Assembly: GCA_047967505.1 (NCBI GenBank)
Contig: CM106538.1
Direction: 5' to 3' (one strand)
DNA: 64,000 nucleotides
Source of the DNA: Dipteris shenzhenensis
Lineage: Eukaryota
In this document: positions 1 through 64,000 of the stretch, piece after piece
Position numbering within the stretch: the stretch's first letter is position 1
Layout: each line of letters begins with the position of its first letter
Made by a program: the position numbers and the translations under genes
Notes under the pieces: model-generated
The model's input: only the letters and a program-made list of their open reading frames with translations
Database searches by the model: none
Told to the model about the DNA's origin: nothing

Positions 1-1299
1 ATAAACAAGACCAAATCCAATCTGTGTTGAATGATGAGAATAATCTGAGCCCATTCCACCTGCTACTCAAGGTTAGGGCAACACCAAGAATCATCAATCA
101 ATTTCGGTAACCGATAACAAGGGTACATTGGTGTATGTGACTGATGATCCACGTCACTGCTTTCTAGCTACCACTAACATTGTTGATGGACTATTTGTTA
201 GAACATGAAGTCAAGCTGAGTGTGTTTTAGTGTGTTCTACTAGGAGTTCTAGTAGTCTTATGTGTGAGTGCCACGTGTCTTATTGGGAGCCATCCCACAT
301 ACATTTGTGCACTCTAGTGTGTGTCACTTGTCAAGTCATTCAATCTAATAGCCTACAAGTACTTTGGTCTACATGTGAGTACTTTCTTTTGGTTCATGCT
401 CTTTCATTATGTCTTTCATACTTTCTGGTTGTTTCCTTTGCTTCCATCCTCCATAGCTCTCTTCCCTTCCTACCCTACCTCCTCTCCTACTCCACTATGT
501 TCCTTTACTACTCTATGGGACTAATTCTAAAAAATGACAAGAGTTTGAATATAGAATGCCCAAATAAGATGCACTTTCAGTGGTAAGCCTGTGGAGGATT
601 CGATGGTTTGTGAAAGCATACAACACGTAAGGGTAGTACTGCAAGGTAATGATTTTTCCTAAATCTATGGCAAACTTATATGTTCCTACCTCAATTTGTT
701 TATCAAAGGGAGGCATGTAGTACCAACAAGTGTGACTACATGGACAACCCAAAAGAATCACCGAATACATCGGCTTTCTGCATGTGAATATTTTGTGACC
801 TCCAAAGCAGCTTTAAGGACATTAGCATGTAAAAGACAGAGAATGATTTATGCAGGTATAGGCTCTCAAAGATTTTAAAAAGGGAAAAGAATCGTTGAAT
901 GTGGAGGCAATAGACCTGGAGATAGAGCTTAATTGTGCTTTGAATAGAGGCCCAACACACTAGGCGGAGATGCTTCAAAATGCTAAGCACAATCCCGGTA
1001 AATAAAGTTCAGCCAATATAAGGGCAGTGGATATTATCATGAACTGTAAACACTCAACAATTTTGACCTGAGTGGGTTTGACTTCCAAGTGGTCCTGTGA
1101 GAGGATGCCCCATACTTGAATGTGAAGCAGTTCAAAGACAGTGACAATTAAAGAAATTTGAAGATATTATGTCAGGAATTGATAGCTTTAGAGACACATT
1201 ATGTGTAGAAAACATGGTGGGCAAATGGCGCCACTAAACATTTGAACGAGTGTTCAGTCGACTAAACACTTCAATGAATGTTCAGTTACTTATTTATAG

Positions 1300-3319
1300 T
1301 TTGCTTACAAGATTCCTCAACCTTCCATTGTTCTTTGCAGGAAGGTCAACTGTCTCTTTCCGTTGCTTTAATAATTTGAGGATTTTCCCATTTGAAAGAT
1401 GGATCCTCTCATTCCCCACAAAAAAAATGACAAAGTCTACTTACTCTGCAATATTGCTGGAGGGCGTCCAAGTCAGAGGCATTTGACTTTGATGTCTGAT
1501 CCAGCATCAATTTGAGCTGCTCATTCTGGAAACACACAGCCGCATTGTGGAAAATGATAATTAGCTTCAGCTGTGAGGAATTGGTGAAGAAAGCAAGCAA
1601 GCAATTTCACAAATAATTTGCTTTATGAGGAATAAAAACTATGTAAGGAAGAATTTAAAACTATGTAATTGCAACACCAATAAAATCAATCCTCGCTCTG
1701 TCTGAAGCTGCAAAGAGGAGGAAACAGTCTCTGCTTTGTAAATAAGTTTTTCCACAAGATGGGGCCTTTTAGAGGCATGTTCTCTTTAAAACAAGCAATA
1801 AGACTTCGTGTACTGTAAAAAGCATTGAGCAGCCCTTTACTTGTTCTTCCAAGGAGTGGAGTTTCTCATTTTGTTCCTCAAAGTCTAGCAGTAACACTTC
1901 GAGTTTTTGGTTCAAGGTTTCAAGGGAAATAGGCTGAGGAACTTCAAGTGCCTCCAAGGTTTTCTTAGTGACGTCTTCTAGTGCATCCAAACGAGGTGCA
2001 AAAGAGTGCACTGTAGTATCTAGATTCTGCAGTTCCGCTACACTATCTCCAAGTTGCTTCATGCCACTGCTGTTGGCATCCACCCTGTGTAGATGATGAT
2101 TACATTATGTTAACAGGAATCCATATAATTATGAGAGCTTGCAAAGTAACGAATGATGCAGACACGATACTTGTCGAGGGGTGCACTGATTTACATTCAC
2201 GCTTCACGCCACCATTACAAATGCACATATTATCGGCACTCATCTGTCTGGATTAGACAAAAGCAATTTACCCCTGCTGCAGATTTTGCAGACGCTCTTC
2301 AACCATCTTTGACCAGTTTTGCTGCTGTTCCAGTTCGATTTCTTTAGCCTCCTTCATCTCTTGAAAGGCATTCCTGCTGCAGTTTTCACATATTTCTGCC
2401 TGTCAGATGGCTTTTGCACACTTGAACGCTTTATTATACTAAAACTCCGTGCAGGCTTACCACAAATGATCCAGTTCGTCCTTAAAGACAAGGAAGGTTT
2501 TCCCTTGCTCCTCTGCCTTTTCCAGACGCTCAGCCTTCGATCCAAACGATTTAAATCAACAGGGAATCTTTTTGAGATAACAAGCAGAAGCGATCATCTT
2601 CGACAGAGTTCTAATAACTCACCAGTCAATGTTGTACCTCTAAAAGACAACCGGACAACAGCATGTTTTAAAGGCCAAAATATACGTAAAACTATCAATG
2701 ACAATAACAGGCATATGAAAGAGCATCTGCATCGCCTTTTGGTGGCCAAATAATCGACACTCCGAGAACACTTCACACACACTGTAAAGATATTAAAAGG
2801 CGTGCTTGGATCAGTCACATACATGATTGCAAAACCAGAATCGACCTACACGCATGTCACTAAGCGAAGCTCTTGCAATGTAGAATATGAAATGGAACAG
2901 AGACCATCCAATGCATGGGAAGTAACCTATGTAGTCACATCATCACTGCACGTTCCACGCACACAAATACGCTGGCATCGGATACGTTGAAAAACAGTTG
3001 TAAGTATCTCGATCGAGAAATACATAAATATAACCGCACTAGAGAGCCACGGTCTCCCTCGAGTCCTCCCCGTTCTACACACCCGCGAAAGAAAACGGAG
3101 AACTCGAAACAGCAAGGGATGGCGAACGAAACGAGCCTGGCCGGAGATCCGATCGCAGAGGCAGAGCAGGATGGAGTGGAGCTTATCCCAGTGCAAGGAA
3201 GCGACGACGGGCACGTGGTGGACAGAAAGCACGTCGCGGATGATCTGAAGGTCACCATTGCCTTGCTCCAAGGCTTCCAAAGGGGGAGGGGGAGGCGGAG
3301 TGGAGGGATCGACGTCCAT
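1300..3319 (-). CDS. Probable multi-exon gene for an unknown coiled-coil protein (exon set and 3' end uncertain, possibly frameshifted)
   Basis: ATG at 3319 (MDVDPSTPPPPPPLEALEQG...). Protein-like segments bounded by AG/GT: AERLEKAEEQGKTFLVFKDELDHLW (~2460-2533), ...EERLQNLQQG (~2272-2375, apparent 1-nt frame break), VDANSSGMKQL...LHSLEEQ (~1841-2084), NEQLKLMLDQ...QQYCR (~1445-1525). Confidence 0.5.
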
Positions 3320-4092
3320 GGAGGCTGGTGAGAAGGCTATGGCGATGGAGCTTGCGAATGGCAATAGAATAGAGCTGGGAGCTTACGAGGAGCATGGCCA
3401 ACCCAAATGAAAGGAGAGCAGAGGGGACGCGTTTAGCGGTCGGTAATCCGCTCGCTAATCCACCCCTAATACCCCTCAAGCGTTTCCCAACACCACCTCA
3501 GGCCACTCGCCCCCGTCTCCCCCCCCCCCCGTTTTAAAACTAAATAGAATTGGAGAATGGCCACCCGTGTGCTGGTCTGAACCACCACACGGCCATCAGA
3601 CTACTAATTTATCTCACTAACCGATGATTGGTGTAGATGAGATGGAATGAATCATCTAATCATGGGCCACACACAAATCTTGTGTATCAATGTCCGAGCC
3701 TCGTCCCTTAACTAAGACGGCAGCCCTTCACACCACCTTATGGAGGATGACTACAAGGTGGTGTGAACTGAGCCTAAGGTTGTTGGTCATACATCGAAGC
3801 GTCTGTAATCATGGTAGCATGGGATTATGTCAGAGAGACCCTAGTTGCGCTTCTCCGTAATATAGACACCCTAGTGAGCAAGTCACTCATGGAGGTAACT
3901 GCTTCCTTCCCCAACTAGGGGAGCTCTCTTCTTGCTTATAGCATAGTGGCCACTTTTTGTAAGGTCTTTTTTTCATGTTGACCACACTTTTTTTAATCTA
4001 AAATCCATTTTTTTGTTTTTTTGTTTTTAACAGCACGTAAGGCAGGATACACATCAATATCTTGAGTACTTACGCCCCTTGAGTACCAAGTT

Positions 4093-4480
4093 TAGATTAA
4101 GGGAAAGATGATCAAAGCTATAGCTAGCAAATGGCTCACAATGGACATCTCACTACTACAATTTACACTCTAAACAATGCAAGCTAGTGACATTCTTTTT
4201 TAAGAAGCACATAAACATTTTAATGTTTAAAAGAGCTTGTACTTAGTCAACAAGCTTGATTTGCTACAATAATATTTTCATTATGACATTTCAAGTTAGT
4301 TAAGACTTCCATATGTTTAGTATTGATGCCACTTGTGTAGCAAGTCTACATTAAGGGAAAATTGATCAAGTGCTAACTAGCAAATGGCTCATAATAGACA
4401 TCTCACAAGCATCTCATAACTACAGCTTGCACTCTAAAGAATGCAAGCTAGCAATGTTCTGTTTTAAGAGATGCATAAGC
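4093..4480. repeat. Two diverged direct copies of a ~130-bp unit, ~255 bp apart
   Basis: attaagggaaa...ctagcaaatggctca...ctctaaa...atgcaagctag at ~4095-4190 and ~4350-4450. Confidence 0.7.
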
Positions 4481-4611
4481 ATCGCTTTATCGTGTAATTT
4501 TTAAATAGAGGTTGGGAGGAGCATGGCCACCTCAAAAGAAAGGAAAGGCAGAGAGACACATTAGCGGTTGATAATTTACTTTATAATACTACCTAATTCA
4601 TTCATGAAATC

Positions 4612-5661
4612 CACCTATTTGAAGGCGCATCACCCATCAACTCTAAAGCGGTCAAGCTCCATGTGGATTTCCAAAGATTGACTTAGCTACTTGCTTAATT
4701 GGAAGGAAAACGATTTAACTTATAAAAATTATCTCCCAAAGTGATGACCTACGAGATCCGAAATACTCGTGGTCGCATTGAATGCATTTAGAGCAAATGC
4801 TAAAGTGTGGTGTGAAGTATAAGGTTAAGGCCTATCATTGTAAAATGGAGGATATTTCAAATGGTTAATGTTGAAGGATCAGACAAGAAGAGATGATTGT
4901 TATCATATAAAACCACTCAAGCATGAGCTTATAGATCACTTAGGTTAATCCAAAATACGTGCTTCACAATTTCATAGCTTGTTCCTTTCAATACATGCAA
5001 TGTAGGACATGCCTTGCCAATTACCCCAAGGACACAATTATCTCTATGATAGATTTTGCTAAGAATTACGCGTTTCAAGAACAAGATAAAATAGAAAGTG
5101 CACACTAGTACAACAAGCATATAACAATTGCAGTCTCACCTATTTGAAGCCGCATCACCCATCAACTCTAAAGAGATCAAACTCCCTGTGGATTCCCAAA
5201 GACTGACTTGGCTACTTGCTTAATTGGAAGGAAAATCAATTTAACTTATAAAAATTAGTTCCCAAAGCCATGACCTAAGGGATCTGAAATAGTCGTGGTC
5301 ACATTGAATGCATTTGGAGCGAATGCTCAAGTGTGGTGTGAAGGAGAAGATTAAGCCTGTCGTTATAAAATGGAGGATATTTGAAATGGTTTTTGCTGTT
5401 GAAGGATCAAACGAGAAGAGATGATCGTTATCATATAGAACCACTCATCCACGAACTTATAGGTCACTTAGGTCAATCCAAAATACGCGCTTCGTAGTTT
5501 CATAGCTTATTGCTTTAATACAAGCAATTTAGGATGTGCCTTGCCAATTTCCCCAAGGACACAATTATCTCTATGATAGATTTTGCTAAGAATTACGTGT
5601 TTCAAGAACAAGATAAAATAAAAAGTGCACACTAGTACAACAAGCATATAACAATTGCAGT
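4612..5661. repeat. Tandem duplication, ~525-bp unit x2
   Basis: Both units start cacctatttgaag (4612, 5137) and end ataacaattgcagt (5134, 5661). Confidence 0.92.
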
Positions 5662-5870
5662 GCATATAACCTACAGCCATCTACTTGATTCTATGGTCAC
5701 TGAAACATGTCTACCCTACTGACTCCAAGGAATTCAAGAAAGCACACCACGCATACTAATTCTACATGTCACCAAATATGGAACATGACATTTTTTTGTC
5801 TACCATGATTTCCTATTACACTAGGATTGGTTAATCAAACATGACCCCCAAGTATTGGAAACAATAAAAT
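5662..5870 (+). mobile_element. Possible Ty3/gypsy aspartyl-protease remnant
   Basis: HLLDSMVT (~5678, cf. LLDSGAT) and DWLIKHDPQ (~5825, cf. LGMDWL..HNP); heavily decayed. Confidence 0.35.
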
Positions 5871-7599
5871 AACATTGGATGTGGTAATTTAAATCAACCC
5901 GCGGATGTAATCCATGACTAGTCTAAAATGTTGTTTTTTTGTTATAACCATGGAAATGGGGACATGATCGATGTGGTGATGTAATTAAGCATGAATGTGA
6001 CACCATTGATGGAGCAAGAAGTTCGCACCGCATATGATGCTTTTCAAACAGGTCAACTTTCTCTCAAACTATAATAAGTTATATGCATCATGGGAGATTA
6101 TGACAAGTGTGAGGACATTGCAATTGTGAAACAATGGGAGCTGTGTCACATTTTTCCAATATATGGAGATTGCATGACAGAGACAAACAATGAAGCACAG
6201 CGTGGGGGGGACTTTGATGACCTCACTGATGCACTAGAAGAGGCAGATAGATTTGAAATCCTTGTTGTGTTTGAGGAGAATGAGGAAAAATCTAACCCAT
6301 AGTTTGTGTTACAATGGAGCAAAAACGTAAGATACCCACACTTTTTGGGTAGTGTGCTCACTCCACTCTTGTGCTCATGTGTACTCTCATTCTTAGTGTC
6401 CATGCTCCCTCAACACTACTAAAGTGTGATAGAATTCTCTAACAATGCAATATCACATCTTCTACTCTCCCTTACACTCTCCCACTCTCTCCCTATCTTC
6501 TTTCACTCCATCTACTCTCCCATCTCTCACTCTACCTCCCTTCACTTCATTTCTAAGATCCATCTCCAAACTGCATTATACTTTCACATCCCTTTTCTCT
6601 ATCAACCTCTCAATCAAGATCTACTCTTGTAACCCTCAAAATCGTATATTAGACTAATCCCCAACTCCCTCAACCCTATCTCTCTCTCCTGAACCCTACA
6701 ATGTCTCTTGAATCCTCCAAAATTTTCTGAGCCTTAAACCTTGAATGGAGGTGGAAAATTTGATCAATTTCAATGAACAGCATTACATCTTCTCTTGAGC
6801 TTATGTAGGAACTCCTCAAGATGCTTTAGTCTACAACTCTCAATAATAGAATATGACCCAAGGCCCTATGATACATTTATGAACACATTAGCTACAATGA
6901 GAAACGTCACACTTGTAGGTGAGTAAAACCTCAAAGTACATATGAATGAGAAGCGGTGACAACATTTTGGTGCCACTATAGGGAATGGGTGACGAAGAAA
7001 CCATCAGGAAAATTCTTTGAAAAAATCTCTCAAGGGCTGAGTAAGAAAATGATTCCAATGCAGCAAAAAGAAAGCGCGTATTGCTTCTGGTGAGAAGCTT
7101 CAAAGTTTTACCTCTTTTCTATGCGGTTTGAGTATGAATTTCAATATGAAGTTGCAAGGAATTTTTGAGATATCATCATCTAAAAACTTTGATATTGCAT
7201 AAAAAGGGGCATGCAGTACACATTTAAGCCATCAAAAGCCCTTAAAGTGCAAGCTATTTGAAAATTTTCATGCTTTCATGCATGGAAAAGATAAAACAAG
7301 AACTATTCAAGAGGTTATGGTTGAGAAAAACATGAAATCCTAGCATGAGCATGCAGGGTTTTCTCAATTAAATCATTCCAAACCTCATGAATCCATGCAT
7401 GTAAGGGTTTTTCCATGCATGAGGATTTTCATGCATTAATCCTTACAGGTGCTATCAACAACCTTGCTAGAGTCATTTATAGCTTAGAAACTTTGAGAAA
7501 TATTAATTCAACTATCTGTGAGGTGCTACAATGAAAGGATGTTGGCTATCCTACAACTTACCTCTCAAGGTCTTAGCTCATTGCCACGAGTATCTTAGA

Positions 7600-8700
7600 A
7601 GCGAGCTCCAACAACTATATGGAAAGGTATCAACTAACAGATACCTCAATGTATGGGAATATAGAAAATGCATGTAGGCCAAGCCTTGCAAAAATGTTCA
7701 TGCCTTTCACTGTTGTCTTTTTAGAGTCCTTCCCACCCTTCTTCTAGATGGCATACAGGTGGCCACAATTTGAGTCCACTAACCCCCCCATAGCCAGGTT
7801 ACGATGGGCTAGTGGATGTACCAAGCTTTGATGCTGGAAGTAGTCTCCGAAACGGTGTCGTCTGTTGAGGCCTCTAGACACCGTGACTCAAAGGGGCGGT
7901 CTCAAGGATGTCATCAATGCGATGGCCTGGCAAAGTCATCTTCATGGAGAACATGCCTCCCCTTTGTCAGCCAAGCCACCATTCTCTAGGTAAAAACGTA
8001 ACGAAGCACCCTAGCCAGAATCCTAAAAGAGCCCAACCAAATCCTTGAGCAATGTCCTAATCGCCTAACAAATGCCATTGACAAGTCTCATCTATCCACA
8101 TTTGCACTAGCCATAGACCAATGTGTAGATCCTCATGAGACAATAGCCATATAAATAGGAAATATTTCCTAGGCGAAGGGAGCCAAGACCAGAATTTGGT
8201 CATCACCTCAGTCGAGATCTACCTCTCCTCCAATAGCATTCTTTGGATGATCTCCAAGCTAAGGCCTCCAACTATACTCATCTTTCGATCCGAGTGGTGT
8301 ATGAAAATACCTCCAATTATGCCAGTATGTCTGAGCTCCCTCCTTAGATGGCCAAAACTGCTCCCCTACGGTCCCACTAAATCTCTCACTGGGGGCAACC
8401 CTTCTAGAGCCACAGGTGCCCGTCTCTACAAGGTCAAGGGTCGATGTTCCCCCATCTCCCAGCCACTTTAATGTTCCACCATTAAAAAGAGGCCAAGGCA
8501 CCATCATCTTAAGGATCACGGTCTCTTAGATCTCACTGTTTCAGTAACACACTTCCTTGGACTATACTCCAAAAAATTGATTAGTCATGGAGGTGGGGTA
8601 CAACTACTTCGGACATCATTAGGCTCCTAGAGAGAGGGTGGGTCCACTATCCCATTGTGCCCAATTGGCGACGTCCCAATATTTGCCCCTCTTCTAGATT
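7600..8700 (-). mobile_element. Decayed LINE 3' fragment (zf-RVT-like region)
   Basis: Minus strand ~8050-8200 reads FWSWLP...KYFLFIWLLSHEDL...ETCQW, resembling the LINE W..KI.IFLWL...C motif; boundaries approximate. Confidence 0.45.
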
Positions 8701-9373
8701 AAGCTTAGGTTGGCACTCAAACTACTCCTTGCAATATGGATTCGTTTGGATGAACAATGGGCTGTCAAGTATGGTATCTTGAATCAGCTTGTCTTGAACA
8801 ACATGATGCCAAATATCATATCTCCGAATGTTTAATGTATTTTCAAGCATGGTGATGCACCTACATCATTCTTAGGGTGAGCATTTTGCTTGGTGGCAAT
8901 TGCTATTTCTTCATAACTCTCATCCCAACCCCCTTTCTTTCCTTGTTACAGGTTTTCGCTCAATAGCTCCCAAACTGTTCTTCATTTTTATCTATTTCAT
9001 CCTTAGAGCAAACCCTTTACTAGTAAACTTCGTCCTCGCGCAACTCTTTGGACCCCATCTCAACATTGACATCACTAATATGCCAACAAAGTCATCTATG
9101 CTCCTACCTCAAGGAGACAAGTTAGCGGCCCCAATACAATGCAAAAGTTCTTTGTACTTAATAACAAGAAGGCATGGATATGCATCACTTGGAGTGACAT
9201 GGTAAGTCCATGAGGAAGAGAGGGACTGGTGGGTGGTGTTGGCGAGGTTTTTTTTCTTTTTTTTGGGGGGGGGGGGGGGAGGGAGGAGGATAGCATTCCC
9301 ATTTCCCATTTGAGGATAGAGTGCACAAGGGGTAAAGGGGTTGGTGTAAACATGTGCACCAACAAGCAAATGA

Positions 9374-9853
9374 AAGTGGATGTTAATGAACATTTTACAT
9401 AGAAGAGAACACACAAGGGCATAACTTTCATAATGTTGTTATACTCATTATGTACTAACATGATCCTAGAACACATACTTACAATAGCAAATATGCAAGA
9501 GGCATAGTTATGGCACCATCATGAAAAAGAGGGAGATGTAATTGATCCATTTACAAGGTCAAGGAGAGCCATAAACAATGAAATCACAAAGGTCATTTAG
9601 CCATAAACAAAACGAAGTGGATGTTGATGAGCATTTTACATAGAAGAGAACACCCGAGGGCATAATTTTCATTGCAAACGGACTTCTTATTTGTAATTTT
9701 GTTGTCCTTATTATGTACTAACGAGATCATAGAGCACAATACTTACAATAGCAAATACGCAAGAGGCACAGTTATATGCAAAAGAGGGAGATGTAAATGA
9801 TCCATTCACAAGGTCGATGAGAGCCATAAACAATGAGATCACAAAGGTCATTT
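9374..9853. repeat. Tandem duplication, ~240-bp unit x2
   Basis: aagtggatgtt...tcacaaaggtcattt at ~9374-9598 and ~9616-9853. Confidence 0.85.
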
Positions 9854-11117
9854 GGCTTTTGACAAAGAGTCGTGTATCCCCAAGTCCAATTGTCGCATTG
9901 AACATGTGAATTGGACAAACAAAAAACAAATACAAAATGAGAGCTCTAGTGATGATGTAGTTAATCAGCAGCAAGGTGTTCTAGTGCAATCATGTCCAAA
10001 ATTATCCTAATCGATGCTCAATTCAAAAGATGATTTCCAAGCAAAGAAATGTAAAACTAATACACCCACAACTAAAACCTCCAGTTCTCTAGGTGTTTTT
10101 ACATTCATGATAATCACAACGTGACAGGTGCAAAGTGAACAGAATAATAGCAAGGTATGTAAGTGGATTAGCACCCTGCAGCATGCAATTATACATAGAG
10201 ATTTGGATGTGGTATCACATTAGCGAAGCTTATGTGCATATATGCATGGGAGGTGAGTGTATAATCAACAGTACACTAGTTAAAATTTCAAGAAACATGT
10301 ACTGCAAAAACAACTTGCAACACACAATTATTGGGCAGCAGGGCATGGGTGTTTTTTTTGTCAGATTGTTTGTTGGCATGGGCGGGGCGGCAGGCATGGG
10401 CCCAAAACATTCAGGACACTTTTTTACATGTAGCCATGCAAAGAGACTTTTGAAAGAAAGAATTTTCATGGCAAAAGTTTGTGGGAGCATACATAAGGAA
10501 AAAAGAAGAAACAAGCTAGTTGAAAGCAAACTACAGCAGCATGAATCAGCAGGCAAGCAATTAAGAGAGAAAATTGTGGTTATAAAAAAGGAAGCAGTCC
10601 CTCCTGCAAGAAAGTTATCAAACTTGGAACAAAACCAGAATTATAACTGTTGACATGTAATTTCTGGGAATATCAATATCATAAGACCAATATTAAACAT
10701 TGATTATAACTGGAAAGTGAGAATAACAAAGATAGAAGGGGATAAGACACTGAGAATACCAATGGCTCAACAGTAAATTGCAACAATTGACTAAAAAAGA
10801 AAATTGAGCCTCTTTGATCCATCCTGAAGTTACAAATGGAAAGGCTCCGAACTGCAGCCTACCTGAGCATCAAAGCCTCAATTCTATTTTGACAATCCTC
10901 ATAAACCAAGCAAGGATCCAAAGCATTACAATAGATAAGCTACTGAACCCGCTGCAAAACTTCACAGTGGAATTTCAGGAATTTCTGATCCACCATTAAA
11001 GATTAGTGGTCCCCTAGGTAATTAGCTTATACTTGAGTAGTCATCAAGTATATTGACAGAGATCTTTTGCGGTCGATTCAGATTGTTCCCATGACCAGTC
11101 AAAAAAGAAAAATTTGC

Positions 11118-13087
11118 CTAGAACCCAAAGAAACCAAGTTCACTAGCCCTCTCCTTCTCAAAAGTTTCAAAATACTGGTAGATGATTGTGACAGCAAGAA
11201 GTATCCCCGTTCCAGACCCAATAGCTCCCATAAAGTCAGCAACCACAGTCAAAGCACCGATGCACATGCCACCAAATGCAGCCGCAGTGGGTATGTAGCG
11301 ATTTAGCTCTTTCTGCAAGTTAGATTCCCGATGACCAGGCATTACCATTTGTTGCTCCTGAAACAAGGAGAAAACCAGTCATCAGAGAAGAAAACTAGTC
11401 CTTAATCTGTAAACTTGCAAGGGCTGAACATGCTAAGTATCTTGTTTTCCAAGGTAGCCCCAAGTGTACCTTTAGTTGCTTGGCAACATCTCGAGCTGAG
11501 GAGCCAGAGACTTCAATCCACGTCTTTGAGAAAAGAGCACAAGCTGTGAGCATGAAGATCAGATAGAAAAGTGCATGGAAGGGATTCGCTGCAATATCAG
11601 CCAAGCTGCACATAACACAGGTCGCATGCAATGTCAGATACAATATTTCTGTCACCTAATAGTCGTCATTGTGAACAATGTATAGCTGAAAACAATAGAT
11701 TAAGCATAGTTTATCAACCTTGCAGGAGGAGTAATGTAATACACGAGACCTCCAACAGGAATGAGTTGACCACTTGAGGAATACTCGGATTCCTTCCACT
11801 TTCCTAATAAATTGACAATGAAGTTTGTGCTGTACCTCCTGTGAAGAAGCTGTAGCATGAAAAAAATTTAGACATGCGTAAGTTGAATGTAACCAAGTTG
11901 AGCACACGTACTGACTTCCAGCAGCCTTCTGGCAGCTAACAAACACCTACCTAGATTTAGAACATCTTACCTGTGAGATGAAGTATAGATTCGACACAAG
12001 GGCTGACTGAAGGATAATTGGCATATTAGAAGTGTAGAATAGTTTGATTGGGTACGAGCCCTGCTGCCCACGAGCGTTTTTCGAGCGCACTGGCAAAACA
12101 ACTCGGAACCCCTGGAAGTAGATGACAATAAGAAAAACGAGCACTGTTGCTAGCAAATTTGTCACATTTGGAAGATTTTGCCGATAGAATGCTTCCCTCA
12201 GAGCTGCAACTTTATTTGCTCGGGTGATCAATAGGTGAAACAGAGCAATCACAGCCCCCTCAAACTCAGCACCACGACCACTATTGATAGTAGTTGGACT
12301 GAAAGCCTTCCAGATAATGTTCTCACTGCACAAATAATAACAAGGGCAAGTGAGAATCGCTCAAATGTGACGGAAACCAAAGAAGAACTGAAATTGAGGA
12401 TGAAAGTTATACCAGATGTTGGTTGCAATAAACAGAGAGATGCCAGAACCCAGGCCGTATCCCTTCTGCAGAAGCTCGTCTAAACAGATCACAATGATCC
12501 CGGCAAAAAATAGCTGGACAATGATGAGTATCGCATTTCCAGCACCAAGATCTCTCACATCACCGTACATGCCGGAAAGCACGTACGCCACAGCCTCACC
12601 TATCGTTATCATAACACCCAGAAGCTTTTGCGCACCATTTCTGTATGACGTTCATATTTTAGTTAGCTTAAAGCCGTTTCAGAGCAATGAATCCATAAGC
12701 AAACGAGAATATACGTCTGGACATTGAAGGCTCAAAGACTCACAAGAGGGCTCGATCCTCCCTGATGCTGTTGTCCACCTCGATGATCTTGGATCCGGCC
12801 AGAAGCTGCATCACCAGCCCCGACGTCACGATGGGGGTGATCCCCAGCTCCATGACAGTTCCTCTATTGGAGGCAAGGATAACACGCATCCAGTAGAAGG
12901 GGTCGGAACCGGTCGCAGAGTGGATCCCATAGAGCGGAAGCTGGCTGCAAACAAGAAAGATGAAAAGCGAAACCACGGTGTAGAGGACTTTTTCGCGAAA
13001 TGGCACCTTCCGCTCAGCGGTCTGCACCTCAGGGAGCACAGAAAGGAACGGACGAACAAGGTGCAGGACTCTAAAGCCTCCTCCCAT
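11118..13087 (-). CDS. SEC61A: Protein transport protein Sec61 subunit alpha, 6 coding exons, 477 aa
   Basis: Exons 13087-12744, 12640-12413, 12325-11971, 11849-11719, 11605-11470, 11357-11118; all GT-AG with consistent phases, 1434 nt total. Motifs [69 protein letters not shown]. Confidence 0.97.
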
Positions 13088-14649
13088 GATGATGCTCAAG
13101 CCGAAACAGAGCCGGAAACGATCTGTGCACAAACCCTAAAACCTGTGCTGCCGCTTCGATTGACGATCTCGAGCGCCGGCTCTTGAAAAGCCTGCCAGAA
13201 CCCTAATTCCTGCTGCCCTGATCCTTGACGTGGTTGGGCAGAGCAAAGAAGCAGGTCGATCTGGGAACAAAATGTGTTACTAAAGAGGAATTGGAAGGCG
13301 TCTTCTCTGCTGTCCCTTTCACCCACACACACAAACAAGATGTGCAAGCCTCTCGCTCTGTCTGCAAACAGATTCACAGCGAAATTCTCGCAAGTACGCA
13401 CAGATTAACAGAGATGCTTGCAGAATGCTGGCGCTACTCTCTTAGACACTGAAAAACGGAAGTGCACAAACAAGATTTAAGCCTGCACCTTGTAGAATAG
13501 GGGCAACCGACGATCTAGAGCGCGTGCAGCAAGGCGGTGGGGAAATCTTTAGTCTTGTGAAGGGAATGAAGAAGAGGCCGACGAGTCGAGTGGATGATGC
13601 CGGCTGCTCTCTCTAAATAAGAGTTTAGCATAACATGCAAACGTTTTGCCTTTCTCTAAAGAAGTTATTGGGCTTTCTCTAAGACCCCTTGGCTATCTAA
13701 GTACTTGCCAAGAGGACGAATAATCTTTGATGGTTTTTTGTAATTACTTTTTCCTAATAAAAATTTCTACTTTTTGCTTTCAACAATGTCTAAGTCCTTG
13801 CCTTAAGGTGTACTAGGTCAAGGCTACACTGGAAATGTTCAAAGAGACTTCCTCAAGAGCCAAGATAACCTTCAAAACATTATCAATCACTCCACCTTAG
13901 CCAAGGTCCATCCCCTACATATATTTATTTATTTATTTATTAGCTCCTTGCACTTTTTTCCCTTTAAACACAGATGTGCAAAGCGCAGGAGCCCCTTACA
14001 ATTTTGAAAAAACGTGTCTCTCTACTTATTTTCATCCAATACCTATACTCCTTTCTATTTTGAGTCTCTCTCTTTCTCTCGCTCTCCCTCTTTCCTCACC
14101 CATCAACTTGTCCCTCGATCCCCCCCCTCTCTCTCTCCCTCTCTTCCCAAATCAACTCGTCCCTCTAAGGGAAGTGCTAACGAGTACATTTATTATTTAT
14201 ATTCTCCTCTCTCTCTCTCTCTCTCTCTCAAATTACCTATCTCACATATCCCCAAAGAATGTGTAGAGCATTCATGGAACCTTATTAAAATAACATATCT
14301 ACTACACATTGTGCATTGATGTATGAGTCTTTGTTCATTCAAAGGTGCTCAATTCATGTCACCTAAACATGGCAAATTCACAAGCTAATTCACAATTGGG
14401 CATCGTATCATGCTCACACTTATGCATAGCTTCAATGTTCTCTCTCTCTCTCTCTCTCTCAAGTGTGATGGTAATTTTGCTCTAAATTCCTATAAAAGAT
14501 GCTATGGGATACAATATTAGATAACTCACATAACAAACTTTGAAATTATGCTAGGGGACAAGAATCTCTAAAAAAAGATATTATGAGTTGGTTGAATGAA
14601 AACTAAGTGTCCTACAAGCCATTTAGATACCGTCCACTAGATTCCACGA

Positions 14650-17600
14650 GTGACATCACATTCCTAGAAAATGTGTATATGCGTCTCCGCATGGCAGGCA
14701 AAGAGGGGATATTCTCAAGTTCCAATTTGAGAGTCTATCTCTAACCAGAATTTTGCTAAGAGCTACCCTTCATAAGAGAAGATTCAATTTGTGAGAGGGG
14801 TTTTCTTTCGAAGGCCTCAGCACTCTTATCTTCCACACTGAAAAGTCATCCAAAGGGGCATGTCTTTTCCAATGAACTTTGGTATCCGTGGCAACCCAGA
14901 TACTTTCTAGCTCCTTAAAATCCTTGGTCGTACAGTTATGAAGGGGGTTGCCTGAGGGTAGAGCAAACCCCATATAGTCATTTGTAACCTTATAGAACGG
15001 GCTTGACGGCCAGTAATCTCTTATTTTGTTAATTAGAGTGGCTACAGTTGCTTTTTCCTTGACAGATAAAGCATAGTGCATCCAATCATTTCAATTGGCA
15101 ACTAATCATTTGAGCCAAGGTCCCATATGTCTGAAAAAGATTGAATATCTTTGAGGGATAGTTTCTTGTCAATTCGTGGACTAGTTTGGGCAAGATCGTC
15201 CCCTCCTTTGAGCACCCAATTTGTCAATTATGTGGCGATCTCACTAACAATCCATCTCCATGCAGAGATCTCTAGCCTATCCAAATGCATCCTCTTGCCT
15301 TCTTCCAAATCTAAATGGGACTTCAGACTATTAGTAACAATGTTGAGCAGACCATTTCAAAATATCCAATAACAAGCCAGCATAGCCCAAAGCTGATTAG
15401 AGTGTAGCTGGAGAAACCATATCATACATTGTGCATTGTTTTCTCTAATCCAAGGCCTCCCGCCGCCTTACAGATTGTAGCCAAATCCCATGAGATGGCA
15501 TGCCAGTGCTCCCTCCATAAAAATCTCAAATTAACTTATCAAGAATATTTAACGATCTGTTTGAGAAAGGAAACATTATCAAAGCATACTTTGCATAGGA
15601 GGACAAAATGTGTTTCGCCACAACCAATTTGCCCGTGAAGGCTATTTTCCATGCTTATATTTTTAAAGCTTCTGATAGCACCATTTTAAGCAACTCTCCC
15701 AAACCAACTAGGCATCCTTAGTATCTTATTATCTGTCCAGGTTTGATCCATTGCGTAACCAGTTCGAGAAAAGAAGGGGGGCGGGGGGGTTTCTCAGCCA
15801 AGCCACAATGTTGGAAGTCTTTTGAGGGATAACTTTGGAATTAGACACTGCAGCAACTTCCTTAAACACTTCCAGCAAACTTTTGAGATTTTCCTCATTA
15901 CCAAGCAAGATACTAGTATTGCTGTCAACAAAGAATTGGGCATGGAAGGTTGAGATGTCAGGCATAGGAATCCCTCTTATTAGACCTCTGTTTTTGTACT
16001 AGTCAATTTAGCAAAGCAAAGGCTTTGTTGCTATTGCAAAGAGTAAAGGGGCCAACAGGCACCCCTGATGAATAGATCTCTGGAGTTTGAATTTCTAGTA
16101 GTGATATCCATTCATTGCCACCCTTCCATAGGCATTTGAAAAGAGCATTCTTGTCATCTGCCAAAAGCCTTCACCAAAGCCAAGTTTTTGCATGGTTATG
16201 ACTATGGAGTCCCAACTCAACCTATCATATGCCTTCACAAGATCTATGTTCAACATAAGAAATTTCTCATTGAATGTGATTGCATAATATATTGTGAGCA
16301 AAACATTTAACATGGCATCATGAATATTCCTATCATATACGAAACCATATTGCCTAGGGTGAATTATCAGACCCAAACTTAACTTGATTCTGTTGGCCAT
16401 TACCTTAAATAATACTATATAGTAGTAGTTGAGCATGCAAAGGGGTGTCCAATTCTTGGGTTGAGTTTGCCTAAAGATTTAGTGCCTTATAATCCCTGTA
16501 TTCATTCTATGAGCCAAAATTCTTATAAAGCAACATGCATTTATCAGTGCAATGAAATCAAATCCACAAGTGTGCCAGTAGTACTAAAAGAATCCAATCG
16601 GGAAGCCATCTATCCCAGGTGCCTTTTATTTTGGCATATGCATCATGGTGAATTTAATTTTGACTTTAGAGAATGGTCTTGGCAACTGCATGCTTTATAA
16701 GGCATCATTCTTCTTTAAATATTAACTAAGAAAGCTTCAATCCGATCAATGTAATTGTGCACTTTGCTAGGCATGCATCTCGCTATGTTGCTTACTATCA
16801 CCCTAAATGCAATTCCCATTGGCATCATGGATTACTGAGATTGTCTCTTTTGACACTGTTCATGTATTCGTGTAAAGAAGAAGGAAGACGGCTTCTCCGT
16901 CTTGCATCCATTTGGGCCATTACCATTGTGTTATGCTCTGTCCAGCTAATAAAGGCATCCACTAAGGTTGCTAAAGTAGCCAATTTTGCATCAAAAGGGA
17001 AAATTTGAACCGTTTCCAAATAAGCAGGGCCTTGTCCAAATTGCATTAGCTTCTTCCATTCTAGTTCTCTAAGCTCTATCTTTACCGAAAGCTTTCACCA
17101 GTTTGTTTGCAGAAGACATGCAAGCCTCCCATCTCTTAATCGGGTTTGGGGTCTCGAGCCAAAGGCAAAAGATATGGAGAAATCAAACTCTTGGAGCCCC
17201 AAGTACCGAGTGTTGAGCTTGAAGGGGATTGGGTCTTTGTTTATGGCTACCAACTCTGCAAAATCTAAAAAGAGTAACAAAGGAAGATGATCTGAAGATA
17301 TGACTTCAAGTAAAACCCTACCTTGAAGCAAGGGGTTAATCATCTGCAAAGTATATTTAATCATGGTGTGCTGCTCACCACAACTCGTATCCATGTCAAT
17401 TATTTCAAGTAAAGAACTTCACGTGCTTTAAGGAATCAAAAGATGTCGAGTCTTTCAACTTGCATGCGCTCGCAAAGTCATCCCACTATTCCTTCTCCCA
17501 CATGGGATTGACCAGAAGGATTCATAATGCTATTCCAATCTCCTAGGTAGATGGCGTGTTGCCCTTGAACGTTAGTCCTAAGCCTTTGCCAAAGAAAATC

Positions 17601-18350
17601 CCTTTGCGCAGATTGATTGGGAGCATAGATAGAGACCATTGTGAATCAAGAGCATGGAATTTCACTTCAAGCAAAAGGAATTCCCTAGTTCATCTGCAAA
17701 GAGGGACACTACATCTAGTTATGTTCTGATTAAAAAAACAAGGACAATACATCTAGTTATGTTCTGATAAAAAAATCAGTTCCACCTTTTCCAAGGTACG
17801 GGCAATTGATGTATATTTCATATCCCAATATATCCCAATATACTCCACTCGTCATAGTTGTTCTCTCTCGTCTTTAACTCCTATAATGCAAAGACGTGGG
17901 GCTCATGCTTCTTAATCATGCTTTTAGCTACTACTTGTTTTCACCTGGTGCATGCACCATGAATGTTCTAGTTCATGATGCCCAGAGCTGGCCTTTACAT
18001 CTGATTGTTAGTCGTCTTCATCCACAAGGTCTTGTTGATCCACATCCTTCACAAAGGTGCAAACACATTGCTGAAGGCCTTGCCTTTACATGCTCTACCT
18101 TTAATGGATCTAAGTGACTCCCTCCTGGATGATGATGTCTCAAAGCCACCTTCTTACATGGATGCCATGTGGGACTTCTTACTGATTGGAGATTTATCTG
18201 TCCCTAGATCTCCACTATTCCCTGCCACTGTTTATGCAATTTTTCATTGCATCTTGTCCTTCACCATCGGAACTGCTCCTCTTCCATCTCGTCGCCTTGC
18301 ATATTTTTTTGCATTTCCCTGGATTGCTCAGGTCTCACCCATAGAGTAGT
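14650..18350 (-). mobile_element. Decayed L1-type LINE (endonuclease, RT, 3' region)
   Basis: Endonuclease motifs GDWN (~17540) and SDHLP (~17290). RT motifs QYGFV..RNIHD and IDLVKAYDRLSW (16095-16436) and RSIHQGCLLAPLLF (~16050-16080). Many stops and frameshifts; ends approximate. Confidence 0.85.
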
Positions 18351-18719
18351 TAGCTTCTCTCATGTGACTAAATAAAGAATCATGTGATTTTCTTAATTGA
18401 AAGAGCATCATGTGACTAATAAAAGCAATCCAATCCAATCAATAAAGATTGAAACATCTAAGGTAACAAAACAAGTCTTTAAGTGGTATGATCTGTCCAC
18501 ATTCATCAAACGATCATGTCGTTCAATGATTAATTCTTAACTTCTCCTAAGGTTGCAAGGTTCTTCATGAGTTCTTTTTTCTTTCAAGAAAGAATGGGTC
18601 AACCTCTTTCAAAAAAGGTTTTGTGGTTCAAGAACGATACATTTCTAGCAATATGCCTTGGCGCCCTACGAGCCTAAGAGCCCATGGTTGTAAAGTGAGG
18701 GAGAGTGCTGAAAAGGAAA

Positions 18720-18977
18720 ATCTTCTTCACCTTCATGTGGTAGTCATTTATGCTCATATTTTCTCTTTGCACATTATGCAACTCCTGCTTGAGCTGCATT
18801 TTCCTGGCTTGCGTATTTGTGCTATACATTTTTGTCAAAGTATCCCATGCCTCCTTCGGCGTGATTGCATCCTAAATATGCATAATCATAGAATCTGAAA
18901 TACTGATAGATAGCCAGTACATAACTTTTCTGGCTCTCTCATGCCAGCCTTTGAATGCCTGCAACTCTTGTTGAACA
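18720..18977 (-). mobile_element. Ty1/copia gag fragment, same family as the 30094-33363 element
   Basis: Closely matches 32106-32362 (tcttcttcaccttcatgtggtagtcatt...caactcttgttg). Confidence 0.85.
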
Positions 18978-20333
18978 TTAGTGTATTGGATTTAGTGTGT
19001 ATGTTGTTTCATTAATTATCAAATTACTAATAAGCCTTTATGAACAATTTGTTGGTGTCTATACCAATCTATGATAACTACTTGGCCTCTACTCACACCT
19101 TGGGCTCATGACTAGCCATTAATCAATCCATTTGCCTACCCTAATTAATGGTCTATGTAGCCCATGTGCCTACCCTAAATAAACCTAAGAAGGATGGAAG
19201 TTTTTCTACCCATGTTGTAGCCTATTTATTTCCCACAAGGAAGCCCATCTCTTTCGTCATATGGGGCCTCACACAGGACCTTTTCTTCCAACAAACATAA
19301 TGATTTCTCACAAGATTTCCATCCCTCTGATAATGATTCTTAGAAATATTAGTTTGTTGTGCAACCATACATATTCATTATACTATGTTATAACCAGTTG
19401 TCTTCATACTCCAATGGTGCACAATAAACAAATGGGGCTTCAGAGGAAAAGATAACCATAAGAGAAAGCAATCTATGAGTGAGTGTTTACAAGAATGCAT
19501 AGCATATTGATCCTTACTAATGCGAAGCAATGTGGAACATAAGACATGAAGATAGACAAAAATAGCTAAATCAAGTTACAAAATTAGTCATTGTATACCA
19601 AGATCAGCTTGTAGATGGTATAGGGTAAATCTCCAACCCCCTCAATACAAAGAGGGTACAAGAGGTGCATTGATGAGCTATATGAGAAATGGTAGTTGGA
19701 TTGTCAGGCTGACGTGGCACTACGGGCCAATGGTGATGTGTACCTATGGGTGTGGTGCCACGTGGTGGATTGTTGACTAGACCCCAATTGTGGGTGAGAC
19801 AAGATAACCCGAGTGACATGATGGTTCCCACATGGTAACTCTTTCATGACCCCATCTTGGGTGATGACCTTGGGATAAGGTATGTGCCATGCGTCGCTTG
19901 TTTGACCAAACCCTTAGAGATATATGCCAATAAAATCTTTGAAAGATTTCGTCCCTTACTGGATTTTCGTCAAGGGTTCGTTGTCAAAGGCGCATATCCC
20001 GTGAGTGGAGTTGTTGTAGAAGCATGGCTGAGCCTCTGCTACTAGTAGCCGGTCATCGTTGAGTGTAGATTTGTTGTTCTTGTAGCATTAAGAGCTATTG
20101 AGTCGGCTGTGGATTCTACTACAAGCCGGGGCTGCACATAGAGTCATTTTGCTAGAAGACCGGTTGTTGCTCGTTGGAGGTGTTACATGTGGGCACCCGT
20201 GGCAGTCCGTTGATGGAGATGTAGCATGTGGTTGTGCGGTTGGAGGAGCGTGGGAGCTCGATGGTTGTCGTGAGTGTGGCCCAGCCGTTGGAGCCTTTGC
20301 AAAGATCGCCGCTGTCGCACGAAAGGCAAGGGA

Positions 20334-20515
20334 GCTTTGATACCATGACAAAATATGAAGAGGGGAGACGAGAAGAGTGGAGATGAGGAGAGAGGGCACA
20401 GCTAGAGAGCACACCACAAATGACTAATTGTACACTAGATTTAGTTGAAAATGTAGAATATATACAAACCATTTTAGGGTTAGGGTTAGGGCATCTAACC
20501 CTTTCCTTTATAGAA
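20334..20515 (-). mobile_element. Partial Copia LTR plus tRNA-iMet primer-binding site (PBS), inverted relative to the element at 21459-24372
   Basis: Minus strand reads ...ttttgtCA TGGTATCAAAGC (PBS 20345-20334). The reverse complement of 20346-20515 matches the LTR at ~24222-24372. Confidence 0.85.
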
Positions 20516-21458
20516 CTCTAGATGTGCAGAAGGAAGTGGATTTGTTCGTGAGGCTCAAAAGTGAGTGAAACTTGTGCCAAAATGTGTGCATGATGTAACA
20601 AGCATGTACAGCACAAAAAATTGAGCGATTTTTCTTTTTGGAGCACCCTCAAATTCTTCCTAGATCAAGAGATACGGCTTGATCTAAGTGGAGGGGCAAA
20701 AAGGGTGCAAATGTGCTTAGTGATGATGTGGCAAGGTGAGTTCACATGAAGATACTGTGCCTAGCAGGGACCGTACTCAGGGATAACTGTGCTTAGGTGG
20801 TAGCTGAGTGGTCACATGTAGAAGCAGTTGTGCATGATGAGTTGGCAATTGGGTGCACATGCAAGGTGCTATGTGTGCTTAACAAGGGCTAGTGTGCCAC
20901 ATGTCACTACTGAGGTGGCAATGATGATGTGGACAAGATGAGGTGGCACGGTGCCATGTGTCAGTGGTGATGTGGTAGTACAGTTAGTTGAGTTGACATG
21001 ACTTGCTCATGTGTCATGGATGATGTGGCACCCAATCGAAGCCATGCCGAAAAATTCCTAAATAGTTCCTACTCGGAGTTAGTCCGAGCGCTCACATATG
21101 GTTTCACATCATCACATTACTTGAAACTTTACATGCCACAGTTCGTTGGGTACACTTCAGAGTGTTCAAAGATATTGATTGACAGATCATTGGGGGCAGA
21201 TAGCACATGATTTGATTTCACACACACATGCCATCTTGTAAAGCCTATTTGGCTATTTTTCGGCATTGTGCACTTTATTCAAGCCTTGTAAAGCCTCTTG
21301 GTTATTCCCGGCATCATTTGCCACAAGCCTTATAATATATTGATTATATATTGCAGTTCTATCTTCACCAAGAGCTCATATTTCACTTGACACAGTCAGT
21401 GTATTATAGTTGATTCAGACAGTGATTTCACATACACTTTGAGTACATTTCTTGCACC

Positions 21459-24372
21459 ATGTCTATGACTAGCAACCTCAAACTGGAGGCATCTGCTAAG
21501 CTAGACAACTCTAATTACGGCACATGGAAATACCAAATGGAGACCATTCTTTTACTTTAGGACAAATGGGAGTATGTCGATGGTTCTACACCTAGACCAT
21601 TGGACGATCCAGACAGCAATAGCTCTACTCTACCTGTTGTTACAATACTAGCAGCGGGATCTACAACGGGATCTCTAGCTACACCAAAAGTTTCTGCACC
21701 AATAGCAGATCCTGCCATTGACCGAGCACAGGCAGAATGGGACAAGAAAGACAAGTATGCATATCATCTGATCAAGCAGAATGTGCAAGATGACATGCTA
21801 GGACAACTCAACATAGTCAAGACATCCAAAGAAGCATGGGATATGTTCACAACTCTCTACGAGTTCAAGAACACTTCCAAGATTCTCACACTGAGAAATA
21901 AGATAAATGAGAGTTTTTGCAACAGTAGTGAAACGAGTCATGCTTATGTACTCAAAATCAAAGATTACAACAATTAACTCGCAACAATAGGAGAAACCAT
22001 GAATTCAATAGAAATGGTTCAAGTCATCCTAAATGGACTAGGAGAGGGATACGAGAATCTAGTCCAGAGTATTGCCATTCAATGATAAATTTTGACACTG
22101 GAAGGACTCCAGTCAGTTTTACTTAGTAAAGAACTCAGGACTTAGGCCATTCACGCATGCAAAGGTCATTCCAATGATCAAGCATTTACAGCTTTAGATA
22201 GAAGCTGAGGCAGAGGCTAAGGCTAAGGTAGATCATTCCCACGAAGTGGTCATCATCAGAAACAAAGTCAGCACCAACATCATCCTCAGCAATGTCAACA
22301 TCAACAAAGAGGAAATCATTCCAATTGAGGAAGATTCCAAGGATGAGGGAATGCATCCACCGTGTCAAACATTTAGTGCAACTATTGTCATAAGTTTGGA
22401 CACTATGAAAGAGATTACCACTCCAAGAAGAAGTACGACCAAGGCGGTCAATCCAGCAACAATCGAGGGAATTTTCGAGGAAGAGGAAATCATCGTGGTG
22501 GACATTCTAGTCACAGTCATTATGCAAATGGACCTGAGAACATGTTTCTTGCAAGCGAGGAAATGCAGAAGACTGATACAGTAGTGTATCTTGACACTGA
22601 TTGCAATTCAAAAGATGAATTTAGCTATCAAGTCGACCAAGCAGATCAGGATCCTTGGTACATTGATAGCAGCAATGCATCATCTCATATGACAAAATAT
22701 CAAGAATGGTTCACAGAGATGAAGCCATTAGAGGGTCAGAAGAATGTTATCTACACAGCAGATAATACATCGAATCAGTTCAAGGGAAAGGCATTGTCCC
22801 TACTATGAGCAATTCCACTGGTACGAAAGGATTGGTGAAAGATGTACTCTATGTTCTAAAGCTCAACAAGAACCTCTTATTAGTAGGTCAAATGATGGAA
22901 CACAACTATCGAGTCATCTTCGATTGAGATGAATGCACGATCAGAGACAAATCTAGAGGATATCAGCTAGAAGGAAAAGCAGTCAGGGAAGGATGCTTGT
23001 TCAAAATGCTAGCTTCGGTACTAGATTTGCATGCCATGTCAACACAACTGCAACAACAGATGCCACTATCCACAAAATGGCACAAGGGATATGGACATGT
23101 TAATTTCAAAATCTTGATAGAGCTCAAAAATCAGAATATGGCAATTAGACTTCCAAAGCTACAGTTTCTTCGAAAAGTTTGCGAAGCATGCTGCTTCGGC
23201 AAACAAAAGGGAACCAACTTTGGCAAAAGCATCTCTCGAGCACGAGGTATTCTTGATTTGATTCACACAGATGTATGGCATTATGCCCAGACCCGCAGCA
23301 TCAATGGTTCACTTTACTACTTGACTTCATATGGCAGATTACAAGATTGCAGCCACTCCCATGGAATAGAGTTTGAAACTTACAAAAGATTCAGAAAAGC
23401 CTACATTCAATGACAAGTACTATAGGTAGCTCATCGAATCTCTTATATATATGACTATCACACGGCCATATATTTGTTATCTAGTAAGTTCACTTGTGCA
23501 GTTTATGGCAAATCCAAAATAGTCTCATTGGAATGTAGCCAAAAGAGTCTTGAGATATATCAGAGGTACAAGATAGTTTGGGATAGAATACAGAGGAAGT
23601 CATCCAAGGTTGCATGGATATTGTGACAATGACTATGCCAGAGATCATGAGACCAGGAGATCGATATAGGGATATGCATTTTTCCTCAGTTAAGGTGCTA
23701 TATCATGGTTGTCAAACAAACTATCAACTGTTTCTTTGTCTTCAACTGAAGCAAAATATAGAGCACTCACTATAGGTGCATGTGAGGCTATATGGCTCAG
23801 AAGACTATTGTTAGAAACAGATTACTTTGATGAATCAAAACCAACAATAGTATAGTGTGATAATCAATGGCCAAGAATCCAATATATCACTCCACTAGGA
23901 CAAAGCACATTCATGTTAAAGAGCACTTCATTAGAAAAAGAGTGTTACTTGATAGCAAAGAGAATGTTGCAAACATCTTTACCAAACCACTAGGTAAAGA
24001 GCTTTTCGAGAAGCACCGACAAGCTCTTGGTTTGATGTAGAGGAAGGACATTCCCATTAAAGGGGTGTGATGGAATGTAATGCTCAATCCTTCTTTGATT
24101 CCCCAGAATCATCATCTTGAGGGAAGGCCTACTTCAAGATGTTGATCTTGAGGGAAGGTGTTGAGAGATCAGCTCAACATCATGTGATCATATGTGCATA
24201 GCATTAACACATATACAGTGCTATAAAGGAAAGGGTTAGATATCCTAACCCTAACCCTAAAAGGGTTTGTATATATTCTACATTTTCAACTAAATCTAGT
24301 GAATAGTTAGTCATTTGTGGTGTGCTCTCTAGCTGTGCCCTCTCTCCTCTTCTCCTCTCCCCTCTATTGTCA
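21459..24372 (+). mobile_element. Internally deleted, decayed Ty1/copia element with PPT and 214-bp 3' LTR
   Basis: gag (KLDNSNYGTWK; ORF 21600-21977), zinc knuckle CNYCHKFGH (~22378), protease WYIDS..SSHM, pre-integrase WH..YGH...CEAC and LDLIHTDVW. It then jumps to the end of RT and RNase H (GYCDNDYA, VSLSSTEA). PPT tgagggaagg 24149-24158; LTR TG...CA 24159-24372. Confidence 0.9.
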
Positions 24373-26029
24373 AAAATAGATTACTTTGATGAATCAAAGC
24401 CAAAACCAATATACTGTGATAATCAATCATCTCAAGCATTGGCCAAGAATCTAGTATATCACTCCAAGACAAAGCACATTGATATCAGATGTCATGCAGC
24501 ATTGTGATAGCAAAGAGAAAGAGTGTTACTTGGTGACATCACATTTGTGCCAACTTGTTGAGATTCTTTGTTCTTGTGGCCTTTTTATTAGCTCAAGGTC
24601 TTGTAGTTACATATACTAGATTAAAGATTTGTGTTGAACTTTCTCACTTTTAAAAATGGTGAAGTGCAAGCATTGCTTTTACAAGTGCTGAAGCCCAACG
24701 CTTGATTTTTGTGATGAATATAGATTGCTATGGATGCATTAGTGTTTGACTTTATTCATTTGAGCTTTCTTTTTGTGCTAAAATTGTTGTGGATGCATTA
24801 CTATTTGGATTTACACAATTGAGAGAGTGGCTCATGGGTTTGTGCCTTTTCTTTATCTAATATACATTTACTTGTAAAACATATATAAAAGAACACCTTT
24901 TATTTATCTAATATACATCATTTACTTGTAAAATAATAAAAGGACACCTTTGTGTATTTGCTATTATTAAAGAGATGTACACTTTTTGACATCTCACTTT
25001 GTGGTCTTTGGACTTTGATAATATCTCCAAAGAGTGTGAACCCCCATTTCATACATTTGATGGCAATCACGTTGGGACTCTTTTGATGCTGGGAGTATCA
25101 AGGGGAGTGACATGCTCAGGTCTATGAGAGGGAGAGATCTTAGATTGGATAGTCCCAACAACTTAAGGGAGCAAGTGAGAGAGCTAGAAGGTACGTGAGG
25201 ACATTGCAGAAAAGACTTATTGCATACGAAATGAGCACAAGAAGTAGTAATTGAGATGAAAGATTGAACATTCCTCTATTCAAGTTCCTCTAATAGAGCA
25301 CAAAGTTAATAATTACAAGCAATGTCTAGCCCCCCAAATAGACTTATACAAACAATAGCAATGGTGGTCAGACCAAAGTTGTGATAGAGGGAGAAGAAGA
25401 AGTGCAAACCAAATGAGAAGTCAAGGAGGAAGGATTGCACATGGGATGACCACCGAACAATTGAAAAAGAAAATGACACCAAGGTAACCAAAGAGGCCAA
25501 TGATACCAATGATACTAAAGGGGCTAATAAATAATTAAATTTGAAATTTAGATATATCATGAAAATGGAGCAAATAACATGTTAGGCCTTTAAAAATAAT
25601 GATGTTGTACCTTGTCACATCATGAATTCTACATAATATACCATGGACCATAGGTATTTGTATGAATAAATTTATTCAGATGAATATTAATTCATACCAA
25701 TAGTTACTTTTATATTAAGGATAACTTGCTCTATATGTCTTGCGACCCTACCTATATTTCCACTGTCTCTTGCTTAGCTCTCCAATTCAAAACAAAAGGC
25801 AAGAAGAAAAGTGGATTGCTAAAGCAATCTGAAGGTTTGAGCTTAGAGGGATTAATGTGTGTCTCTCTATGTGTGTGTCTATCTATGATTTGTGTTTGAA
25901 TTTTTGTGTTTGATTTTATGATTTTAGAATATGATTTTAGATGTTCGTGGTATTTTTGTTATAGAAATGCAAGAAGTTTTATTATTTCTTACTTTGTTTG
26001 GAATTCAGTATTGTTGTTGAATGCATTTC

Positions 26030-26640
26030 ACATTTTTTCCACTTGTTCATGTGAATGAACGAATGGTTTTGGAAAAAATAGTCCACTTGTGTGGGTGAAT
26101 GAATTTAAGATACTTTCACTAGTGCTAGTTAAATTATTTAGGATATACTTATTCTAGTGAATGAATTTAGGATATTTCAGTCATGCATGTGAATTAATGA
26201 ATGGTTTTAGAAAAAAATTATGCTTGTGCTTGTGAATGATTTAGCATTCTTTCATTTTCACTTGTCCATGTATAAATGGTTTTAGAAAAAACCATTCATA
26301 CATATGCTTGTGATGAATTTAGCATTCTTTCACTCATGCATGTAGATGAATGAATGGTTTTACAAAAAATCATTCTGACACATGCATTGGTGAAGAAATT
26401 TAGCATGCTTTCACTTGTGCATGTTGATGAATGAATGTCTTAGAAAAAATAATTCCTATAAGTGTGCTTCTAATGAATTCGACATTCTTCCAATCATGCA
26501 TGTGGCTGAATGAATGGTTTTTAAAAAACATTCTTACACTTGTACTTGAAAAGTTTTTTCTTCTCAATGAATCAAAGCCACTCTTTCATCTTATACTTGT
26601 GAATCAATATGCTATCTTTCTCAATGTGTGAGTAACTTTC
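26030..26640. repeat. Degenerate minisatellite, ~80-90-bp unit
   Basis: Recurring gtgaatgaattta...catgcatgt...gaatgaatggtttt-aaaaaa motifs, about 6-7 copies. Confidence 0.75.
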
Positions 26641-26938
26641 TTTTAATTCTCAATAGTTTTTTGAGAATGAATTAATAGTGATCTAAGTTTTTATCAATCA
26701 ATTAAATCAATGGTATGATTTTCATGCCTTTAATGATTTGTATTGATAATGATAATTTAGGTATATGTTTATGCTAATCAGTATCTATCTATTTATATTT
26801 ATGTTAAATCTATATCAATCTACTTAATTGCATTTAGGATGTACATTTCATGATTCATACTTGCAAATTCAGTTTATTTTAATTTTTGATTATCTATGGA
26901 TTCATTTTTTAAAAAGAGAGCTTTTTTTATAGATAAGC

Positions 26939-27260
26939 ATGGTGTGGGGCAAGATATGGTTATATGTGAGTAAGTTCAGGAAAGTACCAGCCTCAACATT
27001 ATATGTAGAATGCAAATCTTGTGGTCACAAGTTTACTAGTAGAGCTATGAATATTAAGTGACATTTTTTTGGATTTGGTTGAGACATTGAGCCTTGTATT
27101 TGTCCTCCACTTGATGTGTTCACCTTTTGTAAATCATTTAGTAAACTCTTGTGTTATGGCTTGATGCTTCTAAACATGATTGCATGAAGATTGAGGATCT
27201 AAAAGAAAAAATGTATGCAATGAAAAATAACAATGAAATGCAAGTACACAATAGAGAGAT
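26939..27260 (+). mobile_element. Possible hAT transposase N-terminal BED zinc-finger remnant
   Basis: ECKSCGHKFTSRAMNIK*HF...DIEPC resembles BED CxxC...GG.TR.K.HL...DIxPC; short gggggcta...cagacccctctatt repeats lie at 27410-27535. Confidence 0.4.
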
Positions 27261-30093
27261 GAAGAAAAAACCAAATCTATTGATATAGCTATATTGTTGA
27301 CCCATGCACTCTCAAGAGAGAGCTTAGATGGTGATTTAGATAGATGCTAGATGGAGGACTATGAACACTAAATATTTGAGATAACTCAAGACAAGAGGGG
27401 CAACTATTATGGGGGCTACCACCCCCCAGACCCCTCTATTTCTTGGGGGGGCTATGGGGCCCCATACCCCTCTATTTATTTGGAGGGCTATGGGGGCTAC
27501 CACCCACCAGACCCCTCTATTTATTTGGGGGCCTAGCTAATCCCCTCCCAAACCCCCATCAAGGCTGTTATCAAGTTCTATCCCAATCGATCATGCCGAC
27601 TCCACATAGGTTGCCTCATAACTATCTGGTCTACAAACTAGGAACCCCGTCCAATGTCTCTCCAATGTCTACAATAGGGACCTTTAGAAGTCATACTCTC
27701 AATCCAACTATAGATAATATACAAGCCAACTACAGATCGTACACTATCAATTCAATTATAGATTGTATATTATCAAGCCAATTGTAGATTAATTGTATAC
27801 AACTTGTAGCATTAGGTCGAGGACCATTGCATGCCCCAGATCCTCAGCTATGGGGTCTACTAACCCTTAGAACCCTCTATTTGGTACCAATTATTTTCCT
27901 TTTCATGGGTTGATCAACCAAGTCTCAAGTGTTTTTAATGATACTGTCATACTCAAATTGCATGGAAGCTTTCCAGTTTGGATTTGCAATAGCTTCATCC
28001 AAACTTGTACGCTCCTTAACCTTCATAATCGAGGATTTTCAAATTGCGTTAACTATTATTCATGAACATCATTTTCATTCCTGTGAAAATAACGTGATCA
28101 TATTGGTAGCCTAAAAAATTCACTAGTGAATTGGGTAATCATACTACTGGTAATACGTATAATATCAATGGTAATGTGTACAATATTGGTACTAATTATG
28201 TATATACCCATGGCATATTTAAAAACTTGTTTATACATGTACTATTGTTAGTGGTATAAGTGCATAAATCAATGGTATTAGGGCTTGTATTGTTGGTAGT
28301 TTTGACTAACTTTCCTGCCCATTTCATGCACATAGAAACCTTCAAAGTTGCAAGTGCTCTTCATTTGGCAAGATTGCAAGGTGGAGACATATTTTATACT
28401 ATGTATCTTGTGGTTGGACCCCTTGCAATGTGGCTCTTTGGTCAATACATTCTTGCCTTAACTATGTCTTCAATTCGGTTAAGCTCACTATTTGTGCAGC
28501 TTGTTTGCCAAAAAAAAGACACTATTTGTATAGCTTGGGCTACTATGACCTTGAGTCATATGCCACTTCATCCATCATTGTGTTCTTATGCCATTCAATC
28601 TCCCCAAAATGTGCTTTGTTTTCATCACAAATCCTCTACAATTGGTTCTCCACCATTCTCTTGCACTTCGACCAATGCATGTGAGAGCATCTCTCATGTT
28701 ATCGCAATGTTTGTGTGAGGCCTTACATGTCTATTGCTATGTAAAGAGATATTTATGGGGACTTCTTTCACAAAGTGCCAAAATAACTTCTTTGTGAAGT
28801 ATAGAGGGACATATCCATGGTAAAGGGCTCTTTACCACACACATTGAAGTAAATATTGCCTACTCTGATCTCCGAGTTCTTATAGTCACTAATTTTCCAT
28901 CTGTCATGCCACCCAATAGGGTGATCACTGGATGTCTATCATGCCACCCAATAACGATGTCAAGTGCCTTTCCCTTCTTTCACTTCCCTCACCTTGAGAA
29001 TGCTCTGCCTGTGCCTCTACATATACCAGCCAAATGGTCAAGACATCCTCCTTGGACTTTAACCTTTTGATGTCATTCCATTGTGAGCCCTTAGGATTTT
29101 CCCACTATGAGTTTGTTGGATGACATCCGAAAAGCATGAAAGGAGTGCAGTGGCAATCATTCACATCTACTCATAATGTATGAGCATTACACATGCATGC
29201 TCCTCTTCTTCTCGATCCTCTTGTCTTGTCAAAGGTCTCTTTCCTCCTCTTCTAGCTCTGTCATCATGAGGTGACTTGTCTCTTGAAATCTTCAACAGTG
29301 CTGTGTGAAAGTTCAAGGAAAAGACAGGTGCACACAAGGTATCTTGAGGTATTTTGCACGCATAAATTCATGCCAGTTTTAACACATACAATTCTATAAA
29401 TGTGCATAAGATACAAGCAAGTTATAGCGCTTCCAAATGTAACATGCAATACATGTAACATGACGTTGAATGCATGCATGCAACACGATACAAGATGCAT
29501 CATGCACATTGATTGTAAGACAAGCATGCGATACATATTGCATGCATGCGAGATGCAAATAATTGAAGTACATGCTATAGTTCAACATGTGGGGTATTTT
29601 TACTTATGACAAGAGTAAATTTATGCAATATTTTAAAATTAATAGGTAGGGTGCATTTATTCCCCAAGTCCCAGAAGAAAAAAACTTGAACTTTTCGTTT
29701 CAAAACACCTAGATAAGCCAAACTGTTGAAATTTTTGTTGAGTTAACCTTCATTTTACACCACCACCAAAGACATTGAACTCTTGGGATTCATACTATTG
29801 TTAGGAGGTGATCCTAACTGGTTTCCAAATAGCACTTGTGTTAGCCTTGTCACTCCTAGGTTAGGGTGATTTGGGGCTCAAACTCCCTGAGTGCCCTCAC
29901 ACCTTCACGTATTTGTGGTCATGCATGATGCATGAGACTCAAACCTGGAGTGGCGAGACTCAGCTTTGTCAAGACACTTAATGGTAACCCTGTCCCGGGA
30001 TGATATTTGGGGGAACAAACTCCCTGAGTTTGAGCTGTCTTCTTGTAAGAAAACAATACAACGTCTGTGCTCAACAGATAATAGGATCTCGTA

Positions 30094-33000
30094 TGCAAGA
30101 GAGAAAAATAGATAGTATGGAGAATAAAAAATTTGATTACTATAAAACTAATACAATAGATGGTGCTACCTCCCAGCCGTGCACTCCTGTGAGAGAAGCT
30201 TTGATGGCATGCTGGAAACAGTAGAGGACGGAGGCTGGATGCTAAGGAATCAGGGTTGCTATAGCAAGTGATGATGATGGGCTTCATGGGCTTGCTCTTA
30301 TATAGCCACCAGTCATAGTCGGCTAGACCCAATTGGGTGACCGACCCAGTCCAGCCAAAACGACCTCGGTCGGCCACCGACCACATGATAGAACTGTGGC
30401 ACAAAATAGAGCAACTAACCTACGGTCTCCACCATCTAGGATCATCGGGGGCTCTAAATGAGCCCCACAACCTGAGAGTGCCTCGAGAAATGCTCCGTCT
30501 ACCCTTAGTGCAGTCAGTGATGGGATGCCTTCCCGCACTTGCATGTAGCCTAGTTGGCAGTGTGTGAACTCTATCTGAAGCTGTCCAGCCATCAGGCCAC
30601 ACATGGCTCCCATCTAGTGTCCAAAAACCAAGACCTACCAGATAACTGAGCTACTCAAATGCCTTCTCCTCATATGGGGGCTTACAAGTAGAGTTAGCTG
30701 GTTCCCGTGTAGTTACACGAGAGTGGAGCATTGATATCTAACACCCCCCCAATATGTCCACCCGCAAGTGAACTTACTTTTTCGGCCCAACGCCATGATG
30801 AGCTCGCGTACAAAGTGATATTGAATCTCAATGTGTTTTGTGCGAGCGTGGAACACAAGGTTCTTTGCAATCGCCATGCAACTCTGATTGTCACATGATA
30901 ACTGCGTAGGCATGTTCTGCACTACACCCATGTCCCCTAAAATCCTCCTCAACCACACTGCCTCACAAGAAGCAAAACATGTTGATTTGTACTCAGCCTC
31001 AGTAGAAGAAAGAGCAACTATAGGTTGCTTCTTGCTGACCCATGACACAGCTCCAGATCCAAGTGAGAAATAGTAACCTGTCACTGGTCTCCTACTGTCC
31101 ACGTCTCCTGCCCAATTCGAGTCACAGAATCTGGTCAAGATGTTGCCCTTGGTATAGATGATGCCATAATCAAGTGTGCCTTTGATGTATTTCAGCACCC
31201 GCATCCCTGCCCTCCAATGGTTCTCTCGGGGCTTATTAGAAAACCTGCTTAGCACACCAGTCACAAAACTGATGTCCGACCGTGTGTTGCACAAGTAAAT
31301 CAAATTGCCGACAAGCCTTCTATACTTTGCTTCGTCCACCAGTGGTGATGAATCCTCGTTTGAGAGCTTCACGTCAACCTCCATAGGGGTGCCAACTGTC
31401 TTGCACTTAGCCATGCCAAATGCCTTCAGTATCTCTCTAGCATACTTCGGCTATGAGATGAAGATCTGTTTTGGCTCTTGCCAAACTTCAATCCCCAAAC
31501 AGAAATGCATCAGTGTCATTTCAAACTCTCTTCCTAGCAAATGCTTTGTCTACGAGATCTTCTCTTCATGGTTCCATGTTATGACAAGGTTGTCCACATA
31601 AAGGACCATGATCATACACCTGCCTCCTTTGTAGTTATACAAATTTGCATCAGATGGGCTCCTCCTGAACCCATTTTGCAAAAAGTAGGCATCAATCCAC
31701 TGGTACCATGCTCGTTGGGCCTGTTTTAGCTCGTAAAGTGCTTTCTTTAGTTTATAGACTTTATCTTCTGAATCGGGGATCACAAAACCTGTAGGTTGTT
31801 CCACATATACCTCCTCCTTGAGATCTCCATTTAGAAAGCCGGATTTTACATCCATCTGAAACAGGGGCTAGCTTTCTCTTCTAGCATTTGAGTAGAAGAC
31901 AGTTTCTTTTCAAGTTCCTCCTGAAGAAGATGCACCACCATTTCTCTGCTCTTTAGAAATTAGAAGAGCAATCAACTCCTCAAAATAAGGAAAATTCTCA
32001 CAGATAGACGGAATTGTGCATAATCCTTTTGTAGACCATTCAAGGTCACAGAAACTAAATCATCATCTTCCACTGGTGACCCAATAGAAGCAAGTGCATC
32101 TGCAATCTTCTTCACCTTCATGTGGTAGTCATTGATGCTCATATTTTCTCTCTGCACATTATGCAACTCCTGCTTGAGCGCTGCATTTTCCTGGCTTGCA
32201 TATTTTTGCTATACATTTTTGTCGAAGTATCCCACACCTCCTTTGGTGTGCTTGCATCTTGAATATGCACAATCATAGAATCTAAAATACTGATAAACAG
32301 CCAGTACATAACTTTCCTAGCTCTCTCATGCCAGCCTTTAAATGCTTGCAACTCTTGTTGATTGGGAACATTAGGAATAACTGGTTCTTGTCCAGCTCTA
32401 GTAATGAACTCCCAATAGCCTTTTCCCTTAAGGAAATTCGTCATTCTAAACTTCCATGCTTGGACATTGTTCTTGTCAAGCTTTTCAGTGACTATCAGTG
32501 AAAGAGCATCAGATGCCATTACAGAACACTGCGAAATTATTTTGTCACTGCAAAAAACACAACTTCTACCTCACAAGGGCAAATCTGCAAAACTGACGAA
32601 AGTGGTATTTAACCATACAGTCACTTCCTAGTGACGATTTTGCATCAACAGGCAATAGGAATGATTTTGTCATTCCCAATATCTCTGTGCACAGGCATAC
32701 AATGCAATTTTTGTGGTAACTTTTCACCGACCTGCAGAACAGTGGTCACACAACAAAAACAGTGCACTTTTCTGAGTGCTTGCGAAAAACTTCCACCACC
32801 AAAATGGGCACCAAAATGGCCTCTCGCCACACTATGAAGGGCATCCCAATCTGAGAAGTGCACCTTTGCACTTTCTGGCTATGCTACTTGCCTCTGATTT
32901 GCTCCCAAACTCGAAAAAGGAAAGCAACACTGATCCTCTTACCAAGACACCGTGAACTTGGTTTGCTTTCTTGAGCTCCTTACCATGAATCGAGCTTTGA

Positions 33001-33363
33001 TACTATGTGAAGAGAGTGGGAGAGAAGTAAGGAGTCTCACTTGTAGCTTTCTCACATACACAATGGTGGAATACACACAAAGGTGGAGGCTAAAAATAGT
33101 TTTCCTCTTCTTAGTTGTGAAAGCCAAAAGAACTCTCTCTTAGTACAAAAGGAATAGGTGAACCCTATATGTGGGTCTCAAACCAAACTCAGCTAACCTA
33201 GGTGGCATACTAACTGAGCCACTAACTAGAGTACATAAAGATAGCTGTCATCCAGCTATTATTCATGGGTGGTGTACCAACCGCATCTGCAGCTAACAAG
33301 TCGGTGACATAAATGCACAATGGTCACCCTGGCATATCACGAGTGGAGATCGATATCTCAACA
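30094..33363 (-). mobile_element. Internally deleted Ty1/copia element (gag joined to partial RT/RNase H)
   Basis: 5' LTR 33363-33006; PBS-like TAGTATCAAAGC 33005-32994; gag ORF 32139-32519; [14 protein letters not shown]...YVDN; RNase H DSNWAGD...SSTEAEY...TKHIE; PPT (G7) at ~30744-30752; 3' LTR starts TGTTAGATATC at 30743, left end uncertain. Confidence 0.88.
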
Positions 33364-33499
33364 TCCCTAGTGGGACATGCCTTAGTGGCAACCAGGTCCT
33401 CCTTGCCTGGTATATCGCCTCTTGCCAGTGTTTTCATAGAGTGTACATTGGGCAGCTCCAATGGTTGGTTCAGAATGTTTGGTTCACAACGTTCTTTGG

Positions 33500-34800
33500 G
33501 CAAAATCTGATGGCATGAGGAATACTAGAGTCTATTTCGCTTGGCAGTCATGCCACAAGAATTGGGAGGCTTGGGCATCATTGATCTGAAGATGCACAGC
33601 AGAGCCCTCTTGGGCAAGTTGGTTGTGTGCGGTCTCACTCCAGGTGCAGAGCTTGGAAGCTCCTCTTACAATGAGAGCTTCTCAGGAACACCCCACATGG
33701 GGAAGCGGCAGCATATGTTGTCCTCTAGAGGAGAATGAGGAGCAAGGCTATTAAGAGGGACCACCTCATGGACTAAATGCTCTGACCCTGTATCCAGTAA
33801 GCTGGGGAGACCTCATCAATCTGGAATGCATGTCCTCCATTAGTCAACCAGGCCATGATACCCCAAGTGTAGTCCCTCTAAAGACTCTGCATATGGGTAT
33901 AATCTTGAGGGCTCCCATCCAAATCCTTAATGTGCTATGATAGCTCTAGAGGCAGTGAGGGATCATCTCCAAAAAACTAGCAGGGTAGCAACAATGACAC
34001 TGCACCTCCACCCGCATCTACTCTAACCATGGGCCCATGGGCAAGCCTCCATGGGTGGCCAGCTAGAAGAAGTAGGAGATATTCTTCAGCTAGAAATTGG
34101 ACTATAACCACATCAAAGACCTAGAACTAACATCCTCTCTAGGCCACCCAATTCCTCTCCCTCGAAGGGGTCCAAATTCAAGAGTCCATCTGAAGCCTCC
34201 TGCCAATCTGTGTGGTGTAGGAAAAGAAGGGTAGATCATCCACCTTCCCCTGGAGGGCTAGAACCACTCTTGCAGATCCCACTGGCAAGGGTTTACCCTC
34301 CCAAAGATAGAGGTGCCATTTTGGGGTCATCCTGCTCTGGGATACTGGGAGGATCAATGTGCCACTCCTTCCCCAAACGTCCCACCACTCTGATCATCTG
34401 CCAATAAATCCCATCCATCTCTGGGTCTCTCTCAGTGAGTGCCTGGAGTAGGCCTCTAGTCCCTACATGGAAAAAACTTGGTTGCTTGTGGTGCCTCGCT
34501 GCATCATCATCCTCAAGGGGACACCAGCCCAAGAAAATTGACCCAACCATGTGTTGTTTATCCACACATGAAGTGCATCCCACTAGGGATGGCTAGGTCA
34601 ATCTCTCTCATCAACTGCCCTACCCCTTACAAATGTGCTAGGGCATCAAACCTCACCTTTGCCTCCATGGTTAATCTTCTCTACTTGCCAAAGAAGCTAG
34701 CCAATCCGCTGTCCCACTGTGCCCAATCAATGTGACTCCATTGCCCGAGAATACATCCATCCTGATCCCTAATCTCTGGGTGCCAAATAGGGGCTGACGC
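33500..34800 (+). mobile_element. Decayed LINE post-RT fragment
   Basis: MPQELGGLGIIDL...ALLGKLV (33541-33640) is the typical LINE GGLG motif; Trp/Cys-rich remnants at ~34440-34750. Confidence 0.55.
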
Positions 34801-35666
34801 TCAAACTCCTCTTTGCATTAGGGCCGTGCATGAATGAGGCCCCTTGCTAATCTTTGCCAGACCCTATGTAGGCTCCTCCCCATAAGGGGGGCCTTTGATA
34901 AGATCCATCTGTGTGACTCACGGTCTCATCAATCAAACAAACCCCTATCAAGAGTCCACACAGAGTCAACATACACTAGGTGACTCTAGTATTCCAATCC
35001 AAGGGTCCAATGGGTTAGCATATGCATGTTAGTGCATCAAATCCCTAATCATGTAAGAAAAAGGTAAAGGTCCACCTCTCACTATGTCATTTTTATTCCC
35101 ATCCTCATTGTCCAAAGGTCAAATAAGGCTGAGTTAGAGTCAATAAAATGTCAACAAATATTAAGGAAGGTTAAAAATGTCCAAATACTCCTTAAATAAC
35201 AAAAAATAGTTAATGAGAATGAAACACTCAATCAAGAAAAAATCATCACATGCTAAATTAGTCACTTAGTACGTGTTGAATTGCTAATTCAATGATGTGC
35301 TAAAATGCTAATAAGGTGCTTGGGGTAATTCAATGCACATGGAAATGGTAACTCAATATGCATGGAGATATTAACTCATCACCATAATAATTTATTCCAC
35401 GCAAGTTTAAATAAGCTAATTTAGTGCATGGTGAAATAGCAAATTGTGGAAAAACCCACCCCATGGGCCAAAAATGTGTTGGAGTTGCAAGAAGGATTGA
35501 GCAAGTGAGGCAAAAGAGAGAGTTTATTCAAGAGAGACAAGCCCAATGTATAGGCTCCAGTTACATCTAGTAGTGACATCACATGTGAGCTTAGTAGAGC
35601 ATCTAGATCCACAATTCTCTCAATCAGCTCCATGGTTCTCTCAATCACACACCACACACCTAGATT

Positions 35667-37471
35667 CACTCAATCACACCTACTAACACATGTTCACACA
35701 CTCACAACCTTAGACCTTAGGACTCTAGATCCCATTACATCAATTTGTCCTTCATTCCCCCCCACAAATTGATGACCTCAACCCTAGCAATAGTCCATGG
35801 GAAACTTCACAATCTGCCCACCTGTAGTGGTAACACACATGATCCACAACCTGGTACTCACTCTAGTTGCATCAGCAGTAGACTCATTTGGGCATCCTCA
35901 TCCATGATCTCACTCTGACTTTACTTTGTTGGTTTACAATTGGGAGATAGACAATGACTATGCATGGGAATACCCTTAGATCCAACAAGGTAATACATAA
36001 GACTAACAATCGTTTTAGGGGGACATCCTAAGGTAGAGAACCCTTATTGAGTCTTGACTACACATACAAAAACATTCTAAGTGGAAGATGTGGGGAAATA
36101 CCCCCCTTTGATGGCATGTCTTGTCCTTTTTCTCCTTCTCTTCCAAGCTACCATAGTGTGAGGTTCATTGTCATTGGAGAGGTTCTTGGTGTAGCCAATG
36201 TGTAGCTCCTTTGCTCTTTGTCCTTGTCCACACTCTTTAATGTATCTTGTCATATTTTGCAATACAAGTCCTTCACCTTCTTTGAGTGTCCAAGCCATAA
36301 AAATATTTTGTGAATCATATGGGCTGAAGAGGCTCTTACCACTTGTCATGCAAGGGCAGTGTCTACTCTTGTACAAGAGGTGGTCATGATTGTATGGCAA
36401 GGTATAGTCAACCAAATGCAAGTACATTTCATACATCATGAAAGATACTGAAACCATAACTAAGACATCTTCAAAATAAGAATCATAATGGTTGTAGTTG
36501 AAACCTTTGTTCCAATCATATCCATTGGAAATCATCATGCAAGTCATGATATATCCTTCCTTCATGTAGGCTCTTGTCATAGTCAACCCACACTAGTCAA
36601 CTAGTCAACAAGATAGTATGACTTGAAATCCACTTCAAAGTACCATAACCTCAATATAAAATATGAAAAATGCATTCAACTGAACTTCAAAAAGCATTCT
36701 CACAACTAAAAAAGCAATCTCTGAATCGCTGATCTATACTTTAACTCCTCAAGCATCACCTTAGCATTTAGTGTAGCATCAAACTTCAAAAATAGTCTAG
36801 AAATGCCAGAAAGCATAGGAACCTTGGAGGATTGCTACCTCACTCCAAAAAGCATCAAGAAGAGGGAATTTGCTGTGCAATCAAAGGTACTTGGAAGTAG
36901 AAGACTCAGTGCAAGTCTCAAACCAAATGAAGCTTCACACCACCAGGGGAAGTAGTATCTTCTCCACCTCCAAAAACCATGTCTCTTCTTCAAAACCCAA
37001 CTGGTTTTGCCTTAGTTTCTCCTCATTCCCTTGACCATTTTCCCTAAGAATTCACCAACAGGTAGCCCATAGAGTCACCTAAGTGCACCTCAGACCATTT
37101 TTGAAATGCTAGCTCCAATAAGCTAAATTGATAGAAATGGCATAGGATGAAGCAAGTATCAGCATGGGCTATAGAAGGACAATTTCCAAAAACCCTTTGG
37201 AGTAGAAGTGCGCCTTTATGAGGGGAATCTATGGCTGAAATGGTTTGGAGAATGGTTGCCTACATTGGGAGAACAAGCACTTGAAAATTTTTCTCAAAAG
37301 AGGGAAAAATGGAGAAGAAGAGAGTGTGAGGAAGAAGATGATGACATGGCACCCGAAAACCTATATTCACTCAATCACACCTATTGACACCTATCTAGGC
37401 ACACCATGTGTTCACACACCCACAACCTTTGACCTTAGGACTCTAGATCCCATTACATCAATTTGTCCTTC
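35667..37471. repeat. ~90-100-bp direct repeats ~1.7 kb apart (possible LTR ends)
   Basis: cactcaatcacacct...gaccttaggactctagatcccattacatcaatttgtccttca at ~35667-35754 and ~37368-37471. Confidence 0.75.
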
Positions 37472-38375
37472 AAAATGTTGAATTAGTAATCATACCCAGG
37501 TTCTACCAAAATTTCCCCGGAAATCCTATCATCTTTTTGCATCCTATTTCCAACTTTCAAAACTACAAATCTTTATTTCCTCTAGCTTAAATGAATCCCT
37601 CATTAATCTTTTTAGAATCTATCACATTTTTGACAATATGGAATCCTTCACTTCCTATGATGGTACTGTGAGTCTCGCCACTCCCTCTACCGGCCTCATC
37701 ACCACTTCACTACTCCTACTAGCCTCACCACCCCTTCTACTACTCCCTCTACTATTGTGTCTCCCTCTACTTCCATAGCCCCATCACCATATATCCCTCC
37801 CTCTATCTCTTTCTCCATGCCAAGCCATATCATTGATGAAGAGTTGAATCCCAAACCTAAGCCTCAACAAAATACCCAAAGGAGTCTAGTCAACAATCCA
37901 CAACATGCCCAACAAAGAGAATAAATATGACCATAATGGTAGCCCCTCTCTATCCCATAGGAAGCCCTTAGTTTTATATTGAGATAGACCTTGCCATGGA
38001 ACTTCGTGAAACTCTAGTCACCCTAAGCTAATAGGAATGGCTCTATCTTCAAGGAATATCCCCTCAGATATAAAAACTTCCACATTCCTATTTCTTGTGT
38101 GGATAAGCCACACAAAACCAAAGTGGACTATCAAAGGTAGGGCAAAAAACCAAGACATGGAGAAAACTGCAGAAATAGGGATAGATAACAATTCAGACTA
38201 GAAGGTAGAGGCTCAAAAGAAACCTATTGTATAGTAAGAAAAGGAGAGAGTGACTTTTCCTTTGGCAACCAACAATACTTTTGAGGCTCTTATTGACAAA
38301 GAAACTAAGAAGTGGATTCAAGATGCACAAATGGAGGAAGCTGAAATCAAACCTAGATGGTTTAGAGAGTTTGAG

Positions 38376-38409
38376 CATTAGGGGAAAATTGGGGTCTCAA
38401 AAGGGCCTT
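38376..38409 (+). repeat. Left terminal inverted repeat
   Basis: cattagggga-aaattg-gggtctcaaaagggcctt; 10-bp and 18-bp blocks identical to the right TIR, 6-bp spacer. Confidence 0.92.
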
Positions 38410-38960
38410 AAAAGGAATGGATTAACCTCCTAGGTGGGAACCAAAAAATTCAAAATTCAAAATTTGAATTTTGAATTCCCTCCCTCATTCTCTCTCCTCC
38501 CTCCCTCGCTCCCTCCCCCTCATCCCTCCCCCTCCCTCACTCCCCCTCCTCACTCCCTCCTCCCCCTCCCTCCTCCTCCCCCTCCCTCTCTCCCTCCTCC
38601 CCCTCCCGTCTCCTCCTCTCCCCCTCCTCACTCCCTCCTCCCCCTTCCTCCTCCTCCCCCTCCCTCCCTCCCTCCTCCATGCCTGCTCCTTCTGCCCTCC
38701 CCTTCCCTCCCTCCCTCCATGCCTACTCCTCCTGCCCTTCCCCTCCCTTGCTCCTCCTCCCCCCTCCCTCCTACTCCTCCCTCCTCCTCCATGCCTACTC
38801 CTCCTCACCCTCCACACCTACTGGTCTGCCCCCATTTCCTCCTCTTCAACTACTGGTTCTCCCTCACCCTTCCCTCCTCCTCCTCGCCCTCCCTCTTCCT
38901 TCGTGCTGCTCCTTCAAGCCTACATCTCCACACCTTCTCCTTCTCTGCACTCCTTTAGTC

Positions 38961-41903
38961 ATGGCACCATTCAAGGACATCTCCAACAAGTACCAGGTCC
39001 ACTTAGAGTTGGAGGCTGAATATGCAAGCACACGTAGTCTAGGATCGAGGGGAGCTTCCAAAATCCGCAGTCTTTATTCGCAAGGAAAGAAGCATCTCAA
39101 CCTTTGGGTAGAAGGATCCTTGTATCCTTTAGATCCTGCCAACCAAAAGAGCCCTCCTTTCCATACAATGCATGAGCTAGTTCCGTTTTTTGGAAATGGA
39201 CATGCGAGGTTGCTTGGTTATTGCAATCGGTTAAACAATGCTTAGTCAATGGCTATGCAAGCAAGCGAGATGCACAGAGCCCAAGTAGAGATGTTAGCAC
39301 ATTTAGGAAATAGCACCATTGTTGTAATGCATAACTCTATGTAGGATCTTCAAAGGGAGAACCAGGATCTTCATGATAAAGCCAAAGCATTGGACTTGGA
39401 GCAACGTAAATTAGAAGAGTCACTCTATAAGCTAGCTAAGTCCAAAAAAGGCTTGAAAAGATCTATATACAATCAAGTACGATGAGCCATAGAGAAGGAA
39501 CGAGAGAAGGCAGAAGAACGAGTGCAAAAGATGAAAGAAACACCTTTGGGATTGAAGGAGAGGAAAAGAAGGTACTTACATAACATGGATGCATTGGCAC
39601 CCACTGGTGGTGCTAGAAAGAGGAGAGTCTAGGCTACAAGGTTGGTTATGAAATGTTCCAATGAGATTACACTCTTTTGTGCTACACTGTTTGTGACTAA
39701 GTTTTTATTGTGTTCTTCTTTAGGAACTTCATGGAAGATGTGATGGGAAGAATGGATGGGGATGATATTGACTATTCATATGCTCTAGCTAGTTTATTGA
39801 AGTCAATCGATGTCATTGAGATACTAAGGGACCCAAGACACAAGCGCCTATGTGTGCAAGTTGTTGAGGAGGTGATGAAGGACTTCAAGGATATTGTAGA
39901 TGCAAAGGAGATGCTTGTAGCTTGTGATACTGCCGGTGTAAGTCATGAAGCTTACACATCTATTTTTAAAATTTTCAAGTCTGCTATTTTGGGAAAGTAT
40001 AAGAAGTCTATAGTGCCCCTACCCACACCTTGGTCTGTGAGACGTGCATGGCGAGAAACAAACCAATGTGCAAGAGAAAAGCGTGGAGGGTAACATTGCG
40101 TAAGGGGCACAATGACTTGGAAGAGTAAAAAGAAATCTAGCTTGCAAACCTTTGAGATGAATGCTTTCAACAATGTCTACTTAGATGTTGAGAAACTACA
40201 ACAAGCAATGGTCTTCTATGGCATGAGAGAAGATGGTAAGAGGAAATCCATTATAGCATTGCACTTTACTTAGTTCATTTCCTATATCATGTTTATCCTA
40301 ATGGATTTTCTCTTTTGTTGTACAAATTGCAATGGAAAGCTCATATTTGTCATCAAAATGTATGAAGCTCAATTGGTGAAAGAACACAAGTTAGAGAGAG
40401 TCAGCATCTGCATTATGAATGAAGCCTTAGCCTTTGTTCAAGGGGACAAAGAAGTAGAGCAAGATTTATCAGTGCAATTAGATAAAGATATATGGTGGCT
40501 TGTAGCGTTTGAGACTTCAAAAGAGTGCCATGAGACATTGAAGTGGGTTCTAGATAGAAAATGAATCCCATCGACGATTCAAAGATAAGAGGAAGGGCAA
40601 ACATTGACAGTCGATGGCCATGGAACTTTTCAAGTTGAATGGCATCTTGCTGGTGATTTGAAAACCCTCAAGTGCTTGCATGGTTACGATACAGGGGCAA
40701 ATGCAATGAACACATGCCTTTATTGCATGTGTTCGCAATGTAAGCAAAAGGTTGGCTTACAATGGGAGAATGTCATTCTATCTTGTAGCCAAACGCAAGC
40801 TCCGAATCGTGACAAGAAGGATCCAAAGTGGGATCCCATCTTGCCCATCCCACTTGAGAGAGTACACATATGTACTTTACATGTAGAACTGTGCGTACTT
40901 GATAAGTTGTTGTATTTGCATCTTGTCTATGCTTGGAATTTAATTCTACAAGAAGTATCCACATGGTGCATTGCAGAAGCTGAGAAGTTGTTGTCAGAGA
41001 TGGGATTGCATAGAGGACATGTCAAACTTAAGGAGGATAAGAAATGTCTGGGGCAACATAGAATCTTCCTACAAAAGTGTCCATGGGTGGAGGGAAGGCA
41101 AGGAGATTCCTATCAAACCACAATCTCAACAAACATAAACATACATTGTCTCAAAGTAGTTTGGGTTGGGAATACTGGAAAGCATTGTGTGAATGCATGA
41201 CCAATAAGGCTTCTCATCCTCAAGTAGCAACTTTGAGAGCTAAAGTACAGACAAAGGTAGATGCATTGATAAAATTGCTTTGCTAGGTTCAAATCGATGA
41301 GATGTATTATGAAAGGTTCAGGCTGGCTGTGAAAGAGTTTATGTAATTAATGGTGAAAGCATGGGGGGAGTCACACATTACACATTACATGGTAATCTTG
41401 GCACCATTCTAATATTTAGCACTTGCTTTATAAACAATTTTTGTTGCTGATATGATTCTCATCATGTTTGTAGCATTCTCTATGCACATGGACCATGGTT
41501 TGTACAAAATTGGGGTCCCTTGTCAATTTGGAATACACAAGGCATGGAGAAGTTGCACTATAGAGCCAAGGCAGCCTACTTCAAGAACTCGAGGCATGGT
41601 GGTGGTGTCACTCGTAGCAATGCATTGCATGAGATGTTCGACTAGTTTTTTCGATGTTTACTAAGAAGGACTTTGGAGTCTGAAAAGGCAAAGGCATCAG
41701 AACTTGCAAAAGCAGTTCAAACTATATCAAAGAATAGAAGGCATAGTGTCTGGAAAGCATCCATAGGGAGTCGAGGAGTCACACTTGCAAAAGCAGTTCA
41801 AACTGTATCAAAGAATAGAAGACATAGTGCTTGGAAAGCATCCATAGGGAGTAGAGGAGTCACATGTTGGTTGCAAGCTAGAGTGAGAGAAGGGATCAGA
41901 TGA
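38961..41903 (+). pseudogene. RAG1/Transib-like DDE transposase with 3 introns, disrupted by stops and at least 2 frameshifts
   Basis: ATG 38961; introns 39641-39723, 40236-40325 (acceptor reads AA, not AG) and 41392-41473. Motifs in order: VIKM(Y)EAQ, ECHETL, LTVDGHGTFQV, AGDLK, CLYC, ICTLH, MGGGKARRFL, ITHYM|(H)ILYAH, GPLSIWNTQGMEK. Confidence 0.85.
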
Positions 41904-42262
41904 GTCCAACCACCAACAAAAGCTATGGTGTAATTGTATACAAATATGAAATAAATATATTGCTTATTTTGACCACAATTTGTGTACTTACTCTTTAATA
42001 TCTTGCTTATTTTGACCACAATTTTTGTACTTACATGACATTGGGGAAAGTGGGGACATGGTGAATAGGGGCGAGAGAAGGGAGAGGCATGGGGCGGGGC
42101 AAGGGGAGGGGTGGAGTGGTAGCAAGGGTGGGGGGAGGGGGGGATGGGGGGTATGGGGGAGGGCGATGGGGGCGGGGCAAGTAGGGGGAGGGCAGGGGGG
42201 GGAAGGGCAACGAGGGTGGGGGGGTTGGAGGGGTTAGTAGGGCGGGGGCAGGGGACATGATG

Positions 42263-42333
42263 AAACCCTAAATGTAATTAAAAGGGATGTCAAAACATGA
42301 TGGGCCCTTATAAAAAGCTTTTAAAAACCCTAA
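42263..42333 (+). promoter_or_regulatory. Putative promoter of the H3-like gene: telo-boxes, site II motif, TATA box
   Basis: AAACCCTAA at 42263-42271 and 42325-42333; TGGGCC 42301-42306; TATAAAAA 42309-42316; ATG 42347. Confidence 0.55.
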
Positions 42334-42346
42334 CTCTCATTATTCA

Positions 42347-43372
42347 ATGGCAAGAGTGAAGAACACTGCTAGACCCACTGGACATCGCCTCCACCCTTCC
42401 TCCTCTAGCTCCACCACCTCCATGGCATCTATGCACACAAACCTATTCGGGTTCGATGGCACCTCCCTCGACTCTCATGAGCTCTCCCCCAACTCCCCCA
42501 AGTCTCGTGAGCCCACTCCCTAGTCTCCTGAGCCTTCTCCTCCTCCCAAGTCCCGTGAGCCCACTCCCCAGACCCAAGAGCATGAGCCTTCCCCTCAGCC
42601 TTCTCCCCAGCCTTCCCCTCAGCCTTCCCCTCAACCTCAGCCTTAGCATGACCCTCAGCCTTCCCCTTGGCCTCAGCCTCAGCCTAACCCTTAGCCTTCC
42701 CCTCAACCTTCCCCTGAGCCTTTCTCTAGGCCTTCCCCTCCCCATGAGATCCCTCTCTCGATCGAACAAAATGTATTCGATAACCTCTCGGATATAGAGA
42801 GGCTTCCTAAGGGTCAACAGGCTGCCATGAAGAGCACCATCTTCCCTCTCCCAGAGATACAACCCATGGCAGAGATGACCCTTGTGCCCATGAGGAGGGT
42901 AAAGCAGACTCCGAGGAAGCCCCATCCCAAAGAAGGCCAAAGCTCCAGACATTAGCGAGAGGAGGACTCAAACGAGGACCAACGTAGACAAGAGCAGCGA
43001 AAGAAGTTCAAGGCAGACAAGAGGCCGTGGGAAGGTGTTCAGGTACTTGTAAGGCCCCCACCAAGAGTCAAGAAGCCATACTAAGTAAAACTAGGAGTGC
43101 GGGTGATCAGGCAAATGCAGAAGACCATCGACAACTTGATCCCGCGTGCTCCCTTCCAACGTGTGGTATGGGAGATCAGACAGGGATACAAGGACAACAT
43201 GCACTTCAGCATAGGAGCTATGGGGGTGCTCCAGGAGGCTACAGAGCAAGTGACCATCGCTCTCTTTGAGGACGCCAACTTGTGTGCCATCCATGCAAAG
43301 CGTGTCACGGTCATGGACAAGGACATGGCTCTGGCGAAGCGGCTATGGAGTGACCCAAGTTTGAATCCCTAG
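42347..43372 (+). pseudogene. Histone H3-like protein with a long Pro/Ser/Gln-rich N-terminal tail (341 codons plus stop, 5 in-frame stops)
   Basis: One reading frame from MARVKNTARPTG (42347) through PSPQ repeats, MRRVKQTPRK (42890) and VKKPY to the H3 fold [21 protein letters not shown]...LQEATE...[28 protein letters not shown]. Stops at 42521, 42644, 42692, 42953 and 43082 are all TAG or TAA. Confidence 0.9.
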
Positions 43373-43565
43373 ATTCTCTTGCAACCCACTCTTAGGACTT
43401 AGACCACCCCCTGCCCTTGAAGGCACTATCTTATATCTAAAACCCAAGGGCCTATTTTTTAAAATAAAATATATCAACATTCTCTACACTATCGCATTGT
43501 TGTATATTTTCCATTTCAATGCTTGCAATAAATGATCATTTTAAGTTAAGTTTTGAATTCTGTTC

Positions 43566-43736
43566 AATCCTGAAGGAATTTCACCATCGCGCAAAAGGGA
43601 AAAGTGTCTGGCACATCGCCAGGACCCCAGAAAGCCCAAAACTTGCCATGGTGTGAATTTGGGCATTCTGGACTTTGCCCTGGCGAGGTTTCGGACACTT
43701 TTACCTTCTGTGCGATGGTGAAATTTCTTCAGGATT
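43566..43736. repeat. 171-bp imperfect palindrome (hairpin)
   Basis: Left arm aatcctgaaggaatttcaccatcgcgcaaaagggaaaagtgtc...; reverse complement of right arm aatcctgaagaaatttcaccatcgcacagaaggtaaaagtgtc...; inner ccagaa(a/t)gcccaaa pair; centre ccatgg. Confidence 0.9.
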
Positions 43737-43965
43737 TCACAAAAATGAACTCTTGATACCCAGAATTGGTGAAAATGATACTAAATTGGCTAGAAATCTA
43801 TTAAATTAACACAATTAAAATGATGGAGAAAATATATCATCGACTTAAACAAAATACAATGGAATTCATGACGAGCAATGAGAACTTAAAACAAATAATA
43901 AAGACATGTAGTCATGTATCCATTGAAATATCCATTTAGATATATGTTTATATATACAAAAGGCC

Positions 43966-45434
43966 TCACAGGCTATCTTTCTTCTTGGCTAGTTCGAGTA
44001 CATTGAGAATAGGGGTCTTTGAATCCCCTAGTGGATTCCTAGATATAAATCTAGCCACAACAGCACTAACATCCTCCTCTCCTACTACCAAAGATAGCCG
44101 TTGCCGTCAATGCCCTGCCATGAATGTTCGATCTAAAGGCATTGATAGCAACCAGGTGGTGTACCAAAATGACTTTGTCGACATTCCGAGTAATGTTGAA
44201 GTATCCAATAGCACGCGATAATGCCTTGCACTTCAGCAGCTTCAAAGGACCTCGAGGAGAAAATTTGCTATGAAAGACCACGATATGCTCTACGACTTTG
44301 CCAAGGTAATGGGCCAAAGAATGATCTCGCCCAAATGTGCTGTGAACATTACCCTATCGAGATGAGAATTCATCAAGCTCGAACACATCCTGCAACAATT
44401 CAACAAACATTAGAAGACCGACAAAACAAATTATACTGAAACAACATCAAAATAAAAAATATTGTTCGAACTTACCACTACAGCGTCATCGGCTTCTATC
44501 CCTTCGTCATTTGCAATGTTGAAGGAACCAGGTGCTATGTGATGTTCCATTTGGGAGGTGGACGCTTTCTCCTGACTTGTGTTGGAGGTGGAAGCTTCTG
44601 CATGAGAGGGTTGTGCATCGTATACGGACATGTCTACATCCCTCATTGAAACCAGCATTGTCAAGAGAAAGTCTTTCATTGTCTAGTCTTTGATACCTAA
44701 AACCCTAGGATCTTTGACACTTGTGTCAACATCAAACCTCGATAGGACTCTGAGTGCCTCATCCTCTCGTAGTCCAAAAAGAATCTCTATGTCATGGAGG
44801 AATACGTACTTTTCTCCATCGATGACGAGGGGAAACAAGGACCATAATTTTGAGTTTGGGTCAACGGTCTCTGATGCAGATTCTTGCTCTACTGGGGGCT
44901 CTTGAAGCAGGCTCAATGCTTGAGCTACTTCCATCTCCTCTATTGGATCATCAAGAATCTCTTCCATGTAGATTTCCGAGTCTAGGGACGACCATATCAG
45001 TAGTTCTGATAGAGGGGGTGCTAGACGATGAGGTTTCTTCCTCTAAATTTCATCTCCCATGAAAGGAATTTGGTGCCTGTATTTCTTATGATCCTTGCGT
45101 CTAGGATGTCTTGAACTTCGACTGTCCTAAACCCTTCGTATGTAAGGTTGTCACAAAAGCGGGCCAAGCGCTTTACAAACTTGGGTTCCTCTACGAACAG
45201 ATACTTTATGTAATCTATGGGAACCCATCTCTTTAAAGTGTGGTCAAGTGTATAGGCAAAATTTGCGAAATTATCTTACATGTAAAGGATGAGATCTGAA
45301 AAGTCATCCTTGGCCTGCATATATGTGCTTAGGACATCTAAACTCCTATCAAACACTAAAAATAGCTCTTCCTCATGATTTGCAAATGCAGTTTGTGAGA
45401 TGAAGTCATGGAATGTAGTTCTAGCTGAATCCAT
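43966..45434 (-). pseudogene. Unknown protein gene inside the transposon (one intron, stops and frameshifts)
   Basis: ATG 45434 (MDSARTTFHDFISQ...); TATA-like run at ~45540. ORFs 44683-44967, 44431-44679 and 44066-44317 are linked in frame by a stop and a GT-AG intron at 44475-44390. Confidence 0.6.
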
Positions 45435-45680
45435 GGCAAATAGCAGTTGATGGAGGGAGTAACTTTTGAGGATGGGAGTTTCTATGGCTCTCTAAATGTG
45501 AAAGTGAGAATGTGATGTAAAAAGGGCTCTTACCCCTTAATATATATAAAAACCCTAAAAATTAAAATTAATCATAAAATCCCCAAATTTTTTGAAAAAC
45601 ATTTACCATGAACTGAAAGGAGAAAACATTAAAAGAAATAACATTTTAATTTAATTGTCCATCATCTTTTGAATCAATAA

Positions 45681-46993
45681 CTAGGATTTGATAGACAAAA
45701 AATTAAATGCTGCACTAGTAAACACATTGTTAGCAATCTTCAAAGTTGCAGGAGGAATGAAATTGGCACTATGCATGCACTTCTCCACATGGTGGCTGAT
45801 CTTACCACCATTTAAGGTAAAGTAGAAGAACTCTGACATGCTGTCCTCCATGACCAATAGGGGTTCTCGCACATCCCCTAGAGTCCATTGCAATGTGACA
45901 TTCACATTCTTGACATCTCCTTTTTCAGCATGAATAGACAAACTTACCCCCATATTGTCTTCATCATTAGAGTCTAGGGGAAGCCACCGGCCATTTGTTT
46001 TCTTCCAGTTCCTATACTGAAAAGCTATATACAACATTTCGCATGTATCTAATAACCACATTGTCTTTACATGCATGACATTGAAACACATCACCCTTTT
46101 GGTCACCTGACCTGGTTTCCCAATTCATCCCAAGTAAATCTTCAAGAGCATTTTCATCTACATGCTTGCAGGACCACATAGTTTTTGTTCTATGCATATG
46201 TATATTCTGAAATAAAGAAGCAAAAATGTGCAGAGGCATAAACCAAGATAACCTTGCCCATTTGGATCCAAATGTAAACTTCATGGCCATGCCCACATCC
46301 TTTGCAATCTTGTCCTTGTATGATTGCAATGTCCTCGAGTCCACATTGCTGCAATCCATGTCTTGAAGTTGTGGTAGTGCAATGGTTTACAGACATCCAT
46401 AGCTTGATGATGTCGTTGGAGTGATGTATGTTGCATTATATCAATACACATTCTTCATTCACAAGGAGGCCAACTTCTCCCCGGCATGCATTTGCTCACC
46501 TAAATCCTCATGAATCGCAGTGAACTTGCCTATGAATGATTCAACTAGTTCCCACTCCTCGAGGTCCAAAGGGAAAAAATTTGCCACCATGAATAAGAGC
46601 TCTTAGAAACCAAACACAAAATTTCCAAATGGACGCATTACACTTATAGGTGAAAAAGATACATAGATAGAAAGGCTCACAGTGTGATGGTATCCTAGAT
46701 TGATTGAATGATGGAGGAAGCTGCATATCTTTTCCCATGTAAACATGTTGCACTTTTGCGAGCCATCCTTTCTTCCCAAACTTGAACTTCAAGATGCACC
46801 CCTTCCACTCATGCAAGATGTCACCTCTCTTGCACTTGGGAATCTTATGTGGACCTTTGGCCGATCCTTTCATCACTATCCAGTCATTTAAGTTGTAGGT
46901 GCAAGGGATCTAATCATCCAATGCATTTTTGGTGTTGTGGAAGACACAAGAGGTCACAGCATTGCATGGTCTTGTAGCCTTTCTCCTCACCAT
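45681..46993 (-). pseudogene. Probable BAH-domain protein inside the transposon
   Basis: ATG 46993; YNLNDWIVMK...EWKGCILKF...AKVQHVYMGKDM, intron from 46680 (acceptor not clean), then FPLDLEEWELVESFIGKFTAI...NVY*YNATY. This follows the BAH motif order and runs in frame into ORF 46012-46359. 3' end uncertain. Confidence 0.65.
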
Positions 46994-47679
46994 GCTTGCA
47001 GCAGTTGCAACAACAAGAACGGGACTCCTACACAAGGCAGTGCAGCTCCAATAGAGGCACAAAAGAGGGAGAAGGAGAGGGACAAAGTAGTAGCAATAGA
47101 GGGAGAAGTAGAGGGATAGAGCAGCAACAACAGAGGCATAAGAGAGGGAGAAGGAGAGGGACAGGGCAACAACAACAGAGGCACAGGAGAGGGAGAAGGA
47201 GAGGGGTAGTAGAGCAGCTCCAACAGAGGTACAAGAGAGGGAGAGGGGAGAGAGAGAGAGAGAGGAGCTGGAGCAAGCAGGCTAGAGTAGGAGGGAGCAG
47301 AGAAAGAGGGGGAAGAGGGAAAATGCGTAGGATTTGGTTTAAATTTGAGTGATTTGGTAGGCTGGACCAGAACAGTGGGCGGCAGAGGCCCTAGAAAGAG
47401 GGAGGGGAGAAGAAAAATTTGCCACAAGGGCCATACCATCCCCTTGAAGGTAGTTTTGGGCTCATGTGGGGGAGGTGCACCTGGTAGGAGTGTCAAAAAT
47501 GGGTTGAGGGGGGGGGGATGGTTTGGGTGGTCCCTAGTGTAAGGGGAGCAACCAATAGGGGCTCTCTGCAGGCATGCCCACCCTCCACCTCAGCATACCA
47601 TTGCACCACACCTTCTAGCACTCTCATTGATACACCTCAAATCACTCTCTAATCCCTTAAAATTAGGAAACACTAATTG

Positions 47680-47710
47680 AAGGCCCTTTTGAGACCCTTC
47701 TCCCCTAATG
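47680..47710 (-). repeat. Right terminal inverted repeat
   Basis: Reverse complement cattagggga-gaa-gggtctcaaaagggcctt; same two blocks as the left TIR, 3-bp spacer. Confidence 0.92.
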
Positions 47711-50700
47711 GAGGATGTAAATCAAGTAGATGCCAGTATGAGTGAATTAGAGTTAGGAGACTCAGAGGAAGAACTTCCTTTGGCCCAAAAACTGAGTAAT
47801 CCTATAGGACCTCCTGCCAAACCTCAAGCCACAACTCTGAATAAGAGAAGGATTTCCAAGTAAAGGGTTAGAGTGCCCCACCCAAAAGCCCAACACCCAA
47901 GGCTAAAAAGGGGAAGAGTAAAATAAACCATTCACTTTTCTCACAATGTTTGTGGATTAACTGACTCTTGGAGGAGTCAGGAATTAGCCAAGTGGCTGAG
48001 AGATAGTTCTCTGTCTCCTACATTTCTTATCTTACAAGAGGTGAAAGTAACAAATGTCACCCTGGATAATAGGTTAAAAAAGGTTGACATCATAAGAATT
48101 TGGCATTTCACAAGTCATGATGAAGGAAGGGGTGGCACTGCAATTGGGATATTGTCTCATGACAAGGACTGTGTCATCAGGTGCAGGCAGGACCCAAACC
48201 ACAAATGGCTTGCTTTAGAATGCAGAATGAAAATTTTTTATTTCACAGTTGTCTCAGTTTATGGTCCAATAGGCTCTATGGAAAGAAGAATCACTTGGGA
48301 TTTAATGCTGAATCTAGGAAGTGACTGTATTATTATTGGGACTTCAACATGGTTGAGAATATCAAAGACAGATGGATGCAGAAGGGATCAGTACTTAGGG
48401 GTTCTAAACAACAAATATAGGAAGATCTCAAAGAAAATTTGCAAGTGGTATACATCGGGACTCCCAGCATCTACACTTGGAGCAATAGACAGGTAAGTAA
48501 TTTGAGGAGAGAAGCCAGGCTAGATAGGGTGTATATTTCTCAATCTCTAATTGACCAAGCTCTAGAAGTCAAACAATCCACCTTTTCATCCCTCACCTTA
48601 TCAGACCACAAGCCAGTGTTAGCTTGTATTGATTTGGGGTGTGGGAAGAAAGGAGACTCTTGCTTTAAGGCCGATCCTTCCCTGTTTAAGCTTCAGACAG
48701 TTCAAAGACAACAAATTATAGAGAGTTGGCACTTGTCTTTTGTAGTAGCTGACTCCTTGTGTCAGGGTTGGAAGGATGCTATTGAAAGGGTCCAAACAAT
48801 CTTAAAGGAAGCCAAAAAAAATAGAGTAGCCATTAGAGCAAGAAGAATGGACAAGCTTAAGAAGAATATTGAAGGTCTTGAACAAAGAGCTAGAAGTAAT
48901 GATGTCAATACCCAACATCAATTATTGGTCAAAAGAAAAGAGGTCAGAGTACAAGAACAAATCAAGCTACATAATGCCAAGGTCTACTTTAGGGAATGGT
49001 GGGTAGGCAAGATAGACAATCCAACTAAGGAGAATTTCAAAAGGATTAGAAAAAAGAGGAATCATGACAAAATCCCTTGGTTGCAAAAGGAGGATGGGGA
49101 ATTGGTCAAATCAGAAATAGAAAATATGGAGATCATAGTCACTCACTTCAAAAACCTTTTAAGCACAGTGGAGTTAATAGACAACAAGGTCTTGGAGGCC
49201 AAAAATAGGTGCCATGTAGCCAAAAAATCCTATGTATCTAACCTAGACAAAAATCAGTTGGAAATTGACCTATCCCTTCAAGAACTTAAAGAGGAGGTGT
49301 TTGCAATGACTGATGGCAAAACACCTAGGGAAGATGGGCTACCTGTTGAATTCTACAAATTCTTTTGGGACATTGTTGGCCCCTCCTTACTGGCTGTTTG
49401 GAGGGAGAGTGTTAAACAGGGCCTACTCCCAAAGCATTTAAATGGAGGGGTAATTAAACTTATACCAAAGGAAGGGGACAGGACAGTCTTAAAATATTGG
49501 AGGCCCCTCACTATACTAAACTGTTCCTATAAGATATATGCTAAAGAAATTGCTTTGAGACTAAGACACAAGATGGACAAGTGGATTTTGGAGGAACATA
49601 AAGGATTCATCAAGAACATGCATCTATTAGAGGCAATCATCAAATTATGGGAAGGGTGCACTCATGTTGAAGAAAGAAATTAAGAGATCTGTCTTATTAA
49701 AATGGACTTTGATAAGGCATATGATAGGCTGAATTGGGGCCTTCTGCTACAGTCACTTAACAGCTTGGGATTGGGGAAGAAATTTACCTCCTATGTAGCT
49801 CTGCTAATATCAAATGCCTCTACAAAGGTGTGTGTGAATGGTGATATGTCTCAAAGCTTCATGTTGAGAAGGTCCATTATTTGCTATAGCTGTTGATGCC
49901 TTGGGATGGTTGATAAAAGAACTGGTGATTGCAGTAGAAATCAATGGTATAGAACTCCCCTCTAGAAAGCAACTGGTATACCAGCAAATTGCCAATGATA
50001 CTACCCTAACAATTAGAAACACAAATGTAGACATACAAAGAGCTATGGAATGTATGGATATATTCTGTAATGCATCTGGGTCAAAAATAAATCACTTCGA
50101 AATAGGTTATGCATTATTATTTGGTGACAACCTAAACCTTTTAGAATAGCTTGGATGCAAGAAGGTTCCCCATGGACAGATATTCAAGCTATTAGTTATC
50201 CCTATCAAATTCAATGTTAGGATGAAAGATAGATGGGAGTTCCTAGAAAAGTTCAAAAAGAAAATAGATAGTATCAGGGGATTGCATACATCAAAGCCCT
50301 AACTAATGGAATTTAGCATTTCATGTGATAGACTATCTTCTATACGATGGCAAGGGATAACCTTGAAGTATTGTTAGCCTTAAACAAGGCCAAGGCTTAC
50401 CTACCTCTTCTCTTCCCTTTGATCTCCATTGCCTTGACATCCTTCTCTTTCCTTACTTTGCCCTTTCATCCTCGTTTACCTATTTCATTGTAGTCTCTTT
50501 GCCTAATTTTCTTTATCCATCCATGGAATACCATTATGGGGTCTGCTACCTTTGTGAACATTCTCTTTAGCATCATCATGCCACCCACGCTCGCTGTCTT
50601 CCTCAAATTTGGGTGTGTGCCCATTTCATTCAGGTAGGCCTCATGAATGATATATATAATTCACCTTGTTTGGAATATTACAATTTTTACCATTAAGAAA

Positions 50701-51829
50701 AAGTTTATTTTTTGGCTCATTTTATGAGTCAACGTTTGCTTGGGTGTAGCCAATCGTGCAACTATTTTTTAGGCCATTTTGGGGCCGTGACTCGATACGC
50801 TTTTGGGTGAATATTTGAATTTTGCACGGACCTGCGCTCTTGCCGAAAATTTTCCTGACGTCATGAACACACACTGGTGTAATAATGAGACACAATATTG
50901 TCATGGTCAATAGCACAGCGCTCAACGCATGGCACTATATGCATTTACTCATGAGCACAGAGACTATTGCTCTGCCTCGACTACATCACGCAGCCTTTGC
51001 CTTACCATGTTTGCTTGCGTAGCTTCACCATCTGTCACTATGCAAGACAATCTTTTGTTCCACTAGCCACCGTGCTGGTTCAAGCACAGCCCTGTTGGCC
51101 TAACAATAGCACAAAACTTTTTCCTTGCTACCTATCATCATGCACCTTCGCCAACTATCGCTGCGCAACACAATCTTTTACTCCGCTGACCACCGTGTTG
51201 GTTCAAGCAATGATGTTGGCATGGAGGGACCACCACATTGGCATGAAGACCACTGTGGTAGACCACTGTGGCATGTCAATCTCTAATGCCACCCCTCAAG
51301 GTCCATATCCGCAACCGCCGCATTGGATGTCAGAGCTATTTTAGTTCTAAACCAAGGAAAATAGTGTTATTTTAGAGATATTTTAGTCGTATTACTCCTT
51401 ATGCAACAATTTCTCAACACCGCACACATTCTTGGAGATATTTTAGTTCCAAGCTAAGGAAAATGTAGCATTTACAATTTAGTATAGTTTCCTTGCAACC
51501 ATCGCACTAGTTATTGGAGTTATCATAGTTCTAAGGCACCACTTTGGTTATTGGAACCATTTTCGCTACAGTAAGAATGGCTTTTTCGACAATTTCTTGT
51601 GCAACGATCCCTATGGTTGCAGTAAAATGTAAACGAGGGCAGAAATATGCCATTTGTTCTTCATTAGAGCCACTTTTTTTTTTTTGGGGCATAAAAAGTT
51701 TTGGTTATATTAGGAAATCATCATCATAAGTATTTACATGTTCTTTGGTAAAGAACAACCAGCCCCCATGGGGAGAGTTTCATCAAAACATTTCTGAGTA
51801 AAACATAAACAATAGCAACAAAATCAAAA

Positions 51830-52400
51830 GAGAGGGACATAGGAGTCCTTAATGTCATTTGTATTGTCATCATTGAAGTAATCAGAGTAATTGAAACTCT
51901 CTGAATCTCCAAAGCTATTAGTGTCATTTGCCTGGGCTTCACAAGGTGAGTCTGGTTCTTTTTTTACCTTTGTGGAGGGTACCTGATTAAGAAACTCGGT
52001 GATCTCAGCAGGGAATTCAAAGGGTGTGGAATTATCAATCCCAAAGCAGCTTTGAGTGTGTTCGTATAAGTCAGCATTGAAGATGGCAACCTCCGCTTGG
52101 AAAGTGTGGATCAGTTCTATGATTTTCTTCTGGTCCTGTTCAGCCAGTTAACAAACAGTAAGTTAGCTTGCAAAATAACTTGATTAAACTGAAGATTTTC
52201 TTGGTTACCCATATAAACCAAAGTGCAGGTGCTCTCAAGGGTGACCAGGTGTCGTGTTTTGTCCTTGAAGAGTCTCCAAGCAAGATGGCCTTCCAATTCA
52301 CTTGCTCCCTATCTCTAGTTGGACTATTTTCCATACCTTTCTGGTCACTGGAGAAGCCACAAAGAGATGGAAGATATCTTCATTAGTAGAGGGACAATTC
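51830..52400 (-). mobile_element. LINE 3'-end fragment
   Basis: Minus strand EDIFHLFV...RKVW and WKAILLG...LRAPALWFIW, typical of a LINE ORF2 C-terminus. Confidence 0.5.
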
Positions 52401-53584
52401 ATACATTTACCATTACCCTTTCCAATCCTGAGTCCTCTGATATTGGTCCACACAGCTTTATGCAATTAGAGCCACTTTCACTACTAAAGTAACAGCCAAC
52501 AATAGTTTGGTGATAATGGTACCACATTGAAATTGAAACAAAAGAAATTACATTCGAGATTTTTTGCGATAATAGTATTACATCAAAATTGAAACAAAAT
52601 AAATTACATCTAAAGCAAACATTTAACAAAACAGATTACATACAAAGATGCTAGCACTTTGTTTTTGTGGCACTTCTTTAAGCACTTGTCAACACCACCA
52701 CTTTGGCAGGACTAGGTGTCACGTTTTGCCCTTGTTAGCACTTTCTTACACTTTTGACATGGTGCCTTGTATGCAGGGGTATTACGAGCACCTCATAGTG
52801 CTATCGTAGAGGTAGGACTTTCTTAAAATTTTGACCTGGAACTCCTCGTATGTAGGGGACAATACAAGCACCTCGTAATTAAAATAACCTTTTTCATAGC
52901 AACTTCAGAAGTCAAGGCATTGGAAAAGGGAACTCAACTTGGAGGTGAGCTCAATCGAGCACAACATTTGACAGTATGGTGGTGAGCTCTAGCACACTGA
53001 CGCATGCTCTTAGTGCATTAGAGCTGATCACCAAGTTGAGTTCCTTCCCTAGTATAGAAGGTTGTGCACAATTACGAGAGGCTCAACACCAAGTTGAGTT
53101 CTCTCCCAGTGCCTCACGGAACAATGATGACCCATTTCCCTTAGCTCCCCATCCTACAACATGGTTGGTCATGAAGTTTTTATTTCAAGTCTTTCAAGGA
53201 ATTGCCTTTGTCATAGCAACTTCTTTCTTGAGGCACTGGTGGGGTTATCAAAGAATTGCTTCTTTCAAGGCACCACTAGTAGAGAGAACTCAATGACAAC
53301 ACATTTCCCTTGTCCCCATCTTGCAACTCCCTTGGTCATGGCTATGGCTGGTGGAGTGTTGTAGGATGGAGAGCCAAGGCAAACAATGGATCCCATCACT
53401 TGGGAAGCATTATGAAGGGGCATCGAGGTTGTAGCAGAAGATTCATCATAGGGGTAGAAGGAGGCTTGGAGAGAGCATGGAAGGGGTATGAGAGAAATTT
53501 TCCTAAGTGCGATGAATTGTTTATTTGCCCTTAAGGACTTTATATAGCTAGACTTGCCACCCTCCCACTCTTTTCCCCTTTGTT

Positions 53585-54403
53585 TCTTGTGTCAATTGTG
53601 TGACTCTGGGTGCCTATCACTACTAAGAGCACACAATCCACACTAGCTGGATTTCGCTGGTAGCCCCGCCTAGCGTAGGCAATCATCTACATCCTCGTCT
53701 AGCCATGACGTGTGATTAGGTGGTTGCCATGCTAGAATTTCTTGGTCAACGGAGCCAAGATCTTGTGTCAGTTGTGCGACTTTGGGTGCCTATCACTGCT
53801 AAGAGCACACAATCCACCAGCTGGATTTTGTTGGTAGCCCAACTTAGCATAGATAGTCATGTACACATCTAGCCATCACGTGCGATTAGATGGTTGCCAT
53901 GCTAGAATTTCTTGGTCATCGGAGCCAAGATCATGATAATTCAATAGGATGAGGGGGAAGGAGTGGTGGCACATACACCTAGCTTTGCTGGTAGCCCAGC
54001 CTAGTGTAGGCAGTCATATACATCATCGACTCGCCATAACGTGCAATTAGATGGTTGCCGTGGGAGAATTTCTTGGTCATCAGAGCCAAGATCATATAAA
54101 TTCAATGGGATGAGGGGGGAGGAGTGGTGGCACATACACTTAGCTTTGCTGGTAGCCCAACCTAGCGTAGGCGGTCATATACATCATCGGCTAGCCATGA
54201 CGTGCGATTAGATGGTCGCCATGGGAGAATTTCTCGGTCATTGGAGCCAAGATCATTATAATTCAATGGGATGATGGGGGAGGAGCGGTGGCACATACAC
54301 CCAACGTTGCTGATAGCCTAGCCTAGCATAGGTGGTCATATACATCATCATCTAGCCATGATGTGCGATTAGATGGTTGCCATGGGAGAATTTCTTGGTC
54401 ATC
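53585..54403. repeat. Tandem satellite-like array, ~160-175-bp unit x5
   Basis: gccatgacgtgcgattagatggttgccatg..agaatttcttggtca recurs at ~53700, 53870, 54033, 54192 and 54353. Confidence 0.9.
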
Positions 54404-54560
54404 GAAAAATGCTAATCTAGGTGGCCTGTGAACTAGATGGCCCCTCATGCAAAGTCATTGTTATTACAGTCAATTGAAGAAAGGAAAGATTAAAATACGA
54501 CATCAGATTAGCATTGAGTCGGTTCATCAGGCTATAATAACAACAATAGTTCTCATTGTA

Positions 54561-56429
54561 AACTATTATTATTACAACCTGATACACTGACTGAATGCTA
54601 ATCTAAGCTTGTGAACTCGATGGTCCCCCATGCAAAGTCATTGATATTACAGCTTGACAATGCTAATTTGAGCCTATGAATTAGATGGTCCCTCATGCAC
54701 AACCATGTTATTATAATTTGATTCTGACAATGCTAATATGAACCTATGAATTAGTCGGTCCCTCATGCACGATCATTGTTACTAAAACAAGCTCGATGGC
54801 TGTTTGGGATTAGTATACTATTTGGGATTTATTGATTGGGATTTATTGAAACAAGCATGGTGGTTGTTTGGGATTTACTAAAGATTATATTTTGTGGGGG
54901 TTGCAGTTAATCCTAAGCCAACAAAAATGCATTTCGTTGCCAGTGCCTATCTCCTCTAGCTAGTGCCTACCTCCTCTAGCCTTAACTATCATACAACTAA
55001 CCTATCATATTCATCAATGTAATGTGTGGGGAATCTATCGGTACATGGTACTTCAAAGATGGAAAACATCTCACTGGATTACATCATTGAGCATGTCAAG
55101 ATGCCTTGATTTGATAGATTAGAATATGTGAACAATTACATCTTAGATAGCAGGAGAGCAAACTAGTTTAAAAACCCGATAGGTCTCAAGTGAAGGAATA
55201 GCGGAGGAACAGAGATGGAAAGCCACAGAGGCAATGACATTTTTCTTGCCACTTGTCTTGAGCTTGATGAAGCCATTTCGCAAGGGGTCCCTCGACAACC
55301 CAAGATTATCGTAGATGAGATTGATTGCTTGGAGAAGGAACATAGAATTCCTAAGAGTGTCATTCACAAAATGGTCGTATTGCATGAGGAGCTGTGGGAA
55401 TGCCTTCAATACTATAAGAACCCACAGTTTGCGAAGTATGTTGTTGAAGGCTTCCACTGTGCGAAATGTCGAGCCTACGTCCTAGAATCCTTGCGTAAAT
55501 ATAAAGTCCTTCAAAGATCTTAGACTTTTGTAATCTTGGATATATATTACCCAAGACTTTTTTAGGGGCTGACCACCCCTCTAATACAGTCAGCTTTTCA
55601 ACAATCGAACTTGAGTTAAGTAGTAAATTGTCTTCTTTGAAAAAAAAAAAGTAAATTGTCTTTGTCTTTATTTATACTTAGATACGATGGTGGTCTCTTT
55701 TCAAAATGTAGAAGAGTAAAACTTGGTTGTATACTACCTGGGTATATAACTTTAGGGACTGACTATACATTTGGCTTTTCTATATAACTTGAGTTTTAAA
55801 GCAATAATTTGCCATTTATACATCCTTGGATATGATTGCTTCACTTAGCTAGACCTTATAATTTGAAAATGTTGCATTTAGTTGGATTCGAAGGTTCTAT
55901 TTTCTTATGATTGCTTCACTCATGACATGCGATTACATGGTAATTCTAACCATGTGATGTGTTCTTATAGTCTATCTCAACTTAATGCTAGTTGTCATTT
56001 TAAACTATTGTTATTACAGCCTGATAAATAGACTGAATGCGAATTTAAGCTTGTGAACTAGATGCAAAGTCATTATTATTACAGTCTGATTCTAAGCTCA
56101 ATGCTAATCTAAGCCTGTGAATTAGATGGTCCCTCTTGCATAGTCATTGTTATTGCAATCTGATTCTGACTAAATGCTAATCTGAACCTATGAATTAGAT
56201 GGTCCCTCATGCATAGTCATTGTCACTAAGTGTTTGGGATTAGTATACTATTTGGGATTTACATTTTTTCCCCTTGTTTGGGATTTATTGAAACAAGCAT
56301 AGTGGTTGTTTGGGATTTACTAAAGGTTATATTTTTTGGGGGTTACAGGTAATCCTAAACCAACAAAAATGCATTTCATTGCCAGTGCCTACCTCCTCTG
56401 GCTAGTGCCTACCTCCTCTAGCCTTAACT
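54561..56429. repeat. ~430-bp direct repeats (54561-54988, 56002-56429), built from ~60-70-bp subrepeats, flanking a 1-kb spacer
   Basis: Both start aactatt(a/g)ttattaca and end gcctacctcctctagccttaact. Confidence 0.85.
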
Positions 56430-56930
56430 GGTGTTTAAGCTAACCCAATCATGATTGCATGATGTTCCAACCATCGAGCTGGTTTAGGACAATCACATTA
56501 ATTCAAAGCCAGCCTGGCTCTGGCGTTTGAGCTGAACCAGCCACACGATTGCATGATATTCCAACCACCGGGCTGGTTTAGGACCATCACATAACCTCCA
56601 CATAACTGGTGTTTGAGCTGACCCAACCACGATTGCAGGATGTTTCAACCACCGAGCTGGTTTAGGACAATCACATTAAGTCCAAGCCAGTCTGGTTCTG
56701 GTGTTTGAGCTGAACCAGCCACACGGTTGCATGATATTCCAAGCACACGGCTGGTTTAGGACAATCACATTAAGTCCAGGCCAACCTAGTAAACTATCCC
56801 AAAGCTCAAATCACAAACAACCACCGGGCTGGTTTAGGCAACCACTAACCTATGTTGTATCAAGAAATGAAACAAGTAAACTATCCCAAAGCTCAATCAC
56901 AAGCAACCACTGGGATGGTTTAGGCGACCA
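56430..56930. repeat. Tandem ~85-95-bp repeats
   Basis: gg(t/c)gttt(g/a)agct...gattgca...gctggtttaggac at ~56430, 56522, 56608 and 56700, plus shorter derivatives. Confidence 0.8.
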
Positions 56931-58146
56931 TTGACCTTCGTTGCATCAAGCGTGTGTATGATGTGCTCGTCAAACATCTTGTATCCCGTTTGCTTTCTAC
57001 AGATGTCCTTGTTATTTGGAGAAACTCTTGAGAGATGCACGAAGAGTGGAAGCAATGCCTGATCATCCCGATCCGAGTAGTTTATGGGCTTCAACAGAAC
57101 GCAAGAAAAGGAGAGACAGCCTAAGTACAGAAGTCATTGCAATAGTGGTGACGTTTTGGCATAAAAATACAAGGTGTTGGTAGGGTTCACTCTATGAACT
57201 TTAGAGTGCAAGCTAAAGCTTGTGAAGACTCGAGAATGATATTTACCTAAATGGCCTAATGTTGCTTCCTTGAATGCTACCACCAATCATGACATCACAG
57301 CTCGTTTTCTTCGCTCTGATGGCAATGATCGAATGCGTGCATCTGCAACAACTGCTTCCTGCTGCTGCTCTGCAAGGAGTCTTTTGTTCCTTGTGCCTTG
57401 ACCAAGCTTTTCAGCTTTTCTATCTCACAACCTATGTTTGCTTCTCTTGTAAGCCATGGCGAGCTGCATGTTGCCATGGCAACGATCAATGAAAGACGAC
57501 AATGCTAAACCAAAATAGAGGGAAGCTAGCTGGTGAGGCAAGCAAAGAATTATTGTGTTGATATGGGTCTAGAGGAGGCTTTATTGTATTGACTTCAAGA
57601 TTTTTCATGAAGAAAGGATTGTTAAAAAGCTTTATAAATAGCAAGAAATGTTGAGAAGAACATGTTTTTGCTTAAGGGGTGTTATGACACCTCTAGTACC
57701 CACTCATGTAGTCTTTTGAAACTCTTTTTTATATGCATGAGTAGGAGCTTGAAATATTATGGAGCTTTGCTTCAAATAGATGTTTGGCTCCAACAACATA
57801 TAAAGTGTCTAAAAATGTCAAGGACAAGGAGCCATCAACATCTCCATTCAAGATTCACTTAGTCTTTTGCACCCATAAAGTTTGACTTTTAAAATCTTCC
57901 TAATTTTATTTATATAAGCTTTAAATTTGAAAAGTTTGGGCTTGCTTAAGCAATGAGAAGAGTATTAACTCATTCTACAAAAGGCGAAGGACTTTTAGTC
58001 CAAATCAAAAACTCACACCAGTTTTGGGAAGATCCCAAATTGCTGAGGACGGTACACAATGCCATACAAAGTACAAGAAGCTGTGCCTTATTGAAGACAC
58101 GCACGATATCATAATACAAACTGTAGGAACACTATAAACTGAGAAG

Positions 58147-59694
58147 TTAGAACCAAGAGGAGAGCGCATTTGTATCGTCCTCCAAATCCATAATCGCAAC
58201 GTAATCCTCTTCCTTGAAGAGATCTGCAACATCCGCTAGCTCCACCACACTCTCTTGCGGCAGCCCTCCAAGATCAAAGAAGCTTAAGCTTCCGAATTCG
58301 ATGTCGAAATCGTCTGGCATCAATTCGGAATTGAGTTCCATGGTTTCTTGTTGCGTCTCCATTAATGGAGCGATTGCATCGTCACAAAGTTGTGCAATCC
58401 CAGGTTGAAACACATTGCCGGAGATAGAGAGAGAATCTGACCGCTGGTCTAATAGCCAATCCAAGGAAGAAGGTGGGTCTCTTTCCATGGAATCTGAGCC
58501 TTCGCAGGGTGCAGAAGAGGCTTCTAGGAAAAGGCACCTTCGCTCTGGGCATGAGGACACTTCTTTAGAGGTTGCACAATCCAGAAACTCAAGGGAGCTT
58601 GTAAGATCGAGACTGCTGGAAAGAGAGCAAGCTCCAGGTGATCCAGGGGATCCGGAGGTCAAGTGATTGATCAAAACAGAAGAAGGTGAAGAGACAGACA
58701 GAATTTCTTTGGGCTCGAAATACTGCGGCACTTCGAAGAAGCTCATGGGCGCACCACTTGATTCGCAGCAATCTACTAAGCTTAGCTTCGATGTGGAATC
58801 TTTATAGCCATGATCTGATTCACAGCAATCGATGGACTTTAGCTTCGACGAGGAAGCTTTGATTGCTTCACTCGAATGACCAACATCTTCAACTTCACAG
58901 TAGCTTTCAAGTGACGGCGCAGTCTTTCTGTTTAAAACCTTTTGAAACTTCCCCCGACTGCGATCTTGAAACAGGGCAGAAAAATTAGTAAGAGCTTGAG
59001 GGCCTCTAATTCTCTTGGCTGCTTTGTCATAGGCACGCGCAGCTTCTTCTGCTGTATCATAGGTACCCAGCCACAATCGGACACCCTTTGAGGGATCTCT
59101 GATTTCGGCAGCCCATTTTCCCCACGGCCTCTGCCTCACACCCCGAAATTTCTGAGCTCTCTGTCGTTCTTGAGAGCTCCTCACACTTGTAGGAGGAGGC
59201 GGCAAAGACTTCCTAGCTACCTTGCCCGGTACTGGGCTGCCTCTCACAGTCCTAGCTTCTTTCTTTGTGTACAATTTGTTACTTTTCTTCCACAGAGGTG
59301 CACTTTTAGTCAGCCCAACAGAGTTCCTCTGGAAGTCACTGACGTGTTGGTCCGAATGTTCAGCTTCCTCTTTCAGATTACTCTCAGCTGCAGCGTCAAT
59401 ATCGTCTCCGATGCTGGGAGAATAAAAATCGGGATCAATGTAAATGTCCTGAATTTGTCTTTTGATATGAACGTTGCAGGACCCGACTTCTTCATCGCTG
59501 GAGGATTCCGTAGCATCTGGATCAGTGCATATCACTCGTACCCTCTTCGGCCGAACCCTGGATCTTGAAGGACTTAACTCATCCTCGGAATCCGAGAAGA
59601 AATATTTCTCAGCTATGCGTTGAGTCCTCTTGAGCGCGCCTGATGTTTTCGCATAAGGTCGTGCTGATTTGGGACACTTTTGAGGCCCTGGCAT
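58147..59694 (-). CDS. CRF: AP2/ERF transcription factor of the cytokinin response factor (CRF) type, intronless, 515 aa
   Basis: First ATG 59694 (MPGPQK); CRF domain [21 protein letters not shown]2 domain [20 protein letters not shown]...[17 protein letters not shown]...ALTNF; SPSSVL motif. Confidence 0.93.
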
Positions 59695-60585
59695 CTTTGG
59701 AGAAGTGGAAAAAACCACCAAGGTTCCACAATATTTCGAAAACGCCGAGGGCAATGGTGAGGCTTTCTTTTCAAGACGGTTTGCACGCTGCAAGGCGTAA
59801 ACTAGCTAGCCTGAAGTAGTGCACTAGTGGTATCTCCTTGCAGGTCATAGGAAGCAATACCCAGGAGTGACAGTGAGAACGCAAGAACGGAAGGGAAGGA
59901 CGTATACGTACTGCAGCTACGGAGGGGAATGACAATTTGCAGATCCGAGGTTTGCCAAAAAGGGTACCAGAAGGCAGCTACGCAGGGAATGACAACTTGC
60001 AGATCAGAGAATGGAAAAAGGGTACCAGAAGGCAGACATTTGCAACATGAGGGCAATAGAGGGTGAAAGCTCATGCGAGCGGGGGAAGCAAGCAAAAACT
60101 GCTGTCGCGGAGGCCTTAATTTCCTCGTGCGACTACACTGATCAGAAATCAGAGACAACTGCAAGGGCGGGTGCCGCCGGGGAGGGAAGGGAAGTTCCAA
60201 TATATGAAATGCAAGAAGGGGTGGGGGGCGTTGCGGGACGATTGGGGAGCTCGTCACGAGCGGGCAGCTGCACGTTGAGGCGAAGGAAAGGGCGCGTGTG
60301 TGTATGGGACGAGGCGGGGCAAAGAGAGACGAGGAAGGTACAAAAACAGATCAGTGGTGTCCGTTTAATCAAGAGCAAGAGAGGGTGCGTGCGTGCAGGG
60401 AGGCAACGAAAGCAAGCATGATGATGGGAAGGTGAGATAGGCGGAGAGGAGGCAGCGGCGGCAGCAACTGCAAGGAAAAGAAACGTGGAGATGGAGGGGA
60501 GATGATGGGAGAGGAAGAAGAAGATGGAAAGACGAAGAGGAGGAGGAGGAGAAGGGAGGGTATGGCGATGGCTAGCTATGGCGAT

Positions 60586-60641
60586 CTTCTTCTTCTTCTT
60601 CTTCTTCTTCTTGTTATCGTAGTGTTGTTGTTGTTGTTGTT
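60586..60641. repeat. (CTT)n and (GTT)n microsatellites upstream of the CRF gene
   Basis: Seen directly in the sequence. Confidence 0.9.
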
Positions 60642-62120
60642 CCTCGGTCTGCGTTGAGTGAGTGGCCGCTGCTGATTTTGTTGTAAGCGTCGTCTTCTTC
60701 CCTTCTTATTTCTTTCTTTATTTATATTTTCTCTGCCCCCTCCTTTTTGTTTCCTTCCCCCCCCTTTTTTTTAAATTCCCCCATTGGCCCTCCCTCCCCC
60801 TTGTCTCCCTTCTTCATCTCCTGCATGCACACGTTCATACCCCTTCCACTTGCCCCCCCCCCACACAAAATCACCCATCGTGCCTCGCATTTCCTCCCCC
60901 CTTTCCTCACCCTCCCCTTACAAAATTGCTCGTCATGTGTGCCTTTAATAGTCCCAGATGCTCATCCTCCTAGGACATTATAATAACGCTTTCCCACCAA
61001 TGAATATCAGACATCCTCCCCCTTGACTCTCCCTTGCTACCCATCCCTTTAAGGGTACACTTTGTTAAGTTTTAAATCTACTTGTTATCCTAGTGCCCCC
61101 TTCAGAATGTCATACTAGCTTTCCTTTTCTAATCCCAATCATAAAATCTTCCATACAAGATGGTTTGCTTCTATGAGTATTTTCCAATTTTCCATATGTA
61201 CAATGGACTTATGTAGTATCGTTATCATCTCTAATGATCCAAAGACCAGAGTGGCGTGCACTGTATATTGATTTTTCAGACAAAATGAGTGACCAACATG
61301 TCCTCATTCAAATAAGCTATCTTTATGTCTCTTTAAGTGAAATGCACTTAATAAACTCTTTACTCATTTGAGTAAGCAACCGCTAGTCCTTTATGCTTTA
61401 TGTGAAATGAAAGAGCACATATATGTGATCGACGTATGAAATCTTTGATTCATGCCCATAACATAGAATATATTGGAACTTATAATGGATACACAACTGA
61501 ATATCTAATACATGCATAAGATATACCTTTAATCTATTATGCTCTACATCATGGAATGTCTCGTTTCCACATTTGTATATGGGATATTTATCCTTTTGTG
61601 AATTCCAATTATTGTGTTTCATATCTAGTGCAAAGGAGACAACCAAAGTGTCAAAGAAATCAAAAGATAGTAGTTAGCTTGCGGTGATGCACATTAGCCT
61701 CCCCTATTTTTTCCTATTTAATATTCCCAAAAACGGATGTCCTATGGATGTCATTATTCCTTATGGGAATAGAAAGGGTAGGTGAATTTGTTACTTACAT
61801 TATAAAATATCAAAATTTCGATTATCAACAAAGTAATTCATTAGAGGTAATTAAAGGCTGTCATGATTTTGAGTATTTTTTATGCATAAGGTTGGTGGCA
61901 TTAGCCATACCTTTACAAACAAATGTGAAAATTTTCTATAATATTTCCACAAATGTTTTCTTGTAGGCTTTTAATGTCCTCTATCTTAAAGCTCTTCTAT
62001 ATATAGAAGAGTTCAATTGTTAGCAATGCAATATGTTTGCAGCATTGATGTCCTCTATGCATTAGTATCTTCAAGAATTGAACTCTTCTATTCCATGCAT
62101 TAATGTCCTACGATAGCAAA

Positions 62121-63030
62121 TCCAAACTCGTATAACTACCAAGGGTCCAATTTGCAAACCGAGCCTTTTCCTCCATATAGCTAACAAAGATGTATGATCT
62201 AGAGCAACATTAATGTCCATATCCAATCATCTTTACCCTTTTCATTCTTTTAGGACCATGGGATAAGGTTGCAAATATTTATTAATTAAATCTAGAAGCC
62301 AATCACAAAGATGGTTGCAAGCTAAGAAAGAAGTTGTATGCAAGAACACCCAATGGAATTATATGATCACTTTCAGAGTGTGCATGGTTTAGACCAAGGT
62401 TATATATACAGTTAAATCAACATCATGGCCTATGATAGTAGTATTTTAATGCTACACTCAAGGTTATCAGAGACATCAATGGCCTATGATTAGGTAGATT
62501 CCCGAGGTTATAAGGGATGCCACAAATTATACATAATATACAATATCACCGCTTGTTCCTCTAATAAAAGGATTCCAAACTCGTATAACTACCAAGGGTC
62601 CAATTTGCAAACCGAGCCTTTTCCTCCATATAGCTAACAAAGATGTATGATCTAGAGCAACATTAATGTCCATATCCAATCATCTTTACCCTTTTCATTC
62701 TTTTAGGACCATGGGATAAGGTTGCAAATATTTATTAATTAAATCTAGAAGCCAATCACAAAGATGGTTGCAAGCTAAGAAAGAAGTTGTATGCAAGAAC
62801 ACTCAATGGAATTATATGATCACTTTCAGAGTGTGCATGGTCTAGACCAAGGTTATATATACACTTAAATCAACATCATGGCCTATGATAGTAGTATTTT
62901 AATGCTACACTCAAGGTTATCAGAGACATCAATGGCCTATGATTAGGTAGATTCCCGAGGTTATAAGGGATGCCACAAATTATACATAATATACAATATC
63001 ACCCCTTGTTCCTCTAATAAAAGGATTCCA
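62121..63030. repeat. Near-identical 453-bp tandem duplication
   Basis: Units start tccaaactcgtataactacc at 62121 and 62574; only a few substitutions seen. Confidence 0.95.
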
Positions 63031-64000
63031 TTGCTATGGTGAGAAACTTTGGACTAATTCTTAAGGATTCTATTAATGAAGTTGGAAGGATTTATTGCCA
63101 TTATTAAAAGTTTCCAAGGGGCTCATTGCTTGGGTGAGAACTCATTGTGTTTGAGTGGAACCTTACAAGTATCTATTTTGAGAAATGTGAATGGTTATAC
63201 TTGAAGATGCATTATGGGAGGAAAGGCATTTCGAAGTATAGCATTTGAACCTTACAATGAACAAGAATTGTTACTTCCAATGGCAAAAGATGTCTCCCCC
63301 CCTAAAATAGCCTAGAGCCCACAAAAATTTATGTAAGTACTCGAAAAGGGGGTACTTATGAAGGATGTCCTCAATCGATTTGTTGTGGTTCAAGTTATCA
63401 AATTATTGTGAACTTCTTCCGAGAGGTGTCAAATTATAGTCCCAAGGGATCAAATGGAAATGGTTGTCATGGTAAATAATAGTTAGAGAGCATGTGATGA
63501 TTAAATTTTCTTGAAGATACTATGAAACTTTCGAAGAAGTTAAAGGATAGTTTCAAATTGCCTCTATTTAAGGTTCATTGAATTTGTCTAAATGATACAT
63601 TTGGGAAAAAATACCAAATACATTCTGTATATGCTAGGCACTTATGAAAGAGTGCTAAATTTTCACTAAGATAATTTTCAATTGTGAGTGCATTAGACAT
63701 GCACATGTTAGCATCACAATGCACTAAGTTCCATCGAAGCAACGATAGAACATTCGCACTACATCTGAAAATTTGATAAAACTCAAGTGCTATTCCTCAT
63801 CATCTAGCTAAATGGGCCCCTTCTCCTAACCCCTCAATCTACTACTCTTAACACTACATGCCTGATGTGTCTCTTTCGTAAAATTTATAGCCCTTTTGCA
63901 TGTCAAGTTGGAGGATAAGGATATGGGTGAGGCACTCATAGCTCTGTATTAAGGGTAACAAGGATACCTAGGCAAACGTTCACAACAGGGCCTTTGATCC

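Follow-up and report, generated by a model that had tools for sequence, protein, structure and literature searches.

A decayed CATTAGG-ended element in plant nuclear DNA and its multi-copy transposon family with a predicted RAG1/Transib-fold transposase

The window, by which we mean the whole 64-kb stretch of DNA that was analysed, is plant nuclear DNA, and at positions 38376–47710 it carries a 9,335-bp element with inverted repeats at both ends and GAG on either side. We read this element as a decayed copy of a multi-copy family of cut-and-paste transposons in a plant nuclear genome, a family that falls in the CMCT group and in which the unequal spacing of the two terminal inverted repeats (TIRs) is a deletion variant; we put the probability of this reading at about 0.8. 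CMCT is used here for EnSpm/CACTA, Mirage, Chapaev and Transib together with Plavaka, ESTA and Lanisha. The lineage occurs in streptophytes, with named relatives in the charophyte Klebsormidium nitens and the fern Adiantum nelumboides. The 6-versus-3-nt asymmetry between the arms comes from the loss of 3 bp in the right arm, a change common to only part of the family, and it has no 12/23-like role.

Boundaries and terminal repeats

Reading inwards from the left, a putative TSD copy (GAG, 38373–38375) is followed on the plus strand by a terminal box, CATTAGGGGA (38376–38385), whose first seven nucleotides, CATTAGG, are the terminus found throughout the lineage. The box is followed by a 6-nt interval, AAATTG (38386–38391), the final TG of which is also seen in the left ends of relatives, and by an inner block, the 18-mer GGGTCTCAAAAGGGCCTT (38392–38409), in which the GGGCCTT part is the conserved inner box. 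At the other end, the identical 18-mer lies on the minus strand at 47680–47697, next to a 3-nt interval that reads GAA on the element strand (47698–47700, minus) and has three more bases in other copies of the family. The right terminal box, again CATTAGGGGA, is on the minus strand at 47701–47710, read as the reverse complement from 47710, and the second putative TSD copy, the same GAG as on the left, occupies 47711–47713. The original prediction covered the left flanking repeat and the left arm only, the partner arm being 47680–47710, and it described identical 10-bp terminal and 18-bp inner blocks that stand 6 bp apart in one arm and 3 bp apart in the other; the sequence reads exactly so.

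The 18-mer has exactly two sites in the 64-kb window at up to three mismatches, one per strand, where 0.04 were expected, and none of 100 shuffles gave two matches. The 10-mer alone is not significant when one mismatch is allowed (five matches in the window, 5.1 expected), and its only exact copies in the window are the two termini. Both a repeat search and self-BLAST recovered the TIR pair, and self-BLAST found no second copy or MITE in the window. The arms are identical at 28 of 28 block positions, although the genes of the element are heavily decayed. Further in, the left subterminal region (38447–38937, plus strand) begins with an AT-rich palindrome (38447–38477) and continues as CT-rich low-complexity sequence, which is mutually inverted with GA-rich low-complexity sequence in the right subterminal region.

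Flanking repeats of 2–5 bp were tested, and the two sides are identical at 3 bp only; the 5-bp flanks are unequal, TTGAG on the left and GAGGA on the right. The 3-bp flanking repeat that had been predicted is thus present, as GAG/GAG at one insertion. A 3-bp TSD is plausible, the chance of a fortuitous match at a single insertion being 1 in 64. The call draws on one insertion because no right end was recovered from any relative, and we infer a 3-bp TSD for the family as a whole. The left boundary can also be seen in public sequence data, where three contigs of one run (X4, see below) stop matching the window immediately ahead of 38376 and carry differing sequence there.

The element interrupts an open frame that is in phase on both sides, and an ORF about 200 bp downstream has a weak endonuclease/exonuclease/phosphatase match, below the Pfam threshold. 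Together these argue that the host site is probably an old LINE. Copia-type remnants, a gene for Sec61/SecY and one with an AP2 domain lie elsewhere in the window and mark it as plant nuclear DNA.

The transposase

A transposase pseudogene with a predicted RAG1/Transib-fold DDE core occupies 38988–41885 on the plus strand, as aligned by tblastn with P0001, P0002, P0004 and P0005; the tblastn partners are uncharacterised proteins of 565–898 aa. Twelve in-frame stops were counted in 904 aligned codons, at least one of them probably within an intron, and the frame changes near 41047. The first catalytic D is lost, with TAT (Y) at 40361–40363 where relatives have the D of KLDE. The transposase gene of the window copy is dead. 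The second D is placed at 40655–40657, the CLYC motif at 40715–40726 and the E at 41547–41549, all on the plus strand.

The transposase family is large: it has 824 representatives, mostly fragments, at E ≤ 1e-3, of which 438 pass 1e-10 and 122 pass 1e-30. An alignment of relatives shows the motifs KLDE, AGDLKTLK, CxYC, HxCTLH, HILxVH and QGME(R/K); they follow one another as D, D, C(2)C, H(4)H, E, and it is from this order that the putative catalytic residues were assigned. HILKVH/HILLVH is present in P0002 and in the metagenome locus L002, and the C(2)C motif is missing from three of the 12 relatives in the alignment.

Profile searches did not place this protein. No Pfam transposase family matched the window ORFs (E ≤ 0.1), ten relatives (E ≤ 0.1) or 14 relatives (E ≤ 1), and neither PF02992 (Transposase_21) nor PF18759 (Plavaka) was reported in the window ORFs or these relatives at cut-offs of 0.1 to 1. 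RAG1 Pfam domains had no match among the relatives scanned. A profile of ten relatives, searched against PDB sequences, returned no RAG1 or Transib at E ≤ 10, and its only matches were two weak, unrelated ones (E 0.19 and 0.72).

An AlphaFold model of relative P0002, built on a 10-sequence alignment, is mediocre as a whole (mean pLDDT 59.3), with pLDDT mostly between 70 and 90 in the core, residues 370–770. Foldseek returned 47 rows at E ≤ 0.001 for this model, and the 34 listed were all RAG1, BbRAGL or HzTransib (best E 9.5e-10); the next family was the P element, at E 0.2. VIA-align likewise put RAG1, BbRAGL and HzTransib at ranks 1–35, with Z between 9.4 and 14.7 over 331–443 aligned residues, and the next row was unrelated (Z 7.4). 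RAG1 gave a Z of 14.7 (398 aligned, rmsd 5.2), HzTransib 13.8 (375/480) and BbRAGL 13.2. At the level of the predicted fold, the description of the enzyme as RAG1-like is right. However, the structure library contains no CMC/CACTA-type transposase, so the fold match cannot separate a CMC-like enzyme from a Transib-like one. Language-model look-alikes in the Atlas were mixed, comprising Plavaka, Transposase_21 and RAG1 domains at 0.93–0.96; the one Transposase_21 cluster among them, at 0.94, is a lead only.

Relatives share a terminal heptamer and an inner box

Using a profile of ten relatives, we found 26 loci encoding the transposase in metagenome contigs. The N-terminus of the ORF is present in 12 of them, with 149–840 nt upstream, and a left end was found in five of these 12 (L004, L008, L016, L019 and L020). 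The left ends lie 367–666 nt upstream of the ORF match, on the ORF's strand in all five; the corresponding spacing in the window is 612 nt. They share one order, namely CATTAGG, a variable stretch, GGGCC(T/C)T and then GTAAG(A/G)A, and a pattern filter run over both strands of the 26 loci returned these five sites and no others. The remaining seven N-terminus loci have 149–636 nt upstream, with more than 500 nt in L018 only. The transposases of the five relatives are ~31–45% identical to the query relative.

CATTAGG is invariant in seven of seven aligned ends (the window's two and the five relatives' left ends), and in the inner box the G, C, C and T columns do not vary across the same seven. 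The CATTAG ends noted originally belong to a real cut-and-paste element, and their terminus is therefore lineage-wide, not a decayed CACTA. From the tip to where the GGGCC(T/C)T box ends is 33–35 nt in the five relatives; in the window the left arm gives 34 nt and the right arm 31 nt, and the longer right form described below gives 34 nt. It is the short right arm that is derived. The TG that closes the interval recurs in four of the five relatives' left ends (L019 is ambiguous), so the interval is not free to vary as a neutral spacer would be. The 10- and 18-bp blocks of the original prediction are merely the stretches over which the arms of this copy coincide; the parts conserved across the lineage are the terminal heptamer and the inner box, with about 20 nt of less conserved sequence between them.

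A search for the corresponding right end, CCTAATG with an inner box on the opposite strand, found none in the 26 loci. Two candidates were rejected. One, near 5008 in L016 (15/21 identical to the left end), lies inside the 627-aa ORF3 and has unrepeated flanks, and the other, an inverted pair in L008 (372–414 and 5032–5074, 72%), is low-complexity sequence. The TIR pattern had no matches in viral contigs.

A longer right arm in other copies of the family

Seven public runs contain 0.06–0.11 of the sampled words of the window sequence. Four runs, X1–X4 (four studies, one organism label), were compared with positions 37876–48210 at a likeness of at least 85%, which gave 533, 520, 427 and 426 matching contigs, respectively. 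Of the X1 contigs, 26 are at least 99% alike, 107 are 95–99%, 228 are 90–95% and 172 are below 90%; most contigs of the runs are 85–95% alike to the window element. Hundreds of contigs, mostly at this likeness, mean that the element belongs to a multi-copy, diverged family. The outermost bins (37876–38220 and 47881–48210) had zero cover in all four runs, which carries no weight as evidence.

Behind position 47696, TCA (plus strand) is inserted in 2, 2, 1 and 1 contigs of X1–X4. These contigs account for 244/401, 267/538, 40/145 and 17/59 of the contig depth at the site, although contig depth, like Logan contigs generally, is not a count of copies. On the element strand, the insertion lengthens the right interval from 3 to 6 nt and makes it end in TG, as in the left arm. 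The lengthened arm still carries the bases peculiar to the right arm and departs from the left arm at three positions, which identifies it as a variant of the right end; it is not a left end assigned to the wrong place. A 6-nt right interval in other copies and the 33–35 nt box distance of the relatives together make the asymmetry a deletion variant.

Symmetric TIRs in other copies had been named originally as a sign that the asymmetry was decay specific to this copy. Symmetric copies do exist, but the short form is not private to the window copy: it accounts for a sizeable share of the contig depth and so has been propagated. Its presence in many contigs suggests that the deletion is tolerated, and in a subfamily the short right arm could be tolerated or even functional. 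Part of the window copy's defects are private to it, since most of the contig depth has an extra A behind 41041, at the window copy's frame change.

Accessory genes

Downstream of the transposase and on the same (plus) strand lies a histone H3-like pseudogene (42866–43372; PF00125, E 2.8e-25) with two in-frame stops. By tblastx, three of the 26 loci (L001, L002 and L020) have an H3-like gene 3' of the transposase and in the same orientation. The version in L002 is uninterrupted (184 aa; PF00125, E 7.3e-34), the one in L001 has a single in-frame stop, and the Adiantum gene model P0243 is a transposase fragment fused to a histone domain. Recurrence beside the transposase in distant members means that the H3-like gene is more than an isolated capture. 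It has been lost from some copies, as positions 43098–43368 are missing from one X1 contig. A literature search on H3 and transposase in Klebsormidium transposable elements found nothing.

ORF3 is in pieces in the window and runs inward from the right end on the minus strand (44135–46993), with an MVRRK start at 46993. It is common to three of the 26 loci (L004, L016 and L017, by tblastx), in either orientation, and is intact in L016, at 627 aa. The intact L016 version had no Pfam or Atlas match, and for a 147-aa piece no homologue was found by word-indexed search. The proteins of the H3-like gene and of ORF3 alike open with H3-tail-like sequence, which, on the less likely reading of an undescribed lineage (see Discussion), suggests that the element may manipulate or mimic host chromatin marks.

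Discussion

The available portion of a 2025 description of the CMCT clade lists C(2)C and H(3–4)H motifs, mostly 5'-CA..TG-3' termini and TSDs of 2–5 bp, and includes Lanisha (PMC12730594). The lineage of our element fits this published group. The parts of the DDE triad (KLDE, AGDLKTLK and QGME(R/K)) are conserved in the relatives and go with the predicted RAG1/Transib fold, the window copy having Y for the first D. The C(2)C/H(4)H feature is found as CLYC in the window and in most relatives, the termini are CATTAGG...CCTAATG at both ends, and the TSD, at one insertion only, is GAG. The original prediction saw in this mixed signature a distinct lineage between CMC and Transib/RAG. The mixture of features is there and fits CMCT, but a lineage in that position is not a new idea and has already been published. 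According to the accessible part of a 2026 preprint, Transib relatives vary in their TSDs (5, 3 or 2 bp; TA) and in their termini while the core is conserved. Since TSDs and termini vary even within Transib, going by that part of the preprint, a mixed signature is not in itself surprising.

Within CMCT, Lanisha is the obvious candidate. It was proposed in 2021 as a cut-and-paste superfamily, from a moss (PMC8245031, in its available portion), and the accessible text of PMC12730594 describes it as "showing similarity to EnSpm" and places it in CMCT. The element is probably Lanisha or close kin, with which it is consistent in host kingdom and CMCT placement only, and for membership in Lanisha itself the odds are roughly even. 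It is conceivable, if doubtful, that we are looking instead at an undescribed lineage other than Lanisha: a streptophyte-wide sister of Transib/RAG and CMC, defined by a RAG1 fold, a CATTAGG heptamer followed by a stretch of ~20 nt and an inner box, and an H3-like gene of its own with which it would manipulate or mimic chromatin marks.

A divergent Transib proper, that is, a plant Transib with a 3-bp TSD, is a good deal less likely than either. The predicted fold matches HzTransib as well as it does RAG1, and the Transib relatives in the accessible part of the preprint include some whose TSDs are 3 bp or TA and whose termini vary; against this stand termini that are CATTAGG and not CAC-type, extra genes (the H3-like gene and ORF3), the lack of any profile match to RAG1/Transib chains at E ≤ 10 or to RAG1 Pfam domains, and a structure library in which there was no CMC structure for the model to match. 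The element is not a canonical Transib. It does not have the 5-bp TSD, a feature that is not absolute given the 3-bp relatives in that part of the preprint; it does not have the CAC-type heptamer of the Transib consensus; and a profile of its relatives gave no Transib or RAG1 match at E ≤ 10.

We consider it highly improbable that the 6- and 3-nt intervals are a functional asymmetry akin to the RSS 12/23 rule, with the two ends told apart by spacer length, a reading that the loose comparison with RSS-type asymmetry in the original prediction might invite. Such a role could account for arms that are still identical in all their block positions in a copy with badly decayed genes, and for a short right arm that makes up a sizeable share of the family's contig depth; however, right-arm contigs with three extra bases, and hence 6/6 spacing, are present in all four runs. 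The ends of the relatives do combine a heptamer with an inner box across a variable stretch, but at a distance that fits 34 nt (the left arm and the longer right form) and not 31, and with a TG that makes the interval more than a neutral spacer. The 12 and 23 spacers differ by about one helical turn, whereas the difference between 6 and 3 nt is about a quarter of a turn. Equally improbable is mutation from CACTAG to CATTAG at the ends of an old copy of an ordinary CACTA/EnSpm element: the 3-bp TSD, the single transition between the two termini, the CT/GA-rich subterminal regions, the several genes and the Plavaka and Transposase_21 clusters among the language-model look-alikes would all suit it, but CATTAGG stands at both ends here and at the left ends of five relatives with transposases only ~31–45% identical, and neither PF02992 nor PF18759 was found in the window ORFs or the relatives scanned at E 0.1 to 1.

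For a decayed cut-and-paste element of the CMCT group, the chemistry, and which part of the protein reads which box, we infer from the way RAG and Transib work, together with the predicted fold and the order of the motifs. By this analogy, a transposase multimer would bind the inner box through a sequence-specific domain, and the CA terminus would be placed in the DDE active site. A nick would be made at the junction between the flank and CATTAGG, probably together with hairpin formation on the flank, in the manner of RAG and Transib, and the 3'-OH ends would be joined 3 bp apart in the target, leaving the GAG duplication. The 3-bp deletion in the right arm displaces the inner box by roughly a quarter turn of the helix.

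The difference in spacer length is no step towards RSS-like 12/23 signals and should not be drawn on in arguments about how V(D)J signals arose. The value of the element lies elsewhere, in a plant and charophyte lineage whose transposase, with its predicted RAG1/Transib fold, is missed by every Pfam model, in a terminal heptamer that is invariant in seven ends and in an H3-like gene that recurs beside the transposase. It adds a green-lineage branch to CMCT, which could help to root CACTA-type against Transib/RAG-type enzymes, and it offers a test case for how TSD length and TIR boxes evolve around an unchanging catalytic core.

Comparison with known systems

The association of a DNA transposon with a histone H3-like gene has a precedent in Pyrenophora fungi, where, according to the available portions of two reports, a DNA transposon amplified such a gene (PMC6710886, PMC3538342). 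The Pyrenophora element is like ours in combining a DNA transposon with an H3-like gene. It differs, as far as those portions describe it, in being fungal and a case of one gene amplification, whereas here the H3-like gene recurs across a plant and algal lineage.

Lanisha, compared by description only and from the accessible parts of its sources, is, like our element, a green-lineage cut-and-paste group that is abundant in its host and belongs to CMCT with C(2)C and H(3–4)H motifs.

With EnSpm/CACTA, the element has in common the 3-bp TSD and the 5'-CA terminus, the presence of several genes, subterminal regions rich in repeats and the C(2)C/H(4)H motifs. It is nevertheless not a canonical CACTA element: in place of CACTA(C/G) it has CATTAGG, in seven of seven ends; it carries an H3-like gene; and no Transposase_21 (PF02992) match was found in the window ORFs or in the sets of 10 and 14 relatives at E ≤ 0.1–1.

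Literature matches listed for Transib or RAG1 in ferns, mosses and algae included nothing relevant. Unlike Transib, RAG1 and ProtoRAG (BbRAGL), the element has no detectable profile similarity to these enzymes, no RAG2-like gene and no 12/23-type spacer classes, its two intervals of 6 and 3 nt standing in place of classes about one helical turn apart, and its TSD is 3 bp where theirs is 5 bp. The heptamers of this group are CACAGTG or CACAATG, against CATTAGG here. What the element shares with them is a predicted fold over ~400 residues (Z 13–15), a motif order of D, D, C(2)C, H(4)H, E, and ends built from a terminal heptamer and an inner box around a variable stretch.

A histone H3-like gene downstream of the transposase

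In the window, the transposase pseudogene is followed downstream by a histone H3-like gene that matches PF00125 (42866-43372, + strand). The order transposase, then H3-like gene, is shared by the window's element and three distant relatives, the metagenome loci L001 (H3-like gene at 2129-2707), L002 (1675-2229) and L020 (4263-4436). The L002 gene is uninterrupted, and its loop-1 region is longer than that of the window's version. In Adiantum, a transposase fragment is fused to a histone domain in the gene model P0243. The H3-like gene appears to be an accessory gene that recurs within this transposon lineage.

Element ends and contigs of the sequencing runs

At the right end of the window's element, read as the reverse complement, the terminal motif recurs in inverted form, CCTAAT, about 50 nt inward of the tip (about 47650-47660), as it does at the left ends of two relatives, L019 (about 215-225) and L020 (about 190-200). 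This inverted motif could be a third conserved box, or could form a stem with the terminus. Between the left TIR and a CT-rich stretch lies a 31-nt AT-rich palindrome of AAAATTC-type repeats (38447-38477).

Among the contigs from four public sequencing runs, one in run X1 and two in run X3 follow the element through its first 42 nt and diverge from it at 38417. These contigs may be non-autonomous derivatives, or may belong to another subfamily with only the terminus in common. Within bin 41326-41670, contig depth is far above that of neighbouring bins in three of the four runs (4676, 2711 and 1617), compared with 189 in X3; a short piece of this bin is apparently common to a far more abundant repeat or another sequence.

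Host sequence and insertion site

The window is plant nuclear DNA, since it encodes a Sec61/SecY protein with plug domain (11950-13135, - strand) and an AP2-domain protein (58150-59805, - strand), and carries copia-type gag and pre-integrase remnants (21561-23410, + strand; 32142-32570, - strand). The element cuts an open frame that is in phase on both sides (38239-38375 and 47711-48496), and an ORF ~200 bp downstream weakly matches the endonuclease/exonuclease/phosphatase family, at an E of 0.0013 that falls short of Pfam's cut-off. The insertion target was probably an old LINE.

Protein starts with a possible resemblance to the histone H3 tail

The H3-like protein starts with MRRVKQTPRK... 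(42890, + strand), and the third protein, which is read inward from the element's right end, with MVRRKATRP... (46993, - strand). In relatives, the third protein starts with MVRRKITPRR... and MVRVKKTPTR... (sites L001 3059 and L002 about 2730). By eye, the N-termini of both the H3-like and the third protein appear to resemble the histone H3 N-terminal tail.

Follow-up and report, generated by a model that had tools for sequence, protein, structure and literature searches.

CACTA elements are defined by 3-bp target site duplications (TSDs) and CACTA termini, and CACTA-Mirage-Chapaev (CMC) transposons combine subterminal repeat arrays with a two-gene layout of a transposase and an accessory protein. 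In ProtoRAG the second gene, RAG2L, is convergently oriented, and fungal KDZ transposons carry TET/JBP genes. Transib was defined by Kapitonov and Jurka (2005) with a 5-bp TSD and a CAC heptamer, and plants were found free of recognisable Transib. For 1007 plant genomes surveyed in 2025, seven active superfamilies with terminal inverted repeats (TIRs) are listed in the available portion, Transib not among them. Kapitonov and Koonin place Chapaev within the wider Transib superfamily (accessible part of PMC4411706), a source from which the ProtoRAG gene arrangement given above is also taken in part. According to the available text of PMC6710886, hAT elements of the Dothideomycetes Pseudocercospora fijiensis and Pyrenophora tritici-repentis transduplicated histone H3, the captured copy being of housekeeping H3; in P. 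fijiensis all copies except the original are RIP-inactivated. VANDAL elements are mentioned in the portion of PMC12973397 at hand. A literature search, outside which Repbase and Dfam lie, returned no account of a plant element such as the one described here.

The window, i.e. the whole 64-kb stretch of DNA that was analysed, contains one DNA transposon of 9,335 bp at positions 38376-47710 (Table 1). We read it as one of many copies, now dead, of a cut-and-paste DNA transposon in a land plant. Its anatomy and RAG1-like fold can be stated with high confidence, and the full explanation, with the accessory genes and their proposed role, is favoured with some reserve. The first 10 bases (CATTAGGGGA) are identical at both ends, and the alignment of the 34-nt left and 31-nt right TIRs contains 30 matches, one mismatch and one 3-nt indel. 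The 18-nt TIR core occurs exactly twice in the window, the copies inverted to each other, against 0.04 occurrences expected by chance and two matches in none of 100 shuffles. GAG is duplicated at the two ends, and 3-bp target duplications are made by this transposon family. When the element is removed and the flanks are joined with a single GAG, one open LINE frame runs through the junction and stops just upstream of an ORF with weak similarity to Exo_endo_phos (E 0.0013), followed by a weak match to the start of RVT_1 (E 0.0094). The TIRs, the 3-bp TSD and the interrupted LINE frame, all noted in an earlier sequence-only reading, are thus confirmed. The CT-rich array at the left end may serve as a binding region for an accessory protein.

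Table 1. Features of the transposon and its insertion site (window coordinates)
Feature	Coordinates	Strand	Remarks
Left TSD copy	38373..38375	.	GAG, 3 bp
Left TIR	38376..38409	+	begins CATTAGGGGA; 18-nt core at 38392-38409
Left subterminal array	38480..38960	.	CT-rich, low complexity; mirrors the right-hand GA-rich array
Transposase pseudogene	38988..41885	+	RAG1/Transib fold, via relative P0002
H3-like gene	42347..43372	+	one frame, 5 internal stops, intronless
Histone-fold part of H3-like gene	43085..43372	+	Pfam Histone, E 2.8e-25
Inverted repeat	43548..43754	.	two 76-nt arms separated by 55 nt, with 80% complementarity, shortly past the 3' end of the H3 frame
ORF2	44069..45491	-	convergent accessory gene conserved across the transposon group; relatives' ORF2 profiles
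Gene 4	45681..46909	-	three overlapping/adjacent ORFs, 122-147 aa
Right subterminal array	46990..47350	.	GA-rich, low complexity; mirror of the CT-rich array at the left
Right TIR	47680..47710	-	terminal inverted repeat
Right TSD copy	47711..47713	.	GAG, 3 bp
Interrupted host LINE	47714..49683	+	end of the broken frame, then endonuclease-like and RT-start ORFs

The decayed transposase gene (~890 codons) was traced by tblastn with an 898-aa relative, P0002, in four pieces (E 3e-98) covering query residues 2-893. Its coding sequence contains no fewer than 10 in-frame stops and shifts frame three times, in part probably at introns. The copy is dead, in agreement with the earlier reading. Of the catalytic residues, the first Asp has been substituted (KMYE vs KLDE in relatives); the second (AGDLK) survives, as does the Glu motif (QGMEK). 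A D...D...E pattern is conserved in the transposase family, which numbers 641 representatives at E<=1e-3, with a CxxC ~20 residues past the second Asp; the lineage occurs in green-lineage organisms and many eukaryotic metagenome contigs. The nearest transposase protein is 45% identical to that of the window, whose own lineage yielded no intact copy.

Sequence comparison of the family with Pfam and PDB produced no match over any threshold, and the fold was analysed on an AF2 model of the full-length relative P0002 (pLDDT 78.4). Foldseek ranked RAG1 (1.1e-10) and HzTransib (1.7e-6) before the P element (0.018). By VIA-align, residues 244-845 of the model align with RAG1 460-1007, the whole RAG1 core past the nonamer-binding domain (Z 19.8, 460/548 residues, rmsd 4.4), and nearly all of HzTransib is aligned as well (Z 18.2, 413/480 residues); BbRAGL follows with Z 18.1, and far lower scores were obtained for the P element (10.5), ISCth4 (8.7) and Hermes (7.7). 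The modelled structure agrees with the RAG1/Transib-like transposase proposed earlier, and on this model the family is a Pfam-unrecognised DDE lineage with a predicted RAG1/Transib core fold.

No solved CMC transposase structure is present among the structural matches of the model, and we know of none; therefore, the RAG1-like fold cannot separate Transib from its CACTA/Chapaev relatives. Somewhat short of an even chance is given to a placement of the element on the CMC side rather than in Transib proper, the RAG1 match reflecting deep kinship only. The 3-bp TSD, the CATTA terminus near CACTA, the convergent accessory gene and the subterminal arrays all point that way, as do Plavaka- and Transposase_21-bearing clusters among the language-model neighbours in Atlas and the position of Chapaev in the Kapitonov and Koonin scheme (PMC4411706, accessible part). 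Yet the terminus is CATTA rather than CACTA, and at E<=1 Pfam Transposase_21 and Plavaka are matched by none of the family, whereas Pfam RAG1 is touched by two of 18 members in the Glu-motif region (E 0.003, 16 bits, under the 25-bit cutoff).

The genes follow the order transposase, H3-like gene, ORF2 and gene 4, and pieces of the last two were both found on the minus strand, in agreement with the + + / - - layout read from the sequence. The decayed H3-like gene (~340 codons) starts with MARVKNTARPTG, continues through an S/P-rich stretch to a second H3-tail-like start, MRRVKQTPRKPH, at about 42900, and ends in the histone fold, whose Pfam match upholds its identification. Because identity of the fold to assorted H3 proteins reaches only 50-58% and a non-canonical tail of ~250 codons precedes it, this gene was not copied recently from a canonical H3 of the host. 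Profiles of relatives' ORF2 match positions 44069-44353 (E 3.5e-15) and 44686-45042 (E 6.1e-5), and ORF2 has no similarity to Pfam families, including the RAG2-like Kelch and PHD domains. Convergent ORF2 is a common accessory gene of the transposon group, to which the window lineage adds H3 and gene 4. None of the 29 related loci yielded the latter; a Pfam comparison of its three ORFs gave nothing at E<=1, and the largest has no usable match in Atlas. Its earlier interpretation as a BAH-like chromatin reader is not supported, and hence neither is the suggested toolkit of several chromatin proteins: H3 alone is recognisable as a chromatin protein, ORF2 and gene 4 having no recognisable domain.

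Copy number in the host species was surveyed by contigs of two DNA runs, X1 and X3, at >=80% likeness. Every bin between 38885 and 47641 is covered in both runs, the summed depths, which do not equal copy number, being 59-3961 (X1) and 55-717 (X3); some of the left CT-rich array was masked out as repetitive. Summed depths fall to 0-10 in the outer flank bins (36800-38050 and 48059-49300), and the end-straddling bins are intermediate (113.6/74.2 for 38051-38467 and 42/35.3 for 47642-58, X1/X3). The whole element, including the H3 and gene 4 regions, is multi-copy in the host species and its flanks are not. The H3 tail region (42221-43054) has summed depths of 59-109 in X1, 2-4 times lower than the transposase and ORF2, and 55-93 in X3. 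A 503-bp host contig aligns to 42701-43097 at ~87% identity; one contig (depth 49) keeps the H3 tail region and is devoid of the histone fold (43097-43369).

Among the 29 related metagenome loci, 10 extend at least 400 bp past the transposase and are informative. An H3-fold ORF lies about 300 bp past the transposase stop, on the same strand, in two of them (L001 and L002; 2/29 overall). The transposases of these metagenome relatives are only ~36% identical to that of the window (measured against P0002). Six of the 10 have ORF2 straight after the transposase without H3, one has neither, and in L019 an ORF starting MARTKQTARK follows the transposase until the contig ends after 87 codons. H3 is therefore not carried by every member of the group. 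L002 has an intact H3 of 168 aa (Pfam Histone E 5.6e-34). For this single pair, L001 vs L002, the H3 genes have dN 0.26, dS 1.26 and dN/dS of about 0.2, with nearly the same dN in the transposase (0.27, dS saturated) and amino-acid identities of 64% (H3) and 65% (transposase); on these values the H3 of L001/L002 is under purifying selection.

Since H3 is multi-copy in the host, recurs at the same position and strand in distant relatives and is under selection there, it is a recurrent accessory gene and not a one-off capture, and we regard it as likely to be a family-level, selected component of this transposon group. An unlikely alternative is Pack-type capture, by which the H3 segment and gene 4 would be functionless host fragments amplified passively. 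Such amplification of H3 is documented in fungal hAT elements (PMC6710886, available text), the window fold resembles ordinary H3s more than it does the H3s of the transposon clade, most informative relatives have no H3, one host contig lacks the fold, and selection was measured on a pair outside the host's own copies. This account is opposed by the divergence of the window H3 from any H3 found and its long non-canonical tail, by the common position and strand in L001, L002 and L019, by the selection on the L001/L002 pair with equal dN in H3 and transposase, and by the motifs described below.

The L001/L002 type comprises another 11 clusters at 90% identity, with 62-94% identity and lengths of 155-170 aa throughout, and its clade has 71 of 172 columns invariant, mostly in the fold. 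The window H3 shares with it an M-x-R-V-K-Q start, LIP[RK]APF and a [SN]L[ND]P C-terminal extension. In contrast, the window H3 is 37-42% identical to this clade vs 50-58% to ordinary H3s, and it has no counterpart of the 13-15-residue insertion in loop 1 of the L001/L002 type. In the free tree its very long branch falls outside the clade and joins H3s that are near-canonical but long-tailed (P0013/P0014, support 83). Independent H3 acquisitions are therefore possible, and a history in which H3 was picked up several times at the same site, the two types not being orthologous, is a possibility to which we give roughly one chance in three. It would also fit the transposase tree, where H3-bearing elements are dispersed and ORF2-only elements interspersed. 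Against it stand the shared motifs and the identical position and strand, and by the AU test a single clade of window and L001/L002 H3 is preferred or at any rate not rejected (p 0.76; the constraint raises lnL by 11 units over the free quick tree), an outcome to which long-branch attraction may contribute.

By analogy with RAG1 and Transib, the transposase would bind the ~34-bp TIRs and would cleave and rejoin DNA by means of a DDE site that has a CxxC/CxxH zinc module. The H3 variant retains the H3-H4 and H3-H3' contact regions, which makes its assembly into nucleosomes probable. A K4-like lysine is kept in the tail, the A-R-K-S contexts of K9 and K27 are missing, and in the best-sampled clade loop 1 is much enlarged and the C-terminus extended. 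These features point to two conceivable roles: i) variant nucleosomes could escape or dilute silencing based on H3K9/H3K27 methylation, or ii) they could form a private mark read by the element's own proteins. We propose such an anti-silencing or self-marking mechanism only tentatively, as a rather doubtful one. Still less probable is a soluble decoy, in which the H3-like N-terminal peptide would tie up H3-tail readers or writers and the protein could do without its fold. Third ORFs with H3-tail-like starts and no visible fold are found in L001 (MVRRKITPRR) and L002 (MVRVKKTPTR), and these starts, together with the L019 ORF, the two starts within the window frame, the fold-less host contig and the invariance of K5, C7, A8 and K14 in 12/12 transposon H3s, would suit a decoy. 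However, the fold is strongly conserved too, holding most of the invariant columns, and the fold-less ORFs are read only to contig ends.

Compared with described systems, the window's family resembles Transib and RAG1 in the core fold, the D...D...E pattern and the CxxC module, and differs from Transib (5-bp TSD, invariant CAC heptamer) in its 3-bp TSD, CATTA termini and plant host. Its convergent ORF2 parallels RAG2L of ProtoRAG, as far as the available part of the source describes it, but unlike RAG2 has no Kelch or PHD match in Pfam. The 3-bp TSD, the CA-initial terminus, the subterminal arrays and the pairing of a transposase with an accessory gene are shared with CACTA/En-Spm and Chapaev, from which the element is set apart by CATTA in place of CACTA, by the lack of Transposase_21/Plavaka matches and by an ORF2 without Pfam similarity. 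L001/L002-type H3s recall CENP-A/CENH3 in the longer loop 1, the W-x-A-Q-A-L-L-A-I-Q start of helix 2 and the C-terminal extension; among solved structures they score highest against an H3.1/CENP-A chimera (102 bits) and Cnp1 of fission yeast (101 bits), a small margin over ordinary H3 (94-97 bits), whereas the window H3, without the loop insertion, has its best solved-structure matches in H3.3/H3. With VANC of VANDAL and TET/JBP of KDZ elements this group shares the concept of a DNA transposon retaining a chromatin or epigenetic accessory gene, which there is a DNA-binding anti-silencer or an enzyme and here is a core histone variant known from its sequence. The Dothideomycete hAT elements, in the available account, likewise amplified an H3-like sequence to many copies, but theirs is a housekeeping H3, whereas here a strongly diverged H3 stands beside a RAG1-like transposase and recurs in distant relatives.

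The element spans positions 38376-47710 of the window, and the coordinates proposed from sequence alone proved exact with respect to the terminal inverted repeats (TIRs), the GAG/GAG target-site duplication (TSD) and the restored frame of an interrupted LINE. The first ten bases are identical at both ends (CATTAGGGGA), and alignment of the 34-nt left TIR with the 31-nt right TIR gave 30 matches, one mismatch and one 3-nt indel. The 18-nt TIR core GGGTCTCAAAAGGGCCTT has only two occurrences in the 64-kb window, one per strand and both at the element ends, compared with a chance expectation of 0.04, and two matches were obtained in none of 100 shuffles. Both termini begin with CATTAGG, and after these first seven bases the A-rich block CAAAAGGGC follows after a spacing of 15 nt in the left TIR and 12 nt in the right TIR, because the two differ by the 3-nt indel. 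The unequal spacing bears a loose resemblance to the heptamer-spacer-nonamer arrangement of Transib/RSS ends.

Joining the flanks with a single GAG produces one reading frame that crosses the junction and terminates in a stop. An ORF shortly past this stop matches Exo_endo_phos (E 0.0013) and then RVT_1 (model positions 1-54, E 0.0094); these LINE endonuclease and reverse-transcriptase matches are weak, being both under the curated Pfam cutoffs, and follow the expected order. Since the joined flanks restore the frame and GAG flanks the element, it was inserted into a probable degraded LINE with generation of a 3-bp duplication, a length read from the single window copy because the longest related contigs, when inspected for TIRs, gave none. 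Two other readings of the ends, PIF/Harbinger (TTA/TAA) and Tc1/mariner (TA), were dropped when extension of the TIR to CATTAGGGG yielded the clean GAG/GAG pair and the restored LINE frame. Elsewhere in the window, an intact single-exon AP2 gene (58147-59805, minus strand; 552 aa, one AP2 domain with E 8e-16) encodes an ERF-type transcription factor and marks the host as a land plant, and a 245-aa minus-strand ORF at 30713-31450, without a Pfam match at E<=1, presumably resembles the C-terminal part of a Ty1-copia polyprotein.

Features of the element and their positions in the window
Feature	Position	Strand	Description
Left TIR	38376-38409		
Right TIR	47680-47710		
TSD GAG	38373-38375 and 47711-47713		
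Subterminal low-complexity arrays			CT-rich on the left, GA-rich on the right; mirror orientation
Transposase pseudogene	38988-41885	+	tblastn with P0002, four pieces
H3-like gene	42347-43372	+	One frame with five internal stops, directly downstream of the transposase
ORF2 pieces	44069-45491	-	Convergent ORF profiles of related loci
Gene 4	45681-46909	-	Upstream of ORF2; three ORFs of 122-147 aa

The transposase was delimited with P0002, an 898-aa full-length relative, residues 2-893 of which are covered in the window (E 3e-98) at 26-36% identity, with 36% in the core. Ten or more stops and three frame changes interrupt the window frame, with some breaks at intron positions of relatives, and the first conserved Asp, found as KLDE in relatives, is replaced in KMYE. 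This copy is dead, as had been proposed. A word-based protein search found 10 longer proteins at E<=1e-3, including a hypothetical protein of Klebsormidium nitens, the best being 45% identical to the window transposase. The exhaustive search with P0002 retrieved 641 representatives at E<=1e-3, of which 255 reach <=1e-10 and 49 reach <=1e-30, and one cluster of the family contains short transcriptome fragments labelled Pyramimonas and Prorocentrum. Pfam assigned no family to the window transposase ORFs and none above threshold to the 18+10 relatives scanned; the RAG1 model was touched by two of 18 family members in the region of the candidate catalytic Glu (E 0.003; 16 bits, the cutoff being 25 bits), and a profile of 18 relatives gave no match at E<=10 in a PDB sequence search.

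The structural evidence is clear-cut. The AlphaFold model of P0002 (90 sequences, pLDDT 78.4, pTM 0.70) matches the mouse RAG1 core, with RAG1 residues 460-1007 paired with model residues 244-845 by VIA-align, and the 'RAG1/Transib-like' label given to this transposase is thus right at the fold level for RAG1 and HzTransib alike. The family shares an ordered set of motifs comprised of D (KLDE), D (AGDLK), CxxC some 20 residues on, CxxH and E (QGMEK), and the candidate catalytic D of KLDE is present in 13 of the 14 alignment rows that have residues there. We take the D/D/E and CxxC spacing to resemble that of D600/D708/E962 and the C727/C730 zinc site of RAG1.

Structural matches of the P0002 model
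Structure	Foldseek E	VIA-align Z	Aligned residues	Rmsd (Å)
Mouse RAG1 core	1.1e-10	19.8	460 of 548	4.4
HzTransib	1.7e-6	18.2	413 of 480	4.0
Amphioxus RAGL (BbRAGL)	5.3e-8	18.1	463 of 553	5.3
P element transposase	0.018	10.5	337 of 442	6.0
ISCth4		8.7	264 of 355	6.1
Hermes		7.7	278 of 478	4.9

The second gene of the element is an H3 variant, as had been proposed: its frame begins with MARVKNTARPTG, continues with ~190 S/P-rich codons and a second H3-tail-like start MRRVKQTPRKPH, and closes with a histone fold, for which E is 2.8e-25 against Pfam Histone and 1e-24 against solved H3.3/H3 chains (phmmer). The canonical tail is absent. Only the first ~8 residues are H3-like (MARVKNTARPTG; MRRVKQTPRKPH; MGRVKQCAKRLP), and the remainder is S/P-rich or acidic by reference to the near-canonical H3 inside the database protein P0019, relative to which the Lys at the place of K4 is kept, while the A-R-K-S settings of K9/K27 and the K36 region are lost. 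Of the reads aligned from two RNA runs, 227 of 228 and 97 of 99 overlap the stretch only in part; most of these partial reads derive from canonical H3 mRNA and touch it over ~40 conserved bases at 43261-43308. Immediately 3' to the H3 frame is an inverted repeat (43548-43754; 76-nt arms, 80% complementary, 55 nt apart), perhaps a small nested element of palindromic form or a structure at the end of a transcript.

The two minus-strand genes yielded no recognisable domain. Profiles of ORF2, the accessory gene convergent to the transposase, match the window at 44069-44353 (E 3.5e-15) and 44686-45042 (E 6e-5) and nowhere else in it. No Pfam family was found at E<=1 for any piece of ORF2 or of gene 4, the Atlas search gave no usable match for gene 4, and the AlphaFold model of the ORF2 C-terminal domain from seven sequences had a pLDDT of 49, too low for use. 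The label 'BAH-like' for gene 4 has therefore lost its footing, each of its three ORFs being without a Pfam family at E<=1; a very remote BAH likeness is conceivable. The suggested multi-protein chromatin toolkit is likewise left unsupported, as the H3 fold is the only such component recognised.

Copies of the element in the host species were assessed from contigs of two DNA runs of different studies, X1 and X3, aligned to window positions 36800-49300 at >=80% likeness; the summed contig depth obtained in this way does not equal copy number. Every bin in 38885-47641 is covered, with depths of 59-3961 in X1 and 55-717 in X3, compared with 0-10 in the outer flank bins (36800-38050 and 48059-49300); the bins that straddle the ends have 113.6/74.2 (38051-38467) and 42/35.3 (47642-58) in X1/X3. 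The whole unit, including H3 and gene 4, is therefore repeated in the host species. Depths are 243-472 (X1) and 82-462 (X3) for most transposase bins, with single bins of 1031 and 3961 (X1) and 492 (X3), 73-134 and 61-84 for the H3-ORF2 spacer, 169-214 and 67-95 for ORF2, and 283-337 and 136-218 for gene 4. The H3 tail region (42221-43054) has depths of 59-109 (X1) and 55-93 (X3), whereas ordinary H3 genes add to the depth in the fold bin 43055-43471. The peak of 3961 falls in bin 41387-41803, the 3' part of the transposase, where X3 has 196 and the neighbouring X1 bins have 472 and 619; a short piece in this bin is far more abundant in X1, perhaps as a non-autonomous derivative or an unrelated repeat.

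Not every host copy carries a complete H3 gene. In X1 the depth of the H3 region is 2-4 times below that of neighbouring regions, and one X1 contig (503 bp, depth 49), which matches the unique sequence 42701-43097 at ~87% identity, keeps the tail region and is without 43097-43369, exactly the histone fold, 271 bases being skipped and 24 other letters standing in their place. A fold-less derivative of the H3 gene thus exists in the host species.

Metagenome contigs searched with six transposases yielded 29 related loci, 10 of which have >=400 bp after the transposase match. Two of these (L001 and L002) carry an H3-fold ORF on the same strand ~300 bp past the transposase stop. In L019 an ORF starts with MARTKQTARK, the ten-residue start of the near-canonical H3 inside the database protein P0016, and departs from H3 after these residues, the contig ending at 87 codons. 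Six loci have the convergent ORF2 directly, with no room for H3: the ORF2 proteins of L005, L012, L013 and L017 are mutually similar, and their profile finds those of L014 (E 3e-33) and L016 (E 7e-16). The remaining locus, L007, has neither gene. H3 is thus not universal in the group: two of the ten informative relatives have the H3 fold, whereas six have ORF2 without it. Third same-strand ORFs follow H3 in L001 (3059-3238) and L002 (2587-2856), opening with the H3-tail-like starts MVRRKITPRR and MVRVKKTPTR, respectively, and running off the contigs. Beyond ORF2, short-repeat arrays in both orientations are seen in L005 (5009-5257; 37-38-nt palindromic units) and L013 (5051-5379; 22-nt unit); they look like subterminal repeat regions, and no TIR pair was found within these two contigs.

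The H3 gene of L002 is intact (168 aa; Pfam Histone E 5.6e-34; solved H3 chains E 3e-28 by phmmer), and that of L001 has one stop. Between these loci the H3 proteins are 64% and the transposases 65% identical, with dN of 0.26 and 0.27, respectively; dS of H3 is 1.26, giving a dN/dS of ~0.2, and the synonymous sites of the transposase are saturated. The two genes look like linked genes under purifying selection. Eleven further clusters of this H3 type, formed at 90% identity, are in the protein database; their proteins are 62-94% identical and all are 155-170 aa long, and several clusters have 6-21 members. One of these clusters lies on a 4541-bp ENA contig, equal in size to a contig with a transposase of the P0002 cluster, which offers a lead towards linkage of the two. 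All 12 H3s of this type conserve K5, C7, A8 and K14 of the tail, the larger part of the fold, an insertion of 13-15 residues in loop 1 and an extension at the C-terminus. With host copies of the H3 region and H3 placed beside the transposase and selected in L001 and L002, the gene is more than a one-off capture: H3 is a real, recurrent cargo of RAG1-fold transposons, selected in relatives.

Whether the window H3 and the L001/L002-type H3 are one gene is a separate question. The window protein is 37-42% identical to the latter clade and 50-58% to assorted H3s, and does not have the loop-1 insertion. In a free quick H3 tree it sits on a 1.4-long branch beside the database proteins P0013 and P0014 (support 83), with the transposon H3 clade separate (support 100). 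P0013 and P0014 are 214-224-aa H3 variants from JGI contigs of ~1 kb, with long S/P-rich tails, a K-x-N-T-A-R-K-S-T start and the motifs LIPRAPFQR and LFEDANLC. On the other side, both H3 types have the same position and strand relative to the transposase, a common start pattern (M-x-R-V-K-Q, then P-x-K) and a C-terminal extension ending in [SN]L[ND]P; they also share LIP[RK]APF, which occurs in P0013/P0014 and other variants as well. In the AU test, the tree holding both types together was 11 log-likelihood units above the free quick tree (p 0.76), a result to which long-branch attraction may contribute. In the transposase tree the window copy stands alone in an unresolved fork, with H3-bearing, tail-bearing and ORF2-only elements interleaved, and this interleaving is compatible both with an ancient H3 gene that was lost repeatedly and with several gains at a single site. 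We somewhat favour a single origin; under either, H3 beside such transposases is recurrent. The two types also compare differently with CENH3/CENP-A chains: the L002-type H3, with its long loop 1, scores 5-8 bits higher to CENP-A-type chains, a small margin, and the window H3 has neither the long loop nor the higher score.

By analogy with RAG1/Transib structures, the transposase would bind the TIRs as a dimer and cut by a DDE mechanism. Judged by its position and conservation, ORF2 would be the general helper of the group, and its binding sites might be the subterminal arrays, as is the case for accessory proteins of CACTA elements. The H3 variant keeps the pre-fold region KRRWRPGTVALREI (L002 type) and the helix-2/helix-3 segment AIHAKRVT...KD...L..R, which we take to be the H4 and H3-H3' contacts; because these segments are kept, entry into nucleosomes is the simplest expectation. 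In plants and algae, transposon and Polycomb silencing depend on methylation of H3K9 and H3K27. Variant nucleosomes might act in two ways: i) being unable to take K9/K27 marks, they would weaken the loop between H3K9 methylation and DNA methylation on and around the element, or ii) their private surface (loop 1, C-terminus and tail) would be read by the element's proteins to find or avoid targets. Taken together, these two options are possible, though less likely than not. A prediction of the complex between P0002 residues 200-898 and the transposon H3 P0334 scored 0.00 in a run that used no alignments and had no controls, and speaks neither for nor against an interaction. The protein might instead act as a soluble tail decoy, a view suggested by ORFs of L001, L002 and L019 that start like H3 and have no fold, and by the host contig that has no histone fold; this we regard as improbable. 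The remaining share falls to selection of H3 for something else, or to neutrality in the window lineage.

The reading that we put forward, tentatively and as possible rather than probable, is that a deep, previously unrecognised green-lineage group with the RAG1/Transib fold, reaching land plants, keeps a selected H3 variant that supplies its own nucleosomes, either refractory to H3K9/K27-based silencing or bearing a private mark that guides the transposase. Such a variant would combine a K4-like tail start, without K9/K27 contexts, with private loop-1 and C-terminal surfaces. RAG2 reads the H3 tail in V(D)J recombination, and this would be echoed if a private chromatin mark guides the RAG1-like transposase of the element.

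Placement of the element among known superfamilies gives a mixed picture. With respect to Transib (sensu Kapitonov and Jurka, 2005), homology to the RAG1 core is seen in the relative P0002 by fold alone, the sequence evidence being sub-threshold. As defined in the founding paper, Transib has a 5-bp TSD, compared with 3 bp here (GAG, in one copy only), and an RSS-like TIR with an A-rich nonamer and a CAC heptamer start, the C at position 3 being invariant, where the element has T (PMC1131882). The Transib assignment therefore holds for the fold, whereas the 3-bp TSD and the CAT rather than CAC terminus argue against Transib proper. CACTA/Chapaev-type elements have a TSD of 3 bp (2-4 bp), termini that begin with CA, subterminal repeats and a second gene. 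The TSD of the element fits the 2-4 bp range of CACTA/CMC, and its termini read CATTA, against CACTA in that superfamily. No Pfam match to Transposase_21 or Plavaka was found at E<=1 in the window ORFs or the 18+10 relatives; clusters bearing these domains are among the Atlas nearest by language-model features. No CACTA-type structure was among the structural matches of the P0002 model, and we know of no solved one, so the fold does not choose between the Transib and the CACTA/Chapaev side. Chapaev is viewed by Kapitonov and Koonin as a distant clade of the wider Transib superfamily (PMC4411706). We file the element as a separate, unnamed lineage within the RAG1/Transib/Chapaev world, and give only slightly less than an even chance to its falling on the CMC side in a proper tree. 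Its combination of a RAG1-like core, a 3-bp duplication and CACTA-like ends bears on the relationships of Transib, Chapaev and CACTA.

The element is a DNA transposon with an accessory gene; the surprise lies in the presence of this enzyme class in a plant and in a selected core-histone variant as cargo. According to the founding Transib paper, plants seem free of Transib (PMC1131882). A 2025 survey of 1007 plant genomes and 17 superfamilies including Transib relied on Pfam models and reports seven superfamilies as active, with Transib not among them (PMC12973397); Pfam models miss the transposase family of the element. Literature searches on Transib/RAG1-like elements in plants or algae, part of which were poorly discriminating, retrieved nothing closer, within a scope outside of which lie Repbase, Dfam and supplements that could hold the family. 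With this family, the enzyme lineage ancestral to V(D)J recombination gains in both host range and diversity. A transposon-borne core histone variant maintained by purifying selection would represent a novel type of accessory gene and, in the conflict with silencing through chromatin, a novel candidate strategy. The idea can be tested, as intact relatives supply complete transposase and H3 genes.

For H3 or histone genes in transposons, the literature searched (again apart from Repbase, Dfam and supplements) contained nothing closer than a fungal case. In Dothideomycete fungi, a housekeeping H3 was amplified by hAT elements, and its copies are passive and, in P. fijiensis, RIP-inactivated (PMC6710886). 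The fungal cargo is a housekeeping copy carried by a hAT element, whereas the H3 described here is a long-diverged variant carried by a different, RAG1-fold class of transposase. Unlike the fungal case, it recurs across elements with transposases only ~36% identical (window versus P0002), and in the one pair tested, L001 and L002, it is under selection.

Follow-up and report, generated by a model that had tools for sequence, protein, structure and literature searches.

A 64,000-nucleotide stretch of contig CM106538.1 from Dipteris shenzhenensis (assembly GCA_047967505.1), which we call the window, contains a transposase pseudogene that probably belongs to a decayed, non-autonomous cut-and-paste transposon of about 9.3 kb from the CMCT clade, outside both ordinary CACTA/EnSpm and canonical Transib. 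(The CMCT clade comprises CACTA/EnSpm, Mirage, Chapaev, Transib, and their allies.) Going by description only, we tentatively suggest that it is Lanisha or a close relative. The transposase resembles RAG1. This resemblance reflects real homology, which holds for the clade as a whole, and it is no evidence for a RAG or Transib element in a plant.

The element extends from 38376 to 47710, is present in multiple copies, and has 34-nt inverted ends. Its features outside of the genes are:

38373..38375, no strand: putative 3-bp target-site duplication GAG, left copy, read directly (one copy; chance about 1/64)
38376..38409, + strand: left terminal inverted repeat, 34 nt, starting CATTAGGGG (inverted match by blastn, E = 1.3e-4)
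38477..38813, + strand: CT-rich low-complexity array in the subterminal region, upstream of the transposase gene (Tandem Repeats Finder)
47059..47267, + strand: AG-rich subterminal array (CT-rich on the minus strand) that mirrors the left array (inverted low-complexity matches)
47677..47710, - strand: right terminal inverted repeat, ending ..CCCCTAATG (inverted match and family depth)
47711..47713, no strand: putative 3-bp target-site duplication GAG, right copy, read directly

The 18-nt core of the inverted repeat has exactly two inverted occurrences in the window, and none of 100 shuffles reached two. The depth of the repeat family, profiled in 400-nt bins, is zero in the bin before 38203-38603, where it begins, and it stops in bin 47426-47826, after which it is zero again. 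The bins that are covered by contigs from two DNA sequencing runs of the same species (726 and 686 placed contigs, whose likeness ranges from over 99% to under 90%) are all of those from 38203 through 47826 and no others. Both the ends and the duplication were themselves read from a single copy. In the right arm, other copies have three extra letters past 47696, which makes the two arms equal in length. This one copy shows the end features of the CMCT clade, namely 5'-CA..TG-3' termini (CATTAGGGG...CCCCTAATG) and GAG/GAG flanks, and it begins with CATTA, where CAC is typical of the clade. If five flanking letters of this single old copy are compared (TTGAG vs. GAGGA), then only three match. 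Six other members of the family (L005, L009, L010, L011, L014, and L017) had no significant inverted repeats; their contigs probably stop short of the element's ends. A search of 37000-49000 against Rfam gave no match.

The transposase gene lies in the left part of the element:

38961..41903, + strand: transposase pseudogene with a DDE core and a zinc C2/H2 module (ORF list, sequence, tblastn, and relatives)
40361..40363, + strand: Tyr codon TAT where the catalytic Asp 1 is expected, corresponding to D411 of the relative P0003 (family alignment)
40655..40657, + strand: catalytic Asp 2, GAT, within AGDLK; invariant D508 column (sequence and family alignment)
40715..40726, + strand: C-x2-C zinc ligands (CLYC), 20 residues past Asp 2 (sequence and relatives)
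40871..40882, + strand: C-x2-H motif (ICTLH); invariant H591 column (sequence and family alignment)
41392..41473, + strand: intron of 82 nt, GT..AG, after ITHYM and before (H)ILYAH (sequence)
41474..41489, + strand: H-x4-H zinc ligands opening the last exon, with a 2-nt gap after the first His codon (sequence and relatives)
41547..41549, + strand: catalytic Glu, GAG, within GPLSIWNTQGME; invariant in 14/14 C-terminal exons (sequence and exon alignment)
41702..41864, + strand: 81-bp tandem duplication, two copies that are 93% alike, within the transposase frame's C-terminal tail

An earlier note on this DNA had described a transposase with a core collinear to that of RAG1. The ORF list and the sequence bear this out: all nine motif strings that it named, which include ECHETL, LTVDGHGTFQV, and MGGGKARRFL, occur in the order that it gave, between 40340 and 41560. 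The spacing of the zinc ligands and the first place of RAG1 among language-model features (see below) agree with collinearity as well.

Among 1.84 billion representatives, we found 146 relatives of the transposase (E ≤ 1e-3). Full-length members have 857-900 amino acids, and most members have introns. The only named relatives among the matches listed are from Klebsormidium nitens, which is a charophyte alga, and from the fern Adiantum nelumboides. In the numbering of P0003, the catalytic triad is D411, D508, and E785, which is conserved across the family, and the zinc-type residues are C528/C531, H591, and H761/H766. The second Asp and the CxxC are 20 residues apart, and the H-x4-H and the Glu are 19 residues apart. 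In an alignment of 30 members, the residues D508, K510, H591, and R595 do not vary and D411/E412 hardly do. In an alignment of 14 C-terminal exons, the H-x4-H and W.TQG.E are kept: the second His is present in 14/14 and the first in at least 13/14. Two members (P0152 and P0123) lack both the CxxC and the Hx4H, while six full-length members with the CxxC retain the Hx4H. That these motifs are present or absent jointly fits one shared zinc site. Since the nine motifs fall on conserved columns of the 30-member alignment, they are, as judged from sequence, beyond chance.

The window copy of the gene is dead: it has Tyr in place of Asp 1, several in-frame stops, and two frameshifts. Where the window has KMYEAQ, the relatives have KLDESE, and the Asp 1 column of the alignment is nearly invariant. 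The earlier note had listed this Tyr, as well as a 2-nt defect just past the intron's acceptor. Both are real; at the acceptor, CAT at 41474-76 is followed by ATT CTC TAT GCA CAT out of frame. Its count of lesions was too low, as there are further stops and a frameshift. Using tblastn with intact relatives, the window gene requires frames 3, 2, 1, and 3, and there are in-frame stops within conserved blocks at 40091, 40562, 40586, and 41346. Position 40586 is C in the other genomic copies (9/9 contigs in each of two runs). Past 41041, three contigs per run have an extra A, and these contigs account for most of the depth (190.5 of 223.4 in run X1 and 233.8 of 277.6 in run X2). Because other genomic copies read otherwise at 40586 and 41041, these two lesions are private to the window copy.

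The element also carries the remains of two other genes:

42347..43372, + strand: histone H3-like pseudogene (single reading frame with five in-frame stops)
44135..46909, - strand: remains of a conserved accessory gene, ORF2 (tblastn; the upper limit of 46909 is from the ORF alone)

The H3-like pseudogene begins with MARVKNTAR and has a long tail that is rich in Pro and Ser, followed by an H3 histone fold (Pfam Histone, E = 2.8e-25 over 43085-43372). An H3-like gene adjoins the transposase in two other members (L001 and L002); the same holds for gene models P0186 and P0219 of Adiantum. This neighbor is kept in members that are just ~35% identical. In two RNA sequencing runs, 227/228 and 97/99 of the reads lay only partly on the window stretch, and they were less than 90% alike. 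The RNA reads that pile up at 43015-43415 continue into other histone H3 sequence. As for ORF2, with the ORF2 of member L017 as the tblastn query, we found matches at 44380-44135 (E = 1.5e-9) and at 44874-44737, and ORF2 has no match in Pfam or PDB. A literature search on transposon-borne histones found no relevant report.

What kind of transposon is this? In the passages of Kojima (2025) that describe the clade, a DDE triad with two Cys and three His is given for EnSpm/CACTA, Mirage, Chapaev, Plavaka, ESTA, Lanisha, Transib, and RAG1. There, CMCT transposases carry C(2)C and H(3-4)H in the interval that separates the second D from the E, along with a third conserved His, and the elements have 5'-CA..TG-3' ends and duplications of 2-5 bp; Lanisha is a plant member. 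Our family has the DDE triad, the C(2)C, the H(4)H, and the third His, with Tyr at Asp 1 in the window copy. Because this layout is common to the whole clade from CACTA to Transib, it is not specific to RAG1. The earlier note had taken the motifs as the mark of a RAG or Transib element, and this is not supported, given how widely they are shared, the 3-bp duplication, and the CAT end.

Within the CMCT clade, the window family may be Lanisha or a close relative of it. Lanisha is a proposed superfamily from the moss Ceratodon purpureus (Carey et al. 2021; Repbase Reports 2020; GenBank MT647524). It is a cut-and-paste plant lineage that is EnSpm-like yet apart from EnSpm, and no other such plant lineage came up in the literature that we searched; the likeness to our family is by description only. 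The hosts differ: Lanisha is from a moss, while the window family is found in a vascular plant, a fern, and a charophyte alga. It is possible, if less than probable, that the family is instead an unnamed CMCT lineage that is distinct from Lanisha and extends from charophyte algae to ferns. The two named hosts among the matches listed are consistent with this, the name Ceratodon is on no match listed, and none of the searched literature that mentions Lanisha is on ferns or algae. But since few matches and names were listed, the lack of a moss among them says little.

We consider it unlikely that the family represents a streptophyte lineage of true Transib/RAG1-like elements, that is, one inside or sister to Transib and nearer to RAG1 than to any CACTA-type element. 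Mouse RAG1 has D600, D708, and E962 as its triad and C727, C730, H937, and H942 as zinc ligands (PMC4914335 for D708/C727 and H942/E962), and the family shares with the RAG1 core and the Transib transposases (Kapitonov & Jurka 2005) a DDE triad with a long insertion between Asp 2 and Glu. In RAG1, as in the family, the C-x2-C is about 20 residues past Asp 2 and the H-x4-H is about 19-20 residues before the Glu, so that the spacing of the zinc ligands is at most one residue off from mouse RAG1. Language-model features from the Atlas also lean to the Transib side. For the core of P0003, RAG1 clusters come first (0.96, with 200/256 features), and RAG1 is shared by 8 of the ten best family-bearing matches. 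For P0179, the matches include eight arthropod clusters with RAG1_RNase_H (on 38% of members) as well as RAG1 clusters, and no Transposase_21 cluster is among the feature matches listed. In both queries, RAG1-type clusters rank above any Transposase_21 cluster. Inverted ends of about 34-38 nt are another common feature, as the 34-nt repeat of the family is near to the 38 nt of Transib.

Other evidence stands against Transib. PDB includes RAG1, RAG1-like, and Transib chains, and none of them was found at E ≤ 10 with profiles of 30 or of 14 sequences. (These searches used HMMER, which is less sensitive than HHpred.) The 30-member profile had 53 matches (E = 0.16-2.8) to coiled coils and T4 lysozyme, the 14-sequence profile of the C-terminal exon had no matches, and phmmer with P0003 gave three noise matches (E = 0.68-1.3), with no transposase among them. 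The fold does not favor RAG1 over Transposase_21 either: the Atlas's own low-confidence model of P0179 (pLDDT 0.59) aligns to RAG1 clusters with TM scores of 0.55, 0.58, and 0.48 and to Transposase_21 clusters with TM scores of 0.55, 0.57, and 0.56. The earlier note's assignment to RAG/Transib is thus unsupported by the PDB searches and by these folds. Also, the family has 277 amino acids from Asp 2 to Glu, whereas Transib has 206-214 and RAG1 has 253. Transib ends are 38 bp, with a universally conserved CAC heptamer and an A-rich nonamer, while the element's 34-nt end has CAT; Transib duplicates 5 bp, while the window copy has a duplication of 3 bp, as a 5-bp reading would pair mismatched flanks. 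Unlike the Transib elements that one paper describes, the element has extra genes, and the introns of most family members are another difference from the RAG1 core and from Transib transposases. The 3-bp duplication and the absence of a family match are nevertheless compatible with Transib, because bona fide Transib lineages that duplicate 3 bp and lack any InterPro match are reported in a preprint. In the titles and passages returned by searches on land plants, Archaeplastida, fern, and moss, there was no report of Transib in plants.

Very unlikely, too, is an ordinary plant CACTA/EnSpm element with a transposase that Pfam misses only because of decay or divergence. CACTA/EnSpm belongs to the same CMCT clade and has the same set of two Cys, three His, and DDE (as given in the passages of Kojima 2025). 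In the one copy read, a 3-bp duplication, CA..TG ends (CATTA differs from CACTA in one letter), subterminal arrays rich in CT, and a large size with several genes may point to CACTA/EnSpm. The folds may be similar as well, since Transposase_21 clusters align to the predicted structure at TM 0.55-0.57, including a streptophyte cluster at 0.56. However, none of the 26 members with full Pfam tables match Transposase_21 (PF02992) or a RAG1 family, and this much of the earlier note's reading is supported: the gene is not an ordinary plant CACTA. DUF4218 and Transpos_assoc are also absent from these 26 tables (at E of up to 1 or 10), and the tables include intact members of ~900 amino acids. Seven pieces of the window gene had no match in Pfam (0/7 for Transposase_21), and the 25 families listed for the 30-member Pfam scan include neither PF02992 nor RAG1 families. 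(The distant relative P0165 has a sub-threshold match to DUF1258 over the region of the second Asp, with E = 0.01.) The accessory genes, which are an H3-like histone and a convergent ORF2, are unlike those of CACTA/EnSpm. Furthermore, the nearest Atlas clusters are unnamed and are from Cnidaria, Rotifera, Mucoromycota, and Streptophyta; the cnidarian, rotifer, and Mucoromycota clusters are nearest both in their features (0.96) and in structure (TM 0.59-0.63). Among the nearest clusters, some have DUF1280 on 12-16% of their members. These clusters have no curated name and are grouped here with Chapaev/Mirage.

Finally, the odds are next to nil that we are looking at a domesticated host gene, or at motifs that came together by chance, instead of a transposon: only the missing Pfam name speaks for it, while the element is multi-copy with sharp limits at its inverted repeats, the window copy has stops throughout, and the motifs fall on invariant columns of the family.

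If the element is a CMCT transposon outside of both CACTA/EnSpm and Transib, then the intact relatives of ~900 amino acids would have an RNase-H-like DDE core, in which the long insertion between Asp 2 and Glu may be clamped by a single zinc site, C-x2-C plus H-x4-H, as in RAG1. The enzyme would bind to the 34-nt inverted ends, and the element would be cut out and then reinserted with a 3-bp stagger. By analogy to RAG and Transib, we assume a hairpin intermediate. Because of the Tyr at Asp 1, the stops, and the frameshifts, the window copy would depend on enzyme made by intact copies in order to move.

A plant gene with RAG1 motifs in collinear order is no proof of RAG or Transib, and the tempting reading of this gene is corrected here. 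A non-EnSpm plant lineage of the CMCT clade (Lanisha) is already published, which also counts against the earlier note's reading; the element is unusual rather than unprecedented. What is added is the structure of the element, with its ends, its duplication, and its three genes. Because the family has no Pfam model, genome annotation pipelines leave it unnamed, and intact members do exist. A broader proposal, which we regard as doubtful, is that there is a streptophyte-wide cut-and-paste lineage, reaching from a charophyte alga to ferns and neither EnSpm nor canonical Transib, that is at least as near to Transib/RAG1 as to CACTA and that carries one or more H3-like genes and ORF2. If this is true, then a transposon supplies a histone variant, which perhaps packages or marks the transposon's own chromatin or steers its insertion. 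The H3-like gene that is kept beside the transposase makes it possible to test a case of a histone borne by a transposon, and the plant lineage could help to find a root for the split that separates CACTA-type elements from the Transib/RAG1 branch.

All motifs of the RAG1-like plant transposase proposed in the earlier note are present at 38961-41903 (+), in the order and with the codons claimed (ORF list and sequence). The main features of this gene in the window sequence are:

40361-63, + strand: TAT codon
40655-57, + strand: GAT codon
40715-26, + strand: CLYC
40871-82, + strand: ICTLH
41392-41473, + strand: GT..AG intron of 82 nt, directly after ITHYM
41547-49, + strand: GAG codon (Glu)

The gene is badly damaged. 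Its first catalytic Asp has become Tyr, and the 2-nt defect claimed at the intron acceptor is real: the exon opens with CAT, and two letters are missing before ILYAH. There is more damage than the earlier note described: alignment to intact relatives requires frames 3, 2, 1, and 3, and in-frame stops at 40091, 40562, 40586, and 41346 interrupt conserved blocks. Contigs of other copies from two DNA runs show that the stop at 40586 and a frameshift close to 41041 occur in this copy alone. The C-terminal tail of the frame also contains an 81-bp tandem duplication (41702-41864, 93% alike).

The transposase lies within an element at 38376-47710, whose ends match each other in inverted orientation (38376-38412 with 47710-47677, E = 1.3e-4). 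The 18-nt core of these ends is found at just two places in the window, in opposite orientations; two occurrences were reached in 0 of 100 shuffles. The element begins CATTAGGGG... (left) and ends ...CCCCTAATG (right). CT-rich arrays lie inside the left end, with their mirror image inside the right end, and three extra letters in the right arm of other copies make the arms even in length. Using the Transib criteria for ends and duplications, as excerpted from Kapitonov & Jurka 2005, we found no 5-bp duplication at this copy (TTGAG vs. GAGGA); GAG flanks both ends on the outside, as read in the window copy. An Rfam search of 37000-49000 gave no match.

We placed contigs from the two DNA runs, which carry the same species label, on the window at 80% likeness. 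They fill every 400-nt bin across 38203-47826, while the adjoining bins on each side are empty. There were 726 and 686 contigs on the element; in run X1, 26 were at least 99% alike, 107 were 95-99%, 228 were 90-95%, and 365 were under 90%. This coverage and spread of likeness imply a multi-copy family of ~9.3 kb with both old and young copies.

The surrounding sequence is plant DNA:

11947-13135, - strand: Sec61/SecY exons (context gene)
16095-16478, - strand: RVT_1 (reverse-transcriptase) piece (repeat)
21561-23413, + strand: copia-type gag or gag-pre-integrase stretch (repeat)
30713-32570, - strand: copia-type gag or gag-pre-integrase stretch (repeat)
58147-59805, - strand: AP2-domain gene (E = 8.2e-16)

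Directly past the right end, long ORFs at 47927-49683 (+) are LINE-like, with a weak match to Exo_endo_phos (E = 0.0013); a 420-aa ORF in this region has no Pfam match. The transposon may have inserted beside or inside this LINE-like sequence.

To find relatives of the transposase, we compared its uninterrupted 160-residue exon (40589-41068) to 1.84 billion representative proteins. There were 146 hits at E ≤ 1e-3, 60 at ≤ 1e-10, and 5 at ≤ 1e-30, and a word-index search added 21 longer proteins. Full-length relatives (P0003, P0167, and P0169) have 857-900 amino acids. Among the relatives, names are attached only to hypothetical proteins from Klebsormidium nitens and to gene models from the fern Adiantum nelumboides. 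In a 30-member alignment, D508, K510, H591, and R595 (P0003 numbering) are invariant, and D411/E412 are nearly so. In 14 C-terminal exons from metagenome loci, the Glu (W.TQG.E) is always kept, as are both His of H-x4-H in at least 13 of the 14. Many database fragments of the family end directly past THYM, which fits an intron position that would be common to family members; the P0003 branch has no introns. A tree of ~170 residues around the second Asp included 36 of 43 candidates (six lacked the second Asp by pattern search and one was too short). The window exon fell in a group of 11 with P0023, P0169, and P0002, among others (support 90/94, not starred). P0165 and P0152 have very long branches.

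The core residues of P0003 are D411, D508, C528-x2-C531, C588-x2-H591, H761-x4-H766, and E785. In mouse RAG1, as excerpted from PMC4914335, the catalytic residues are D600, D708, and E962, and a single zinc site is formed by C727/C730 and H937/H942. The distance from Asp to Cys is 20 in P0003 versus 19 in mouse RAG1, and from His to Glu it is 19 versus 20. Six full-length members keep both the Cys and the His pair, while P0152 and P0123 lack both and keep D, D, and E (alignment A2). This pairing fits a single zinc site, as judged from the alignments. P0152 and P0123 are related, so both pairs of the presumed zinc site were probably lost in one event.

The collinearity with the RAG1 core is thus real, but it is not specific to RAG or Transib. 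A figure legend in Kojima 2025 gives DDE with two Cys and three His as the layout of the CMCT clade (CACTA/EnSpm, Mirage, Chapaev, Transib, and allies, among them Plavaka, ESTA, Lanisha, and RAG1), for which that paper also describes duplications 2-5 bp long and 5'-CA..TG-3' termini. Because the layout is common across the clade, the motifs mark the clade, ordinary plant CACTA included.

Which branch of the clade is this? Pfam has no family for pieces of the window gene. Neither Transposase_21 (the family of CACTA/EnSpm) nor RAG1 families appeared in the 26 members with full tables; a 30-member scan matched 59 families, and the 25 listed include none of these either. One sequence and two family profiles found no transposase among PDB chains. 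No CACTA-type transposase is known to have a solved structure, so a fold search of PDB alone could not separate RAG1 from CACTA, and any clade member would be expected to match RAG1-type chains best.

ESM Atlas results are leads, not tests. By Atlas features, RAG1 clusters are nearest to the P0003 core (0.96; 200/256 features), and 8 of the 10 best hits with a family agree on RAG1. For another relative, P0179, the nearest by features are unnamed cnidarian clusters, a Mucoromycota cluster in which 16% of members carry DUF1280, arthropod clusters in which 38% carry RAG1_RNase_H, and RAG1. A structure search with the Atlas model of P0179 (pTM 0.63, pLDDT 0.59) ranks unnamed clusters from rotifers, Mucoromycota, and streptophytes highest (TM 0.59-0.63); RAG1 clusters (0.55, 0.58, 0.48) and Transposase_21 clusters (0.55, 0.57, 0.56) come next and score alike. 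In this model, the fold is common to both, with preference for neither.

A 2026 preprint describes Transib lineages whose duplications are 3 bp or TA, as well as one Transib transposase without any InterPro match, so a 3-bp duplication and a missing Pfam match do not by themselves exclude Transib. We conclude that this copy is dead and belongs to a CMCT-clade transposon, neither ordinary CACTA nor canonical Transib, and that its likeness to RAG1 is homology shared across the clade. The family may be Lanisha, a superfamily proposed in work on the moss Ceratodon purpureus (PMC8245031 and the corresponding preprint), or an unnamed sister, and may fall on either side of the CACTA/Transib split.

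Seven of 20 metagenome loci (L005, L009, L010, L011, L012, L014, and L017) encode a conserved accessory ORF (ORF2) on the opposite strand, convergent with the transposase; most of the remaining loci end too early to tell. Examples, and the remains in the window, are:

L017 3467-5347, - strand: ORF2
L011 3258-4832, - strand: ORF2
window 44135-46909, - strand: remains of ORF2, with similarity at 44135-44380 and 44737-44874

ORF2 has up to 627 amino acids; a ..DI..LF..RED.. block is common to its copies, and conservation is higher in the C-terminal part. We found no match to it in Pfam or PDB.

The most unexpected observation is that this transposon family carries an H3-like gene. Downstream of the transposase, a single reading frame at 42347-43372 (+) opens with MARVKNTAR, has a Pro/Ser-rich tail, and closes with a histone fold of the H3 type (E = 2.8e-25 to Histone in Pfam); it contains 5 in-frame stops. 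Between the two genes lie a 38-nt direct repeat (95% alike, 41954-42034) and an AG-rich array (42155-42210). Just past the H3-like frame lies an inverted repeat (43548-43623 / 43679-43754) whose 76-nt arms are 80% complementary and separated by 55 nt; it may represent a small foldback or MITE-like element nested in the transposon.

Two metagenome loci show the same arrangement: in both L001 and L002, a P0003-branch transposase has an H3-like gene beside it on the same strand. In L001, this gene (2129-2707) lies 27 nt past the transposase stop and has one in-frame stop; in L002, it is intact (1723-2229, 168 residues; Pfam E = 5.6e-26 and 1.3e-28). In both, a second H3-like N-terminus begins further downstream before the contig runs out. 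In Adiantum, the gene models P0186 and P0219 each combine part of a transposase with a histone fold. The end of P0186 (residues 453-479) weakly matches Ulp1 protease (Peptidase_C48, E = 0.067), with no counterpart found in the window; this may reflect a chimeric gene model or additional cargo.

The transposases of the window and the P0003 branch are only ~35% identical. A passenger gene free of constraint would have lost its open frame and its strong Pfam score over such a distance, so we infer from the sequences that the H3-like gene is likely under selection.

Follow-up and report, generated by a model that had tools for sequence, protein, structure and literature searches.

What is a broken histone H3-like frame doing among transposon sequences, and whose gene was it? 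This question is raised by the window, the whole 64-kb stretch of DNA analysed here, in which an earlier note had described a transposon-borne H3 variant. The frame and the features within and directly before it are as follows.

42263 to 42346, plus strand: promoter-like stretch, with two AAACCCTAA boxes (42263 and 42325) and, some 35 nt ahead of the ATG, TATAAAA
42347 to 43372, plus strand: H3-like pseudogene, 341 codons and a final TAG, with five in-frame stops
42347 to 42376, plus strand: first H3-tail-like motif, MARVKNTARP, at the first ATG of the frame
42585 to 42740, plus strand: 12-nt tandem repeat of 13 units encoding (P-S-P-Q)n, with two stops inside, as CAG>TAG
42890 to 42919, plus strand: second H3-tail-like motif, MRRVKQTPRK, at codon 182, a possible alternative start
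43085 to 43369, plus strand: histone fold, from a helix N remnant to helix 3, with a short C-terminal extension (Pfam, solved chains)

The start at MARVKNTARP and the second motif at codon 182, both proposed in the earlier note, were confirmed in the frame, and across the six reading frames of the whole window the pattern of the motif had just these two matches. Reading of the residues bore out that K4 is kept in both motifs, that Pro occupies position 9 of the first motif and Lys that of the second, that VKKP is retained (RVKKPY was found immediately before the fold) and that the K27 motif is absent, no ARKS stretch being present in the frame. Of the canonical tail ARTKQTARKS..ARKS..GGVKKP (P0020), the first nine residues occur twice in the window, both times in degenerate form, and RVKKP is retained. 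The fold matched the Pfam family Histone (PF00125) with 89.3 bits (cut-off, 26.4) at an E value of 2.8e-25. Among solved structures, 179 chains were matched at E<=0.01, with H3.3 at the top (E 1.4e-24), and the best 60 of the 179 were all H3, H3 variants or a histone-domain protein. Residues 4 to 88 of the fold aligned without a gap to residues 47 to 131 of H3.3, and H3.1 chains were also aligned. Identity to canonical H3 was about 55% over the fold.

The copy in the window is dead. TAG is found at codons 59, 100, 116 and 203 and TAA at codon 246; because of these five in-frame stops, the frame is not an open reading frame and was counted as a pseudogene. All five stops had been proposed to be C-to-T changes of Gln codons. 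This was proven for three of them, as CAG>TAG, by the adjoining units of in-frame internal repeats of 27 nt and 12 nt, and for the other two (TAG at 42953 and TAA at 43082) the proposal goes no further than compatibility with C>T. The observed/expected ratio of CpG was 0.29, and transitions exceeded transversions 3- to 4-fold among copies of the element. The first half of the frame contains a low-complexity stretch rich in Pro and Ser; here another frame is open from 42360 to 42797 (145 aa), and the minus strand is likewise open from 42443 to 42967. Since the first half is of low complexity and open in other frames, the in-frame link between the first and the second motif is plausible rather than proven.

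The surrounding element extends from 38376 to 47710 (9,335 bp), with TIRs of about 34 nt, 5'-CA..TG-3' ends and a 3-bp GAG duplication. Its genes are, in order, a DDE transposase (plus strand), the H3-like gene (plus strand) and ORF-X (minus strand). The parts of the element are listed below.

38373 to 38375, no strand: left copy of GAG, a putative 3-bp TSD, directly flanking the left TIR end
38376 to 38412, plus strand: left TIR, starting with CATTAGGGG, 5'-CA end, forming an inverted-repeat pair with the right end
38471 to 38915, plus strand: low-complexity, C/T-rich tract, upstream of where the transposase starts, mirroring the G/A-rich tract at 47039 to 47274
38988 to 41885, plus strand: decayed DDE transposase gene of about 900 codons (tblastn with P0110, residues 2 to 893, E 3e-98)
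41702 to 41863, plus strand: 81-nt tandem duplication at the 3' end of the transposase gene, two copies, 93-94% alike
42060 to 42260, plus strand: G-rich tract between the transposase and the H3-like gene, complementary to the C-rich tract at 38.5 kb
43548 to 43754, no strand: inverted repeat with 76-nt arms, 80% complementary, 180 nt past the stop of the H3-like frame
44135 to 45464, minus strand: ORF-X, the second conserved gene of the element, decayed, which may extend to about 46124
47039 to 47274, plus strand: G/A-rich 45-nt repeats, the inverted counterpart of the left C/T-rich tract
47677 to 47710, minus strand: right TIR, ending in ..CCCCTAATG, 3'-TG end, forming an inverted-repeat pair with the left end
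47711 to 47713, no strand: right copy of GAG, a putative TSD, directly flanking the right TIR end

The two TIRs are equal at 32 of 34 aligned positions, plus a 3-nt indel, and the sequence beyond both GAG copies is unlike. The GAG duplication represents a single insertion, for which a chance match would occur 1 time in 64. ORF-X was mapped by tblastn with its counterparts from the loci L011 (E 4e-19), L018 (8e-10) and L007 (4e-9); it had no Pfam match and no usable Atlas match and is without a known domain. When 37000 to 47000 was read through in six frames, Pfam matched nothing besides the histone. The H3-like gene thus sits between two conserved genes of the element and within TIR/TSD boundaries, and the earlier description of it as transposon-borne was upheld. 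We also considered a Pack-type CACTA, that is, a nonautonomous element carrying gene fragments. It was rejected, as the element retains ORF-X and a transposase remnant of full length, and the H3-like gene is complete and preceded by a promoter-like region.

Public sequencing runs also bear on the boundaries. In the sample used for read cover (organism B from three studies and organism A from one), the element was multicopy and cover stopped at the TIR ends. In runs X3 and X4, depth was above zero in 28 of 30 bins, and both outer bins, 37876-38220 and 47881-48210, which lie outside the element ends, were empty. Contigs of run X5 turned unlike the window immediately before 38376, a loose end was seen at 38375, and one run contig had a deletion from 43098 to 43368. 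In the search of sequencing runs, RNA runs were not among the matches, and the DNA runs shared small fractions of words (0.04-0.08).

The transposase of the window has stops at 40091, 40271, 40562, 40586 and 41198 and one conserved intron position, near ..THYM|..ILYAH... We found 15 relatives (best E 1e-82), and the family comprised 956 cluster representatives when the threshold was E<=1e-3 and 132 when it was E<=1e-30. Of 24 loci, 22 have the motif D-x20-C(2)C and 17 have H(4)H-x18/19-E; the window has the former (GDLK-x-C(2)C at 40652), and the first His of the latter was not seen there. Judged by its sequence, the family is unnamed and Pfam-less, with the D..C(2)C..H(4)H..E motifs of the EnSpm/CACTA-Transib ("CMCT") group, a putative assignment that draws on motifs and termini only. 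Among the hallmarks of this group, we found the motifs, CA..TG termini with TIRs and a TSD within 2-5 bp, and we did not find similarity to named members. Nine proteins of the family had no Pfam match to Transposase_21, Plavaka or RAG1 at E<=1. A family profile run against solved structures gave one match at chance level, and no RAG1/Transib chain. Atlas feature matches to Plavaka, Transposase_21 and RAG1 clusters (0.93-0.96) are to be read as leads only. TIR pairs were not found in the four metagenome contigs searched, which probably lack one end.

A locus was taken as informative when it included the transposase C terminus and at least 250 nt downstream. In 4 of the 13 such metagenome loci (L001, L002, L010 and L015), an H3-like gene comes next after the transposase on the same strand; ORF-X comes next in 8, and nothing in 1. 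The H3-like gene is therefore not universal in the transposase family, 8 of 13 informative relatives being without it, and the H3-positive loci, which stem from only two record sets, do not amount to many independent samples. An additional fragment of the fold was found in locus L021. The fern Adiantum has six H3-like copies with 76-100% identity, and one protein, P0154, is an H3-like protein fused to a transposase fragment (E 4e-12). Open H3-like frames occur in L001 and L010, and P0155, P0158 and P0159 are complete ENA proteins. Between L001 and L002, the H3-like genes had a dN/dS of 0.21 and an amino acid identity of 65%, equal to that of their transposases. These data agree with the suggestion in the earlier note of a once-functional gene, since intact H3-like genes lie at the same position in relatives and one pair is under constraint (dN/dS of about 0.21). 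The check for intact copies thus succeeded for far-diverged relatives, and no intact copy from the genome of the window was seen. With intact H3-like genes in the same place in distant relatives, the transposon family appears to carry its own histone. Two types of H3 variant were observed in the family, one with a long tail in which ARTKQTARK is followed by Asp and one that is CENH3-like. The first is represented by L015, P0155, P0158 and P0159, in which ARTKQTARK is exact, the next residue is Asp and the rest of the tail is unlike H3.

The earlier note would have been refuted if the long tail were not conserved among copies of the element. Here the outcome was divided: in the Adiantum/ENA lineage long tails are conserved (65-81% identity over 91-97% of the protein), and the tail in the window has no detectable homology to these tails. 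With a profile, it scored 2.6 bits against Adiantum-type tails, and 5 of 500 shuffles scored higher. A likeness seen by eye to Adiantum-type tails ('..EIP..', '..RKKF..') was dropped because the profile score was within those of the 500 shuffles. By BLASTP, matches were limited to the fold and the first nine residues. As to the promoter-like stretch, the window contains four AAACCCTAA boxes, against 0.76 expected, and two of the four are upstream of the H3-like gene. We take these boxes to be plant telo-boxes. In the metagenome loci, no such box was found upstream of an H3-like gene.

We also placed the fold in a tree. Three H3-like lineages were seen: L001 and L002 with the CENH3-like rows, Adiantum/ENA/L010, and the window with P0003, a metagenome protein that is unlinked. 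The window fold lay on the H3 side, outside the strongly supported Adiantum/ENA/L010 clade and beside P0003 (94/90), on a long branch (0.76) that makes its placement unsure. A single origin of all the transposon-linked H3-like genes was neither shown nor rejected by the AU test (p 0.31 and 0.14), for which the groups were named after the tree had been seen.

On these grounds, we put the probability at roughly 0.7 that the H3-like frame is what remains, in a copy now dead, of an accessory gene carried by a cut-and-paste DNA transposon. The following course of events may be proposed. The H3-like gene would very probably have been a working gene of an active element, expressed from its own promoter. 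Its protein would then probably have paired with host H4 and entered nucleosomes, because the fold keeps the H3 residues of solved nucleosomes and helices 1-3 are free of gaps. K4 would have stayed in the tail; T3, S10 and the K27 stretch would have gone, and K9 would have gone too or have come to lie in a changed context. Such nucleosomes, or the free protein, could perhaps have been poor substrates or decoys for host H3K9/H3K27 silencing, to the benefit of the element, a step we put forward only tentatively. In the window, the H3-like gene and the transposase are both inactivated, the former mostly through C>T at CAG, which is what methylation and silencing of a copy would lead one to expect. 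We infer from the sequence that the protein served to blunt silencing, either as a nucleosomal variant or as a mimic of the tail; as the earlier note suggested, the protein may have been unable to carry K27 methylation or may have acted as a decoy.

Several other explanations have to be weighed against an accessory gene of the transposon. That the frame is an ordinary decayed host H3 or CENH3 pseudogene, merely near transposon debris, would fit the abundance of repeats in the window and the broken frame. We regard it as extremely improbable: the gene lies inside the TIRs, flanked by two genes of the element, and is multicopy along with it; the fold shares only about 55% of its residues with canonical H3, yet the frame has just five stops, all point mutations. 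Moreover, organism-B records from the same runs with a canonical-type EAAEAYLV neighbourhood match the window only over a short stretch, at about 43265-43308, which argues against a simple decayed host H3. The earlier note had also offered centromere targeting, by a CENH3-like histone carried by the element, as an alternative. The window protein has a divergent long tail, and LIPRAPF replaces LIRKLPF in it, as in two plant rows, P0090 ('Histone H3-like 1') and P0087 (uncharacterized). Furthermore, L001 and L002, two separate lineages within this transposon family, carry CENH3-like genes, with a long loop 1 and Arg-Trp, that group with CENH3-named rows (92/80). However, L001, L002 and the fungal CENH3 rows have an insertion in loop 1, and the window has none relative to H3.3. 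At the start of helix 2, the window has His-Phe where Arg-Trp is found in 9/9 rows of the CENH3 group (seven named CENH3, CSE4 or hH3v, plus P0090 and P0087, which we added and which are not named CENH3 at source). In the tree, which the note had called for, the window fold falls outside the CENH3 rows. For the window copy, a centromeric histone is thus very unlikely. Less easily set aside, although still rather unlikely, is a shorter protein, some 160 aa long, whose tail would be of ordinary length, its true start being Met182 (MRRVKQTPRK) and codons 1-181 being a leader or repeat that is in frame by chance. Codons 1-181 hold three of the five stops, are of low complexity, with the 12-nt tandem repeat, and are open in other frames, and the H3-like proteins of L001 and L002 have short tails, beginning GRVKQ.. 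and VRIKE... Against this, an H3-like N-terminal motif lies exactly at the first ATG, with a TATA box about 35 nt before it; L010 has a canonical-type N terminus, a second motif and then a long tail in a single open frame; and long tails are also found in nine Adiantum/ENA proteins.

Two further explanations concern the role of the gene. Plant CACTA and MULE elements often capture host genes, and a host H3-variant gene could have been taken up passively, as cargo without a role, the H3-like genes elsewhere being separate captures. The three separate lineages in the tree, a window tail not homologous to the others and the 8 of 13 relatives without the gene all speak for this. It is nevertheless unlikely, given that the gene is whole and has its own promoter-like region, that its position and strand relative to the transposase are equal in the window, L001, L002, L010 and L015, and that L001 and L002 diverged equally in H3-like gene and transposase, with a dN/dS of 0.21. 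A single origin was not rejected by the AU test, and repeated capture of such genes into one slot would itself imply selection. A soluble tail mimic, which would act off chromatin and titrate readers or writers of the H3 tail through ARTK-like motifs, would agree with the two motifs in the window and with the exact first nine tail residues, followed by a tail unlike H3, in L015, P0155, P0158 and P0159. We consider it quite improbable, since the entire histone fold, which a mimic would not need, is conserved, and the motifs of L001 and L002 are degenerate.

Returning to an accessory gene of the transposon, its wider form is that an old, widespread EnSpm/Transib-like family (956 clusters) encodes working nucleosomal H3 variants, which set the chromatin state of their own element (escape from H3K9/K27 silencing) or its landing site, and which would be the first transposon-encoded core histones known. 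This is a possibility that we judge at somewhat below even odds. If it is true, the element would supply the very substrate of silencing marks, maybe in a form that cannot be marked or that recruits other factors, and the family would be a source of natural H3 tail variants that had been selected for a purpose, of an S10->Asp type and a CENH3-like type. For annotation, multicopy gene models labelled 'H3-like' or 'CENH3-like', in ferns and in other plants with large genomes, may belong to transposons. The value of the window copy is as a pointer to the family. We found no description of a transposon-encoded histone H3 in the literature searched, the scope of which excluded supplements and Repbase Reports (Lanisha), and none is mentioned in the accessible parts of a centromere atlas preprint and of the Ceratodon papers.

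Among known systems, the closest in kind are DNA transposons of fungi, among them KDZ, EnSpm and Plavaka, in which genes for TET/JBP dioxygenases are carried (PMC12730594). As described there, they too are cut-and-paste elements, some of them CMCT, and have a gene with a chromatin or epigenetic role next to the transposase; some lineages possess this cargo and close relatives lack it, and an escape from silencing has been proposed. Here, in contrast, the cargo is a core histone and not an enzyme, the host is a plant and the system is known from sequence. The same source names SET-domain genes in oomycete HarbingerS/MuDR elements and the VANC anti-silencing proteins of VANDAL (MuDR) elements (PMC12730594). 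Unlike the H3-like protein, these are DNA-binding or enzymatic proteins, and none is a histone. VANC and SET-domain proteins are encoded by the element and act on the chromatin state of their own element. Transposons are thus known to carry anti-silencing enzymes and regulators (TET/JBP, SET domains, VANC), and a core histone would be a different strategy. The element itself has the 5'-CA..TG-3' termini and 3-bp TSD of the CMCT clade, in which the accessible text of PMC12730594 includes EnSpm/CACTA, Mirage, Chapaev, Transib, Plavaka, ESTA as well as Lanisha; it differs in having no sequence match to named members and a second gene, ORF-X, without a known domain. Lanisha, a superfamily proposed for plants from the moss Ceratodon (PMC8245031, accessible parts), is likewise a plant cut-and-paste lineage, EnSpm-like and outside Pfam, the likeness being one of description only. 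With CENH3/CENP-A, the window protein shares an H3-fold variant and a long, fast-evolving tail, and L001 and L002 share the long loop 1 and Arg-Trp; the window copy differs in having neither the insertion nor the Trp and in lying outside the CENH3 rows. Viruses also encode histones (giant viruses, and H4 in a bracovirus), and viral mimics of the H3 tail exist. In those cases, as proposed here, a selfish element encodes its own histone or histone-like tail, whereas the carrier in the window is a chromosomal DNA transposon.

The H3-like gene was found inside a multicopy element of 9,335 bp, whose genes and internal repeats were placed as follows.

Features of the element (window 38376-47710)
38988-41885, plus strand: decayed transposase gene of ~900 codons, upstream of the H3-like gene and on the same strand
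42347-43372, plus strand: H3-like frame, 341 codons
42516-42567: 27-nt internal repeat, in frame, sister units with CAG at stop sites
42585-42740: 12-nt internal repeat, in frame, sister units with CAG at stop sites
44135-45464, minus strand: ORF-X, the second conserved gene, downstream of the H3-like gene; matches the ORF-X of three related metagenome loci (L011, L018 and L007; E 4e-19 to 4e-9)

The terminal inverted repeats (TIRs) were ~34 nt long, agreed at 32 of 34 positions with one 3-nt indel, and started with CATTAGGGG at 38376 and, on the opposite strand, at 47710. GAG abutted both TIRs, the evidence for a target site duplication being this single insertion. These ends are consistent with the description of CMCT-group transposons. 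Contigs of four public sequencing runs (three studies of organism B and one of organism A) matched the element at 80-99% identity and left the outer bins at 37876-38220 and 47881-48210 empty, and those of run X5 diverged from the window exactly before 38376. Based on the TIRs, the GAG, the gene map and the run coverage, we therefore concluded that the H3-like gene is carried by a cut-and-paste transposon, between transposase and ORF-X. The earlier note had proposed that it is transposon-borne.

The transposase belonged to an unnamed family, in which Pfam gave nothing at an E value of ≤1 except chance coiled-coil matches. Its relatives comprised 15 proteins (best E 1e-82), and it matched residues 2-893 of the family member P0110 at E 3e-98. 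At E≤1e-3 the family had 956 cluster representatives, of which 132 remained at E≤1e-30. DDE transposase motifs, KLDE among them, were present. The window shared with 22 of 24 related loci a GDLK that has CxxC 20 residues further on, and 17 of these 24 loci had HxxxxH with the E of QGME 18-19 residues behind it. Three representatives (P0311, P0348 and P0408) were chimeric gene models that also contained DUF7794, an integrase zinc domain or a Copia-type reverse transcriptase, which fits repeat-rich genomes where adjoining elements were fused by gene prediction. No known domain was found in ORF-X by searches that included Pfam.

Other features were also recorded within the element and elsewhere in the window.

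43548-43754: inverted repeat inside the element, 180 nt past the H3-like stop; its arms of 76 nt are separated by 55 nt and are 80% complementary; perhaps a hairpin, or else a small element that inserted here
47927-49683, plus strand: LINE-like remnant ~220 nt past the right end of the element, matching endonuclease and reverse transcriptase weakly
18719-18974 and 32104-32361: direct repeats of ~260 nt, 90-97% alike, 13.4 kb apart; possible LTR pair
20370-20526 and 24208-24364: inverted repeat of 157 nt whose two copies, separated by 3.7 kb, are 92% complementary; probably the termini of a further TIR element
53653-54415: tandem array, 161-nt period, 5 units
58147-59805, minus strand: plant-type host gene, an open frame of 552 codons encoding an AP2 domain (E 8e-16); together with the telo-boxes described below, it indicates a plant genome

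The H3-like frame read as the earlier note had described it, from MARVKNTARP through a second H3-tail-like motif, MRRVKQTPRK, at codon 182 to RVKKPY directly N-terminal to the fold. Apart from these two motifs, nothing matched the tail-motif pattern in a six-frame translation of the 64-kb window. K4 and VKKP were kept, T3 was replaced by Val, Pro occupied position 9 or came after it, and the frame contained no ARKS, the K27 stretch being absent. Five in-frame stops were present (TAG at codons 59, 100, 116 and 203; TAA at codon 246). All five had been proposed as possible C-to-T changes of Gln codons; for three, a CAG-to-TAG change was proven by the internal repeats, whose sister units kept CAG. 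The lack of frameshifts noted earlier carries little weight in the first half of the frame, because that half is Pro/Ser/Gln-rich and of low complexity, and another frame (42360-42797) and the opposite strand are open there too.

Residues 247-341 (43085-43369) matched the Pfam Histone family at E 2.8e-25. Solved H3.3, H3.2 and H3.1 chains could be aligned to the fold with no gap at ~55% identity. The residues of helices 1-3 kept the register of H3 in nucleosome structures, and an 11-residue stretch was intact; helix N had a three-residue deletion compared with a canonical H3 (P0020). For the tail, no homologue was found in a collection of 5.8 billion protein sequences, as all 98 matches covered 11-36% of the query or came without a local alignment. 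Nor was homology detected between this tail and those of the other transposon-linked H3-like proteins.

To look for relatives, metagenome contigs were scanned with the transposase alignment, and all frames of the resulting 24 loci were searched on both strands for H3-like sequence. It was found solely downstream of the transposase, on the same strand.

H3-like sequences at the related loci
L001: open 184-codon frame, protein start MGRVKQ
L002: one in-frame stop
L010: open 268-codon frame, runs off the contig
L015: N-terminal 77 codons, MARTKQTARKD, then contig end
L021: fold fragment

All H3-positive loci came from two record sets, so they represent few independent samples. Thirteen loci were informative, with the transposase C terminus and no less than 250 nt of downstream sequence; the next gene was H3-like in 4, ORF-X in 8, and none in 1 (L005, 332 nt). 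ORF-X was on the minus strand, convergent with the transposase, in L004, L007, L009, L013, L016 and L018 as in the window, and on the plus strand, like the transposase, in the sub-lineage of L011 (1937-3094) and L017 (3791-4030). Gene order and orientation therefore vary within the family. In L001 (2587-2856) and L002 (3059-3238), a further plus-strand frame followed the H3-like gene, opening with an H3-tail-like motif of its own (MVRVKKTPTR and MVRRKITPRR, respectively), and both contigs ended inside it; the N termini of two genes in these elements may therefore be H3-like.

The fern Adiantum nelumboides had six annotated "hypothetical proteins" of the H3-like type (76-100% identity, six contigs), and four unnamed ENA proteins were 65-68% identical to them across 91-95% of the protein, including the tail. 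In one Adiantum gene model (P0154), the H3-like protein was joined to a transposase fragment resembling P0110 residues 594-713 (E 4e-12). The H3-like protein P0159 had the N terminus of the L015 frame; the Adiantum/L015 type keeps ARTKQTARK exactly, followed by Asp where canonical H3 has Ser. The two-motif tail was found only in the window and L010 and was absent from nine Adiantum/ENA proteins.

Between L001 and L002, amino acid identity was 65% for the H3-like proteins and the same for the transposases, and the H3-like dN/dS was 0.21, a rough value since dS (1.26) was near saturation. Equal divergence and low dN/dS are consistent with coinheritance under purifying selection. Together with the intact open frames of L001 and L010, this dN/dS upheld the earlier view of a once-functional gene. 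The element in the window is itself dead, with transposase stops at 40091, 40271, 40562, 40586 and 41198. Its CpG observed/expected ratio was 0.29 versus 0.36 elsewhere in the window, CAG codons numbered 0 versus 22 CAA in the transposase frame at 39701-41200, and transitions exceeded transversions three- to fourfold among element copies. The absence of CAG and the low CpG fit heavy C-to-T decay where CG and CHG sites are methylated. Because the fold was ~45% diverged from canonical H3 and the frame had just five point-mutation stops, we infer that most of this divergence is older than the death of the copy.

In a maximum-likelihood tree of the fold (40 rows, 90 columns), three transposon-linked lineages were resolved. 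The Adiantum, ENA and L010 proteins formed a clade on the H3 side (support 100/99). The window fold, for which CENH3 affinity had been raised, was a long branch (0.76) beside P0003, an unlinked metagenome protein (94/90); it was L001 and L002 instead that grouped with two plant CENH3-like rows, from Elaeis and Wolffia (92/80), within the part holding CENH3-named rows, and both had a long loop 1 and Arg-Trp. Approximately unbiased test P values were 0.31 with the window held in the Adiantum clade and 0.14 with all linked rows together, but the groups were named post hoc, and nonrejection shows nothing.

A role for the protein is proposed from its sequence features. A separate promoter-like region with two AAACCCTAA boxes, which we take to be plant telo-boxes, as found at genes that are active when cells divide, and a TATA box lay within 85 nt of the ATG. 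The protein would have formed pairs with host H4 and been built into chromatin. Plant transposon silencing runs through a loop of H3K9 methylation and CHG methylation, and a histone on which K9, S10 and K27 could not receive marks or be recognised as they are on host H3 would weaken that loop; alternatively, the free tail might have served as a decoy. An anti-silencing role of the H3-like protein is proposed tentatively, with a probability of roughly 0.35. The L001/L002 type is more naturally read as having a centromere-related role.

No description of a transposon-encoded histone H3 was found in the literature searched, a coverage that stopped short of article supplements and the Repbase report on Lanisha, which may bear on novelty. 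Lanisha is a superfamily of EnSpm-like plant elements described from a moss (PMC8245031 and its preprint), and our element family could be identical with it. Transposons bearing epigenetic genes are known: fungal elements carry TET/JBP, oomycete elements carry SET domains, and VANDAL carries VANC (PMC12730594).
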